55,154 nucleotides of DNA. It comes from Lysobacteraceae bacterium. Lineage in GTDB: Bacteria; Pseudomonadota; Gammaproteobacteria; Xanthomonadales; Xanthomonadaceae. The translations under genes and the position numbers were made by a program. The stretch spans positions 1-55,154 of the forward strand of contig JBIJAD010000001.1 in NCBI GenBank assembly GCA_044345955.1, read 5' to 3'. The notes under the pieces are model-generated. The model saw nothing but the letters and a program-made list of their open reading frames with translations, made no database searches and had not been told where the DNA came from. Every line of letters starts with the position of its first letter. Position 1 is the stretch's first letter. Positions 1 to 55,154 of the stretch are shown in pieces.

Positions 1-14
1 CTGATCCGCGCCGG

Positions 15-896
15 TCAGTCGTCGTCTTCCTCGCCGCCGCCGCCGGTGCTCGCGATCAGCCGGCGCAGATGGAAATCGAGGGCGGCCGCACGCGCCTGGA
101 TCGAACCGGCATCGTTGTCCAACGCACCGCCGGCGCGCCAGCGATTGGCGATGGTGATCCCGGACTCGGTGGCGACACGCAGTTCCAGATCGTCCAGTTC
201 CTCGCGGGCGTCGGCGTATTCGCCTTCGAGAAACTCCTCGAAGCTCTCGTCCACATCCAGTTCCAGCGCCGCGCGGGTGAGCGGATCGATGCCGTCGTCG
301 CCGACCTCGCCGTTCAAGGCCGCATAGCTGTCGAGCACCGCCTGATACGGCGTGCGGTTGTCGGAGAGGATGATGAAGTCGGAGAAGCCGCCGGTGCGGG
401 CCCGGCTGCGGATGGACCCGGCGAACACGTCCTCGGTCAGATCGTAGAACGGCTGCCCGGCCGAAGCCTTGTAGAGGCGGTAGGGGGTATTCGGGGTGTA
501 GGACAACCGGGTCGTGTAGAGCTCGACCCGTGCGGCGTTGATGAATTCGAAGCCGCCCGCCGCGGGCGGATCGACCGACACCATGACCGGGAAGCCGGCC
601 GACACCGTGACCTGCCCGCCCGCCGGCAGCCGGGCCGCGAACGCCGGATCGGACGGGTTCACGATCTGCGCGCTGATCCCCAGATTCGCCGCGGTCAGCG
701 CGATCGGAGCTTCGAATTCGAGAAACAGGGTGCCGGTGTATTGCGGCACGGCCGGAGTGCCGCCAAGCGCGAAATCGGCGCGCGCGGTCGACGGGCCGGT
801 CACCGTGACGGTCACTGCGGCCTCGGCGGCGGCGCTGCAGAGGAGCAGGGCAGCAGCGAGGCCGAGGGCCCGGGGATACCGCGACGTGCGCTTCAT
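15..896 (-). CDS. Secreted hypothetical protein, 293 aa (resembles DUF6689-type proteins from memory)
   Basis: ATG at 896 with GAGGAG RBS; signal peptide MKRTSRYPRALGLAAALLLCSAAAEA; beta-rich N-terminal part then helical C-terminal part, acidic tail. Family name unverified. Confidence 0.8.
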   Translation of the reverse strand: MKRTSRYPRALGLAAALLLCSAAAEAAVTVTVTGPSTARADFALGGTPAVPQYTGTLFLEFEAPIALTAANLGISAQIVNPSDPAFAARLPAGGQVTVSAGFPVMVSVDPPAAGGFEFINAARVELYTTRLSYTPNTPYRLYKASAGQPFYDLTEDVFAGSIRSRARTGGFSDFIILSDNRTPYQAVLDSYAALNGEVGDDGIDPLTRAALELDVDESFEEFLEGEYADAREELDDLELRVATESGITIANRWRAGGALDNDAGSIQARAAALDFHLRRLIASTGGGGEEDDD

Positions 897-1304
897 GTTT
901 CCGCTCCTCATCTCGGGGAAGGATGGTTCCGGACGCCGCGATCCCCTGCAGCGCACCGGGGCCCACCATAGGGGGCCTGTCGTGGCGGAACACTGAACGG
1001 GACGCCGGCATGAGTAGAACGCCGATCGTCGCTGAGTGATTTCCCTCATCCGGCCGCTGCCCGGAACGGGGATCGACCGCGCAGGCGCCCCGGCCCGGCA
1101 TCGGAGGCCGACGCTCCGGACCGCGGAAGATCGATCGGTACCCCGGACAAGCCCATCCTGGACCTGTCGCGGGGCTCACGTAAGGCACCTCCGTATGCCG
1201 TGGCAACGCCGATGTCTGCGGCGCTGCCCGACGCGGTATCGAAGCGTCGACCCGGCGCTTGCCGATCCGTCGGTCCGGCATTTACCGGGGCGAAGCGGTC
1301 CGGA

Positions 1305-1856
1305 TCACAGACCGGCGCACTGGTCGACCTTGCTCGACGCGCTGTTGCCGCCGCCGACCGGCGCCGGATCGTTCTCCTTGCACTCCAGGCCGCTGGCGAT
1401 GACGTTGCGATACAGCGCGAGGCCGCCGAAGTTCTTCACCGCCTGCAGATTGCCGCCGATGGTGTTGTCCGAAGCCGTGATCGGCAGGACGTTCTCGTCG
1501 AACTGCAGATCGCCCTGGATCCGGCTGCCGGTGATGCTGGCGCCGCCGCCCTGCTTGATCTGCACGCTGCCGCCGACCTGCGAACCGGCACCGACCGTGA
1601 CCTGCAGCGCGCCTTCGGCCTGGATGTTGCCGTTGATGCGGACGCCGTTGGCCTGCACCGAGGCGCCGCGACCGACGCTGAGCGTGCCGAGCGCACGGGT
1701 GCCGTTGAGCGTGCACACGGCGTTGTCGGGGACACGGATGTTGTCGAACTGGCGCGGACCGAGCGTACCGCGGCAGATCCGTTCTTCGGCCATCGCCTGG
1801 AAGCTGACCGCGGCGAGCGCGAGCAGGGCGAGCGCGGAGGCATGTTGTTTGCGCAT
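1305..1856 (-). CDS. Secreted beta-solenoid-like hypothetical protein, 183 aa
   Basis: ATG at 1856 with GGAG RBS; signal peptide ending QAMA; repeating G-[NSD]-[ILV]-Q units (GNIQ, GSVQ, GDLQ, GNLQ); four Cys in two terminal pairs. Confidence 0.8.
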   Translation of the reverse strand: MRKQHASALALLALAAVSFQAMAEERICRGTLGPRQFDNIRVPDNAVCTLNGTRALGTLSVGRGASVQANGVRINGNIQAEGALQVTVGAGSQVGGSVQIKQGGGASITGSRIQGDLQFDENVLPITASDNTIGGNLQAVKNFGGLALYRNVIASGLECKENDPAPVGGGNSASSKVDQCAGL

Positions 1857-1889
1857 GATGGGATACTCCAGTTGGGATTGGGGGATGCA

Positions 1890-1931
1890 TCGGAGCGGAT
1901 GGCTCCGAAGGTCCACCGGACAGGGGTGTTC
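1890..1931 (-). promoter_or_regulatory. Possible ECF/sigmaE-like promoter with overlapping 7-bp inverted repeat
   Basis: Minus strand GAACAC-N17-TCGGA (1931-1904); inverted repeat TCGGAGC-N5-GCTCCGA at 1890-1908. Confidence 0.25.
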
Positions 1932-2091
1932 AGGGGAATCCGGCAGACGCATGCACCATGCGGCCCGCACGACGCAGCGGGCCACCGCGTTTCGTGCCTT
2001 CGAGTGATATTCCCCGGCCGACTGAGTAATACGCCGGGGATGCCCGCGCGGCGGGTCCGCCGCGCGGCATGCGCAAGTCGTGAACCTGCGC

Positions 2092-2538
2092 TCAGCGCCC
2101 CTCGCGCACCGTCCCGCTGCGCACGTCCACGATCACCGTCGGACATTGCGGATTGCCGCCGAAGACGAATTCGGGGCCGCCGCCGGGCCCGGCACGCAGG
2201 GTCACGCTGAGGTAGGGATCGATCCAGGCCGCGTCTTCCTTGAGGTTGTCGGCCTCGGCCAGGCCCATGTCGATCGGCCATTCCATCGGCGGCGGGAGCG
2301 GCGGCGGCGGGTCCAGCCGGCGCAACTGACCGAATTCGCCGTAGCCGGTTTCCTCCAGCGCCAGCACCGTGCCGTCGGCCGTGCGGAACAGCGCCTTGAG
2401 CCGGTCCAGCGCCATCGGCGTGGTGGTCGGACCGGTGGAAGCGCTGGCGACCACCACATGCAGGCGGGCATCGGGAAATCGCGCCTTCGCCTGAGCGAAG
2501 GCGACCGCGATCCGTTCGTTGAAGGTGCCGATGGCCAT
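2092..2538 (-). CDS. Hypothetical protein, 148 aa
   Basis: ATG at 2538 with GGGGA RBS; MAIGTFNERIAV...; internal poly-Pro tract; protein-like composition. Confidence 0.65.
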   Translation of the reverse strand: MAIGTFNERIAVAFAQAKARFPDARLHVVVASASTGPTTTPMALDRLKALFRTADGTVLALEETGYGEFGQLRRLDPPPPLPPPMEWPIDMGLAEADNLKEDAAWIDPYLSVTLRAGPGGGPEFVFGGNPQCPTVIVDVRSGTVREGR

Positions 2539-2814
2539 CGTGGCGTCCCCTGTGCCGATGACGACGCGGCATCCGGCCGCGACGGGTGGCCGGGAGCGGG
2601 AACCGCGGCGGCAGCGGCGGGATCGCAGGTGTGCGATGCCGGAGCGGCTGCGGCCGTCACGCCCCCGGGCCATGACGCACCCGGTCGATGGACCGGGTCG
2701 CGGCCACGATAGCGCAAAAAAAGCGACGCGTCGCACATTCGGCGGTGGTCACGGGCCACGGCTATCATCCGGGTTCGTCATCGGTGCCGCGCCTTGCGGC
2801 AGGTCGCGGCAGCA

Positions 2815-5097
2815 ATGGTCAGGGACGTGAATCCGGGGCAGCAGGGCGCAACGGCAACGCAGGCGGGCACCGACGCGAAAGCGGCGGAAGCCGAACTGCA
2901 GACCTTCGCCCGCGGCATCGACCGCGCGCTGCGCCGGCGCTACGCCACGCTCGGCATGCAGCGCCTGCTGCGCCGGCCGCGGCATTGGCGCGAACAGGGC
3001 CGGCGGGTGTCGCTCGGCGCACTTTCGCCCTGGCTGCTGCTCGCCGCGGCGCTGCTGCTCGGCGCCGCGCTGCTCGCCCCGCATCTGCCGCGGCTGTGGC
3101 CGGGCTTTCCCTGGCGCGACGCGCTGCCGCAGCATCCCCTGCTCTGGGCCGGGCTCGCGATCGCCGCGCTGTTCGCGCTGGAACGCCTGCTGCTGCCGCG
3201 TCTGCTGTTGTTCCGCCACCGCTTCCGGCTGATGCGGCTGGAAGCCGCCGACGGCGATCCCGCCTTCCCGCACGTCTATCGGATCGCGCCGGTGCGGCAT
3301 GCGCCGACCGGCTTCGATCTGCAGGCCTGGAAGCCGATGCGCGGCATGGCCCCGGGCGATCTGGCGATCTCGATCAGCGACGCCCACGACCGCGGCCTGG
3401 CGCTGATCCCGCTGCGCACCGTCGGCCGCCTGCCGGTGCTGGTCTGGGATCGCGATCTGCTGCAGCACGATGCGTTTCCCCCGCTGCCCGACGACGTGCG
3501 CCGGCTGGCCGAAGCTTTCGACCGCGCCTGCTCGCTGGACGCGCAGCATGGCGAGCGGCTCGCGCGCGAACGGGCGCTGCGCGGCGCCGGCCACCTGCGC
3601 CCCGCGGCCGATCCGCAGCGGGTCTGGGCCGAGGTCGCGCTGGCGCCGGCGGTGAAGACCCGGTTGATCGATCTGGCCGCGCATTTCGCCGCCGGCAGCG
3701 CCTCCGCCACCCGCGGCCTGCTGCTGTACGGCCCGCCCGGCACCGGCAAGACCACCATCGCCCGCGCCTTCGCCGACAGCATGGGCTGCGCGTTCTTTCC
3801 GCTGTCGCTGGCGGACCTGAAATCCGGCCACGTCGGCCAGAGCGGCGAGAACGTGCAGGCGCTGTGGCGCAAGGCCCGCGCCGAAGCGCGCACGGTGATC
3901 TTCGTCGACGAATGCGAGGCGGTGTTCGGCCGCCGCGGCGGCATCGGCAGCGACGGCGCGATCGAGGAGATCGTCGCCGCCTTCCTCGCGCAGTGGGACG
4001 GATTCGAACGCCAGACCCACGTCTGGGTGGTCGGCGCCACCAATCGCCGCGATCTGATCGACCCGGCGCTGCTGTCGCGTTTCGAGGAACAGGTCGAAAT
4101 CGGTCTGCCCGATGGCGCGATGCGGCTGCAACTGCTCGCCGGCGCCTTCACCCGACTCGGCATCCCGCCGCCGCTGCCGGCGCAGACCGTGGAGCTGACC
4201 GTGGGCTTGTCCGGGCGCGATCTCGATGCGCTGGCCAAGCGCGCCGCGCGCGAGCACGGCACCCGCACGCCGCTGTCCGACGAGGCGCTGGCCGCGCTGA
4301 CCACGGCGATGCGTCGGCAGGGCTCGACCGCGACCGATGCCGGCGCCGGCTGGGACAGTCTGGTATTGGCCGAATCCACCCTGCAGGAGCTCAAGACCCT
4401 CGCCGGCCTGCTGCAGCACGCCGAGACCTTCCGCAAACGCGGTATCGGCGTGCCGCGCGGGCTGCTGCTGTACGGGCCGCCCGGCACCGGCAAGACCCAG
4501 ATCGCGCGCACCCTCGCCAACGAAACCGGGCTGCGCTTCATCGCCGCCTCCACCGCCGACATCAAGCAGGGCTACCTCGGACAGAGCGGACAGAAGGTGC
4601 GCGAGTTGTTCGAGCGCGCGCGCGAAGCGGCACCGGCGCTGCTGTTCATCGACGAAATCGACATCGTCGCCGCCGCGCGCGGCGACGCCAGCGACGCGAT
4701 CCAGACCGAGATCGTCGGCCAGTTGCTGCAGGAGATGGACGGCATCGTCGCCCGGCCGCAGCCGGTGTTCGTGCTGGCCGCGACCAACCGCCGCGACCGC
4801 ATCGACGCCGCCGTGCTGTCGCGACTGCCGCGGCAGATCGAGATCCCGCCGCCGGATCGCGACGGTATCGAACGGCTGCTGCGGCTGATGCTGCAGGGCA
4901 AGCCGTTGGCCTTCGATCCCGACAGCGTGGTGCCTGCGCTCGCCGCCCGCGTCGCAGGTCGCAGCGGCCGCGACCTGCGCGGCTGGGTCGAGGCCGCCGA
5001 ACACCGCGCCGTGGCCCGCGCGATCGCCGCCGGCGATCCCGACGCGGTCGCGATCGAGCTGGACGATTTCGACAGCAGTCCCGGGGGCGGCACATGA
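2815..5097 (+). CDS. Membrane-anchored tandem AAA+ ATPase (CDC48/p97-like D1-D2)
   Basis: Two Walker A motifs GPPGTGKT; Walker B VIFVDE and LLFIDE; two SRH regions (GATNRRDLIDPALLSRF, AATNRRDRIDAAVLSRL); two N-terminal hydrophobic helices; start uncertain (2794 or 2815). Confidence 0.9.
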   Translation: MVRDVNPGQQGATATQAGTDAKAAEAELQTFARGIDRALRRRYATLGMQRLLRRPRHWREQGRRVSLGALSPWLLLAAALLLGAALLAPHLPRLWPGFPWRDALPQHPLLWAGLAIAALFALERLLLPRLLLFRHRFRLMRLEAADGDPAFPHVYRIAPVRHAPTGFDLQAWKPMRGMAPGDLAISISDAHDRGLALIPLRTVGRLPVLVWDRDLLQHDAFPPLPDDVRRLAEAFDRACSLDAQHGERLARERALRGAGHLRPAADPQRVWAEVALAPAVKTRLIDLAAHFAAGSASATRGLLLYGPPGTGKTTIARAFADSMGCAFFPLSLADLKSGHVGQSGENVQALWRKARAEARTVIFVDECEAVFGRRGGIGSDGAIEEIVAAFLAQWDGFERQTHVWVVGATNRRDLIDPALLSRFEEQVEIGLPDGAMRLQLLAGAFTRLGIPPPLPAQTVELTVGLSGRDLDALAKRAAREHGTRTPLSDEALAALTTAMRRQGSTATDAGAGWDSLVLAESTLQELKTLAGLLQHAETFRKRGIGVPRGLLLYGPPGTGKTQIARTLANETGLRFIAASTADIKQGYLGQSGQKVRELFERAREAAPALLFIDEIDIVAAARGDASDAIQTEIVGQLLQEMDGIVARPQPVFVLAATNRRDRIDAAVLSRLPRQIEIPPPDRDGIERLLRLMLQGKPLAFDPDSVVPALAARVAGRSGRDLRGWVEAAEHRAVARAIAAGDPDAVAIELDDFDSSPGGGT

Positions 5098-5153
5098 GCG
5101 ACTGCGGGCAATGCGCGATGATGGGGCGCATTCGCCGAGCCACGAGGTCGTTC

Positions 5154-5705
5154 ATGCCCGCGCACCGCCATTTCGCCGTCAGCGCACTCGCCGCCGTCCT
5201 GCTGCTGTCGGCCTGCGCCCGCACACCGCCGCCGGCCGCGCCCGTCGCCGCCGCCGCGGAGAACCCCGCGCCGATGCTGCATGCGGCCGGCAGCAAACCG
5301 GCGCGAAGCCCGGTGCCGCGCAGCGCCCCGCGCATCCTGGTCCACAAGACCCCGACCTGCGGCTGCTGCAAGGTATGGGTCGAGCATCTGATCGCCGACG
5401 GCTTCGCGGTCGAGGTCCGCGACGTCGACGATCTCGGCCCGATCAAGACCGAGGTCGGCGTCCCGCCCGGCAAGGGCTCCTGCCACACCGCCGAGGTCGA
5501 GGGCTATTTCGTCGAAGGCCATGTCCCCGCCGAGGACATCCGCCGCCTGCTCGCCGAACGCCCGGACGCCCGCGGCATCACCGTGCCCGGCATGCCGCTG
5601 GGCTCGCCCGGCATGGAAGTCCCGGGCGGCCGGGTCGAACCCTACACCGTCGAATTGGTGCGCAAGGACGGCAGCACCACTGCCTGGGCGCAGCACGGCC
5701 GATGA
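5154..5705 (+). CDS. DUF411 (CopG-like) metal-binding lipoprotein
   Basis: GAGG RBS; lipobox LSAC; motifs PTCGCC..W..HL, SCHTA, EGHVPA, VPGMPLGSPGME. Confidence 0.9.
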   Translation: MPAHRHFAVSALAAVLLLSACARTPPPAAPVAAAAENPAPMLHAAGSKPARSPVPRSAPRILVHKTPTCGCCKVWVEHLIADGFAVEVRDVDDLGPIKTEVGVPPGKGSCHTAEVEGYFVEGHVPAEDIRRLLAERPDARGITVPGMPLGSPGMEVPGGRVEPYTVELVRKDGSTTAWAQHGR

Positions 5706-5721
5706 GCGTGCGGGCGGCCGG

Positions 5722-7674
5722 CTAGCCCGGCAGGAACACCTGCCAGCGCAGCAGGAAGCCGATCAGGCCCAGGTTGGCCGCCGCGATGCAGGCCAGCCAC
5801 AGGTGGAAGCGCCGTCGCCCGCCGCCGTGGCGCCAGGCCCGCACCAGGGCAAACACCGACAGGCCGGTGAGCAGGACCAGCGATACCGCCAGTGCGGCCA
5901 ACGCGTAACCCGCCACCGGAAGACCGAACAGCAGCGATGCGGGCGCGGCGCTGGTGATGACGCTCGCCAGCAGCGCACACAATCCAGCGAAGACGACAAT
6001 GCCGGCCACCAGCCCGGCCAGGCCCAGCGTCCGCGCACGGCGGTCGAACGGATGCATCGGCTCCACCGACGCGCGCCGACCGCGCAGTCTGCGATACACC
6101 GCCGCGACCGGCAGGCCCAGGACCAGCAGCGCATACATCAGCGCCAGCAGGCCGAACCAGAGCAGCGGCAACGTCGAACGCGGCAGCACGATGGCTTCGA
6201 GCCAGTTGCGCGGCCACGCGCTGCGATACACGTCGCCGGCCCACGACACCGGCCGCAGGGCCCGGGTGCAGGCGAGCGGGCGATCGTCGCCCGACAGGAA
6301 GGCGACCATGCTCGCGCGTGCGCAGTCGTCCGCAAGGCTCGGCGTGTGGCCGCTCGCGGGGATCTCCAGATGACGCGCATGCGGCCAGCGTCGTGCGAGT
6401 GCCCGGCCGTAGTCCGCTGCGGTGATGGGGTCCAGAGCGCCGGCGACGACCAGCACCGGACCGGCCGGCGGGCGGGGGGCGACCGGCGTCGCGTCGCCGC
6501 CGAACATTCCCAGTGTATCGAGCAACTGCAGGTCCTGCGCGAAAAAAACCAGCGCGCCCGGCGCGGGCGCCGGGCGCCGCTCGGCATGCACGCGCGGCAA
6601 CTCGTCGTTGCCCAGCACCAGATAGTAGGTCGCGAAGTTCAGACCGCTGACGCGCATGCCGACAGCCACGTCGAACAACAGCGCCAGCGGCGCAGGATTG
6701 CCCTCGTGCAGTGCCTCGATCATCAGCGGAAGCGTCGGAATCAGCTCGTCGCCGTACAGCAATTGCTGCATCAGCAGCGAGAAATCCTGGGCATTGAGCG
6801 ATACCGTGTCCTCCGGGTAACGGCCACCCGGCAGATGCAGACGGATGGGCCGGGCCTGCAGCGTCGCCAGCACTTCGTGGTAATGCCGGCGAAAATCCGG
6901 GAAACGTGCGTGGCAGGCGGGCGAGGCTTCGCACCCGGCGAAGGCGCGCGCGAGGGCGGCGTCGAAATTGCGCGCGATCGCGGGATAGTAGGCGTGCTCC
7001 GGCGCCACCGAATCGAGCACCAGCCGATCCAGATGCCCGGGGTGGGCGGCGGCGTACGCGGTCGCGACCCGGGTGCCGTAGGACACCGCGAACAGGCTCA
7101 CGCGTTCGTAGCCGAACATGCGCCGGATGGCGTCGATGTCGCGCGCCATGTGCGGCGTGTCGAACACGCTGCGCAGCGGAGCCGGCATCGTCGTCAGACA
7201 GCGGCGCACCCGCTGCGTACGCTCCCGCAATTCTTCTGCCGCCGGGATGTCCCGGGCGATCAGCGACAGCACTTCCGCGCCCAGCTCCGGACACGGCAGC
7301 GGCGTCGATTGCCCGGTACCGCGGGCGTCGAACAGGATCAGATCGTGCCGCTCGCGCAGGGGATGCGCGAGCCAGTCGCCGACATCGGCGACGCCGCGGC
7401 CGCCGGGGCCACCGTTGACGAACACCACCGGCGCCTCCCGACTGGCCGGGTCCTTGCGCAGCAGACGCAGGGCGGGCACGCGGATGGCAACGTCGACGCC
7501 GGGCTCGGCAGCCACCACCGTGCCGCAGTCCATGCGTTCGGGATCGAACCAGTCCTTCCCGCGGAAGGGGCAGGCGTCGGCCTCGAAACTGTAGCGGGTG
7601 GTGGCGAGGCCTGACGCCGAGGCGCAGGCCGAGACGCCCAGCCACAGCAGGATGCAGAGAATGAAAGGGTTCAT
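5722..7674 (-). CDS. Exported alpha/beta-hydrolase (TAP/S33-like) with about four C-terminal TM helices, 650 aa
   Basis: Signal peptide or lipobox (MNPFILCILLWLGVSAC); NGGPGG, FDARGTG, nucleophile AVSYG, Asp in GALDPIT, His in SGHTP; hydrophobic C-terminus. Confidence 0.85.
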   Translation of the reverse strand: MNPFILCILLWLGVSACASASGLATTRYSFEADACPFRGKDWFDPERMDCGTVVAAEPGVDVAIRVPALRLLRKDPASREAPVVFVNGGPGGRGVADVGDWLAHPLRERHDLILFDARGTGQSTPLPCPELGAEVLSLIARDIPAAEELRERTQRVRRCLTTMPAPLRSVFDTPHMARDIDAIRRMFGYERVSLFAVSYGTRVATAYAAAHPGHLDRLVLDSVAPEHAYYPAIARNFDAALARAFAGCEASPACHARFPDFRRHYHEVLATLQARPIRLHLPGGRYPEDTVSLNAQDFSLLMQQLLYGDELIPTLPLMIEALHEGNPAPLALLFDVAVGMRVSGLNFATYYLVLGNDELPRVHAERRPAPAPGALVFFAQDLQLLDTLGMFGGDATPVAPRPPAGPVLVVAGALDPITAADYGRALARRWPHARHLEIPASGHTPSLADDCARASMVAFLSGDDRPLACTRALRPVSWAGDVYRSAWPRNWLEAIVLPRSTLPLLWFGLLALMYALLVLGLPVAAVYRRLRGRRASVEPMHPFDRRARTLGLAGLVAGIVVFAGLCALLASVITSAAPASLLFGLPVAGYALAALAVSLVLLTGLSVFALVRAWRHGGGRRRFHLWLACIAAANLGLIGFLLRWQVFLPG

Positions 7675-7847
7675 GGTGGACCCGCTTGTCACGGAGTTGG
7701 GGTGACGCCGCGAGTGGCGACGCCTCGGCAGGCTGTCGACCGACCGCCTGCGGACGCAGCCGGAGCGGGCTGCGACGACAGACCGCACTGCGTGCGCGCA
7801 CCGGCGGCGCCGCGCCGGGCGCGACGCCTCACCGGCATGCGATCGCC

Positions 7848-8801
7848 TCAGGCCGCGCTCGAGGCGCTCGCCTCGCGGCGGAACAGGCCCTTGAGCCGAT
7901 AGACGCACTGCCCGAGCAGACTCGCCGTGCCCCAGTACAACAGCACCAGCATCGCGGCACTGGGTCGCGAGAAGGTCTGCCGCCACATCTCGCGCACCGG
8001 CGCGTAGCTGAGGTCGGAGATCTTGTGCACGGGCGAACGCCAGCAGTAGGTCAGGGTCGCTCCGGCGACGTGATCGATCGGCTGCACGCCATGCCACCAG
8101 TTCGGCGGGATGTACAGCGCGTCGCCGGCATCGACGTCGGCCACGATCGGTCGCAGCTTGCGCGCCAGCTCTCCGAAGGCATCGGGATCGTCCAGATAAC
8201 TGTCGGTCCTGAAGATGTCCCTGAGCTGCTCGTAGGTGCCGTCGTTGGTCGGCAGCAGCGCCACGCGCTTGCAGCCGTGGATCTGGCACATCAGGGTCTC
8301 GTCGATGGTGTGGGTGTGCCAGCCGGAGCCTGCACCGCGGTACATGAAGGCGCGTGCGCGCGGGTAGAAGAGCGGCGGTTTGGGCGACGGCACGAAGCGC
8401 ACGCCGGGGATGTCGTCGCGCAGGTCGGTGAACTTGCTGTTCTGCGACTCGATCCGGACCGGCAGGAAGATGACCCGGTCGTCCTGGGCGTGCAACTCGT
8501 CCAGTGCGTTCTCGAATTTCTGCGGGATCGCGGTGGCCTTCATCCGCGCCGCATCGGAGAAGTACAGGTTGGGGTAGAGGTTCACGTCGTTGTGACCGAC
8601 GCGATCCTTGAGGTACTGCTTGTCGGTCCAACGCTGCATGGCCGGCCAGTGGCGGATCGCGCCCTTGACCAGTACCGGCACGTTGCGGTCGACCCAGGTC
8701 CGCCGGAACTCGGCTTCGGTCAGGCTGTCGGCCTGCACCACCGCCACCGGTCGGGCGTCCTTCATGCCCGGAATATTGCAAAGAATGCGCTCATCGATCA
8801 T
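7848..8801 (-). CDS. JmjC/cupin-like Fe(II)/2-oxoglutarate oxygenase, 317 aa
   Basis: GGAG RBS; EFRRTWVDRNVPVLVKGAIRHWPAMQRWT, QIHGCKRVALL, GDALYIPPNWWHGV; first metal motif is HTH. Confidence 0.88.
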   Translation of the reverse strand: MIDERILCNIPGMKDARPVAVVQADSLTEAEFRRTWVDRNVPVLVKGAIRHWPAMQRWTDKQYLKDRVGHNDVNLYPNLYFSDAARMKATAIPQKFENALDELHAQDDRVIFLPVRIESQNSKFTDLRDDIPGVRFVPSPKPPLFYPRARAFMYRGAGSGWHTHTIDETLMCQIHGCKRVALLPTNDGTYEQLRDIFRTDSYLDDPDAFGELARKLRPIVADVDAGDALYIPPNWWHGVQPIDHVAGATLTYCWRSPVHKISDLSYAPVREMWRQTFSRPSAAMLVLLYWGTASLLGQCVYRLKGLFRREASASSAA

Positions 8802-8889
8802 TTCATTTCTCCACGATTGATTACATGATGATGCGGTTGCCGGCGCGGGCGACCGACGCTCGCCCGTGCGGAGACCGCGATTTCCCTGT

Positions 8890-10758
8890 TCATGCCCATG
8901 TGCGCAACGGCAGGATCCCCCAGACGGCCAGAACGACGCACCACTGCAGAACCGCGATCAGCGGCCACGCGTCCCGATGCCGGACGCGGGGCGGCTGTTC
9001 GCGGATGCCCCGGAATACGCGCCCCCGAAAGACGCGCCACAGTCCCCACGCGGCGGTCAGCGGCAGCGCGACCGTCGCCAGCGCGAGCAGGCCGCTGGCC
9101 GCGGTCTGTTCGCCCATGCGCTCCCAGGACAGACCCACCAGCGCGAAACCGAGCGCCATCGCGACGATCGCCAGCCACACCGGCCCGAACGGATCGGCAG
9201 GGAACGCACGCGCGCGCCGCAGCAATCGCCAGGCGCCCACGACGAAGAGGTACGACACGCCGGCGAGGCCGAGCGCCAGATTGATCCAGTACGCGACCAG
9301 CAGCGCGGTCGGTACCTTGCGGTAGGTGCTGTAGCCATTGCTCCATTCGGGCCCGTCGCGCCCTTGCAGCAGAATGTGCGAAGCGTCCACCCGATCCTGC
9401 GCGCGGTAGCGTCGACCGCCCATCGGGGTCAGCGGCACGATCTCCGCGAACAGCGGCTGCACAGTCAGGCCGTCGCCGTCGCCGGCGATCCGGACCGGAT
9501 TGAGCACGACGTCGAAATACTCGAAGGCGGGCATCTTGCCGGGCAGGCGCGCATACCAGCCCAGCCACGGCGACGGGTCGTCGATCCTGCCGGCGGCGGG
9601 CTTCGCGGCCGCCGGCGCGAGCCCCAGTTGGCGAATCATCAGGGCGTCGAACACGCCGTAATCGGCGGTCTCGCTGTCCATGTTGAAGGCGATGAAGAAC
9701 GCTTTGCCTTCCTCCGGGTACAGGCACAGCATCGCCCGGAATCCGACCGTGCTGCCTTCATGGCACAGCCCGATCGCGCCATGCCGGTCGCGTCGCCACA
9801 GACCGAGGGCGTAGCCCGCCTCCAGTCCGGCGTCGGCGGCAACGGTGCCGTGCACGCGACCCATCTGCCGGAGCAGATCGGCATCGATGAAGGGCACGCC
9901 GTCGATCCTGCCGTCGCCGAGCAGGAACCGCGCGAATGCGCCCATGTCGGCGGAGGTGGTGAGGAACTGCCCGGCGGGACGGAGATGGAGCGGCCGGCTG
10001 GGGTGAGGGACGGCGCCGTCGACGTGGCCGAAGACCACGGCCGGGCCGTTCGCGTCCGGATCGGTCGCGGGCACGAAGTCGAAGGTGCTGGCGCGCATGC
10101 CCAGAGGCCGCAGCAGCTCGGCGTCGAGGAAGGCCTCGTAGCGCTGCCCGGCGATACGTTCGATGATCATCGCCACCAGGACGTATCCGAGGTTGGAATA
10201 GGAGTACTCGCTGCCGGGACGGGTGCGCACCGACAGGCGCATGTCGCGTCCGGCGAACATCGCGGCCAGCGGCTGGTCGGGCTTCGCCGTCGTGCTCATC
10301 ACCAGCGACAGGCCGGCGTCCTCCAGACCCGCGGTGTGATCGAGCAGATGCCGCAGCCGCACCGGATGCGTGCGCTCCCACGGGTTGTCGAGTGCGATCT
10401 GCGGCAACAACTGCGCCACCGGCGCATCCAGCGACACGCGCCCCAGCGCGACCAGACGCAGGACGCCGACCGCCATCACCGGCTTTGCGATCGAACCGAC
10501 CTGGAAGCGGTCCTGCGGCTGCACCGGCGCGCCTCCGGCGCGGCGCACCCCGGCCGCTTCTGACACCACGCCGCGCTCCGGATCGAGCAACATCCACGTC
10601 GCACCGGTCAAGCCTTGTCCCTGCAGCATCGTCTGCACGCGGTCGCCGGACGTCGACGCGGCGGCCGGCAGGATCGCCGCCCACAGCCACAGCCCGATCA
10701 TCGCCAGACAGACACGGCGCAGGCGGGCGGCGGCGACGGGGAGCGAAGGCGGTCGCAT
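8890..10758 (-). CDS. Class C beta-lactamase-fold serine hydrolase/peptidase with C-terminal TM helices (ClbP/XcnG-like architecture), 622 aa
   Basis: Signal peptide; SxxK (GSIAK), LxHTAGL, YSN (YSYSNLGY), HEG; about four C-terminal TM segments; ATG at 10758 immediately after the MFS stop. Confidence 0.88.
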   Translation of the reverse strand: MRPPSLPVAAARLRRVCLAMIGLWLWAAILPAAASTSGDRVQTMLQGQGLTGATWMLLDPERGVVSEAAGVRRAGGAPVQPQDRFQVGSIAKPVMAVGVLRLVALGRVSLDAPVAQLLPQIALDNPWERTHPVRLRHLLDHTAGLEDAGLSLVMSTTAKPDQPLAAMFAGRDMRLSVRTRPGSEYSYSNLGYVLVAMIIERIAGQRYEAFLDAELLRPLGMRASTFDFVPATDPDANGPAVVFGHVDGAVPHPSRPLHLRPAGQFLTTSADMGAFARFLLGDGRIDGVPFIDADLLRQMGRVHGTVAADAGLEAGYALGLWRRDRHGAIGLCHEGSTVGFRAMLCLYPEEGKAFFIAFNMDSETADYGVFDALMIRQLGLAPAAAKPAAGRIDDPSPWLGWYARLPGKMPAFEYFDVVLNPVRIAGDGDGLTVQPLFAEIVPLTPMGGRRYRAQDRVDASHILLQGRDGPEWSNGYSTYRKVPTALLVAYWINLALGLAGVSYLFVVGAWRLLRRARAFPADPFGPVWLAIVAMALGFALVGLSWERMGEQTAASGLLALATVALPLTAAWGLWRVFRGRVFRGIREQPPRVRHRDAWPLIAVLQWCVVLAVWGILPLRTWA

Positions 10759-10759
10759 C

Positions 10760-12130
10760 TCAGGACGCACTCGGCTGCGGCAGGCCATCGCCCTGCGCGA
10801 GTTGGCGCAGCGCGCGGAACTGCGACTGCTGCCAGGCCAGGCCGCACAACCCGACCATGCCCAGCCCGGCCAGCACGAACACCATGCGCATGCCGGTGCC
10901 GGTGCCGCCTTCGTAGAACCGGGCCAGATCCGCCAGCAGCCGACCCTCGGCCAGCAGCGGCCCGAAGACATGTTCGGACAGCCACGGCGAGATCAGCACC
11001 GCCAGGATCAACGCCACCGAGGCCAGGCCGGAACGCGAGGCGAACACGCGGCCCTGGATCTCCACCGGCGTCACCGTCTGCATCAGGGTCTGCGCCGCCA
11101 CCAGGATGAACGGCGCGGAGAACGAGAACACGAACACCATGACCGCGACCAGGCCCAGGTGCGTGCTCGCGCCGCAGCAGGCCATGCTGATCCCCGACAC
11201 CGCCGAGGCCAGCAGCAGTTTGCGCACGTTGTCGCCGCGCCCGGACACGGTGGCCGCGACGATCGCACCGGCCAGCCCGCCGATACCGGCGATGGTCACC
11301 AGCGTGCCCAGCACCGTGGCCGTCTCGGTCGAGAGGATCAGCGGCCGGAACAGCACCAGCACGATGCCGTTGAGGAAGTTGACCGCGCACAGGAACATCA
11401 CCAGCACCAGCAGCGTGCGGTGCCGCAGCATGTAGCCCACGCCGGAGAACTGCTGCCCGATCAATCGGCGCAGGCTGAAGCCGGTGTCCTGCTTCGGCGG
11501 CCGCACCGGCATCGGCTGGAAGCGCACGAAGGCCAGACTCACGGCCGCGGTCAGATAGGTGAAGACGTTGAGCAGGATCACCATGCCCAGCCCCAGCTCC
11601 TCCAGCACGAATACCGCGATCAGCGGCACGATGGCGGCGCTGCCGTTGATGCCCAACTGCACGAAACCGTTGGCCCGCCCGTATGCCGGACGCGGCACCA
11701 GCAGCGGGATCGACGATGCGTAGGCGACCTGGTGCACCGAGCCGAACAATGCGATCAGCGGCGAGAACGCCATGATCGTCGCGGTCGACAACTCGCCGAT
11801 CGACACCAGCACGTACAGCAGCAGCGATGCCGCGATCAATCCGATCTCCGCGCCCAGCATGACGTTGCGGCGGTGGAAACGGTCGACCAGCATGCCGGTC
11901 ACCGGCGCGAACAGGATGGTCGGCACCAATTGCGCCGCGATCACCGCGCCGAACTGGATCACCGAGCCGGTTTCCCGGTAGATCCAGATGCTGATGGCGA
12001 ACGCGGCCATCTGCGAACCGAACACGGAGACGGTCTGGCCGCGCCAGACCTTCATGAAGTCCGGGTAGCCCCGCACGTCGTTTTCGGCGCGCACGCGCGC
12101 CGGTTTGGGGTCCCTGTCGGACGTGCTCAT
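10760..12130 (-). CDS. MFS efflux transporter (DHA3/MefA-like), 456 aa
   Basis: WRGQTVSVFGSQM..FAISIWIY.ETGS; motif A GMLVDRFHRRNVM; QGRVFA; about 12 TM segments. Confidence 0.93.
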   Translation of the reverse strand: MSTSDRDPKPARVRAENDVRGYPDFMKVWRGQTVSVFGSQMAAFAISIWIYRETGSVIQFGAVIAAQLVPTILFAPVTGMLVDRFHRRNVMLGAEIGLIAASLLLYVLVSIGELSTATIMAFSPLIALFGSVHQVAYASSIPLLVPRPAYGRANGFVQLGINGSAAIVPLIAVFVLEELGLGMVILLNVFTYLTAAVSLAFVRFQPMPVRPPKQDTGFSLRRLIGQQFSGVGYMLRHRTLLVLVMFLCAVNFLNGIVLVLFRPLILSTETATVLGTLVTIAGIGGLAGAIVAATVSGRGDNVRKLLLASAVSGISMACCGASTHLGLVAVMVFVFSFSAPFILVAAQTLMQTVTPVEIQGRVFASRSGLASVALILAVLISPWLSEHVFGPLLAEGRLLADLARFYEGGTGTGMRMVFVLAGLGMVGLCGLAWQQSQFRALRQLAQGDGLPQPSAS

Positions 12131-12246
12131 ACCTGTTCCATCTCCACATCCATCTCCAGTCCCTTCCGCATCCGGGTGTCCATCTCGATCTCCCGCTCCG
12201 AACACGGGCGGCATGGGGCGCGCACGGCGGCTTCCGCGTTCAGCAT
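12127..12246 (-). CDS. Possible 39-aa small ORF filling the TE-to-MFS gap
   Basis: ATG at 12246 lies just upstream of the NRPS stop (ATGCTGA); its TGA overlaps the MFS ATG (ATGA); MLNAEAAVRAPCRPCSEREIEMDTRMRKGLEMDVEMEQV. Confidence 0.3.
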   Translation of the reverse strand: MLNAEAAVRAPCRPCSEREIEMDTRMRKGLEMDVEMEQV

Positions 12247-15200
12247 GGCGCCGCCTTCACGGCGGCGCCGCGCTCGAGGTCGGATTCTCGCAGCATCGTC
12301 GCCGGGTCGGCGAGGTCGTCGCGCATGCGCGCCGCGAGCGCGTCCAACGCCGGCGCGCGCATCAGGCTGAAGTGATCGGCGTCGAATACCCGCGACTGCG
12401 TCGGCGCGCGGCTGCAGGCGAGCACGCCGGCGACCGCGCCGGGCGCGACCACCGCGGCGGTACGCGCCGCAGCGTAGTAGTGCAAATGCCGCACCGAACC
12501 ATCGAAACGGAACTGACGTGCGGCCACTGCGCAGGCCACCACCACCTCGCGCACCCGCGCCAGCGTCGCACCGCCCCCATCCTGCGCGGGGCCGGCGAGG
12601 CCGTGGGCGGCGTCGAAACGGCGGGCGGCATCCGGATCGGCCTGCAGCAGCGCCAGCCACGCCGAGAGATCGTGCGGATCGGCCACGCGCTCGCGCAGCT
12701 CCCGCCAGGCCGCGGAGTCCTGGTCGAGCACCGTGTCGATCAGGCCCAGGTAGGCGACGGTCTCGCCCTCCGCTTCCAGCCTGCGAGCCATCGCCAGCGC
12801 GATCACACCGCCCAGCGACCAGCCGGCGAGGCGATACGGCCCATGCGGCTGCACTTGACGGATACGCGCGAGATAGGCCCCGGCGAGAGCGTCCACGCCG
12901 CGCAGTTCGACCGGGGCAACGCCCGCCAGGCCTTCGTGCTGCAGGCCGTACACCGCGCCGTCCAGACCCAGGCGCTGCACCAGCGGGCGATAGCACTGCA
13001 CATCGCCGCCGACCGGATGCACCAGGAACAGCGGAACGGCGCCATCGCCGGCCTGGAGAACGACCAGCGGATCGGCGGCGACCGGGGCACCCGCGGTCAG
13101 CAACGCGGCCTGTTCGCGGATGGTCGGCGCCGTGTATAGGCTGCCGACCGGCAGGCGCACACCGAAGCGACGATGCACCGCCTCCATCAGCACGATCGCC
13201 AGCAGCGAATGCCCGCCCTGCTCGAAGAAGCCGCGGACCGTGTCGACCTGCTCCGGCTCGAGCGCGAGCACCTGCGCCCACAGCGCGCGCAGCGCGGCTT
13301 CGCTGTCGTTGGCGGGCGGCGTCGGCGGCGCGATCGCGAGCGGACGCGGCGGTGGCAGCGCACGTCGGTCGAGTTTGCCGTTGGCCGAGAGCGGCAGGCG
13401 CTCCAGGCAGACATACGCCGCCGGGTTGAGATAGTCGGGCAGCGCGACACGCAGCGCCTGCTGCACGCGCGTCACCAGCGCCGATTGCGCTTCGTCGTCG
13501 GCGCAGTCCTCCGCCGGCACCAGATAGGCGGCCAGATACTGCCGATCGCCCTCGCCCGCCGCCACCACCACGGCGCCGCGCACGCCGTCGACGGCGCGCA
13601 TCCGGGTCTCGATCTCGCCGGGTTCGATGCGGAAACCGCGCAGCTTGATCTGCTCGTCGACGCGGCCGAGGAACACCAGCCGGCCTTCCGCGTCGAAACG
13701 CACCAGATCGCCGGTGCGATACAGGCGCGGCGCCCAGTCGGGGCCGAAAGGATTGGCGATGAAGCGCTCGGCGGTGAGTTCGGGCCGGTTGACGTAGCCG
13801 TCGCTGACGCAGTCGCCGCCGATGTGCAGTTCGCCGGGGACGCCGATCGGCACCTGTCCGCCGGCGGCGTCGAGCACGTACAGGCAGGTGTTGGACATCG
13901 CGCGCCCGATCGGCAGCGTCTCGCCCGCAGGGTCGGGGCCGACTTCGTGCATGCAGCAGCCGACCACGGTCTCGCTCGGGCCGTAGTGGTTGTAGACGGT
14001 GCTGGCCGGGAACCGCGCCTGCAGCAGACGCGCGTCGGTCGGCGAGAAGCGCTCGCCGCCGATCACGAACACGTGCCGCGCCTGTCCGGCGAAGCCCTCG
14101 GGCAGCAACGCGCACAGGCCGCGCACGTGATTGGGCGTCATCCGCAGCAGCAGGGCCGCGTCGTCGCGGGCGAGTTCGGCCGCCACCCGCGGCAGGATCC
14201 CGTCCTGCGCCGACAGACGCACGCAGCCGCCGGCGAGCAGCGGCAGATAGAGGCTGGGCACGGTGATGTCGAATCCGTGCGAGGTGACCACCAGCGATCC
14301 GTCCAGATGCGGCGCGTAATAGCGTTCCAGCGCGTACGTGCAGTATTCGGTCAAACCGCGATGCGGAACCGCCACGCCCTTGGGCGTACCGGTCGAACCG
14401 GAGGTGTAGATCACGTAGGCGCCGGCGCCGGGCGGAAGCGCCGCCGGCAGACACTGGTCCCGCCACGGCGCGCCCCAGCCGGCGTCGAAACAGCCGTCCA
14501 GCGCGAGCCGCTGCGTGTGCGCATCGGCCAGCGCTTCGCCCAGGCCGCGCACGTCCAGCACCACCCGCGCCTGCGCGTCGGCGAGAATCTCGCGCATGCG
14601 CGCCGGCGTGTTGCGCAGCTCCAGCGGAATGTAGCGCGCGCCGGCGCGCATCACGCCGAGCAGCGCGGCCATCAATTCCGCCGACGGGTCCATGCACACC
14701 GCGACGCAGTCGCCGGCGCGGATGCCGGCGGCGAGCAAGCGGCGCGCGATCGCGTCGGCCGTCGCGAGCAGTTCGGCGTAGGCGATCGCGCGACGCTCGT
14801 CGCGCACCGCGACGGCCTCCGGCGCGCGCAGCGCCGTCTCGGCGATCAGCTCGTGCACGCCGCGGTCCTGCGGATACGACCGGCGGGTCAGGTTCCATTG
14901 CGCCATGCGCGCGAGATCGTCGGCCGGCGTCAGCGGCAACTGCAGCAGATCGCGGTCGGGCTGGTCGATCGCGGCGCGCAGGAACAGCGCGTAACTCTCG
15001 GCCAGCCGCGCGATGGTGGCGGCGTCGAACAGACTGCGGGCGTAGGTCCAGTCCAGCTCCAGACAGCCGTCGATCTCGCGCACCGACAGGCCGAGATCGA
15101 CCTTGGTCTGGACCGCATCGACCGCGACGCCTTCGATCGTCACGTCGTCCAGCGCGAACTCGGCCGCGGCGTTGTTCTGCAGCACGAAGAGGATCTGGAA

Positions 15201-18200
15201 CAGCGGCGAAGCGCTGCGGCTGCGCGGCGGGCGCAGCGCCTCCACCAGCATTTCGAAGGGCGCGTCCTGGTGCGCGTAGGCATCCAGGGCCAGGGCGCGG
15301 CTGCGCGCCAGCGCATCGCGGAAGCTGCCGTGATCCTCGGGCAGACGATGGCGGAAGACCAGAGTGTTGATGTACAGGCCGATCGAGTCGTCCAGTTCGC
15401 CGCGCGCCCGGCCGGCGACCGGGCTGCCGATCGCGATCTCGCGCGCATTGCTCCAGCGCATGAGCACGCAGGCCAGCGCGGCCTGCAGGCACATGAACAG
15501 GGTCGCCTGATTCTCGCGCGCGAAATCGACGGCGGCGGCGGTGAGCGTTGCGTCCAGCATCTGCCGGTGACGGCCGCCTGCGTAATCGGGCGCATCCGGG
15601 CGCGGACGGTCGAGCGGCAGACTGTGCAGCGGCGGCAGGTCCTGCAGCGCCGCGGTCCAGTAGGCCAACTGGTGATCGAGTTCGCGCAGTTGCGCGGGCG
15701 CGCGCTGCCACACCGCGTAGTCGCCGTACTGCACGGCCAGCGGCGCCAGCGGATCGGGCTCGCCCTGGCGGCCGGCGCGGTACAGCGCCGCCAGTTCGCG
15801 GGTGAGCACGCCCATCGACCAGCCGTCGGAGGCGATGTGGTGCAGCGTGCACAGCAGGATGTGTTCGTCGGCGGCCAGCGCGAACAGATGCACGCGGATC
15901 ATCGGGCCGGCCTCGAGGTCGAACGGCCGCAACGCCTCGTCGCGCAGCGCCGTGGCCAGCGCAGCCTGGTCGGCGCCGCGCAGATCGGTCGCGCCGAGGA
16001 CGAGCGGCCGGGCCGGATGCACGCGCTGCATCGGTGTGCCGTCGATGATCCCGTAACCGGTGCGCAGGATCTCGTGACGCGCGAGGATGCGGTCGAAGGC
16101 CGCCTGCAGCGCGGCGATGTCGAGCGGGCCGCGCAGACGCAGGGCGGTCGGCAGGTGGTACTGGGTGCTGCCGTTCTCGATCTGGTGGATGTACCACAGC
16201 CGCTGCTGCGAATGCGACAGCGGCAACGGGCGCGAACGATCGACCGCAACCAGCGGTTCCAGCGTCTCGCGCTGCAGGCCCGCCAGCAGCGCCGAGAACC
16301 CGGCGAGCGTTGGCTGGGCGAACACGCTGCGGACGCCCGGACGCAGGCCCAGCACCTGCTGCACGCGGTTGACCAGACGCATCGCCAGCAGGGAATGTCC
16401 GCCCAGCTCGAAGAAATGATCGTGGCGACCGACCCGCTCCACACCCAGCAGTTCCTGCCAGACCTCCGCGACCCGGGTTTCCAGCATCCCGAGCGGCGGC
16501 TCGAAACTGCGCTGCGCGAGCGCGGCCGGATCCGGCGCCGGCAAGGCGCGGCGGTCGAGCTTGCCGTTGGCCGACACCGGGAGCGCCGGCAGGAACAGGA
16601 AGAGCGCCGGCAGCATGTGTTCGGCCAGACCGCGCGCGAGCTGTTCGCGCAGCGACGCCGGCGTCGGTTCGGCCCCGTCCTTCGGCACGACATAGGCGAC
16701 CAGGCGCATGTCGCCCGGGCGATCCTCGCGCGCCAGCACCACGGCATCGGCGACGCCTTCGCAGGCGTGCAGACCGGCCTCGATCTCGCCGAGTTCGATC
16801 CGGAAGCCGCGGATCTTGACCTGGAAATCGTTGCGGCCGAGGTATTCGATCGCGCCGTCGCGGCGGAAGCGACTGAGGTCGCCGGTGCGGTACATGCGCG
16901 CCTCGGGATCGGCCACGAACGGGTCGGGCAGGAAACGCTCCGCGGTCAGCTCCGGACGATCGAGATAACCGCGGGCGACCTGATCGCCGCCGATGTACAG
17001 CTCGCCGGGCACGCCGACCGGCACCGGCTGGCGGCGTGCGTCGAGCACGTACATGCGGCAATCGGCGATCGGGTGCCCGATCGGGACGTCGCGATCCGCC
17101 GATGTGCAGTGCCAGTGGGTGACGTGCACGGCGGCCTCGGTCGGGCCGTAGAGGTTGTGCACGCCGACCTGCGGCAGGAACGCATGCAGCCGGTGCTGCA
17201 GCGCCAGCGGCAGGGCCTCGCCGCTGAGCAGCACGTAGCGCAGCGTCGCGCAACGCGCGGCCTGCGCCTGTTCGAGGAACAACTGCAGCATCGACGGGAC
17301 GAAGTGGATCACGCTGATCGCTTCGCGCTCGACCACCTCGCACAGATAATCCGGATCCTGGTGGCCGCCGGGACGCGCCATCACCAGGGTGGCGCCGGCA
17401 TGCAGCGGCAGGAAGAACTCCCACACCGACACGTCGAACGAGAACGAGGTCTTCTGCAGCAGACGATCGGCCGCGGTCGGGCCGAACTTCGCCTGCGCCC
17501 ACAGCAGCGCGCTGGCGACGCCGCGATGGGCGTTCATCGTGCCTTTGGGGCGGCCGGTCGAGCCCGAGGTGTAGATCACATAGGCCAGGTGTGCGGGCGT
17601 CAGACCCAGCGCCTGCGGGTCCGGGTTGATATCCGGCTGCCCTTTCCAGGCGGCGGCATCGTCGTCCAGCGCCAGCACCGGCACGCCACTGTCTGCGGGC
17701 AACCACTCCGCGATGGCCCCGCGCAGGGCGTCCTGGGTCAGCAGGGCCACCGGAGCGCTGTCGCCGAGCATGTAGGCCAGGCGATCGGCCGGATAGCCGG
17801 GGTCCAGCGGCACGTAGGCGCCACCGGCCTTGAGCACGCCGAGCAGGCCCACGACCATCTCGACGCTCCGCTCCACGCAGATCGCCACCCGGGCATCCGG
17901 CGCCACGCCGAGCGCCAGCAACCGGTGGGCGACGCGGTTGGCGCGGCGATTGAGTTCGGCGTAGGTCAACCGCTGCGCCTCGCACGCCAGTGCGATCGCG
18001 TCCGGGGTCCGCGCGGCCTGCGCCTCGAACAACGTGTGCAGCAGACCGGCATGTCCGGCGTTGCGCTCGCGCAACCGGCGAAAGGCCGGTTGCAGCGGCG
18101 CGCCGTCGGCACCCGGGGCGGTCTCCGGTGCGCATTGCCAACGCGCCAACCGCGCCCGATCATCCTCGGTCACCAGCGGCAGCGCGTGGATGTCGGCGTC

Positions 18201-19715
18201 GGGGTCGCGGACGATGCCCTCCAGCAGCAGGACGAAGCTCGCGGCCATCGCTTCGATGGTGGCGGCATCGAACAGACTGGTGGCGTAGTTCCAGCCGATC
18301 GCGAACTCGCCGCCCAGCTCGCCCACGGAGACTTCCAGGTCGAAGCGGTTGACCACGCCGTCCAGCGCCAGCCCCTCGACACGCAGGCCCGGCAACTGCA
18401 GCACGCCGTAGTCGTTGTTCTGCAGCACGAACGCGATCTGGAACAGCGGCGAATGGCTGAGACTGCGCTCCGGCCGCAGACGCTCGACCAGCATCTCGAA
18501 CGGAATGTCCTGATGCGCGAAAGCGTCCAGCGCAGTGGTGCGGGCGCGCACCAGCAGCTCGCGGAAACTCAGGCCCTCTTCCAGTTCGGTCCTGAGCACC
18601 AGCGTGTTGACGAAGAAACCGACCATCGGCTCCAGCTCGGCCTGCAGACGGCCGGCGGTCGGCGTGCCGACGACGACCGTGCGCTCGTTGCTCCAGCGCC
18701 CGATCAGCAGACTGAAGGCGGCCTGCAGCGCCATGAACAGAGTGGCGTTGTGCGCGCGCGCCAAGGCTTCCAATCGGCCCAGCATCGCCGCGTCCAGCGT
18801 GTGCAGATGCAGGCCACCGTCGAACTGCTGTTGCGCCGGGCGCGGGCGGTCGGTGCGCAGGTTGTGCACGGCCGGGAGATCGGCCAGTTGCCTGCGCCAA
18901 TAATCCAGTTGCTGCTCCAGTCGCTGCGCATAGGCCGGCGAGGCCTGCCACTGTGCGTAGTCGACGTACTGCACCGCCAGCTCCGGCAGGGACGCGGCCC
19001 GCCCGTGCTCGGCGTCCTGGTGCAGCATGTCTTGATACAGCGCGACCAGTTCGCGGGTCAGAACGCCCTTGGACCAGCCGTCGCAGGCGATGTGGTGCAG
19101 GGTGATCACCAGCACCGAGCGTTCTTCCTCGACCCGGATCAGGCAGGCGCGCAGCATCGGGTCGCGGGCCAGATCGAAAGGCGCACCGGCCGCCTCACTG
19201 CACCGTTCGTGCAGTGCGCGCTCGCGGGCGTCCCCGGGCACGTCGCGCAGGTCGATCCGCTGCAGATCGAAAGGCGCAGGCGGATGCACGATCTGCACCG
19301 GCTGGCCGCCGTCGTCGGCATAGGTGGTGCGCAGGACCTGATGGCGGCGGACGATCTCGCCCAGCGCCCGGCTCAGTGCATCCGCATCGACCCGGCCGCT
19401 CAGTTGCAGCGCGGTGGGCATGTTGTACTGCGTGCTGCCGCCCTCGAGCTGATCGATGAACCACAGCCGGCGCTGCGGGAACGACAGCGGATAACGCGCG
19501 TCCGCGCGGCGCTGCACCGGAATCGTCTGCGCGCTCGCCGGCGGCGCCGCGGGCGTCCGCGCGAGGTGATCGATCAGCGCCTCCTTGTGCAGCCGGATGC
19601 GCGCGACCACCTCCTCGGGGATGGCACCGGTCGAACGGGTCTTGAGTTTGCCGCCGTCCAGGAACGGGAAGATCCCCAGCGCGTTGAGGTCGTTGACCAG
19701 AGCTTCGACGTGCAT
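12240..19715 (-). CDS. Terminal NRPS: betaHD dock-C-A(Ser-like)-T-C-A(Asx-like)-T-TE, 2491 aa
   Basis: ATG at 19715 (GGAG 5 nt upstream, TGATG overlap); C motifs HHIACDG and HHIASDG; codes DVWHLSLVHK and DIPRVGHVGK; two T motifs GGHSL; TE GWSLG...DT...DHF. Confidence 0.96.
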   Translation of the reverse strand: MHVEALVNDLNALGIFPFLDGGKLKTRSTGAIPEEVVARIRLHKEALIDHLARTPAAPPASAQTIPVQRRADARYPLSFPQRRLWFIDQLEGGSTQYNMPTALQLSGRVDADALSRALGEIVRRHQVLRTTYADDGGQPVQIVHPPAPFDLQRIDLRDVPGDARERALHERCSEAAGAPFDLARDPMLRACLIRVEEERSVLVITLHHIACDGWSKGVLTRELVALYQDMLHQDAEHGRAASLPELAVQYVDYAQWQASPAYAQRLEQQLDYWRRQLADLPAVHNLRTDRPRPAQQQFDGGLHLHTLDAAMLGRLEALARAHNATLFMALQAAFSLLIGRWSNERTVVVGTPTAGRLQAELEPMVGFFVNTLVLRTELEEGLSFRELLVRARTTALDAFAHQDIPFEMLVERLRPERSLSHSPLFQIAFVLQNNDYGVLQLPGLRVEGLALDGVVNRFDLEVSVGELGGEFAIGWNYATSLFDAATIEAMAASFVLLLEGIVRDPDADIHALPLVTEDDRARLARWQCAPETAPGADGAPLQPAFRRLRERNAGHAGLLHTLFEAQAARTPDAIALACEAQRLTYAELNRRANRVAHRLLALGVAPDARVAICVERSVEMVVGLLGVLKAGGAYVPLDPGYPADRLAYMLGDSAPVALLTQDALRGAIAEWLPADSGVPVLALDDDAAAWKGQPDINPDPQALGLTPAHLAYVIYTSGSTGRPKGTMNAHRGVASALLWAQAKFGPTAADRLLQKTSFSFDVSVWEFFLPLHAGATLVMARPGGHQDPDYLCEVVEREAISVIHFVPSMLQLFLEQAQAARCATLRYVLLSGEALPLALQHRLHAFLPQVGVHNLYGPTEAAVHVTHWHCTSADRDVPIGHPIADCRMYVLDARRQPVPVGVPGELYIGGDQVARGYLDRPELTAERFLPDPFVADPEARMYRTGDLSRFRRDGAIEYLGRNDFQVKIRGFRIELGEIEAGLHACEGVADAVVLAREDRPGDMRLVAYVVPKDGAEPTPASLREQLARGLAEHMLPALFLFLPALPVSANGKLDRRALPAPDPAALAQRSFEPPLGMLETRVAEVWQELLGVERVGRHDHFFELGGHSLLAMRLVNRVQQVLGLRPGVRSVFAQPTLAGFSALLAGLQRETLEPLVAVDRSRPLPLSHSQQRLWYIHQIENGSTQYHLPTALRLRGPLDIAALQAAFDRILARHEILRTGYGIIDGTPMQRVHPARPLVLGATDLRGADQAALATALRDEALRPFDLEAGPMIRVHLFALAADEHILLCTLHHIASDGWSMGVLTRELAALYRAGRQGEPDPLAPLAVQYGDYAVWQRAPAQLRELDHQLAYWTAALQDLPPLHSLPLDRPRPDAPDYAGGRHRQMLDATLTAAAVDFARENQATLFMCLQAALACVLMRWSNAREIAIGSPVAGRARGELDDSIGLYINTLVFRHRLPEDHGSFRDALARSRALALDAYAHQDAPFEMLVEALRPPRSRSASPLFQILFVLQNNAAAEFALDDVTIEGVAVDAVQTKVDLGLSVREIDGCLELDWTYARSLFDAATIARLAESYALFLRAAIDQPDRDLLQLPLTPADDLARMAQWNLTRRSYPQDRGVHELIAETALRAPEAVAVRDERRAIAYAELLATADAIARRLLAAGIRAGDCVAVCMDPSAELMAALLGVMRAGARYIPLELRNTPARMREILADAQARVVLDVRGLGEALADAHTQRLALDGCFDAGWGAPWRDQCLPAALPPGAGAYVIYTSGSTGTPKGVAVPHRGLTEYCTYALERYYAPHLDGSLVVTSHGFDITVPSLYLPLLAGGCVRLSAQDGILPRVAAELARDDAALLLRMTPNHVRGLCALLPEGFAGQARHVFVIGGERFSPTDARLLQARFPASTVYNHYGPSETVVGCCMHEVGPDPAGETLPIGRAMSNTCLYVLDAAGGQVPIGVPGELHIGGDCVSDGYVNRPELTAERFIANPFGPDWAPRLYRTGDLVRFDAEGRLVFLGRVDEQIKLRGFRIEPGEIETRMRAVDGVRGAVVVAAGEGDRQYLAAYLVPAEDCADDEAQSALVTRVQQALRVALPDYLNPAAYVCLERLPLSANGKLDRRALPPPRPLAIAPPTPPANDSEAALRALWAQVLALEPEQVDTVRGFFEQGGHSLLAIVLMEAVHRRFGVRLPVGSLYTAPTIREQAALLTAGAPVAADPLVVLQAGDGAVPLFLVHPVGGDVQCYRPLVQRLGLDGAVYGLQHEGLAGVAPVELRGVDALAGAYLARIRQVQPHGPYRLAGWSLGGVIALAMARRLEAEGETVAYLGLIDTVLDQDSAAWRELRERVADPHDLSAWLALLQADPDAARRFDAAHGLAGPAQDGGGATLARVREVVVACAVAARQFRFDGSVRHLHYYAAARTAAVVAPGAVAGVLACSRAPTQSRVFDADHFSLMRAPALDALAARMRDDLADPATMLRESDLERGAAVKAAPC

Positions 19716-22700
19716 CACCACTCCATTTCCGTCATCTGCGCCGCTTCGGCGGCCTGCAGGGTCCTTGCGGCCGCGGTCTGCTCGTCGATCCGCGTCGCCA
19801 GGGCGCGCAGGTCCTGCGCCTGGAACACGTGCAGCAGCGGCAGTTGCACCGCGAACTCGCGCTGGATCGCACTGACCAGACGCGTCGCCTTGAGCGAATG
19901 CCCGCCGCGTTCGAAGAAATTGTCGGTCGCGCCGATCTCCGCCGCGTCCAGCAGTTCGCTCCACAGTCGGGCGAGGCGTTGTTCGGTCTCGCCCTCGGGC
20001 GCGACGAAGCGACGCGCGGCGCCCCAGTCCGGCTCGGGCAGGCGGCGACGGTCGATCTTGCCGTTGCCCGACAGCGGCAGCGCGTCCAGCGCCACCACCG
20101 CCGCCGGCACCATGTACTCGGGCAGACGCGCACGCAGGGCGGTCCTCACCGCTTCGGCCAGATCGACACCGGCATCGGCGCGGGCGACGACGTAGGCCAC
20201 CAGCGCCTGATCGGCGCCTGCGCCGCGCGCGACCACCGCCGCTTCGCGCACGAACGGCTGCGCGCGCAGCGCCGCCTCGATCTCGCCCAGTTCCACGCGG
20301 AAACCGCGCAGCTTCAGTTGGTCGTCGGCGCGGCCGAGGAAAAGCAGGCGGCCGTCCTCGAGATAACGGACGCGGTCGCCGGTGCGGTACATGCGCGTGC
20401 CCGGGACGAACGGATTCTGCGGGAAACTGGCCGCCGTCAATTCGGGCTGCCCGAGGTATCCGTCGGCCAGACCTTCGCCGGCGACGTGGAGAATGCCGGG
20501 CACGCCGATCGGGCACGGCTGCAGGCGCTCGTCCAGCACGTACAGCGCGGTATTGGCCATCGGCCGCCCGATCGGCAGGGTGTCGTCCGCCAGTTCGGTG
20601 CGGTCGTCCAGCGCCAGCATCGTGCAGCCGACCACCGCCTCGGACGGACCGTAATGGTTGTAGACACGGGCCTGCGGGAAGCGCTGCCGCAGTCGCTGCG
20701 CCAGCGCCGGCGGGAAGGCCTCGCCACCGATCACGAACACGTGCCGTGCCGGGCACGGCGCATCCGGGAGCAGATCGAGCATCGCCTGCACGTGCATCGG
20801 GGTCGCGCGGACCAGACGGTCGCCGCACGCGGGATCGTCGATCCGGCGCACCAGATCGCCGAGCGGATCGACCGCATCGAGCAGCTCGACCTCGCCGCCG
20901 GCGAGCAGCGGCAGATACAGCGCCGGCTTGGTCAGATCGAAGGCGTAGGAGGTCGCCACCAGCGAGCCCTGCGGCGGCGGCGCGTAGTAGGTGGCCTGCG
21001 CATGCGCCAGATACATCGTCAGCGCGCGATGGCTGACCACCACGCCCTTGGGCCGTCCGGTCGAGCCGGAGGTGTAGATCACATAGGCCGCCGCGCGGGT
21101 ATCGGCCTCGCGATCGAGATTGGTCTCCGGGACCAGCGCCAACGCGTCCGCATCGTCCAGAACCAGGCGCTGCGCGCCGGCCTCGGCCAGCGACGGCGCC
21201 AGCGCGCGCAGGGTCAACACCACCGCGATGCCGGCATCTTCGACCACCTGGCGGATGCGGCTGCGCGGATGCGCCGGATCCAGCGGCACGTAGGCCGCGC
21301 CGGCCTTGAGCGCGCCGAGCATGCCGGCCAGCATGCCGACGCCGTTGGTCACGCACAGACCGACGCGGTCGCCGGCCACGACGCCGTGCGCGCGCAGCGC
21401 ATGCGCGAGTTGGTTGGCACGTCGGTTGAGCGTGGCGTAGTCGAGCACTTCCGCGCCGCAGCGCACCGCGGGCGCGTCCGGGGTGCGCCGCGCCTGCGCC
21501 TCGAAGGCGCGGTGCAGGGCGACATCGTCGAACGGCGCGGCGGTGTCGTTCCAGGTGCGCAACTGACGCTCGCGCTCCTCCTCGCCCAGCAGCGCGTCCA
21601 GCGCCACCGGCGCATCGGGGTCGCCGGCGATGGCCTCGACGATCGCGCGCAGATAACCCTCGATGCGGCGGAAGAACGGCTCCGGAAACAGGTCCGCATC
21701 GACATCGATGCTGACGTCGAACTGCGGACCGTCGGTGCCGATCGCCTTGGAGATCGACAGACTGATCGCGTAGTTCTTCTCCTCCGCGCCCTGCGCGCCG
21801 AGCACTTCCAGGCCCTCGTCGAGGCTCTGGTACACGTGGAAGTTGGTGTAGTTGAACAAGGATGCGGAGAAGTCCAGGCCGCATTCGGACTGGATCTCGG
21901 ACAGCGGCAGGTGACGGATCGCATAGTAGGCCGCGACTTCGCGGTCCACCCGCCGCACCAGTTGCGCCCAATTGTCGTCTTCCAGACGCAGGCGGAACGG
22001 CAGCGAGTTGAGGAACAGGCCGAGGGTCCGGTCGCCGCCTTCCTGCTCGGGCCGACCGTTGGTGACCACCGACGTGACCACATCGCGACCGCCGTCCAGC
22101 AGCGCCATCAGCGCGACGTGCGCGGCCAGCAGCACGCTGCGCTCCTGCACGCCCAGACGCTGCGCCAGCGCGGCCAGGCCCTGACTGGTGGTCGCCGCCA
22201 GACGCTGCATGCCGGTGAGCGTACGCCGCTTGGGCCGGCCCGCCCACCACGGCAGAGCCGCACCGTCGACCTTCTCGCGCCACGCCGCGCGCACCGCGGG
22301 ATCGCGCACCGCGTCCAGTTCCAGGCGGACGTAGTGGGCGAACGGCAGCGGCGGCGCGCCGGCGGGCGCGCTGCGGCCGAGATAGGCGTTGAACAATTGC
22401 GTGTTGAAGTTGGCCACGCTCCAGCCGTCCATGATCGCGTGATGGAAACTGAGCGTGTACTGGAACTCGTCGGCACCGCGGCGATGCACCAGCACGCGCC
22501 ACGGCGGACGCGTCGGGTCGAAGACGAAACGGCGCTCGTCGGCCACCGCCTGCGCGATGGCCTCGGCCCGGGCCGCCGGGTCCAAAGCGGTCAGATCGAT
22601 CTCGACCACCTCCGGCGCGTGGCGGGCCAACACACACTGCAACGGCGTCTGTCCCTCGAGCGAGAACACGGTGCGCAGCAGCTCGTGCTGCGCCGTCAGC

Positions 22701-25700
22701 GCGGCCAGCGCCTTACCGAAACGCGCGGCGTCCCAAGCCAGGCGGACGTGGAAGCTCATCACGTCGTGGTAAGTGGCGTGATCGTGCGAGAGCAGGTTGT
22801 GGAAGACCATGCCCTGCTGCAGCGCGGTCATCGGGTAGGCGTCGGCCAGTTCGCCGGTCGAGATCCCAGATGCCAGCGCAGCGCGCATGGCTTCGTCGAG
22901 CAGCGCGAACGGGGCCAGCGCCGCGACCGCGCCGGAACCGTCGACGCGATCTTCGCAACGCGCGGTCAACTGGGCGATGGTCGGCGCCTCGAACAGATCC
23001 TTGATCCCCAGCACGAAACCGGCGGTCTTCAGCCGCGAGACCAGCGGAATCGCGCGGATCGAATCTCCGCCGACCGCGAAGAAATTGTCGTCGGCGCCGA
23101 TCGCCGGCAGTTCCAGCACGCTGCACCAGACCTCCGCCATGCGCGCCTGCGCCGGCGTGAGCGGGCGCGCCTCGGCGTCCGCGACGATCGCCGTTTCGGG
23201 TTTCGGCAAACGGGCGCGGTCGATCTTGCCGTTGATGTTCAGCGGGAAGACCGGAATCACCAGGATCAGCGACGGCACCATGTGTTCGGGCAGGGTCCGC
23301 GCCAGACCTTCGCGCAGGGCCTGCGCCGCGCGACGCGCGTCGCCCGCGTCAGGAGCGGTCTCGTCCAGCACGGCGTAGGCGACCAGACGCCGCTCCGCGC
23401 CCTCGCCCGGCGCCAGCACCAGTGCCTCGCGCACATGCGGCTGGCGATGCAGTTCGGCCTCGATCTCGCCCAGTTCGATGCGGAAGCCACGGATCTTGAC
23501 CTGGTTGTCGATGCGGCCGACGTATTCCAGCTCGCCGTCCTCGTGACGGCGCGCCAGATCGCCGGTGCGATAGAACATACCGGTCAGACCCGGCAACGAC
23601 AGGAACCGTTGCGCGGTCAGCTCGGGGCGATGCAGGTAACCGCGGCTGACGCCGGCGCCGCCGACGTACAACTCGCCGGTCACGCCGATCGGCACCGGAC
23701 GCTGCGCGGGATCGAGCACCAGCAGCGACAGGTCGGCGAGCGGCGGGCCGATCAGACTGCCGCGACCGGCCAGCACGTCGGCGTGCGTGACTTCGCGGAA
23801 GGTGACGTGCACCGTGGTCTCGGTGATGCCGTACATGTTGATCATGCGCGGCCCCTGCGGGTGCCGCTGCATCCACGGCAGCAGGCTGTGATAGTCCAGC
23901 GCGGCGCCGCCGAAGATCACGTAGCGCAGGCGCAACGTCTCGTTCGAGGCCGCGTCGACCTTGCGGAACTGCTCGAACGCACCCGGCGTCTGATTGAGCA
24001 CGGTGACGCCGCGGTCGGCGACCAGTCGATGGAAGCGCTCGGGCGAACGCGCGACCTCCTTGGGCACGATCACCAGGGTGCCGCCGTACAGCAGCGCGCC
24101 CCACATCTCCCATACCGAGAAATCGAACGCGTAGGAGTGGAACAGGGTCCAGACGTCCTGCGCATCGAAGCCGAAGTGGCGTTCGCTGACGGTCATCAGG
24201 CGGCTGACGTGGCGGTGCTCGACCACCACGCCCTTGGGCTTGCCGGTGGAGCCGGAGGTGTAGATCACGTAGGCCGCGTGCTCGGGCCGGACCGCGACCG
24301 CGTCGTGGTCGGGATCGGTGTCGGGCGCGGCGTCCAGCGCGGGATCGTCGAGCAGCACCTGCACGGCGTTCTGCGGCAACAGCTCCGCGGTCGCCCGCTC
24401 GCCGACCACCGCGGCCACCCCGCTGTCCTCGACCAGATAGGCCAGACGCGCGGCCGGCGTCGACGGATCGAAGGGCACGTAGGCGGCGCCGGCCTTGAGG
24501 ATGCCGAGCACGCCGACCAGCATCGGGATGCCGCGCTCCACGCACAGCCCGACCAGACTTTCCGGGCCGACGCCGCGCGCGCGCAGCACGTGCGCGAGAC
24601 GGTTGGCGCGGGCGTTGAGTCCGGCGTAACTGAGGCTGTCCTCGTCGCAGCGCAGGGCGATCGCATCCGGCGTCGCCGCGACCTGCCGCTCGAACCAGTG
24701 ATGCAGACACTGGGTCGGCGCAGACGCTTCGGCGACGTGCCAGGCGGCGAGTTGCGACTGTTCCGCCGCGGTCAGCAATTCGAGCGCGGCCGGATCGTCC
24801 TGCGCGGGCAGTTGCCGCAGCAGGCAGAGCAGATGGCCGAGCAGGCGTTCGACCACGGTTTCGGCGACGACATCGGTGCGGAAGCTGCAGCGGAAATGCA
24901 GTCGGTCGGACAGATTGGCGTTGACGGTCAGCGTGTAATGGGTCTCTTCGAACGCGTCCACGGCGGAAAGACGCAGGCCTTCGGCGGTGTCCGCGCCGAT
25001 CGCCTGGTCGAGCGGATAGTTCTCCAGCACCATCAGCGTGTCGAACAGGCCAACGCCGGCCGGCATGCCGCTCTGGCGCGCGATCTCCGGCAGCGGCAGA
25101 TGGCCCGCCTCGGTGGAGTCCTGGAAGTCGCGATGGATCCGGGCCAGCGCAGTGGGGATGTCCTGCTTCGGATCGATCCGCACCCGCACCGGCAAGGTGT
25201 TGATGAACAGGCCGACCATGCCTTCCACGCCGGGCAGTTCCGGCGGGCGGCCCGACGCGATCGCGCCGAACACGACGCTGTCTTCGCCGCTGTATTTGTG
25301 CAGCAGCCAGGCCCAGGCGAACTGCAGCACGGTGTACAGCGTGGTCCGCGAGCGCCGCGCCAGCGCCAGCAGGCGCGCGGTCGCGTCGGGGTCGAGCGTG
25401 CATTCGGCGAAGCGGTGGCGTCCCTCGCGAGCGGCGGGCAGCTTGTCCACCGACAGCGGCGTGGGCGCCTCGACATCGCCCAGACGCGCGTTCCAGTAGG
25501 CGCGCGCGGCGTTCGCGTCGCGGCTCTCCAGCCAGGCGACGTAGTCCTCGTAGGGATGCGGCGCCGGCAGCGCCGGCAACGCCGCACCGGCGAGCGCGGC
25601 CTGATAGTGGCCCATGACCTCCTGGTAGACCCGCGGCAGCGACCAGCCATCGAGCAGGGCGTGGTGATGGCTCCACAGCAGGCGATGACGGTCGTCGGCC

Positions 25701-28700
25701 AGGCGGAACAGCGCGAGGTGCATCAACGGCGGCCGGCGCAGATCGAAACCTTCGCGGCGCAGCGCCTGCTGGCGCCGGGTGTAGGCGGCCTCGCGCCCGG
25801 CCTCCGGCAGCGCGCGCAGATCGATCTCCTCCCACGGCAGGGTCGCGGTGCGCACCACCAACTGGTGCGGGCGGGTGCCGGCGTCGACGATCGCGGTGCG
25901 GAACACGTCGTGGCGATCCACCACCGCCTGCCAGGCCTGGTGCAGCCGTTCGGCGTCCAGCGGCCCTTCCAGGGTGAGCGCGATCTGGCTGGTGTAGGCC
26001 TGACCGTCCATCAGGGTGTGGAACAGCAGGCCGCGCTGCATCGCCGTGGCCGGGTACAGGCGGGCGATGTCGTATTCGGCCTGCAACGCGTCCAGTTCCG
26101 CCAGGTCCACGTCCGCCAGCGGCAGATCGGCGCCGCTCAGACGCGGCGCGGCCTGCAGGCAGTGCGCCAGCACCGCGCGCAGCGCGCGGTCGAAGGCCTC
26201 GACCAGACGACCCACGGTGGCCGCATCGTAGGCGTCGGCGCTGTAGTCGATCGCCACACGCAGGCGACGGCCGCTGACGAGCGCATTGAAACCGAGCGCG
26301 AACTCGCGGCGCTGACGTTCCGATACGGTGCGGCCCACGCCTTCGGCGGCGAGCGCGAAGGCGCTCTGGCCCGACACCGCCACATCGAACTGGCCGAGAT
26401 AGTTGAACAGGACCTGCGGCATGGTCTCGGATGCGGTCAGCGCCGGGTGGGCGACCGCATGGCGCAGCAGGCCGTAGCCCAGGCCGCCATGGGGCACGCG
26501 GCGGCGGGCGTCCTTGACCGCGCGCAGGGCGCGCCCGGTGTCGCCGTCGCCGAGCGCGACCCGGAAGGGGAACAGGCTGGTGAACCAGCCGATGGTCTGT
26601 CCGGCATCGGGCGCGTCGCCGATGGGCTCGCGACCATGCCCTTCGAGCGCGACCCACAGCGTGTCGCCGCCGCCCAGTGCGCGCAGCGCGAGGCCGAGCG
26701 CGGCCAGCAGCAGTTCGTCGACGCCGTTGCGGTACGGCTGGATGCTCTCGCGCAGCAGTTGCGCGGTCTCGGCCTCGTCCAGTTCGAACTCGCACTGGCG
26801 CGTGCTCGCCTGCAGCGGGGTCTGTGCCGGTTCGCGGTCCGGCGCCAGCGCCGCCGGCAGCGGCTGCGGCTGCGACTGCGCCAACCAGTACGGCAACTCC
26901 GCTTCGAGCTGGGGCGACCGCGCATGCGCGGCAAGCGCCTGCGCCCACTGCTGGAAGCTCGTTCCCGGCGGCGGCAGCGCGATCGGGGCGCCGGCGGCGA
27001 CATTCGCCCAGGCCTGTTCCAGGTCCTGCAGCAGCAGGCGCCAGGACACGCCGTCGACCACCAGATGATGGGCGACGATCAGCAGCCGCGCCTGCGCCTC
27101 GCCGCGCAGCAGCACCAGCCGGATCAGCGGCCCGCGGGCCAGATCGAAGCGACGCTGATGCGCATCGCAGACGCGGGCGAGGAAGGTCTCGAAATCCTCC
27201 GCCGCGGGATCGTGGGTCTCGGTCGCGACCGCTTCGTCCAGCGGAAAATCCTCACGCCCCGGATGATGGGCGCGATGACCGCCGTTCGCATCGTCGCGGA
27301 CGAACACCAGCCGCAGCGCGGCGTGCCGATCGACCAATGCGCCCGCGGTCGCCCGCAACCGGTCCGCCTCCAGCGCCGGCGGCGCCACCAGCAGCACGGC
27401 CTGGTTGAAATGATGCAGGTCTTCGTTCCGGCTTTCGAGGTAGCGGCGCTGGATCGGCAGCAACGGCGATTCGCCGACGACCTCGGCGGCGTCATCGGTC
27501 GACAGCGTCGGCGCGCACTGGGCCGCGAGCGCGGCGATGGTCAGATGTTCGTGGATCTGGCGGGTGGTCATCGCGATCCCGGCCTGGTTGGCGCGCGCCA
27601 CCGCCTGGATGCTGAGGATCGAGTCGCCGCCGATGGCGAAGAAGTTGTCGTGGATGCCCACCCGCGGCAGTTGCAACAGTTCGGCCCACAGCGCGGTCAG
27701 CACGCGTTCGACTTCGGTGCGCGGCGCGTCGTCCTTCTCGACCGCACCGGCAGCATCCAGCGCCAGCAGCGCCGGCTTGTCGATCTTGCCGTTGCGATTG
27801 AGCGGAAAGGCCTCGACCGGCAGCAGCGACGCCGGGACCATGTAATCGGGCAGGCGTTCGCGCAGGCGCGCCAGCAGCGTCGGCGCCAGCGCATCGCGCG
27901 CCTCGGCCGCGACCGTCGCGGCCGGCACCGCATACGCAGCCAGACTCGCGCCGCGTTCGCCGGCGCGTACGGCGACCACCGCCTGCGCCACTTCCGGCTG
28001 CGCCTGCAGCACCGCTTCGATCTCGCCGAGCTCGATCCGCAGCCCGCGCAGCTTGATCTGGTCGTCGATGCGGCCGAGGAACTGTACGCGGCCGTCGGCG
28101 AGCAGGCGCGCGCGGTCGCCCGTGCGGTACAGACGGCTGCGGCGGCCGTCCGGCAGTTCGGCGTCGATGAAGCGCTGCGCGGTCAACGCCGGCTTGCCGA
28201 CGTAACCGCGGGCGAGCGCGACCCCGCCGATCGCGAGCTCGCCGATCGCCCCCGCCGGCAGCGGCCGGCCGCGCACATCGAGGACCCAGACCTGGAGGTT
28301 GCGCAGCGGACGGCCGATGGTGATCGCCTCGCCCGGGCGCAGGCGTTCGACCGTCGCGCAGACGGTGGTTTCCGACGGGCCGTAGGCGTTGTAGAGCGGC
28401 CACGCCGCGGCCCAGACATCGCGCACCACGTCCGGGCAGGCTTCGCCGGCCACCACCAGCGCGCGCAGGGCGTAATCGCGGCGCGGGTCCATGTGCGCCA
28501 CCAGCGCCGGAGGCAAGGTGGCGTGGGTGATGCGTCGTGCGACCAGATACTCGGCCAGATCCTCGGCCGAGGCGCGGATGTCATCGGGACACAGGCACAG
28601 GGTCGCGCCGGCGCCGAGCGCCATGATCCATTCCCAGGTCGCCGCGTCGAAGCCGATCGAGGCGAACTGCAGCACGCGGCTGTCGCGGTCGACGCCGAAC

Positions 28701-30214
28701 AGCGCCTGCTGGTTGGCGAGCAGATTGACCGCGCCGCGGTGTTCCAGCGCCACACCCTTGGGTGTGCCGGTGGAGCCGGAGGTGTAGATCAGATAGGCCA
28801 GATCGTCGGCGGTCGCGGCGTGCTCCGGTGCGGGCGGCGCGACCGGCTGGGTATCGTCGTCCGCGTCGAGCAGGATACGCGGCAGACCCGTATCGTCCCA
28901 GCGCGAGGCCAGCGCCGACGTGGTCAGCAGCGCACGCGCGCCGCTGTCCTGCAGGATGTGCGCGATCCGCGCCTGCGGCATCGCCGGATCGATCGGCAGA
29001 TAGGCGCCGCCGGCGATCAGCACGCCGAGGAAACCGGCCATCAGTTCCGGCGTGCGCGGGCCGCAGACCGCGACCACCGAACCCGGACCCACGCCCTGCG
29101 CGCTCAGGCGCGCGGCGAAACGGTCGGCGAGCGCTTGCAGTTCGCGGTAGCTCAGCGCATGCGTGTCGCTGCGCACCGCGATCGCGTCCGGCGTGGCGGC
29201 GGCGTGGCGCGCGATCAGCGTGTGCAGGCAGAGCTCGCGATCGAACGCGACGGCGGTGGCGTTCCATTCGAGTTGACGCCCTGCGTCCGCGGCGGCGAGC
29301 GGATCCAGCGCGCCGACCGCGGCGTCGGGCGCGCGCACAAGCGCGGCCAGCAGCGTGGCATAGGCTTGCGCCAGCGCGACCGGCGTGGCCGCGTCGAACA
29401 CGGTCGCGTCGTAGCGCACTTCCAGCCGCAGCCCGTCGTCCACGGCGCGCGGAGCGAAGGCCAGATCGAAACGCACGGGCAGCAGGCCGTCGTCGAAATC
29501 TTCCGGCAGGAACAGCAGTTGCGGCAGCGCCGGCGCTTCGCCGGCGCGCTCGAGTTCGAGCAGGTCCTGGATCAGCGCCAGCGGCAGGTCGGCGTGACGG
29601 TGCGCCGCGTGCAGCGCCTCGCGGCAGTCCTGCGCGAGTCGGGCGAACGGCGCCTGCGGGTCGATCTCGAGCAGAACCGGCATGGTTTCGCGCAGCGTCT
29701 CTCCGCGCAGGCGCTCGGCCGGCTGCGCCGACACCGGCAGGCCGCCGCCCACGAGCACCGGCGTCGCATCGCTCCAGCGCTGCAGCAGCGCCGCGAAAGC
29801 GGCGTGCAGCAGCACGTGACGCTCGACGCCCCACTGCACGGCGAGCCGATCGAGCGCCGCGAGCAGCGGCGCGTCGGCCAGATCGGTCATGGTCGAAACC
29901 GCGGTCGAAGCCGCAGCCGACGTCTCGCGGCGGTCGGCGGCCGGGCGCGGACGATCCAGCGGCAGCGCGTGCATCCGCGGGGCATCGGCCAGGTGCTCGC
30001 GCCAGAAGGCCTCCTGGGCCTGCAGCTCGGCGTCGTCCAGCCAGTCGGGCTGGGTCTGCGGCAGCGTTTCCAGCAACATCGCCTTGGCCGCGCCGATCGC
30101 CTCGCGCAGCGCGGGCGTCAGCGCGCCGCCGATGGCCCGCGCCTTGAGCTGTCCCGCCGCCACGTACACCAGCACGCCCTGACGCCGCGCCGCCACCATC
30201 AGTTCCATCGACAT
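19715..30214 (-). CDS. NRPS: betaHD dock-C*(vestigial)-A(Phe)-T-E-C-A(Thr)-T-C(modAA)-A(Asx-like)-T, 3499 aa
   Basis: ATG at 30214 with GGGAG RBS; codes DAWTVAAVCK, DFWNIGMVHK, DLPRVGHVGK; E motifs HHLVVDGVSW, EGHGRE, FNYLGQ; C motifs HHALLDG and HHAIMDG; T motifs GGDSI, GGDSI, GGHSL. Confidence 0.96.
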   Translation of the reverse strand: MSMELMVAARRQGVLVYVAAGQLKARAIGGALTPALREAIGAAKAMLLETLPQTQPDWLDDAELQAQEAFWREHLADAPRMHALPLDRPRPAADRRETSAAASTAVSTMTDLADAPLLAALDRLAVQWGVERHVLLHAAFAALLQRWSDATPVLVGGGLPVSAQPAERLRGETLRETMPVLLEIDPQAPFARLAQDCREALHAAHRHADLPLALIQDLLELERAGEAPALPQLLFLPEDFDDGLLPVRFDLAFAPRAVDDGLRLEVRYDATVFDAATPVALAQAYATLLAALVRAPDAAVGALDPLAAADAGRQLEWNATAVAFDRELCLHTLIARHAAATPDAIAVRSDTHALSYRELQALADRFAARLSAQGVGPGSVVAVCGPRTPELMAGFLGVLIAGGAYLPIDPAMPQARIAHILQDSGARALLTTSALASRWDDTGLPRILLDADDDTQPVAPPAPEHAATADDLAYLIYTSGSTGTPKGVALEHRGAVNLLANQQALFGVDRDSRVLQFASIGFDAATWEWIMALGAGATLCLCPDDIRASAEDLAEYLVARRITHATLPPALVAHMDPRRDYALRALVVAGEACPDVVRDVWAAAWPLYNAYGPSETTVCATVERLRPGEAITIGRPLRNLQVWVLDVRGRPLPAGAIGELAIGGVALARGYVGKPALTAQRFIDAELPDGRRSRLYRTGDRARLLADGRVQFLGRIDDQIKLRGLRIELGEIEAVLQAQPEVAQAVVAVRAGERGASLAAYAVPAATVAAEARDALAPTLLARLRERLPDYMVPASLLPVEAFPLNRNGKIDKPALLALDAAGAVEKDDAPRTEVERVLTALWAELLQLPRVGIHDNFFAIGGDSILSIQAVARANQAGIAMTTRQIHEHLTIAALAAQCAPTLSTDDAAEVVGESPLLPIQRRYLESRNEDLHHFNQAVLLVAPPALEADRLRATAGALVDRHAALRLVFVRDDANGGHRAHHPGREDFPLDEAVATETHDPAAEDFETFLARVCDAHQRRFDLARGPLIRLVLLRGEAQARLLIVAHHLVVDGVSWRLLLQDLEQAWANVAAGAPIALPPPGTSFQQWAQALAAHARSPQLEAELPYWLAQSQPQPLPAALAPDREPAQTPLQASTRQCEFELDEAETAQLLRESIQPYRNGVDELLLAALGLALRALGGGDTLWVALEGHGREPIGDAPDAGQTIGWFTSLFPFRVALGDGDTGRALRAVKDARRRVPHGGLGYGLLRHAVAHPALTASETMPQVLFNYLGQFDVAVSGQSAFALAAEGVGRTVSERQRREFALGFNALVSGRRLRVAIDYSADAYDAATVGRLVEAFDRALRAVLAHCLQAAPRLSGADLPLADVDLAELDALQAEYDIARLYPATAMQRGLLFHTLMDGQAYTSQIALTLEGPLDAERLHQAWQAVVDRHDVFRTAIVDAGTRPHQLVVRTATLPWEEIDLRALPEAGREAAYTRRQQALRREGFDLRRPPLMHLALFRLADDRHRLLWSHHHALLDGWSLPRVYQEVMGHYQAALAGAALPALPAPHPYEDYVAWLESRDANAARAYWNARLGDVEAPTPLSVDKLPAAREGRHRFAECTLDPDATARLLALARRSRTTLYTVLQFAWAWLLHKYSGEDSVVFGAIASGRPPELPGVEGMVGLFINTLPVRVRIDPKQDIPTALARIHRDFQDSTEAGHLPLPEIARQSGMPAGVGLFDTLMVLENYPLDQAIGADTAEGLRLSAVDAFEETHYTLTVNANLSDRLHFRCSFRTDVVAETVVERLLGHLLCLLRQLPAQDDPAALELLTAAEQSQLAAWHVAEASAPTQCLHHWFERQVAATPDAIALRCDEDSLSYAGLNARANRLAHVLRARGVGPESLVGLCVERGIPMLVGVLGILKAGAAYVPFDPSTPAARLAYLVEDSGVAAVVGERATAELLPQNAVQVLLDDPALDAAPDTDPDHDAVAVRPEHAAYVIYTSGSTGKPKGVVVEHRHVSRLMTVSERHFGFDAQDVWTLFHSYAFDFSVWEMWGALLYGGTLVIVPKEVARSPERFHRLVADRGVTVLNQTPGAFEQFRKVDAASNETLRLRYVIFGGAALDYHSLLPWMQRHPQGPRMINMYGITETTVHVTFREVTHADVLAGRGSLIGPPLADLSLLVLDPAQRPVPIGVTGELYVGGAGVSRGYLHRPELTAQRFLSLPGLTGMFYRTGDLARRHEDGELEYVGRIDNQVKIRGFRIELGEIEAELHRQPHVREALVLAPGEGAERRLVAYAVLDETAPDAGDARRAAQALREGLARTLPEHMVPSLILVIPVFPLNINGKIDRARLPKPETAIVADAEARPLTPAQARMAEVWCSVLELPAIGADDNFFAVGGDSIRAIPLVSRLKTAGFVLGIKDLFEAPTIAQLTARCEDRVDGSGAVAALAPFALLDEAMRAALASGISTGELADAYPMTALQQGMVFHNLLSHDHATYHDVMSFHVRLAWDAARFGKALAALTAQHELLRTVFSLEGQTPLQCVLARHAPEVVEIDLTALDPAARAEAIAQAVADERRFVFDPTRPPWRVLVHRRGADEFQYTLSFHHAIMDGWSVANFNTQLFNAYLGRSAPAGAPPLPFAHYVRLELDAVRDPAVRAAWREKVDGAALPWWAGRPKRRTLTGMQRLAATTSQGLAALAQRLGVQERSVLLAAHVALMALLDGGRDVVTSVVTNGRPEQEGGDRTLGLFLNSLPFRLRLEDDNWAQLVRRVDREVAAYYAIRHLPLSEIQSECGLDFSASLFNYTNFHVYQSLDEGLEVLGAQGAEEKNYAISLSISKAIGTDGPQFDVSIDVDADLFPEPFFRRIEGYLRAIVEAIAGDPDAPVALDALLGEEERERQLRTWNDTAAPFDDVALHRAFEAQARRTPDAPAVRCGAEVLDYATLNRRANQLAHALRAHGVVAGDRVGLCVTNGVGMLAGMLGALKAGAAYVPLDPAHPRSRIRQVVEDAGIAVVLTLRALAPSLAEAGAQRLVLDDADALALVPETNLDREADTRAAAYVIYTSGSTGRPKGVVVSHRALTMYLAHAQATYYAPPPQGSLVATSYAFDLTKPALYLPLLAGGEVELLDAVDPLGDLVRRIDDPACGDRLVRATPMHVQAMLDLLPDAPCPARHVFVIGGEAFPPALAQRLRQRFPQARVYNHYGPSEAVVGCTMLALDDRTELADDTLPIGRPMANTALYVLDERLQPCPIGVPGILHVAGEGLADGYLGQPELTAASFPQNPFVPGTRMYRTGDRVRYLEDGRLLFLGRADDQLKLRGFRVELGEIEAALRAQPFVREAAVVARGAGADQALVAYVVARADAGVDLAEAVRTALRARLPEYMVPAAVVALDALPLSGNGKIDRRRLPEPDWGAARRFVAPEGETEQRLARLWSELLDAAEIGATDNFFERGGHSLKATRLVSAIQREFAVQLPLLHVFQAQDLRALATRIDEQTAAARTLQAAEAAQMTEMEW

Positions 30215-30302
30215 TCCATTCCACTCCCGGAGCGGCCGCGGCCGCCCCACTGTCCAAAGTCTGCGGACACGCGCCGGGCGCGTCCGCGTCGTATCCGTTG
30301 TC

Positions 30303-33300
30303 TCAGAACGTCGTGCAGGTCGACGCCGGCTCGCTGCGCTCGACCCGCATCGCCGCCTGCGCCTCGCGTTCGGCCAGGCCGCGGGCGATGTGCGACCGCG
30401 TGTCCGCGTCCAGCCAGACCGCGGGGTCGGGGCTCGCTTCCGGCTGCTGCGCGGCCAGCGTCAGCACGCGCAGGAAGCTGGCGGCGATCGCATCGATCGT
30501 GGCCTCGTCGAACAGGTCGTCGCGATAGTAGAAGACGACCTCCAGCGCTTCTCCCGGCACGGCCATGATCGACAGCGGCAGGTCGGAGCGGTCCAGGCTG
30601 CGCACCCAGGCCACCTGCAGTTCCCCCGGCTTGGCTTCGGGCACGGTCAAGGGGAAATTCTCGAACACGAACAGGGTGTCGAACTTCGCCCGCGTCGCGT
30701 CCGGCGCGAAACCGGCGCAGGCTTCGGCCAACGGCAGATAGCCCTGTTCGTTGCGATCGGCCTGCAGCGACTGGAAACGGCGCGCGGCGTCCAGCAGCGA
30801 GCCCTGCGCGCCCAGATCGACGCGCACCGGCACGGTGCAGATCATCGGCCCGACGATGCGCTCCACGCCCTCCAGCGCGGGCGGGCGCCCGGCGTGGGTG
30901 GTGAGGAAGTTGACGTCGCTGCGGCCAGTCCATGCCGCCATCGTCAGCGCCCATGCCGCCTGCACCAGCGCACCGAGCATCACCCGGCGCGCACGCGCGG
31001 CCTGCACCAGCGCGGCGGTGGCCGCGGCCGGCAGCCGGACACTGCTGCGGGCGGTGCCCGGCGCCCGGCGGTCGTCGGACGCCGTGCGCTGTCCGGCGTA
31101 GGCGGGCATCGGCGACGCGCCGTGCAGATGTTCGCGCCAGTAACGCCCGGCGGCGGCGCGGTCGAAACGCTCCAGCCAGGCGACATGGCGCTCGAAGGAC
31201 ACCGGCACCGGCAACGCCGCATCGCGGCCGAGCGCGTGTTGACGGTACAGCGCCGCCACTTCGGCCAGCACCAGCCCGCGCGACCAGCCGTCGGAGACGC
31301 AGTGATGCTCGCTGATGAGCATGCGGTGGCGGTCCGGCGCCATCCGGATCAGATGCAGCCGCAGCGCCGGCGCGCGCGCCAGCACGAAACTGCGCGCACC
31401 GTCCTGGGCGAGCAGGTCCTCGAAGCGGCGCTCCTGCACCTCGACCGGCAGATCGGACCAGTCCAGCGCGGTCCACGGCAGCGCGACCGCATCGAGCACC
31501 ACCTGCAGATAATGGCCCTGGCGCGAAGGCAGGAACGCGCTGCGGTACACGCCGTGGCGCTGCACCACGTCCTGCCAGGCCTGACGCAGCGCGGCGGTGT
31601 CGAGCGGTCCGACCAATTCGTTCACGAGCTGCGAAACGTAGGTGCCTTCGACGCCGCTGACCTCCGACTCGTAGATCAGACCGGTCTGGGTCGGGGTGGT
31701 GCGCAGCGCGGCTTCGACCCGTTCCGGCGCGATGCCGCGCCCGCGCAGCGCGGCGCGCAACGCGTCCGCATCCACGCCGGAGCCCAGACGCGTGCCGGGC
31801 GCTTCGGCCTCGTGCGCCAGTGCGTGCAGCGCATCGGCGAAGGCCTGCGCGAAGGGCTGGATGCGCTCGCGCGCGTAGCGCGCGCCGCTGAACACGAACG
31901 AGAAACGCAAGGTGTCCTCGACCACCGCACCGACCACGTCGATCTCGTGCAGACGCTGCTGTCGCGGCGAGATCTGCGCACCGGGCGACTCGCCGGCGAA
32001 CGCGAGCAGGCGCCCGTCGTCGACATCGAAACGGCCGAGGTAGTTGAAACTGATGCGCGGGACATGGCATCCGGCGAGCGCTGCGCGCGCGGCCGGATCG
32101 CCGCCGTGGCGCAATGCGAGCCAGGAAGCGCCTTCGCCGGGCACCTGCGCCAGGCAGGTCTGCATCCGGCGCGCCCGCGTCTGCAGCGGCGCCGCGGCGT
32201 CGCAGTCCAGCGCCACCGGATAGATCGCGGTGAACCAGCCGACGGTGCGCGAGAGGTCCAATTCGGCAGCGGCGGCGCCGCGACCGTGACCTTCCAGCGT
32301 CAACAGCAGACGCGGGCTTCCGCTCCATTGCTGCCAGGCCTGATGCAGGGCGGCCAGCAGCAGATCGTTGATGCCCAGGTTCCATGCCGACGGCAGACGC
32401 TGCAGCAGCGCCTGGGCGACCTGCGGCGCCAGCGACACCTCCAGCGAGGTCTCGTCGCCGCGCAGATCGGGCACATCCCGGTCGGGTGCGGGCAGCGCGG
32501 TCGGTTCCGCGCAGGTGCGCTGCCAGTGCTCGATCGTCGCCGGATCGAGCTGTTGCGCCGCGCGAACCGCCTGCGCCGCCCATTCGCCGTAGGCGCAGCC
32601 GCGGCGGCCCAGCCGCGGCGCTTGCCCGCGCTGGAGTTGTTCCAGCGCGTTTTCCAGATCGTCGAGCAGGATCCGCCACGACACGCCGTCGATCACCAGA
32701 TGGTGTACGACCAGCAGCAGGCGGTCGTCGCCCGCATCGGGGCCGAGGAAATAGCCGGCGCGCACCAACGGTCCGCGGGCCAGATCGAGCCCCGCCTGCA
32801 GACGGTCGCAGTGGGCGGCCAGCGCCCGGGCACGGTCTGCCGGATCGGCGTCCTCCAGCGCCACCACGTCCAGCGGCACCTCGGTGTCCTCGATCAGGAC
32901 CTGCCGCAGCGCGTCGCCATCGCCGGGGAAGCGCGCGCGCAGTTGCTCGTGCTGCCGGGTCAGGGCGGCGAGCGCCTGCCCCAGCAGCGCCGGTTCGACG
33001 CGCTCGCGCAGACGCAACAGCGCGGACTGATTCATGTGCGCCGGATCTTCCAGCGTCTGATCGAAGAACCAGCGCTGGACCGGGCCCAGCGGCACCTCGC
33101 CCAGACGCAACGGCGCATCGGCGTCGTCCGCACCCGCCTCGCCGGCCGACTGCGCCAGCTCGCGCAGGGTCTGACATTCGAACACCGCGCGCGGCGCGAT
33201 CGCGATGCCCGCCTTGTTGGCGCGCGCGACCACCTGGATCGCCATGATCGAATCGCCGCCGAGTTCGAAGAAATTGGCCTGCGGGCCGACCGTCGGCGTG

Positions 33301-36300
33301 CGCAGCACGTCCTGCCAGATCGCGGCCAACTGCTGTTCCAGCGGACTCATCGCACCGGCATCGGCGGCGGTCGCGGACGTCGCCGCACCGGCATCCGAGG
33401 CCCACGCCAGACGCGCGCCGAACGCGTCGCGCAGTTCGGGCGGCGCGGCCGCATGCGCCGCATCCGGGCGCAGACGCCAGTAACCGATCGGCGCGCCGTC
33501 GAGGTGGCGGGCGGTGTTGGGGTTGCCCGGTTCCAGACCGACCAGCGCGGTGCCGCCTGCGGCGGCCAGCGCCGGCAGCAGGCTGTCCAGGCCGCGCTCG
33601 CGATCGAGCAGCGCGTAACCGCGCGCCGCCACCAGCGCCTGGCGGCCGTAGCCGCGGCTCATGCCGATCTCGTCCCACATGCTCCAGTGCACGCAGCGGC
33701 AGGCGCCGCCTTCGGCGCGGCGGTGCGCGGTGAGCGCATCGAGCAGACTGTTGGCCGCGGCATAGCCGGCCACACCGACGCCGCCGAAGAAGCCGTTGAC
33801 CGAGCCGAAGTGCACGATCTCGACCTCCGGCCGCGCCCGCAGCGATACGTGCAGCACGAGCGCGCCCAGCCCTTTGGCGTGAAGGGCCTGCAGCAGACCG
33901 GCCGGGGTTTCCTCGGCGAGCGTGCGCTCGTGCAGGCTGCCGGCCAGATGCCAGACCCGACGCAGCGGCAGGCCCAGGGTCTGTTCGTGCGTGCGCAGCA
34001 GGCGCTGCAGACCCTCGAGGTCGCAGACATCCTGCACCGCGTAGGCGAAGCGCGCGCCCCAGGTCGCGCGCAGACGCGCGTGCGCCGGCTGCCGCTCGGG
34101 ATCGGCGTCCGGCGCGCTGCGGCCCAGCACCAGCAGATGCTGGCCGCTGTGGCGCAACAGCCACTCGCACAGGGCCTGACCGATACCGCCGAGGCCGCCG
34201 GTGACCACGCACAGGCCGTCGTCCTCGAGCACGCTGGGCGTCGGCGTCGCCGTCGTCGCGACGCGCAGGCCGCGGACATGACGGCGGCCGTCGCGGAGCG
34301 CGACGGTGTCGTGTTCGGACAGCGCGGCGATCTCCGCCGCCGCCCGTGCCGCCATCGCCGGCGTGCGACTGTCCAGATCGATCTGGCGGCAACGCAGCGC
34401 GGGCAATTCCTGCGCGATCGAACGCAGCAGCCCCGGCAGCGCGCCGAGCGCCGGGTCCGAGGATTCGCCCGGGCGCAGGGCGAAGGCCCGCTCGCTGATC
34501 ACGTCCAGTGCGGCGAAGTGGGCGGCGACATGGTCGCTGGCCTCGATCACCGCTTGGGTCACCGCCAGCAGAGCGGACAGGGTCTGCGTCTGCACGTCCG
34601 TCCAGCGCGCGTGCAGCGCGTCGAGGCCGGCCTGACCGCCGCCCGCGACCTGCAGCACCAGACGCCAGTGGCGCGCGTCTTCCTGCTGCAGCGTCCGCAG
34701 CACCTGCGCGAGCTGTTCCGGCCGGTGGGTGTCGGCGACGAACGCGTCCTCGCCTTCGCGCCGGAGCGACGCGCCCCGACGGACCACGACCGCGCGCGCG
34801 AACCGCGCTGCGAGTTCCGCCGCCAGTTCGGCGATCTCCGCGCCGTCGCCGGCGATCAGCACGACCCCGGTTTCGCGCACGGCGCGACCGGTCGCCGGCA
34901 ACGGACGCCAGGTCGGCTCGAAGAACCAGGCCGGCAGGCCGTCGCCGTCGCGCGCGGCGAGACGGGCGTCGAACTCGCCCTGGTTGAAGCGCTGCGCCAG
35001 TTGCGGCCGCTGGATCTTGCCGATCGAAGTGCGCGGCAATTCCTCGGCCGTCATCTCGATCAGATAGCTGACCGGGATGCCGATCCGCGCCAGCACCGCG
35101 CGCGCGATCCGCGCACGCAGCGACTCGTTGTCGCGCGCGCGCTCGTGCGCGCAGTAGAACACCGCCAGGCGGTCGGTGTTGTCGCCGCGCCGGCGCACGC
35201 CGCAGGCCGCGACGTGGGCTTCCAGCACGTCGGGCACCGACTCCACCACCTGCTCGATCTCGTGGCCGTAGTAGTTGAGGCCGTTGACGATGATCAGATC
35301 CTTCTCGCGGCCGGTGATGGTCAGTTGGCCGTCGCGCAGCACCGCCAGGTCGCCGGTGATGTACCAGCCATCGGTGGTGAAGGCGTCGCGAGTGGCCTCG
35401 GGATTGTTGTGATAGCCGCTGGTGACCGAGGGGCCGCTCAACTGCAGGCGACCGTCGCAGCCTTCCGCCACCGGGCGGTCGTGGGCGTCGACGATCCGGA
35501 TCGATACGCCGGGAATCGGCGCGCCGACGACGACGAAGCTGTCCTCGTCGGCGCTGTTGTCGAGGTCGAAACGGTCGTTGAAGGTCACGCCCGAGCAGGT
35601 CTCGGACATGCCCCAGGCCGGCTTCATCGCGTTCGGGCGCAGGCCGTAGGGCGCCAACGCGCGGAGGAAGGCGCGGGCCGTGCGCGGCACGATCGATTCG
35701 CCGCCGTTGAGGATGAAGTCGAGCTCGCGCAGATCCCAGTCCTGCGGGCCGGCCTGGGCCAGCAGCTCGTTGACGACCGCGTAGGCGAAGTTCGGCGCCC
35801 AGGTGTTGGTCACGCGGTAGCGACTCATCCACTCGATCCAGCGCAGCGGCTGTTCCAGCACCACCTGGGTGGCGCAATGGAACTGGCGCGCGCCCAGATA
35901 GACGTCGAGCAGGTGATACATCACCAGCCCGCCGACGTGGTCCAGCGGCATCCAGTTGAGCGACACCATGCGATGGTCGAAGCCGAAGCGCTGTGCGGTG
36001 GCCGCCGAACGGCTGACCAGCGCGCGATGCGACTGGCGCACCGCCTTGGGCAGACCGGTGCTGCCGGAAGTGAGCAACAGCAGGGCGACATCGTCCGGAT
36101 CGGGGCTGTGCCAGTCGCCCGCGGGCGCATGTTCGAGCAGGGCTTCGATCGCGAGCGCCGGCAGCGCCGACAGCCCCAGCGCCTGCGCCAGACGCGCGGT
36201 TTCGGCGTCGTGATCGCGGCTGGTCAGCACCCAGGCCACATCGAGCGCGGGCCAGGCGTTGGTGATCTTGGTCAGATCCTTGTCCTGCGCGTCGGCGGTC

Positions 36301-39119
36301 TTCGGCAGCGCCACAGGAATCGGCTGCGCCCCGCCCAGCACGCAGGCCCAGAACGCGGTCAGCAACTGACGGTTGCTGGCGAACTGCAGCAGCACGCGCT
36401 GGCCGGGACGCAGACCGGCGGCACGCAGGCCGGCGAGCGCGCGCGCGGCCGCGTCGAGCAGATCGACGTAGCGTTGGGTCGGGCCCTCGCCGCTGGCGTC
36501 GTCGAGATAGGTGATACCGTGCTCGCCATGGGCCTGCGCCGCACGGCGCAGGACGTCGACCAGCGAGAAGGCGGCATGCGGCGTCCGCAGCGCCTCGCCG
36601 ACGGCCAGCGCGGGCGTACCGTCGGCGGCGGTCGTGGCGACGGTCTGCGCACGCGGCACGGGCCGCACGATGGCGAGCGGCGGCGGCGCCGGCGGCTCGC
36701 TCCAGACCGGCTCCAATTGCGCGGGCGCGCAATCGAGCGCGCGCGCGACGGTGTCCAGGGTGTCGGCATCGAGCACCGGCAGCGCGGCCAGCGCCTCCAG
36801 GTCGAGGCGACCGTCGCGCAGGCGCGGCAGACGGCTGACGCAGACCGTGCGGACCAGCGGCGCGAGCACGCCGCCGTGTTCGCGCACCAGCGACTCGAAT
36901 GCACGCGGCGGCAACCTGTGCGCGGGGACGACATGGCCGACCAGACGCCACACGCCGTCGCGATCCTGACGCGGCACGACCGCTGCAGCGGCCACGCCCG
37001 GCAACCGCTGCAGGGCGTCCTCGATCGCGTCCGTGTCCAGCATGCAGCCTTCGACCCAGCCGTGGCGCGCGACGAACCCGTCGACGCACAGGCCCGCGGC
37101 GGTGAGGCGGCCGCGCAGACCGGTGGCGTGCGCCACATCGTCGATGATCAGGCGCAGTTCTCCCGTCGCTTCCGACGGCAGCGCCTCGCCCTGCGCATTG
37201 ACACAGGCGAAAGCGCCGCGGTGACGGACGATGTCGGAGTCGGCATCGACGCGGCGTAGCAGACACGGGCCGTCGGAAGCGGGGATGCCCCAGCATTGCC
37301 AGAGCGCCGGACCGGCGACCGCGGCGGGGCGCGCCGGATCGTCGCCGTGCAGCAGCACGCCGCGGCAGCCTTCGAGCAGGCCGGGGTCGCGCATCGCCGA
37401 GATCTGGACCTGCCGCCACTCGTGCGGCGCCAGCGCCAGCATCGTGGGCGCGTGCCTGCGCAATGCGTCCGGGTCGATCTGCGCCTGCGCGGACGCGGCG
37501 CCGGCCGCGTGCGCCCAGCCGGCGAGCGCGCGCAGCGTGTCTTCCGCCAGCGTCGCGGACGACAGCACGCGATCGTCGGCCTCCAGCGGCAGGTACTCGG
37601 AGAGGAAAGCGGCCGCGTCCTGCGCCGGCGCCACGGCCGGCGCTGCGGCCAACCCGGCCTGCAGGGCGTCGATGCGCACGTCCGGATCGGCGACGACCCG
37701 TTCCAGCACCTCCACGAAGGCGGTCTGCAGGCGCCGGATCATCGCGGCCGGATACAGCGCGGTACGCCAGGTCAGCACCGCATGGTTGTCGTCGGGGCCG
37801 AGAAAGAACTCGAAGATCAGATCGAATTCGCTCGCCCGCCGCGGCAGGTGCACGGGCCGCACCGACAGCCCCGGCAGCACCAGTTCGCTGCTGTCGGTCG
37901 ACTGCAGCGCGAACAGCACCTGGAACAGCGGCGGATGCGCGGCCGAACGCTCCGGCCGCAACGCATCGACCACCTGTTCGAACGGCAGATCCTGATGCGA
38001 GAACGCGTCCAGCGCGGCGCGACGGACCTGCTGCAGGTAGTCGCGGAACGGGCCGGGCCGGACCTGCGAGCGCAACACCACGGTGTTCGAGAACAGGCCG
38101 ACCACCGGGTCGAAGCGCGCCTCGCGGCGGTTCGCCACCGGCGTGCCGAAACTCAGGTCGTCGCTGCCGGACAGCCGCGCCAGCACTACCTTGAAGGCGG
38201 CGGCCAGGACCATGAAGGCGCTGGCCTGTTCGGCCTGCGCCAGGGCATGCACACGCGCGCACAGCGCGGCCGACAGGCTCAGGATCGCCGAATCGGCGGA
38301 CAGGTCGCGTGCGGCCTCCCGCGGCTGCAGGGTCGGCATCGGCCAGCAGGCCGGCGCGCCGTCGAGCGCCGCGGTCCAGTACGCGAGCTGGCGCGGACCG
38401 GCGCTGCGCAGCCAGTCGCGCTGCCAGGCGACGTAATCGCGGTACTGCACTGTCGCGGCCTGCACAGGTGCGGCCGCCGCCGGCGCGGAGCGAGCGGCCA
38501 GCGCATCGGCGTAGGCCTGGCTCAGCTCGCGCTCGATCAGACGCAACGACCAGCCATCGGCGAGGATGTGATGGATCACCGCGATGATGAGGTGTTCGTC
38601 GGCGCCGAGCGCCACGGTCGCGACCCGCAGCAGCGGGCCGCGGGCAAGATCGAATTCCACCGCCACGTGCGCGTCGATCGCGCGCCGCAGCCGGTCGTCG
38701 AAGTCCTGCGCCGGATCGGCGTCGAAGGCGGCGCGTTCGACCGTGATGCCGGCTTCGGACGCGATCCGCGCGCGCGGTTCGCCGTCGACCTCTTCGAACG
38801 TGGTGCGCAGCACTTCGTGCCGGCGCACGAGCGCGTTGATCGCATGCTGCAGCGCGTCCACGTCCAGCGCGCCGCGCACGCGCAGCACCGAAGCGATGTT
38901 GTAGGCGCTGGCGCTGCCCTCGATCTTCTCGAACAGCCACATCCGCTGCTGCGCCGGCGAAAGCGGACCGGGTTCCTGTGGCGCTTCCTGCGCAGACGCC
39001 GGCGCGGCGGACGCCGCGGACGCGGGCGTCGCGGGCGCGGACGCCAGGCCGAGCTTCGCCATCAGCGCATCGCGCTGCCGGGGGGACAGGGCCGCCAGTT
39101 TTCGCTGCAGGTCGTTCAC
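30303..39119 (-). CDS. Depsipeptide NRPS: C-A*(degenerate)-A(alpha-keto acid)-KR-T-E-C, 2938 aa
   Basis: GTG at 39119 after AGAGAG; C HHILADG; A motifs TSGSTGLPK, WMPLDHVGG (Asp235 replaced by Val), AWGMSET, PRTSIGK; KR TGGLGGIG, HAKG, S...YAAAN; T GGDSI; E HHLVIDGVSW, EGHGR, RTVGWFT; terminal C HHCVSDG. Confidence 0.94.
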   Translation of the reverse strand: MNDLQRKLAALSPRQRDALMAKLGLASAPATPASAASAAPASAQEAPQEPGPLSPAQQRMWLFEKIEGSASAYNIASVLRVRGALDVDALQHAINALVRRHEVLRTTFEEVDGEPRARIASEAGITVERAAFDADPAQDFDDRLRRAIDAHVAVEFDLARGPLLRVATVALGADEHLIIAVIHHILADGWSLRLIERELSQAYADALAARSAPAAAAPVQAATVQYRDYVAWQRDWLRSAGPRQLAYWTAALDGAPACWPMPTLQPREAARDLSADSAILSLSAALCARVHALAQAEQASAFMVLAAAFKVVLARLSGSDDLSFGTPVANRREARFDPVVGLFSNTVVLRSQVRPGPFRDYLQQVRRAALDAFSHQDLPFEQVVDALRPERSAAHPPLFQVLFALQSTDSSELVLPGLSVRPVHLPRRASEFDLIFEFFLGPDDNHAVLTWRTALYPAAMIRRLQTAFVEVLERVVADPDVRIDALQAGLAAAPAVAPAQDAAAFLSEYLPLEADDRVLSSATLAEDTLRALAGWAHAAGAASAQAQIDPDALRRHAPTMLALAPHEWRQVQISAMRDPGLLEGCRGVLLHGDDPARPAAVAGPALWQCWGIPASDGPCLLRRVDADSDIVRHRGAFACVNAQGEALPSEATGELRLIIDDVAHATGLRGRLTAAGLCVDGFVARHGWVEGCMLDTDAIEDALQRLPGVAAAAVVPRQDRDGVWRLVGHVVPAHRLPPRAFESLVREHGGVLAPLVRTVCVSRLPRLRDGRLDLEALAALPVLDADTLDTVARALDCAPAQLEPVWSEPPAPPPLAIVRPVPRAQTVATTAADGTPALAVGEALRTPHAAFSLVDVLRRAAQAHGEHGITYLDDASGEGPTQRYVDLLDAAARALAGLRAAGLRPGQRVLLQFASNRQLLTAFWACVLGGAQPIPVALPKTADAQDKDLTKITNAWPALDVAWVLTSRDHDAETARLAQALGLSALPALAIEALLEHAPAGDWHSPDPDDVALLLLTSGSTGLPKAVRQSHRALVSRSAATAQRFGFDHRMVSLNWMPLDHVGGLVMYHLLDVYLGARQFHCATQVVLEQPLRWIEWMSRYRVTNTWAPNFAYAVVNELLAQAGPQDWDLRELDFILNGGESIVPRTARAFLRALAPYGLRPNAMKPAWGMSETCSGVTFNDRFDLDNSADEDSFVVVGAPIPGVSIRIVDAHDRPVAEGCDGRLQLSGPSVTSGYHNNPEATRDAFTTDGWYITGDLAVLRDGQLTITGREKDLIIVNGLNYYGHEIEQVVESVPDVLEAHVAACGVRRRGDNTDRLAVFYCAHERARDNESLRARIARAVLARIGIPVSYLIEMTAEELPRTSIGKIQRPQLAQRFNQGEFDARLAARDGDGLPAWFFEPTWRPLPATGRAVRETGVVLIAGDGAEIAELAAELAARFARAVVVRRGASLRREGEDAFVADTHRPEQLAQVLRTLQQEDARHWRLVLQVAGGGQAGLDALHARWTDVQTQTLSALLAVTQAVIEASDHVAAHFAALDVISERAFALRPGESSDPALGALPGLLRSIAQELPALRCRQIDLDSRTPAMAARAAAEIAALSEHDTVALRDGRRHVRGLRVATTATPTPSVLEDDGLCVVTGGLGGIGQALCEWLLRHSGQHLLVLGRSAPDADPERQPAHARLRATWGARFAYAVQDVCDLEGLQRLLRTHEQTLGLPLRRVWHLAGSLHERTLAEETPAGLLQALHAKGLGALVLHVSLRARPEVEIVHFGSVNGFFGGVGVAGYAAANSLLDALTAHRRAEGGACRCVHWSMWDEIGMSRGYGRQALVAARGYALLDRERGLDSLLPALAAAGGTALVGLEPGNPNTARHLDGAPIGYWRLRPDAAHAAAPPELRDAFGARLAWASDAGAATSATAADAGAMSPLEQQLAAIWQDVLRTPTVGPQANFFELGGDSIMAIQVVARANKAGIAIAPRAVFECQTLRELAQSAGEAGADDADAPLRLGEVPLGPVQRWFFDQTLEDPAHMNQSALLRLRERVEPALLGQALAALTRQHEQLRARFPGDGDALRQVLIEDTEVPLDVVALEDADPADRARALAAHCDRLQAGLDLARGPLVRAGYFLGPDAGDDRLLLVVHHLVIDGVSWRILLDDLENALEQLQRGQAPRLGRRGCAYGEWAAQAVRAAQQLDPATIEHWQRTCAEPTALPAPDRDVPDLRGDETSLEVSLAPQVAQALLQRLPSAWNLGINDLLLAALHQAWQQWSGSPRLLLTLEGHGRGAAAAELDLSRTVGWFTAIYPVALDCDAAAPLQTRARRMQTCLAQVPGEGASWLALRHGGDPAARAALAGCHVPRISFNYLGRFDVDDGRLLAFAGESPGAQISPRQQRLHEIDVVGAVVEDTLRFSFVFSGARYARERIQPFAQAFADALHALAHEAEAPGTRLGSGVDADALRAALRGRGIAPERVEAALRTTPTQTGLIYESEVSGVEGTYVSQLVNELVGPLDTAALRQAWQDVVQRHGVYRSAFLPSRQGHYLQVVLDAVALPWTALDWSDLPVEVQERRFEDLLAQDGARSFVLARAPALRLHLIRMAPDRHRMLISEHHCVSDGWSRGLVLAEVAALYRQHALGRDAALPVPVSFERHVAWLERFDRAAAGRYWREHLHGASPMPAYAGQRTASDDRRAPGTARSSVRLPAAATAALVQAARARRVMLGALVQAAWALTMAAWTGRSDVNFLTTHAGRPPALEGVERIVGPMICTVPVRVDLGAQGSLLDAARRFQSLQADRNEQGYLPLAEACAGFAPDATRAKFDTLFVFENFPLTVPEAKPGELQVAWVRSLDRSDLPLSIMAVPGEALEVVFYYRDDLFDEATIDAIAASFLRVLTLAAQQPEASPDPAVWLDADTRSHIARGLAEREAQAAMRVERSEPASTCTTF

Positions 39120-39144
39120 GTCGGGACTCTCTCTGTGGTGCGGA

Positions 39145-42100
39145 TCACAGCTCGGCCAACAGCCGTTCCAGCTCTTCCGGATCGGTCTGCGCCAGACGCC
39201 GTTCGAACAGCGCGTCGGCCACACCCGCGATCGTAGGCTGGGCGAAGATCGTCTCCACCGGCAGTTCCACGCCGGTGATTTCGTGCAGTCGCGACATCAC
39301 CCGCGTGGCGAGCAGCGACTGTCCACCCAGCGCGAAGAAGCTGTCGTGCAGGCCGATGCCGCGCACGCCCAGCAGTTCCTCCCAGACCGCGGCGACGACG
39401 CGCTGGTTTTCGTCGAACCGGTTTTCGTCGGACCGGTTTTCGTTGGACTGGTTTTCGTCGAGTCGGTTTAGGCCCAGCGTTCCGGGAGCGTCGGCGACCG
39501 CAACAGCCGCCGCGACCGTCGCGGCCGGCGCGTCGGCGACCTCGGGCGGATCGACCCAGCAGCGGCGGCGCTGGAACGGATACAGCGGCATCTGCACCCG
39601 ACGGCCCGGGCGATCGGCGTAGAACGCCGACCACGGCAACTCCGCGCCGCGCGCCCACAGTCCGCCCAGCGCACGCAGCGCAGCGGTGACGCCGTCGGTC
39701 GGGTCGGCGTGCGCCGGCGTCGCCGACAGCACCGCGGCGCGCGTGTCGCCGAGATTGGCCATCACCAGACCCGCGGCGGCCGTGGCCGGACCCAGATCGA
39801 TGAAGACATCGACCGGTTGGCCCAGCGCGGTCTGCACGACATCGGCGAAACGCACCGGCCGGCGCATCTGTTCGACCCAGTAGGCTGGCGTGGCGAGCCG
39901 CGCCGGATCGGCGAGCGCGCCGGTGAGGCAGGAGATGACTGGCAAGGTCGGCGCGGTCATGCGCACGCCGGCGAAGGCTGCGGCGCAACGTTCCAGGATC
40001 GGCTCCAGCATGGACGAATGGAAAGCGTGCGAGGTGCGCAGGATCCGGCCGTCGTGGCCCTGCGCGCGGGCCGCGGCCAGACAGGCGTCGATCGCCGCGT
40101 GCGGACCGGACACCACCGTCGCCGCGGGGCCGTTGGCCGCGGCGATCTCGGCACCGGTACAGGCCGGATCGAGCAGCAACGCCCGCGTCTGCGCCTCGGA
40201 CAACGAGAGCGCGGCCATCGCCCCGGTCGGCAGCGCGTCCATCAGACGGGCGCGCGCGACCACCATCGACAGCGCATCCTCCAGCGTGAATACGCCGGCG
40301 ATGCAGGCGGCGACGTATTCGCCCAGGCTGTGACCCAGCAGCAGATCGGGCTGCACGCCCCAGCGCTGCCACAGCCGCGCCATCGCGTAGCTCGCGACGA
40401 AGATCGCCGGCTGCGCGAGCGCGGTGCGATCCAGCGCGTCGGCCGCGGCGCTGCGGTCCAGCAGCAGCGGTCGCAGGTCGAGGCCGGCCGCGCGCTGCAC
40501 GATCGCGCAGCAGGCGTCGATCGCCTCGCGGTACACCGGATGGGCGCGATACAGATCGGCGACCATGCCCGGCTGCTGCACGCCCTGCCCCGGGAAGACG
40601 AACGCCACGCGCAGGCGGCGGCCGTCGCCGTTCATGACCGTCGCACCGGCGAAGGCGGACCGATCCAGCAGTGCCGCGGCCTGCGCGGCGGAATCGGCGA
40701 CCAGGTAACGACGTTCGGCGAAATGCTCGCGGCCGCAGGCCAGGGTGTAGGCGGCATCGGCCAGCGCGGGCGCGCCATCGTCGCCCAACCGCGCCTGCAG
40801 ACGCGCGGTCGCACGCGCCAGCGTCTCGGCATTGCGCGCCGACCACAGCAGCAACTGCGGGCCGTCGTCCACGGTCGGCGCGACCGGCGGCGCCTCCTCC
40901 AGGATCACGTGCGCATTGGTACCGCCCAGACCGAAGGAACTGACCCCGGCGCGGCGCGGCACTTCGGTCTGCGGCCACGGCCGCAGTCGCGTATTCACTT
41001 CGAAACCGCCGCCGGCGAAGTCGATCGCCGGATTGGGCACGGCGAAATGCAGGCTCGGCGGCAGTTGGCGGTGACGCAGCGCCTGCACGGTCTTGATCAG
41101 TCCGGCGACGCCGGCCGCCGATTCGAGATGACCGATGTTGCCCTTGGCCGAACCGATCGCGCACGGGGCGCGGCCCGGAGCGCGGGCGAACGCTTCCGAC
41201 AGCGCGGCGATCTCGATCGGATCGCCCAGGCGGGTGCCGGTGCCGTGCGCCTCGACGTAACCGATCGATTCCGGCGGCACTTCGGCGAAGGCCAGCGCCT
41301 GACGGATCACGTCGCGCTGACGGTTCACGCTGGGCGCGGTGAAGCCGACCTTGGCCGAGCCGTCGTTGTTGGTGGCGGCGCCGCGGATCACCGCGAGCAC
41401 ATCGTCGCGGTCGCGCAGGGCGTCCTCCAGGCGCTTGAGCACGACCATGCCCACGCCGCTGCCGAATACGGTGCCATTGGCCTGCGCATCGAACGGACGG
41501 CAATGCCCGTCGGAGGAATTGATGCTGCCCGGTTCGTAGAGGTAGCCGCAATCGGTGGCGTTGACCTTGGCGCCGCCGGCCAGGGCCATGTCGCATTCGA
41601 ACGAGATCAGGCTGCGATACGCCATCGTCACCGCGACCAGACCCGACGAGCAGGCGGTGTCGACGCTCACGCACTGGCCGGTCAGGTTCAGTTTGTAGGC
41701 GATCCGGGACGTGGCGTAGCACTTGTCGTTGCCCAGCAGGAGCTGGTGCATGCCCAGCGTGCGCAGCAGATCGGTCCGCGGCAGCAGGTTGTGCAGCAGG
41801 TAGGTGTTGAGGCCGACGCCGGCGTAGATCGCGATCGCGCCGGGATGACGGCCGGCGACGTAACCGGCGCTCTGCAGCGCTTCGGCCGCCGTCTCCAGCA
41901 GCACGCGATGCTGCGGATCGGTGATCTCGGCCTCGCGCGGGGTCATGTCGAAGAACTCGGGATCGAAATCTTCCGCCTGTGGCAGGCGCGCGCCCGCGGC
42001 GACGTAGGCGGGATGCCGGCGCAGTTCCTCCGGCACGCCGGCGGCGATCAGCGCCGCCTCGTCGAAGTGCCGGATCGACTCCACGCCCGCGGCCAGATTG

Positions 42101-42201
42101 GCCCAGAACGCATCGACATCGGCCGCGCCCGGAAAGCGCCCGGCCATGCCGATGATGGCCACGCTCTGGAACGGCGCTTCTTCGTCCATCGTCAGGCTCA
42201 C
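39145..42201 (-). CDS. Type I cis-AT PKS minimal module KS-AT(malonyl)-ACP, 1018 aa
   Basis: GTG start in a GTGA overlap; KS DTACSS, HGTGT, IGHL; AT GHSLG and HAFH; ACP GGQSL; no KR, DH or ER. Confidence 0.96.
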   Translation of the reverse strand: MSLTMDEEAPFQSVAIIGMAGRFPGAADVDAFWANLAAGVESIRHFDEAALIAAGVPEELRRHPAYVAAGARLPQAEDFDPEFFDMTPREAEITDPQHRVLLETAAEALQSAGYVAGRHPGAIAIYAGVGLNTYLLHNLLPRTDLLRTLGMHQLLLGNDKCYATSRIAYKLNLTGQCVSVDTACSSGLVAVTMAYRSLISFECDMALAGGAKVNATDCGYLYEPGSINSSDGHCRPFDAQANGTVFGSGVGMVVLKRLEDALRDRDDVLAVIRGAATNNDGSAKVGFTAPSVNRQRDVIRQALAFAEVPPESIGYVEAHGTGTRLGDPIEIAALSEAFARAPGRAPCAIGSAKGNIGHLESAAGVAGLIKTVQALRHRQLPPSLHFAVPNPAIDFAGGGFEVNTRLRPWPQTEVPRRAGVSSFGLGGTNAHVILEEAPPVAPTVDDGPQLLLWSARNAETLARATARLQARLGDDGAPALADAAYTLACGREHFAERRYLVADSAAQAAALLDRSAFAGATVMNGDGRRLRVAFVFPGQGVQQPGMVADLYRAHPVYREAIDACCAIVQRAAGLDLRPLLLDRSAAADALDRTALAQPAIFVASYAMARLWQRWGVQPDLLLGHSLGEYVAACIAGVFTLEDALSMVVARARLMDALPTGAMAALSLSEAQTRALLLDPACTGAEIAAANGPAATVVSGPHAAIDACLAAARAQGHDGRILRTSHAFHSSMLEPILERCAAAFAGVRMTAPTLPVISCLTGALADPARLATPAYWVEQMRRPVRFADVVQTALGQPVDVFIDLGPATAAAGLVMANLGDTRAAVLSATPAHADPTDGVTAALRALGGLWARGAELPWSAFYADRPGRRVQMPLYPFQRRRCWVDPPEVADAPAATVAAAVAVADAPGTLGLNRLDENQSNENRSDENRFDENQRVVAAVWEELLGVRGIGLHDSFFALGGQSLLATRVMSRLHEITGVELPVETIFAQPTIAGVADALFERRLAQTDPEELERLLAEL
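39403..39469. repeat. In-frame 15-bp tandem repeat, about 4.5 copies (c[ct]ggttttcgt[ct]g[ga]a)
   Basis: ctggttttcgtcgaa / ccggttttcgtcgga / ccggttttcgttgga / ctggttttcgtcgag / tcggttt; encodes NRLDENQSNENRSDENRFDENQ. Confidence 0.9.
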
Positions 42202-45200
42202 GAGTCGGCTCCGTTCATCGCCAACTGGCGCTGACGCTGCATCGCGGCCTTGCGGCGGTCGACCTGCGCCGCCTCATTCGCGGCTGCGGCAGCGGCAGCG
42301 GGCGCGGACTCGGCGGCGGCGGGCGTCTCCGCCAGATATGCGGCGAGCGCGGCGATCTTCGGATAGCGGAACAGGTCGACCACGGAGATCCGTTCGCCGT
42401 ACAGCGCCTTGAGCTGCTTGTGCATGCGCACGATCAGCACCGAGTCGCCGCCGAGTTCGAAGAAATTGTCTTCCACGCCGATCTCGGCCACACCCAGCGC
42501 TTCCTGCCAGATCCTCAGCAACTGGCCTTCGACCTCGTTGCGCGGCGGCACCACGCTGCGCACCGGCTTCTCGGCCTCGACCACTTCCGACAGCGCGCGG
42601 CGATCGACCTTTCCGTTCGCGGTGAGCGGCAGCTTGTCCAGGCGCACGAACGCCGCCGGCACCATGTACTCGGGCACCATCGTGCGCAGACGTTCGCGCA
42701 GGGCGTCGTTGTCGACCGCAGCGGCCGGCCCGCGCGCCGGCGGACGCGCACCCCAGTTGTCGAGCTGTTCCTGGGACACGCTGCCGCCGACCAGGCTGTG
42801 GACGATCATCTGGCTGGACTGCAGGCCGAGCAGGCGCGGCAGGTCGTCGCCGAGGTAACCGATCGGGCACAGGCCCACGCGCTGCGCGGGCGAGCACTCC
42901 ATCAGCAACTGCGCCATGTAGCCGGCTTCCACGTGCAGGAAGCGATCGCCGGTCTCCTCGCCGTACACCGGCACGATCGCGTTGCGTTCGCCGACGAAGA
43001 ACAGCGAGAACGCGGCGCGATCGAACACCAGCGGATTCTCGCCGACGCCGTACTGCGCGACGGTCAGCGGCTCCTCGCCGGCCAGCCGCACCAGCGCGTG
43101 CTGTTCGGGCTGGTAGTAGTAATAGCCGCCCTCCAGGCCTTCGATCCGGCCCGGCTTGACGTACAGGTACACCTGCACCGCATGCAGGCTGCCGGCAGAG
43201 GCGTAGCGATACTTGGGCAGCGGCATGTCCTCGTTCTGCAGTTCCGACAGGTTCTGCAGGACCTCGGCCAGACGCCCCAGGGTGAGGGTATCGCCCAGGT
43301 ACTCGCGGAAGCTGCGGCGCAGGCGCCACGCGGCGGCATCCCGCGCCGTCGCCGGCAGCGGCAGCATGGTTTCGCCGTCGCGGGTGCGGCGCAGACCCGG
43401 CTTGGTCAGCTTGAATTCGACCAGTTGCGCCTGGATGGGATCGACGGTCTCGGCCGATACCGCCGGCGCCTCCGCGGTCGCTGCGTCCGGCGCCGCACCG
43501 TGCCCGACCAGATAGGCGACCAGACGGCTCCTGTTCTTGCGGCCCGGTTCCTGCGCGGCGACGACCACGACCTCCTTGAACTCGCCGCACTGCTTCAGCG
43601 CGGCTTCGACCTCGCCCAGCTCGACACGATAGCCGTTGACCTTGACCTGGAAGTCGTTGCGTCCGAGGAATTCGATGTCGCCCGACGGCGTGTAGCGGCC
43701 CAGGTCGCCCGACTTGTACAGACGCTGGCCGGTCACCGGATGGTGCACGAACAGCGCATCGGTCTTTTCGCGGTCGCCCAGATAGCCCAGCGCCAGCCCG
43801 TCGCCGGCGACGTACAGCTCGCCCGGCACCCAGATCGGACACGTGCGACGACGTTCGTCGAGAATGTGGATCTGCTGGTTTTCCAGCGGTTTGCCGTAGG
43901 GGATGCTGTCCTTGCGCCAGTCTTCCGGCTGGACCGGGTGGCAGGCCGACCAGATCGAGCATTCGGTCGGACCGCCGGCGCCCAGCACCGCCGTCTGCGG
44001 CCACAGCGCGGCCATGCGTTCGGGCAGCGCCGGCGGGATCCAGTCGCCGCTGAGCACCACCGCCCGCAGCGCCGGGTCCAGCACCACGCCGGTATCGGCG
44101 CAGTGATCGACCAGGATCTGCATCAGCGCCGGCACCGAGTTCCACACGCTGATCCGGTGCGTCTGCACCAGCTCGCTCCAGCGCGCCGGGTCGCGCAGAT
44201 CCTGCGGACGCGGCATCACCAGCGCGGCGCCGCGGCAGAGGGTGCCGAAGATGTCGTACACCGACAGGTCGAAGTTCAGCGCCGACAGCGCGAAAACCCG
44301 ATCTTCGGCGCTCAGCGCCAGACGACGGTTGATGTCGGCCACGGTGTTGGCCGCGCCGCGATGCGGCACCATCACGCCCTTGGGCTTGCCGGTCGAACCG
44401 GAGGTGTAGATCACGTAGGCCAGATCGTCCAGCGACTGCACCGGCTCCAGCAGCGGCGCACCCGCAGGCGCCAGCGCCGCGGTCTGCACGTCCAGCAGCC
44501 GGCAGTGCGGCGCCAGCGCGGCCAGACGCGGCAGGTGCGCGGCCGCACTGGCCACCACCTTCACGCCGCTGCTTTCCAGCAGGTAGGCCACGCGTTCGTC
44601 CGGCAACGCGGGATCGACCGGCAGATAGGCGCCGCCTGCGGTAAGGATGCCCATCACCGCGACGATCTGCTCCCAGCCCTTTTCAAGGAAGATCGCGACC
44701 AGCCCGGCGCGGTCGACCCCGGCCTCGCGCAGCTCAGCGCCCAGCCCTTGCGCGCGACGCAGCAGTTCTTCGTAGCTGAGCGTGCGACCGTCGGCGATCA
44801 GCGCCGTCAACTGCGGCGTCGCCAGCGCCTGCCGCTCGAACTGGCGATGCAGCAGGTCGATGCCGTTGTCGACCGCGGTGGCGTTGACCCGATCGAACAG
44901 CGCCGCGTGGTGCGCCGGCAGCAATTGCTCGCCGATGTCGGCCTGCCACAGCGCGTCCTCGTCCACCAGGCGCTCGATCAGCGCGCAGTAAGTGTCGAAC
45001 ATGTCCTGGATCATGCCCTCCGGGAACAGCGCGTCGACCGCGTCCCAGTTGAATCGCAACTGGCCCTTCCATTCCATCACCTGATGGTCGAGCCAGACCT
45101 GCGAGGTCTGGCTGACGCCGAACACTTCCTCGCCGAGCTCGTCCAGCTCGTCGCTCTCGTGCTCCAGGGTGCGCACGCCGAGGGTGCTGGTGAACACGAT

Positions 45201-48200
45201 CGGCATGCTCACGCGCGAGCCGGCGCGGCGCGAGGCCTCGCGCAGCACGTGGATCGCGCTGACGTAGCGATGATCCAGGTCGGACCACAACTGGCGCTGC
45301 ACGCGCTCGGCGTGTTCGAGGAACGGGCCGGGCCGGTTGTCGACTTCCAGCAGGGTCAGCGAGGTGAAGTCGCCGACGATCTGGTCCACCTGCTCGTGGA
45401 ACGGATGCCGCGCGTACATCGTCAGGTTGATGGTGAAATGCGGATTGCCGGCCCAGCGGCCGAGCACCTGCGAGAACGCGGCCATCAGCAGGCCCGACGG
45501 GGTCAGCCCGCTGGACACGGCGCGCTGCTTGAGCTTCGCCCAACGCTGCTTCTCCATCTGGTACATGCGCCGCGCGAAGTGCGGATTGGTCAGCGAGGAC
45601 GGCGCGACCGCCAGCGGCAGGTCCGGCGCCGCCGGCAGCCGGTCGATGCGCTCGAACCAGTACTGCTCGCTGGTCCGGTACAGCTCGGTCTCCTGCAGCG
45701 CGTGCTCGGCGATGACGTAGTCGCGGAACGAGAATGCGATCGGCGGCAGCTCCAGCGCGGGCTGCCGGTACAACTGCAGCCACTGCTCGATGAGCATGTT
45801 CATGCTCCAGGCATCGACCAGCAGGATGTCGATGCTGATGCACAGACGGAAGCGATGCGCGTCCGCGCGCAGGGCCTTGATGTCGAACAGCGGCCACTGG
45901 TCGGCCGGAAGCACCTGATGCGACATCTTCGCGCGCAGGGCCATGCGCTGCGCTTCGGCCTGGTCTTCGGGCAGGCCCTGCAGCTCGATCACGTCGAATT
46001 CGTAGTGCGGCACCTGGGCCAGGATCTGTTGTTCGCCGCTGGCCAGGAACACCGCGCGCAGCATGTCGTGGCGGCCGATCAGTACGTTCCATGCGTCGAC
46101 GAAGCGCGCCAGTTCGCCGTGCTTGATGTCCACTTCCAGATAGATGTGCGTGGCGACGTCGCCCAGCTCGATCGCGCCGCTGCGGCCGACCCAATAGGCC
46201 TGCTGGATGTCGGTGAGCGGGAACGGCTGGTTGCGCCCCGCCAGATCCGGCTCGATCCGGGTCAGACGGGTCAGCGGCGCGGCCGCGTCGATGCTGGCGC
46301 CGCGCGCCTCCAGGCAGGCCAGCAGGTCGGACAGGCGCGGATATTCGTACAGGTCGGCCAGACGCAGTTGCACGCCGAGCTGGTCGCGGACCACGGCGGT
46401 GAGTTGGGTGGCCAGCAGCGAATCGCCGCCCAGTTCGAAGAACTGATCGGACAGGCCGATGCTCTCGACGCCGAACGCCTGGCGGAACAGCGCCAGCAGC
46501 GCCTGCTCCAGATTGGCCGGACGCGCGGGGGCATGATCGGCGCGCGGCGCGGACGCCGCGGCCTGGGTCGCCGCGTCCTCGCGACTCGACCGTCCCTGCG
46601 CATCGATCCAGTAGCGCTTGCGGTCGAAGGCATACCCCGGCAGCGACACGCGCCGGCGCGCCTCGCCGCGATACAGCACGGACCAGTCGGGCCGGCAGCC
46701 CAGCGTCCACAGCGTCCCCAGCGCCTGCAGGAAGGCTTCCCGGTCGTGGCGCGGATTCTGCGGATGCCGCGCGCTGGCCACGCTGCGCTCGGTGGCGCCG
46801 AAGCTGCGCCGGGCCAGCGTGGTCAGCACCTGGTTGGGGCCGGCTTCCAGCAGCACGTAATCGGGATCGTCCAGCACCCGGCGCAGTCCGTCGCCGAAAC
46901 GCACGGTGCCGCGCAGATGGTCGACCCAGTATTGCGGATCGGTCGCCTGCTCGGCGCGGATCCAGTCGCCGCTGACGTTGGAGAGATACGGACGGGTCGG
47001 CGGCGACAGGCGCACGCGCGACACGCGTTCGCCGAAGCGGGCCAGGATCGGCGTCATCATCGCCGAATGGAAGGCGTGCGAGGTATGCAGACGGCGGGTG
47101 TCCACGCCCTGCTCCGCGAGGCCGGCCTCGACCTGCGCGATCGCTTCCTCCTGCCCGGACAGCACGCAGATGCGCGGGCCATTGACCGCGGCCAGACTGC
47201 AGGCGGGCGACAGGTACGCCTGCACTTCGTCTTCGGCCAGGGGCACCATCAGCATCGCGCCGCGCGGCAACGCATCCATCAGGCGGGCACGCTCGGCGAC
47301 CAACGCCACCGCGTCGTCGAAGCCCATCACCCCGGACAGACACGCGGCGACGTATTCGCCCAGACTGTGGCCGATCATCGCATCGGCCTGGATCCCGTGG
47401 CTTTCCCAGCACTTCGCCAGCGCATACTCGGCGGCGAACAGCGCCGGCTGGGTCAACGCGGTCCGGTTCAGGCGCGCATCGTCCTCGCCGAAAATCACTT
47501 CGCGCAGATCCTCGCCCAGCTCGCGGCGGAAGGCGTCCGCGCACAGGTCCAGCTCCGCGCGGAACGCGGGCTCGGCCCGGTACAGGTCCTTGAGCATGCC
47601 GGCATGCTGCGCGCCCTGGCCGGGGAACATCAGACACAGCTTCGGCGACTGCCGGACCGGACCGCCGAAGACGACCGCACGCGGTTCGGCGAGCAGCGCC
47701 GCGGCGTCGCCGCCGCCGGGCACCACCACCGCGGCGCGGTGTTCGTAATCGCGCCGGCCGACGCGCAGGGTGTAGGCCGCATCGGCCAGGTCGGTGTCCG
47801 GGTGGGCGGCGAAATGCGCCGACATCCGCGCCAACTGGCGCTCCAGCGCCGGACGACTGCGTGCCGACACGGTCAGCAGATGGCTGTCGCGGTTCGACGG
47901 CGCACTGTGGCGCGCCGGCGCTTCCTCGACGATCACGTGCGCATTGGTGCCGCCGATACCGAACGAGCTCACGCCGGCGCGGCGCGGGCCGTCGCCCGAC
48001 GGCCAGTCGCGCAGTCCGGCGTTGACCCGGAACGGGCTGCGCTCGAAATCGATATTGGGATTGGGTGCGTCGTAGTTGATGCTCGGCGGGATCTGCCGGT
48101 GACGCAGCATCTGCACCGTCTTGATCAAACCGGCGACGCCGGCGGCGATGTCGAGATGGCCGATGTTGGACTTCACCGAGCCGATCGCGCAGGCGCCGGG

Positions 48201-49223
48201 CTCGATGCCGTCGCCGAAGGCGCGGCTGAGCGCCGAAACCTCGATCGGATCGCCGAGGATGGTGCCGGTGCCGTGCGCCTCGACGTAGCCGATGGTGGCG
48301 GGATCGACGTCGGCGCGCGCCAGCGCGTCGTACACGACCTCCACCTGACCGTCGATGCTGGAGGCGGTGTAGCCGAGCTTGAGCGAACCGTCGTTGTTGA
48401 TCGCGCTGCCCAGGATCACCGCATGGATGTGGTCGCCGTCGCGCAGCGCGTCTTCCAGGCGCTTGAGCGCGACGATGCCGGCGCCGTTGCCCTTGACCGT
48501 GCCCTGGGCGCGGCTGTCGAACGGCCGGCAGTGCCCGTCGGGAGAGACGATGCTGCCTTCGCTGTAGAGCATGCCGACCTTCTGCGGCACATCGAGACTG
48601 ACGCCGCCGGCCAGGGCGATGTCGCACTCGTAGGACAGCAGGCTCTGGCAGGCCTGATGCACCGCGACCAGCGAGGTCGAGCAGGCGGTGTCGACGTTGA
48701 CGCTCGGCCCGCGCAGGTTGAGCTTGTACGACACCATCGTGGTCGCGAAGCTCTTTTCGTTGCCGATCGACATGCGCAACTGGCCGACCGATTCGATCAG
48801 CTCGGGGTTGGCGCTGAGATTGCGCGCGAAGTAGGACATCGAACCCACGCCCGCGTACACGCCGACGTGGCCGGCGTAGTCGTCGGAGGAGTAGCCGGCG
48901 TCGTCCAGCGCCTCGTAGCAGCACTCCAGCAGCATGCGGTGCTGCGGATCGGTGATCTCGGCTTCGCGCGGGCTGAACTGGAACAGTTCGGCGTCGAAGT
49001 CCTCGATCCCGTCGACCACGTAGGACACCTTGACGAAGTCCGGATGCGCGATCAGGCGCTCGGATACGCCCTCGCGGCGCAGGGTCTCGTCGTCGAGCAC
49101 GGTGGAACTCTCCACGCCGCCGACCAGATTGCGCCAGAAAGCGTCGACGTCGCCGGCGCCGGGGAAGCGGCCCGACAGGCCGATGATCGCAACACGGTTC
49201 GCATCCATCTTCATGTCATCCAT
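42198..49223 (-). CDS. Hybrid PKS-NRPS: KS-AT(malonyl)-ACP-Cy-A(Cys)-Ox-T (thiazole-forming), about 2341 aa
   Basis: KS DTACSTS, HGTGT, IGHL; AT GHSLG and HAFH; ACP GGDSL; Cy FPLTDIQQAY, DILLVDAWS, PIVFTS, SQTSQVWLD; code DLYNVSAIWK; Ox RRSFREY..KYRYASAG; start 49223 (49214 or 49208 possible). Confidence 0.95.
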   Translation of the reverse strand: MDDMKMDANRVAIIGLSGRFPGAGDVDAFWRNLVGGVESSTVLDDETLRREGVSERLIAHPDFVKVSYVVDGIEDFDAELFQFSPREAEITDPQHRMLLECCYEALDDAGYSSDDYAGHVGVYAGVGSMSYFARNLSANPELIESVGQLRMSIGNEKSFATTMVSYKLNLRGPSVNVDTACSTSLVAVHQACQSLLSYECDIALAGGVSLDVPQKVGMLYSEGSIVSPDGHCRPFDSRAQGTVKGNGAGIVALKRLEDALRDGDHIHAVILGSAINNDGSLKLGYTASSIDGQVEVVYDALARADVDPATIGYVEAHGTGTILGDPIEVSALSRAFGDGIEPGACAIGSVKSNIGHLDIAAGVAGLIKTVQMLRHRQIPPSINYDAPNPNIDFERSPFRVNAGLRDWPSGDGPRRAGVSSFGIGGTNAHVIVEEAPARHSAPSNRDSHLLTVSARSRPALERQLARMSAHFAAHPDTDLADAAYTLRVGRRDYEHRAAVVVPGGGDAAALLAEPRAVVFGGPVRQSPKLCLMFPGQGAQHAGMLKDLYRAEPAFRAELDLCADAFRRELGEDLREVIFGEDDARLNRTALTQPALFAAEYALAKCWESHGIQADAMIGHSLGEYVAACLSGVMGFDDAVALVAERARLMDALPRGAMLMVPLAEDEVQAYLSPACSLAAVNGPRICVLSGQEEAIAQVEAGLAEQGVDTRRLHTSHAFHSAMMTPILARFGERVSRVRLSPPTRPYLSNVSGDWIRAEQATDPQYWVDHLRGTVRFGDGLRRVLDDPDYVLLEAGPNQVLTTLARRSFGATERSVASARHPQNPRHDREAFLQALGTLWTLGCRPDWSVLYRGEARRRVSLPGYAFDRKRYWIDAQGRSSREDAATQAAASAPRADHAPARPANLEQALLALFRQAFGVESIGLSDQFFELGGDSLLATQLTAVVRDQLGVQLRLADLYEYPRLSDLLACLEARGASIDAAAPLTRLTRIEPDLAGRNQPFPLTDIQQAYWVGRSGAIELGDVATHIYLEVDIKHGELARFVDAWNVLIGRHDMLRAVFLASGEQQILAQVPHYEFDVIELQGLPEDQAEAQRMALRAKMSHQVLPADQWPLFDIKALRADAHRFRLCISIDILLVDAWSMNMLIEQWLQLYRQPALELPPIAFSFRDYVIAEHALQETELYRTSEQYWFERIDRLPAAPDLPLAVAPSSLTNPHFARRMYQMEKQRWAKLKQRAVSSGLTPSGLLMAAFSQVLGRWAGNPHFTINLTMYARHPFHEQVDQIVGDFTSLTLLEVDNRPGPFLEHAERVQRQLWSDLDHRYVSAIHVLREASRRAGSRVSMPIVFTSTLGVRTLEHESDELDELGEEVFGVSQTSQVWLDHQVMEWKGQLRFNWDAVDALFPEGMIQDMFDTYCALIERLVDEDALWQADIGEQLLPAHHAALFDRVNATAVDNGIDLLHRQFERQALATPQLTALIADGRTLSYEELLRRAQGLGAELREAGVDRAGLVAIFLEKGWEQIVAVMGILTAGGAYLPVDPALPDERVAYLLESSGVKVVASAAAHLPRLAALAPHCRLLDVQTAALAPAGAPLLEPVQSLDDLAYVIYTSGSTGKPKGVMVPHRGAANTVADINRRLALSAEDRVFALSALNFDLSVYDIFGTLCRGAALVMPRPQDLRDPARWSELVQTHRISVWNSVPALMQILVDHCADTGVVLDPALRAVVLSGDWIPPALPERMAALWPQTAVLGAGGPTECSIWSACHPVQPEDWRKDSIPYGKPLENQQIHILDERRRTCPIWVPGELYVAGDGLALGYLGDREKTDALFVHHPVTGQRLYKSGDLGRYTPSGDIEFLGRNDFQVKVNGYRVELGEVEAALKQCGEFKEVVVVAAQEPGRKNRSRLVAYLVGHGAAPDAATAEAPAVSAETVDPIQAQLVEFKLTKPGLRRTRDGETMLPLPATARDAAAWRLRRSFREYLGDTLTLGRLAEVLQNLSELQNEDMPLPKYRYASAGSLHAVQVYLYVKPGRIEGLEGGYYYYQPEQHALVRLAGEEPLTVAQYGVGENPLVFDRAAFSLFFVGERNAIVPVYGEETGDRFLHVEAGYMAQLLMECSPAQRVGLCPIGYLGDDLPRLLGLQSSQMIVHSLVGGSVSQEQLDNWGARPPARGPAAAVDNDALRERLRTMVPEYMVPAAFVRLDKLPLTANGKVDRRALSEVVEAEKPVRSVVPPRNEVEGQLLRIWQEALGVAEIGVEDNFFELGGDSVLIVRMHKQLKALYGERISVVDLFRYPKIAALAAYLAETPAAAESAPAAAAAAANEAAQVDRRKAAMQRQRQLAMNGADS

Positions 49224-52200
49224 TGCGTTTTCTGTTCTTGAGGTGCTGGCGGGTCCGGGCGACCGCATCGCGGCCTTCGCGCACCCGGTTCGACGGCATC
49301 GCGGCCGTGTTCGATGCGTTCTCCCGCTGACCGATCAGCCGGGTCAGGCTGTCGATGGTGGGGAACTTGAACAGCTCGATGATGCTGATCTCGCAGTCGA
49401 AGCGTTCGGCGAGGCGGCGCTGCAGCGTGCCCAGCAGCAGCGAATGACCGCCCAGCTCGAAGAAGTTTTCGTTCACCCCGACGCGCTCGATCTGCAGCAG
49501 TTCGCACCACAGTTCCGACAGCGCCCGCTCGAGGTCGGTGCGCGGCAACTGCAGCGCGGCGCGCGCCTGGTTCTGGAACGGCGCCGGCAGCGCCTTGCGA
49601 TCGATCTTGCCGTTGGGCGTGAGCGGCATCGCCGCGAGTTCGACGATCGCCGAGGGCAGCATGTGCGCGGGCAGCCTCTGGGCCAGGTGCGCATGCAACG
49701 CGGCGGTGTCGAGGGCATCGGCGCCGACGGGCGTGCAGTAGGCGACGATCGCCGCGTCCTGCGGCGCGGCGCCGCGGACCACCGCGACCGCCTCGGCCAC
49801 CGCCGGATGCGCGCGCAGCGCGGACTCGATCTCGCCGAGTTCGATCCGGTAACCGCGCACCTTGACCTGCTGGTCGACGCGGCCGAGAAACTCGATGCCG
49901 CCTTCGGCCGTACGCCGCACCAGATCGCCGGTGCGATACATGCGTTCGCCCGGCATCGGCGCGAACGGATCGGGCAGGAAGCGCTCGGCGGTGAGGTCGG
50001 GACGCTGCCAGTAGCCGCGGGTCACGCCCTCGCCGGCGATGTACAGCTCGCCCTTGATCCCGACCGGCTGCTGGCGCAGGCGCGCGTCGAGCACGTACAG
50101 GCGGGTATTGCTGATCGGTGCGCCGAGGGTGGTCTCGGCATCCTGCAGGTGGCGGACCGCCGACCAGACCGTGGTCTCGGTCGGACCGTACATGTTGAAC
50201 AGGTGGGCGCCGGTGGCTGCGCGCAATTCGCGCGCGACCTCCGCCGGCAGGGCCTCGCCTCCGACCAGGAAACCGCGGAGGTTGGCGAGCGACTGGCTCT
50301 GCTTCTGCTCCAGCAGCAGCCGCGCGAACGAGGGCGTGCACTGGATATGGGTCGCGTTGACCCGGATATCGACGCGCGCCTGCCCCTCCGCCCCGGCGGC
50401 GACCCGATCCGCCTCGCGCTTGCGGCGCGCATGTTCGGTCACGGTCAAACGACGCAGCCGGTCCAGTTGCGGGAAGCTGTCCGTCACCTGCGCGGGAGCG
50501 ACGCCGAAATCGACCAGACAGGCGATCTCGTCCACGCCGATGGCGTGGATATCGGCCAACAGCGACTGGCAGCTCTCGGGCGTCCCGAACAGCGCACCGG
50601 TGGCGAAGTAACGGTTGAAGCCGGCCTCGACCACCAGCTCCAGATCGTTGCCGGCGTCCAGACCATTGCTTTCGGCGACCGGCTTGAGCAGGTTGATCGA
50701 ACTGCGCAGGTACGCCTTGAACGGCTCGCGCACGGCTGCACGCACCGTGTCCACGTCCTCGCCGATGAACGTGTGCAGCATCAGCGTGACCTGGCCCGCG
50801 TCCGGACAGTGGCCGTGCTCGGCGCGCGCCGTGCGGTAGATCTCGATCTTGGCGCGCAGTTCCGGCAGGCTCTGGCCGAGCAGGTGGGTCAGCACGTTGG
50901 CGCCCAGTTCGCCGGCCTGACGGAAGGTCTCGGGGCTGGCCGCTGCGGTGATCCACACCGGCAGCTCGGGCTGCACCGGGCGCGGGCGCACGCCCACGCG
51001 CGCCGGATTGCCCAGGCCATCGGTACGTTCGATGGTCTCCCCCTTCCACAACCGGCGCACGGTATCGATGCCTTCGCGCAGCACGCGGTGGCGCTCGGCG
51101 AAGTTCTGCGGCGCCAGCACGAAATCGTTGAAGTGCCAGCCCGACGCGAACGCCACCGCGGCGCGGCCGTGCGACAGGTTGTCCACCATCGACCATTCCT
51201 CGGCGACCCGGATCGGGTCGTGCAGCGGCAGCACCACGCTGCCGGCGCGCACCTGCACGTTGCGGGTGACCGCCGCGACCGCGGCCGCGGCCACCGAGGG
51301 GTTCGGGAACTGGCCGCCGAAAGCGTGGAAATGCCGCTCCGGCACCCAGACCGCGCTGAAACCGTGGCTATCGGCGAAACGCGCGCCGTCGAGCAGCAGT
51401 CCGTACTTGTCGACCTGCGCGTCCTCGTCGGCGGCGAAGTAGAACAGCCCCATCGTCAGCGGCCGGGCGCGCACGGGCGTGTCCGCCGCCGGTCTGGCGC
51501 GCGCGTCCGCGACCGCGCCGGCCGGGGTCTGCCCGGCGTGGGTGAGCGTGGTGAGATGATCGGTCTGGAGCAGGACGTGATGACCGCGCGCCAGCGTCCA
51601 CAGCAGCTCGAGGACCGAGATGTCGAAACTGATGCTGGTCAGCGCGGTCCAGACCGGACGGCCGTCGCCGTCCTGCGGCAGCGAGGGCGCCAGACTGCGG
51701 TCCAGGCCCTCGAACAGGTTGACCACGTTGCGGTGGGTGACGACGACGCCTTTGGGCTTGCCGGTCGATCCCGAGGTATAGATGACATAGGCGGCGTTGT
51801 CGCTGCAGCCGCCGTCATCGAACGCCGCGGCACGCACGCCGTCCAGTGATTCCAGCGCCAGCACCGGCGCGGCCACGGCGGGCACGCGCGCGGCGGCCTC
51901 GCCGGCGGTCACCAGACAGGCCAGTCCGGCGTCGGCGGCGATGTGGACGATGCGATCGGCCGGATAGTTCGGATCCAGCGGCACATAGGCCGCGCCGGCG
52001 GCGAGGATGCCCAGCAGCGCGACCACCATCGCCGGCGAACGGTCGATGTACACGCCCACCCGATCCTCGACGCCGACGCCGCGCGCGCGCAGCGCAGCGG
52101 CCAGGGCATCGGCCCGCGCGATCAGCGCGTCGAAGGAAACATCCTCGTCCTCGAAGCTCACCGCGATCGCATCCGGCATGCGCCGCGCCTGTGCGCGGAT

Positions 52201-53799
52201 CAGTTCGTGCACGCGGGCCAGACGATCGTAGTCCAAGGCGGTCGCGTTCCAGTCCGCCTGCTGCGCCCGCTCCGCATCGGTCAGCAGATCGAGTTCGGCC
52301 AGCGGGCGCGCCGGCGCCTGCGCGATCTGTTCGAGCAGGCGCACGAAGTGCGCGCCCATGCGTTCGATCGTGGCCTGCTCGAACAGCGCGGTGGCGTACT
52401 CGAATCCGGCGACGGTGCGCGCGCTGCCGCGCTCCACGGTCAGGGTCAGGTCGAACTTGGAGATGCCGTTGTGGGCGAACAGCGGCTCCACCTCCAGACC
52501 GTTCGGCAGACCCAGCTCCGCGGCCTCCTTGAGGATGAACATCACCTGGAACAGCGGCGAATAACTCAGGCTGCGGCGCGGATGCAGGTGTTCGACGATC
52601 TGCTCGAAGGGGAATTCCTGGTGCTCGTCCCCGGCCAGCGCGGTGTCGCGCACCTGTCCGAGCAGGGCGATGAAGTCGCGCGCCGGTTGCGGCGCCAGAC
52701 GCATCACCATCACGTTCGAGAAGAAACCCAGCACCTGCTGCCACTGCGCGAGGCGGCGGTTGGCCACCGGCGTGCCGATCGCCAGATCGTCCTGACCGGT
52801 ATAGCGCTGCAGCAGCGCACCGAAAGCGGCCAGCAGCAGCATGTACAGGCTCGCGCCCTGCGCCTGCGCCAGTGCGGTCAGCCGGGCGGTCAGCGCCGGC
52901 GGCAGTTCGAAGTGGACCACATCGCCGGCATAGCCCTGCACGGCAGGACGCGGATGGTCGACGGGCAGTTCGATCAGGTCCGGCAGGCCGGCCAGACGTT
53001 CGACCCAGTACTGCTTCTGGCGGGCGAAACTTTCGCTGTTCTGCCAGCGCGCCTGCCAGTCGACGTAATGGCCGTGGCCCGCGGTCAGCGCCGGCAGCGC
53101 GTCGGCAGCGCCGCCGGCCAGCGCCCACAGGTCGCGCACCAGCAGCTCCATCGAGCGGCCGTCGGACACCAAATGGTGCATGGTCAGCAGCAGGGCATGA
53201 TCGTCGGGCGCCAGCCGCACCAGCGCGCCGCGCAGCAGCGGCGCCTGCTCCAGCGCGAACGGGGCGCGCGCCTGGGCGTCGATCTGCGCGCGCAGGGCGG
53301 ACTCGCGCGCGTCTTCCGGCAACGCTTCCAGCGAGACGACTTCAAGCGCGAGCGCGGCATCGGGGTCCCGATGCGGCAGGTACTCGCCGTCGACCAGCCG
53401 GAACGACGATTGCAGGGCATCGTGCCGGCGCGGCAGCGCGGCGAAGGCGGCGCGCAGCGCGTCGACATCCAGCGCACCGCGCAGGCGCCAGGCCATCGGC
53501 AGGTTGTAGGCCGCCGAATCGCCATCCATGCGCTGCAGAAAGAGCAGCCGGCGCTGTGCGAAAGACAGGCCATCGCCGTCCGTCGCCGGTGCGTCGCCCG
53601 CGTCCGCCGCGGCAACGTCCTCGACCCCGCTCCGCGTCGCCTGACGCAGGGCCGCGATCAGCTCCGGCTTGTGTTCGATCATCCGCTGCTTGAGCGCAGG
53701 ATCGAGCGCGCGCGGCGCGGCGAAGCGCAGGTTGCCGTCTTCCACCCAGAGGCGGACGTTGAGCTCGCGCAGTTCGCGCAGCAGTTCATGCAGACTCAT
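49216..53799 (-). CDS. NRPS: betaHD dock-C-A(Gly) interrupted by luciferase-like monooxygenase-T, 1527 aa
   Basis: ATG at 53799 (ATGA overlap); C HHLVSDG; code DILQLGMVWK; LLM insert (GLFYF..ARFADSHGFSAVWVPERHFHAFGG..PLHDPIRVAEEWSMVDNLSHGR) between A4 and A5; T GGHSL; no TE. Confidence 0.95.
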   Translation of the reverse strand: MSLHELLRELRELNVRLWVEDGNLRFAAPRALDPALKQRMIEHKPELIAALRQATRSGVEDVAAADAGDAPATDGDGLSFAQRRLLFLQRMDGDSAAYNLPMAWRLRGALDVDALRAAFAALPRRHDALQSSFRLVDGEYLPHRDPDAALALEVVSLEALPEDARESALRAQIDAQARAPFALEQAPLLRGALVRLAPDDHALLLTMHHLVSDGRSMELLVRDLWALAGGAADALPALTAGHGHYVDWQARWQNSESFARQKQYWVERLAGLPDLIELPVDHPRPAVQGYAGDVVHFELPPALTARLTALAQAQGASLYMLLLAAFGALLQRYTGQDDLAIGTPVANRRLAQWQQVLGFFSNVMVMRLAPQPARDFIALLGQVRDTALAGDEHQEFPFEQIVEHLHPRRSLSYSPLFQVMFILKEAAELGLPNGLEVEPLFAHNGISKFDLTLTVERGSARTVAGFEYATALFEQATIERMGAHFVRLLEQIAQAPARPLAELDLLTDAERAQQADWNATALDYDRLARVHELIRAQARRMPDAIAVSFEDEDVSFDALIARADALAAALRARGVGVEDRVGVYIDRSPAMVVALLGILAAGAAYVPLDPNYPADRIVHIAADAGLACLVTAGEAAARVPAVAAPVLALESLDGVRAAAFDDGGCSDNAAYVIYTSGSTGKPKGVVVTHRNVVNLFEGLDRSLAPSLPQDGDGRPVWTALTSISFDISVLELLWTLARGHHVLLQTDHLTTLTHAGQTPAGAVADARARPAADTPVRARPLTMGLFYFAADEDAQVDKYGLLLDGARFADSHGFSAVWVPERHFHAFGGQFPNPSVAAAAVAAVTRNVQVRAGSVVLPLHDPIRVAEEWSMVDNLSHGRAAVAFASGWHFNDFVLAPQNFAERHRVLREGIDTVRRLWKGETIERTDGLGNPARVGVRPRPVQPELPVWITAAASPETFRQAGELGANVLTHLLGQSLPELRAKIEIYRTARAEHGHCPDAGQVTLMLHTFIGEDVDTVRAAVREPFKAYLRSSINLLKPVAESNGLDAGNDLELVVEAGFNRYFATGALFGTPESCQSLLADIHAIGVDEIACLVDFGVAPAQVTDSFPQLDRLRRLTVTEHARRKREADRVAAGAEGQARVDIRVNATHIQCTPSFARLLLEQKQSQSLANLRGFLVGGEALPAEVARELRAATGAHLFNMYGPTETTVWSAVRHLQDAETTLGAPISNTRLYVLDARLRQQPVGIKGELYIAGEGVTRGYWQRPDLTAERFLPDPFAPMPGERMYRTGDLVRRTAEGGIEFLGRVDQQVKVRGYRIELGEIESALRAHPAVAEAVAVVRGAAPQDAAIVAYCTPVGADALDTAALHAHLAQRLPAHMLPSAIVELAAMPLTPNGKIDRKALPAPFQNQARAALQLPRTDLERALSELWCELLQIERVGVNENFFELGGHSLLLGTLQRRLAERFDCEISIIELFKFPTIDSLTRLIGQRENASNTAAMPSNRVREGRDAVARTRQHLKNRKRNG

Positions 53800-55154
53800 A
53801 GCACGCCCACCTCGGAATCGTCGTCGGCCGTCTCGTCGCGTGCGCCATCGGCGCCGCCGGCCATCCATTGCAGGTTGTCGATGTGATCGGCCAGATCGGC
53901 CAGCCGCGGATGCAGAAATACGTCGCGCAGGGTGCTGCGCACGCCGAATACCTCGGCGATGCGCACGTTCAGCGCGGTCGCGAGCAGCGAATGACCGCCG
54001 GCCGAGAAGAAGCTGTCCTGACGGCCGACGCGACGCACGCCCAGGATCGCGCACCACAGTTCGGCCAGCCGCTCTTCGGTGCGGGTCGCCGGCGGCTCGA
54101 AGGCGTCGGAGTCCGCATCTTCCAGCGGCAACTGCGACAGCGCCCTGCGATCGACCTTGCCGTTGGCGGTCAACGGCAGCGCGTCCAGCAACAGCATCCG
54201 CGCCGGGATCATGTACTCGGGCAATTGCTGCGACAGCGCCGTGCGCAGCGTCGCTTCCGACTGCTGCGCGTCGGCCGCGAGGTGTACGTAGGCGACCAGC
54301 AGGTCGCGACCGTCGTCGCGCTTGCGCACCGTCGCGATCGCCTCGCGCACGCCGGGGCAGATGCCGATCGCACGCTCGATCTCGCCCAGTTCGATGCGGA
54401 AGCCCCGCAACTTGACCTGATGATCGGCGCGGCCCAGGTAAGCCAGGCGGCCATCGGGCAGATGACGCACGATGTCGCCGGTACGGTACAGGCGACCGCC
54501 GCTGCCGAAGGGATCGGGCAGATAGCGCTCGGCGGTCAGATCCGGACGGCCGAGATAACCGCGCGAAACACCGGCGCCGGCCAGATACAGCTCGCCGCGC
54601 GCGCCCGGAGGCACCGGCAGCATCTGCGCATCCAGCACATAGGCGCGGGTGTTGTCGATCGGAACGCCGATACTGGGCGCGTCGCTGCCGGTCTCCTCGA
54701 CGCGGCAACCGGTCGAATAGGTGGTGTCTTCGGACGGGCCGTAGAGGTTGTACACCGCCTCGACATGGCCCTGGCGATAGAGCCGGTCGACCAGACCACG
54801 CGCCAGCGCCTCGCCCGCCAGGTTCACCACCCGTACCGAAGCCGGCAGCGCGCCGGCCGCGAGCACCGCATCGATCGCCGAAGGCACGGTGTTGACCAGG
54901 GTCACCGGCACGCGCGGCGGCTGTTCGACCAGCGCCAGCGCGTCGCGCACCAGGACCACGGTGTTGCCGGTCGCCAGCGGCAGGAACAGCTCGTATACCG
55001 ACAGATCGAAGCAGATCGAGGTGCTGGCCAGGGTATGGCGCAGCGCCTGCGGCTCGAAGATGCGGCGCGCCCAGGCCAGCATCGCCACCGCATTGCCGTG
55101 GGTGATCGCCACGCCCTTGGGCAGTCCGGTGGAACCGGAGGTATAGATCACGTA
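53796..55154 (-). CDS. NRPS C-terminal part, A(Ala)-T (5'-truncated by window edge)
   Basis: YTSGSTGLPKG; code DLYNNALTYK (Ala); T GGHSL; acidic C-terminal docking tail DDDSEVGVL. Confidence 0.93.
   Translation of the reverse strand, partial: YVIYTSGSTGLPKGVAITHGNAVAMLAWARRIFEPQALRHTLASTSICFDLSVYELFLPLATGNTVVLVRDALALVEQPPRVPVTLVNTVPSAIDAVLAAGALPASVRVVNLAGEALARGLVDRLYRQGHVEAVYNLYGPSEDTTYSTGCRVEETGSDAPSIGVPIDNTRAYVLDAQMLPVPPGARGELYLAGAGVSRGYLGRPDLTAERYLPDPFGSGGRLYRTGDIVRHLPDGRLAYLGRADHQVKLRGFRIELGEIERAIGICPGVREAIATVRKRDDGRDLLVAYVHLAADAQQSEATLRTALSQQLPEYMIPARMLLLDALPLTANGKVDRRALSQLPLEDADSDAFEPPATRTEERLAELWCAILGVRRVGRQDSFFSAGGHSLLATALNVRIAEVFGVRSTLRDVFLHPRLADLADHIDNLQWMAGGADGARDETADDDSEVGVL

What the first reader, a model, noticed from the sequence alone, without database searches (positions are those of the whole stretch)
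49216..53799. Gly A domain interrupted by a luciferase-like monooxygenase, internal to the line and without a TE
Seen: an LLM domain of about 340 aa (about 50450-51460) sits between A4 (FDIS) and A5 (NMYGPTE) of a Gly-coded A domain (DILQLGMVWK); the protein ends at T and the next gene begins with an intact KS. Established: in MtaG/MelG (myxothiazol/melithiazol) this arrangement is terminal, with a TE, and is proposed to hydroxylate Gly C-alpha to release a primary amide. Inference: here either alpha-hydroxyglycine is retained and extended by a PKS (an N-acyl hemiaminal alpha to a ketone), or the upstream chain is released as an Ala-amide and the leftover glyoxylyl unit primes the downstream PKS, giving two products from one line.
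Basis: partly seen in the sequence, partly recalled or inferred. Interest (0 to 1): 0.85.

Follow-up and report, generated by a model that had tools for sequence, protein, structure and literature searches.

The report
Glycine-hydroxylating module feeding a ketosynthase
One glycine-loading step in the middle of a bacterial peptide-polyketide assembly line carries a built-in oxygen-adding enzyme that likely leaves a fragile hydroxyglycine link in a predicted lipopeptide for which I found no report; the layout is real, but it is common in genomes and has published precedents.

Summary
Observation confirmed. Gene 49216-53799 (-) is dock-C-A(a1-a4)-LLM-A(a5-a10)-T, with a Gly code, an intact TIGR04020 monooxygenase (50452-51450) and no TE. 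It overlaps an intact hybrid-type KS gene. It is module 4 of an orphan lipodepsipeptide line also found in Pseudoduganella, Lysobacter, Pseudoalteromonas and Stenotrophomonas. The layout is not rare: only 3 of the 120 closest proteins carry a TE, and in 21 of 62 genome loci a KS follows. Internal retention of alpha-hydroxyglycine is published for solanimycin SolF (inserted at a8-a9, not a4-a5). Comparative hints favour tailoring over mid-line release: the LLM is missing from otherwise matching lines, some relatives add an FkbM methyltransferase, and some follow a bare fatty-acyl starter. Best reading (0.55): Gly C-alpha hydroxylation, kept and extended by the KS into an N-acyl hemiaminal next to a ketone. 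Two products via glyoxylyl priming is not excluded (0.17). I found no paper on an a4-a5 module feeding a KS, or on this product. This scan noted the same layout before on other DNA (e1-3892040). Verdict: new variant of a known kind, interest 0.5.

The parts
49216..53799 (-). NRPS gene g1 (P0001, 1527 aa): dock-C-A(Gly, split)-LLM-T, no TE
53641..53790 (-). TubC_N-type N-terminal docking domain (res 4-53)
52261..53568 (-). Condensation domain with intact HHLVSDG (res 78-513)
51562..52197 (-). A domain N-part, a1-a4 (res 535-746; FDIS at 725)
50452..51450 (-). Luciferase-like monooxygenase TIGR04020 (res 784-1116; PERHFH motif, ERH at nt 51331-51339)
49606..50385 (-). A domain C-part: code position 278, a5-a10 (res ~1139-1398); no insert between a8 and a10
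49333..49524 (-). T domain (GGHS, Ser1453)
49219..49332 (-). Basic C-terminal tail, of the same kind as the tail of g2, which also precedes a KS (likely docking element, inferred)
53796..55154 (-). End of upstream NRPS g0: A(Ala, DLYNNALTY)-T; its stop overlaps the ATG of g1; cut by the contig end
42198..49223 (-). g2: KS-AT-ACP-Cy-A(Cys-like, DLYNVSAIW)-Ox(nitroreductase fold)-T; no KR; hybrid-type KS
39145..42201 (-). g3: KS-AT-ACP, no KR
30303..39224 (-). g4: C-A*(degenerate)-A(keto-acid type)-KR-T-E-C
19715..30250 (-). g5: dock-(partial C)-A(Phe)-T-E-C-A(Thr)-T-C-A(Asp-like DLPRVGHVG)-T
12240..19718 (-). g6: dock-C-A(Ser-like)-T-C-A(Asp-like DIPRVGHVG)-T-TE; the only TE in the core genes
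10760..12214 (-). MFS transporter
8890..10692 (-). Beta-lactamase-family serine hydrolase with a hydrophobic C-terminus
7848..8801 (-). Cupin_8/JmjC-type oxygenase
5722..7614 (-). Alpha/beta hydrolase (TAP-like)

Best explanation
This module loads a residue with a glycine code onto its T domain behind an upstream Ala module, and its embedded flavin monooxygenase likely hydroxylates the glycine C-alpha of the tethered peptide, which the adjacent KS would then extend without cleavage. SHOWN: the domains, intact catalytic motifs, Gly code, absence of a TE, coupling to an intact hybrid-type KS, and conservation of this junction in orthologous clusters. INFERRED: FMNH2 comes from a host reductase (none seen in the cluster); C-alpha is the site (from MtaG/MelG and SolF); the hydroxyl survives transfer. 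With no KR in g2, the product would contain R-CO-NH-CH(OH)-CO-CH2-thiazole, an N-acyl hemiaminal next to a ketone. The predicted product is acyl-Ser-Val-Ala-Gly(OH)-ketide-thiazole-ketide-(hydroxy acid ester)-D-Phe-Thr-Asx-Ser-Asx, released or cyclised by the single TE. As with solanimycin A/B, hydroxylation may be partial. The link could open after release to a primary amide and an alpha-keto-aldehyde.
For: (1) The LLM looks functional: above the TIGR04020 cut-off, models as a full barrel matching PuwE 6KET (TM 0.93, rmsd 2.0), and is more conserved than its surroundings in orthologues (82 vs 72%, 79 vs 67%, 62 vs 51%). (2) 60 of 62 LLM-split A domains have a full Gly-type code and 2 are partial, whichever domain follows: KS 21, C/dock 10, E 7, A 3, none or unknown 21. 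This points to Gly as the substrate. (3) Precedent for internal retention: solanimycin B has alpha-hydroxy-Gly from SolF, and the step can be skipped (PMC10204066); some Dickeya SolF lack the domain (PMC9765074). (4) The cassette is absent in matching lines: L018 (a4-a5 463 aa) vs L061/L062 (69% identical up to a4; 123 aa, a possible scar), L071 (119 aa), and LLM-less Gly A-T genes beside the same KS clade (L068, L070, L072, L075). (5) 12 of 120 homologues carry an FkbM methyltransferase family hit, 10 with the motif just after a8 in the same A domain; this fits capping of a kept OH (inferred). (6) In L008 and L011 the module directly follows a FAAL-like starter, where cleavage would release only a fatty amide. 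(7) The KS has the NRPS-accepting signature and groups with NRPS-following KSs.
Against: No product or enzyme assay is available. This protein has no methyltransferase (a8-a10 is 86 aa), so the hemiaminal would be uncapped. Its LLM is 61% identical to that of a TE-terminated MtaG-like protein (P0088), so sequence does not separate retention from release. The only studied a4-a5 examples (MtaG, MelG) cleave. I found no LLM-less member of this particular family, so the LLM may be essential here. The E-domain hint is weak: E follows 7 of 52 LLM-bearing and 1 of 20 LLM-less Gly modules. The Gly-code uniformity is partly built into the query, which included a4 and a5. The FAAL on contig C19 is split over two frames, so this genome's copy may be inactive.
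Confidence: 0.55

Rival explanations
1. Mid-line oxidative release: the carbinolamide collapses on the T domain, freeing acyl-Ser-Val-Ala-NH2, and the remaining glyoxylyl unit primes the KS. One line then gives two products.
For: Same insertion site and a 61%-identical LLM as a TE-terminated MtaG-like module. No capping methyltransferase. Zwittermicin and the sarpeptins are said to form amides in a similar way (bioRxiv 2024.10.28.620694), and zmaLM are called cleavage genes (PMC9586298). That the zwittermicin leftover is extended further is recalled, not read (one search failed). The LLM is present in every member of this family that I examined.
Against: No positive sequence sign of it. LLM-less variants of related lines persist. 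FAAL-directly-to-Gly(LLM)-KS lines would release only a fatty amide. An aldehyde-bearing acyl group would meet the KS Cys and then the Cys aminothiol of the next module (chemical inference). Solanimycin shows that cleavage is not obligatory.
Confidence: 0.17
2. The LLM acts one step later, on the beta-keto (4-amino-3-oxo) thioester on the ACP of g2, alpha-hydroxylating C2 or oxidising it to a diketone, as MupA, OocM and the MxgE oxygenase do.
For: The closest solved relative is the PKS-associated PuwE oxygenase (E 2e-116). MupA needs a beta-keto ACP-bound substrate (PMC10952193). MxgE alpha-oxidises a PKS-extended amino acid (PMC13638107). g2 has no KR, so that substrate would exist.
Against: Only 21 of 62 such modules are followed by a KS; the rest are followed by C, E, a reductase or nothing, so the shared substrate is more likely the Gly. 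Solanimycin MS places the oxygen on Gly C-alpha.
Confidence: 0.12
3. The LLM is inactive or mostly skipped, and plain Gly is extended.
For: Solanimycin A skips the step. One homologue (L058) has a decayed LLM. No flavin reductase was seen among the cluster genes annotated.
Against: The motifs are intact, the LLM is the best-conserved part among orthologues across several genera, and MupA also borrows a host reductase.
Confidence: 0.08
4. Hydroxylation is followed by further change: over-oxidation to an oxalamide/imide, alpha-ketol rearrangement, or capture of the N-acyliminium by an internal nucleophile to give a cyclic N,O- or N,N-acetal.
For: MxgE's oxygenase goes on from alpha-hydroxy to alpha-keto. 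The predicted motif is reactive (chemical inference), and the peptide has Ser/Thr nucleophiles.
Against: No dedicated enzyme or motif points to it; this is pure inference.
Confidence: 0.08

Closest known systems
MtaG / MelG (myxothiazol, melithiazol) C-A-MOX-A-T-TE; also fischerazole FshJ
   Same: Gly-coded A domain with a flavin monooxygenase between a4 and a5 (PMC10204066; PMC11411415; PMC13548996; passages read).
   Different: Here the module is internal, has no TE and is followed by a KS; in MtaG/MelG the chain leaves as an amide and the TE clears glyoxylate.
Solanimycin SolF module 4 (Dickeya solani)
   Same: Internal Gly module with an embedded monooxygenase and no TE; alpha-hydroxy-Gly is kept, the step is skippable, and the domain is absent in some strains.
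   Different: The SolF insert is at a8-a9, not a4-a5, and the acceptor is an NRPS C domain (SolG), not a KS.
Corallorazine-like clade I clusters (MOx in the Gly A2 domain, 38 pathways)
   Same: Gly A domain with an added MOx, noted as a genome-mining variant (PMC11342130).
   Different: Short dipeptide lines that end there; the authors predict truncated products; no PKS hand-off.
PuwE oxygenase (PDB 6KET), MupA/OocM (TIGR04020 family)
   Same: Same enzyme family and fold, same PERHFH motif; alpha-hydroxylation of carrier-bound thioesters shown for MupA.
   Different: They are not inside an A domain, and they act on polyketide-derived acyl chains.
Zwittermicin ZmaL / sarpeptin amide formation
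   Same: Precedent for monooxygenase-driven amide release (one sentence in bioRxiv 2024.10.28.620694; zmaLM named as cleavage genes).
   Different: ZmaL is a separate protein (recalled). I could not read the primary papers (one search gave only a listing), so module positions are unverified.

Membership tests
MtaG/MelG-type amidative release module | Gly-specific A domain | tested here: met
   code DILQLGMVW(K)
MtaG/MelG-type amidative release module | Monooxygenase inserted between a4 and a5 | tested here: met
   a4 at 725, LLM 784-1116, a5 at 1202
MtaG/MelG-type amidative release module | Terminal module with TE after T | tested here: not met
   no TE, 36-38 aa tail, six more core genes' worth of modules downstream
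MtaG/MelG-type amidative release module | Product released as a primary amide | not testable with these tools
   needs chemistry
SolF-type internal alpha-hydroxyglycine module | Internal Gly module with embedded flavin monooxygenase, no TE | tested here: met
SolF-type internal alpha-hydroxyglycine module | Insertion between a8 and a9 | tested here: not met
   a8-a10 is 86 aa with no insert
SolF-type internal alpha-hydroxyglycine module | Downstream acceptor is a C domain | tested here: not met
   acceptor is a KS
SolF-type internal alpha-hydroxyglycine module | Hydroxyl kept in the product | not testable with these tools
   product unknown
TIGR04020 MupA/Atu3671 LLM family | Score above the curated cut-off | tested here: met
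   491 vs 244.45 bits
TIGR04020 MupA/Atu3671 LLM family | Luciferase-type barrel with conserved motif | tested here: met
   model vs 6KET TM 0.93, rmsd 2.0; PERHFH
TIGR04020 MupA/Atu3671 LLM family | Partner flavin reductase available | tested here: inconclusive
   none among the cluster genes annotated; genome not searched for one; MupA's cluster also lacks one
Zwittermicin-type mid-line cleavage | Stand-alone monooxygenase acting in trans (recalled) | tested here: not met
   the LLM is embedded in the A domain
Zwittermicin-type mid-line cleavage | Two or more products from one line | not testable with these tools
   needs metabolomics

The most novel reading that the evidence does not exclude
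The embedded monooxygenase cuts the line in the middle: it frees an acyl-Ser-Val-Ala amide and leaves glyoxylyl on T, which the next KS accepts as a primer. This would build a thiazole depsipeptide capped with an alpha-keto-aldehyde warhead, the first glyoxylyl-primed ketosynthase and a self-splitting NRPS-PKS. A milder form: the macrocycle carries the hemiaminal as a masked 1,2-dicarbonyl that is unmasked on ring opening.
Probability: 0.17. Interest if true: 0.8.

Novelty: new variant of a known kind. Interest (0 to 1): 0.5.

Why it matters
A-embedded monooxygenases are usually read as amide-release devices, yet among this protein's nearest relatives nearly all lack a TE. Genome-mining predictions for a large set of proteins (7448 hits at E<=1e-100, not all checked for layout) may therefore be wrong. 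What decides retention versus cleavage of the carbinolamide is open. This cluster family has cultured carriers (Pseudoduganella flava, Pseudoalteromonas sp. T1lg23B, Stenotrophomonas nematodicola), which makes the question directly testable. The family also predicts a lipodepsipeptide scaffold with a reactive hemiaminal-ketone link for which I found no report.

Tried and rejected
Rejected: artefact or fusion by misassembly (same layout in orthologues); a hidden TE after T (tail too short); rarity of TE-less forms. A KS-based metagenome scan for LLM-less orthologues was too unspecific: 1 of 79 loci (L096) was a true orthologue, and it has the LLM. Genome samples found family members in 3 of 121 Pseudoalteromonas genomes (open frames 1501 aa, same as the LLM-bearing query gene) and 4 of 400 genomes in the family of G004; the odd-length hit G1195 also has the LLM. 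A keto-acid-module search in 401 phylum genomes gave no further family member above 40% identity. A KS tree (quick method only; the careful search did not finish) shows KSs after Gly-LLM modules as polyphyletic (9 changes), so there is no KS clade specific for an oxidised substrate. The E-domain contrast was weak. Literature: 10 searches found no a4-a5 module feeding a KS and no product for this family; the Lundy 2020 survey mentions MOx only in passing. The zwittermicin cluster paper was not held. A per-domain identity table was not obtained. No complex prediction or read mapping was run.

Full report
1. Observation. The minus-strand ORF 49216-53799 encodes 1527 aa. Pfam and NCBIfam give dock-C-A(N part)-LLM-A(C part)-T and no TE. 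The LLM is residues 784-1116, nt 50452-51450, scoring 491 bits against a 244-bit cut-off for TIGR04020. It lies between a4 (FDIS, 725) and a5 (NMYGPTE, 1202), stretching that interval to 479 aa from the usual 93-106. The code is DILQLGMVW(K), which is glycine by established A-domain codes. An AlphaFold model of residues 525-1495 (77-sequence alignment, mean pLDDT 86.9, pTM 0.68) has both units folded and a disordered linker before the LLM. The LLM superposes on PuwE 6KET (TM 0.93, rmsd 2.0); the relative orientation of the two units is uncertain. The next gene starts 8 nt inside the stop codon. Its KS keeps Cys-His-His in the window and in the 4 orthologues aligned, and has the signature typical of KSs that follow NRPS modules (the signature is from my own knowledge).

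2. The line. In the window: A(Ala)-T | C-A(Gly,LLM)-T | KS-AT-ACP-Cy-A(Cys)-Ox-T | KS-AT-ACP | C-A*-A-KR-T-E-C | A(Phe)-T-E-C-A(Thr)-T-C-A(Asp-like)-T | C-A(Ser-like)-T-C-A(Asp-like)-T-TE, then an MFS transporter, a serine hydrolase, a cupin and an alpha/beta hydrolase. The A-KR unit's best PDB match is 6ULW (E 3.5e-169); I recall that entry as a keto-acid-activating A-KR, so an ester-forming hydroxy-acid module is inferred. The upstream part probably lies on contigs C19 (TEII-like gene, FAAL-ACP-C-A[Ser]) and C233 (T-C-A[Val-like]). This rests on similarity to orthologues; the contigs do not overlap, and the FAAL is split over two frames. Complete orthologous clusters in Pseudoalteromonas sp. 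T1lg23B and Stenotrophomonas nematodicola start FAAL-like, Ser, Val/Thr, Ala, Gly(LLM), KS. P. flava and a Lysobacter MAG match the core. Stenotrophomonas lacks the thiazole/second-KS block and differs downstream.

3. How common is the layout? The domain after T is KS in 21, C or dock in 10, E in 7, an A of the next gene in 3, and none or unknown in 21. None had a TE directly after T by my window-derived TE profile. Six have tails of about 400 aa, and the four I inspected are reductase-type. A protein search gave 7448 hits at E<=1e-100 among 7998 scored; 3 of the best 120 carry a TE and 12 an FkbM methyltransferase. Both sets are biased towards this protein, so they show that TE-less forms are abundant, not their true share. 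Per genome the family is uncommon: TIGR04020 is over the cut-off in 8 of 400 genomes of this class, this genome included. Earlier AI notes in this scan describe the same layout on other DNA; they are not independent evidence.

4. What is in print. I read passages, not whole texts. PMC10204066: MtaG/MelG have the FMO at a4-a5 and cleave; SolF has it at a8-a9, is internal, and solanimycin B keeps alpha-hydroxy-Gly while A skips the step; skyllamycin uses a stand-alone FMO. PMC9765074: some Dickeya SolF lack the domain. PMC11342130: MOx in the Gly A domain of 38 corallorazine-like pathways. PMC13548996 calls this A-domain type rare and its proposed steps speculative. PMC11411415 and bioRxiv 2024.10.28.620694 restate the MtaG model; the latter adds the sarpeptins and zwittermicin. 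PMC10952193: MupA needs a beta-keto ACP substrate and an outside reductase. PMC13638107: MxgE alpha-oxidation. PMC8341866, PMC10127204 and PMC9586298 added little. The primary myxothiazol, melithiazol, sarpeptin and zwittermicin papers and the 2015 review of interrupted A domains were not seen, and no supplements were read; one of these could already list an internal a4-a5 example. Ten searches found no a4-a5 module handing to a KS and no product for this cluster family.

5. Mechanism. That the LLM is active and acts on Gly is supported by its conservation above the flanking A domain in orthologues and by the Gly code in 60 of 62 relatives whatever follows (the code uniformity is partly built into the query). 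For retention rather than release: the SolF precedent; absence of the cassette from matching lines, with what looks like a scar (L018 vs L061/L062, L071) and LLM-less Gly A-T genes beside the same KS clade; an FkbM motif after a8 in 10 of the 12 FkbM-bearing relatives; and FAAL-directly-to-Gly(LLM)-KS lines, where cleavage would free only a fatty amide. Against: there is no capping enzyme in this protein; the LLM is 61% identical to one in a TE-terminated module; no LLM-less member of this family was found; L018 and L061/L062 differ downstream, so they are not a clean pair; and E after Gly is only weakly tied to the LLM (7 of 52 vs 1 of 20), although all 7 E domains have intact motifs. I put retention at 0.55, mid-line release with glyoxylyl priming at 0.17, oxidation of the PKS-extended intermediate at 0.12, inactivity or skipping at 0.08, and further oxidation or cyclisation at 0.08.

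6. Verdict. It works like SolF in likely outcome and like MtaG in architecture, and is a full member of neither. It is a new variant of a known kind: real, intact, conserved, and common as a layout, but uncharacterised in the papers I could search, in an orphan cluster family with cultured carriers. Interest 0.5; 0.8 if mid-line cleavage with glyoxylyl priming proves true.

Noticed in passing
window 30303-39224 (-): Keto-acid-type C-A*-A-KR-T module followed by an E domain with an intact HHxxxDG, placed straight after a KR-less PKS module; conserved in all five clusters compared. An E domain after a hydroxy-acid module is unusual to my knowledge.
   Followed up: partly
window ~20450-21500 and ~13800-14840 (-): Two A domains with an Asp-like but odd code (DLPRVGHVG / DIPRVGHVG), also in the P. 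flava and Pseudoalteromonas clusters; a cupin/JmjC oxygenase lies nearby. Substrate unknown.
   Followed up: no
G000:C19:~3400-3490: The FAAL-like starter that probably belongs to this cluster is split over two reading frames: an assembly error or a broken gene. Reads were not checked.
   Followed up: partly
G000:C467:2510-3541 (+): A second TIGR04020 LLM in the same genome, between a C and an intact A domain (AT-T-C-LLM-A-T), 50% identical to the window's LLM.
   Followed up: no
L018:2579-13714 vs L061:2612-11308, L062:2609-11308; L071:2-1810; L058: Natural LLM gain/loss pairs at the a4-a5 site, with 20-30 extra residues left in the LLM-less forms; L058 has a partly decayed LLM.
   Followed up: partly
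L005:7850-14938, L006:7784-14926: Gly A domain with an LLM and (L005, Pfam) a methyltransferase, between heterocyclisation modules, in Pseudoalteromonas holothuriae and Pseudoduganella rivuli.
   Followed up: partly
L002 / G002:C13 (Pseudoalteromonas sp. T1lg23B): The orthologous Cys module is split from Cy and lacks the Ox domain (thiazoline instead of thiazole predicted); the Phe A domain is split over two ORFs.
   Followed up: no
window 8890-10692 (-): Beta-lactamase-family serine hydrolase with a hydrophobic C-terminus; similar genes follow the P. flava and Pseudoalteromonas clusters. Only a weak match to ClbP (E 7e-8); could be a maturation or resistance peptidase.
   Followed up: partly
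window ~39400-39470 (-): Short 5-residue repeat (DENxx-like, four copies) in the AT-ACP linker of g3.
   Followed up: no
window 2794-5097 (+): Double-AAA ATPase with an N-terminal hydrophobic region just outside the cluster.
   Followed up: no
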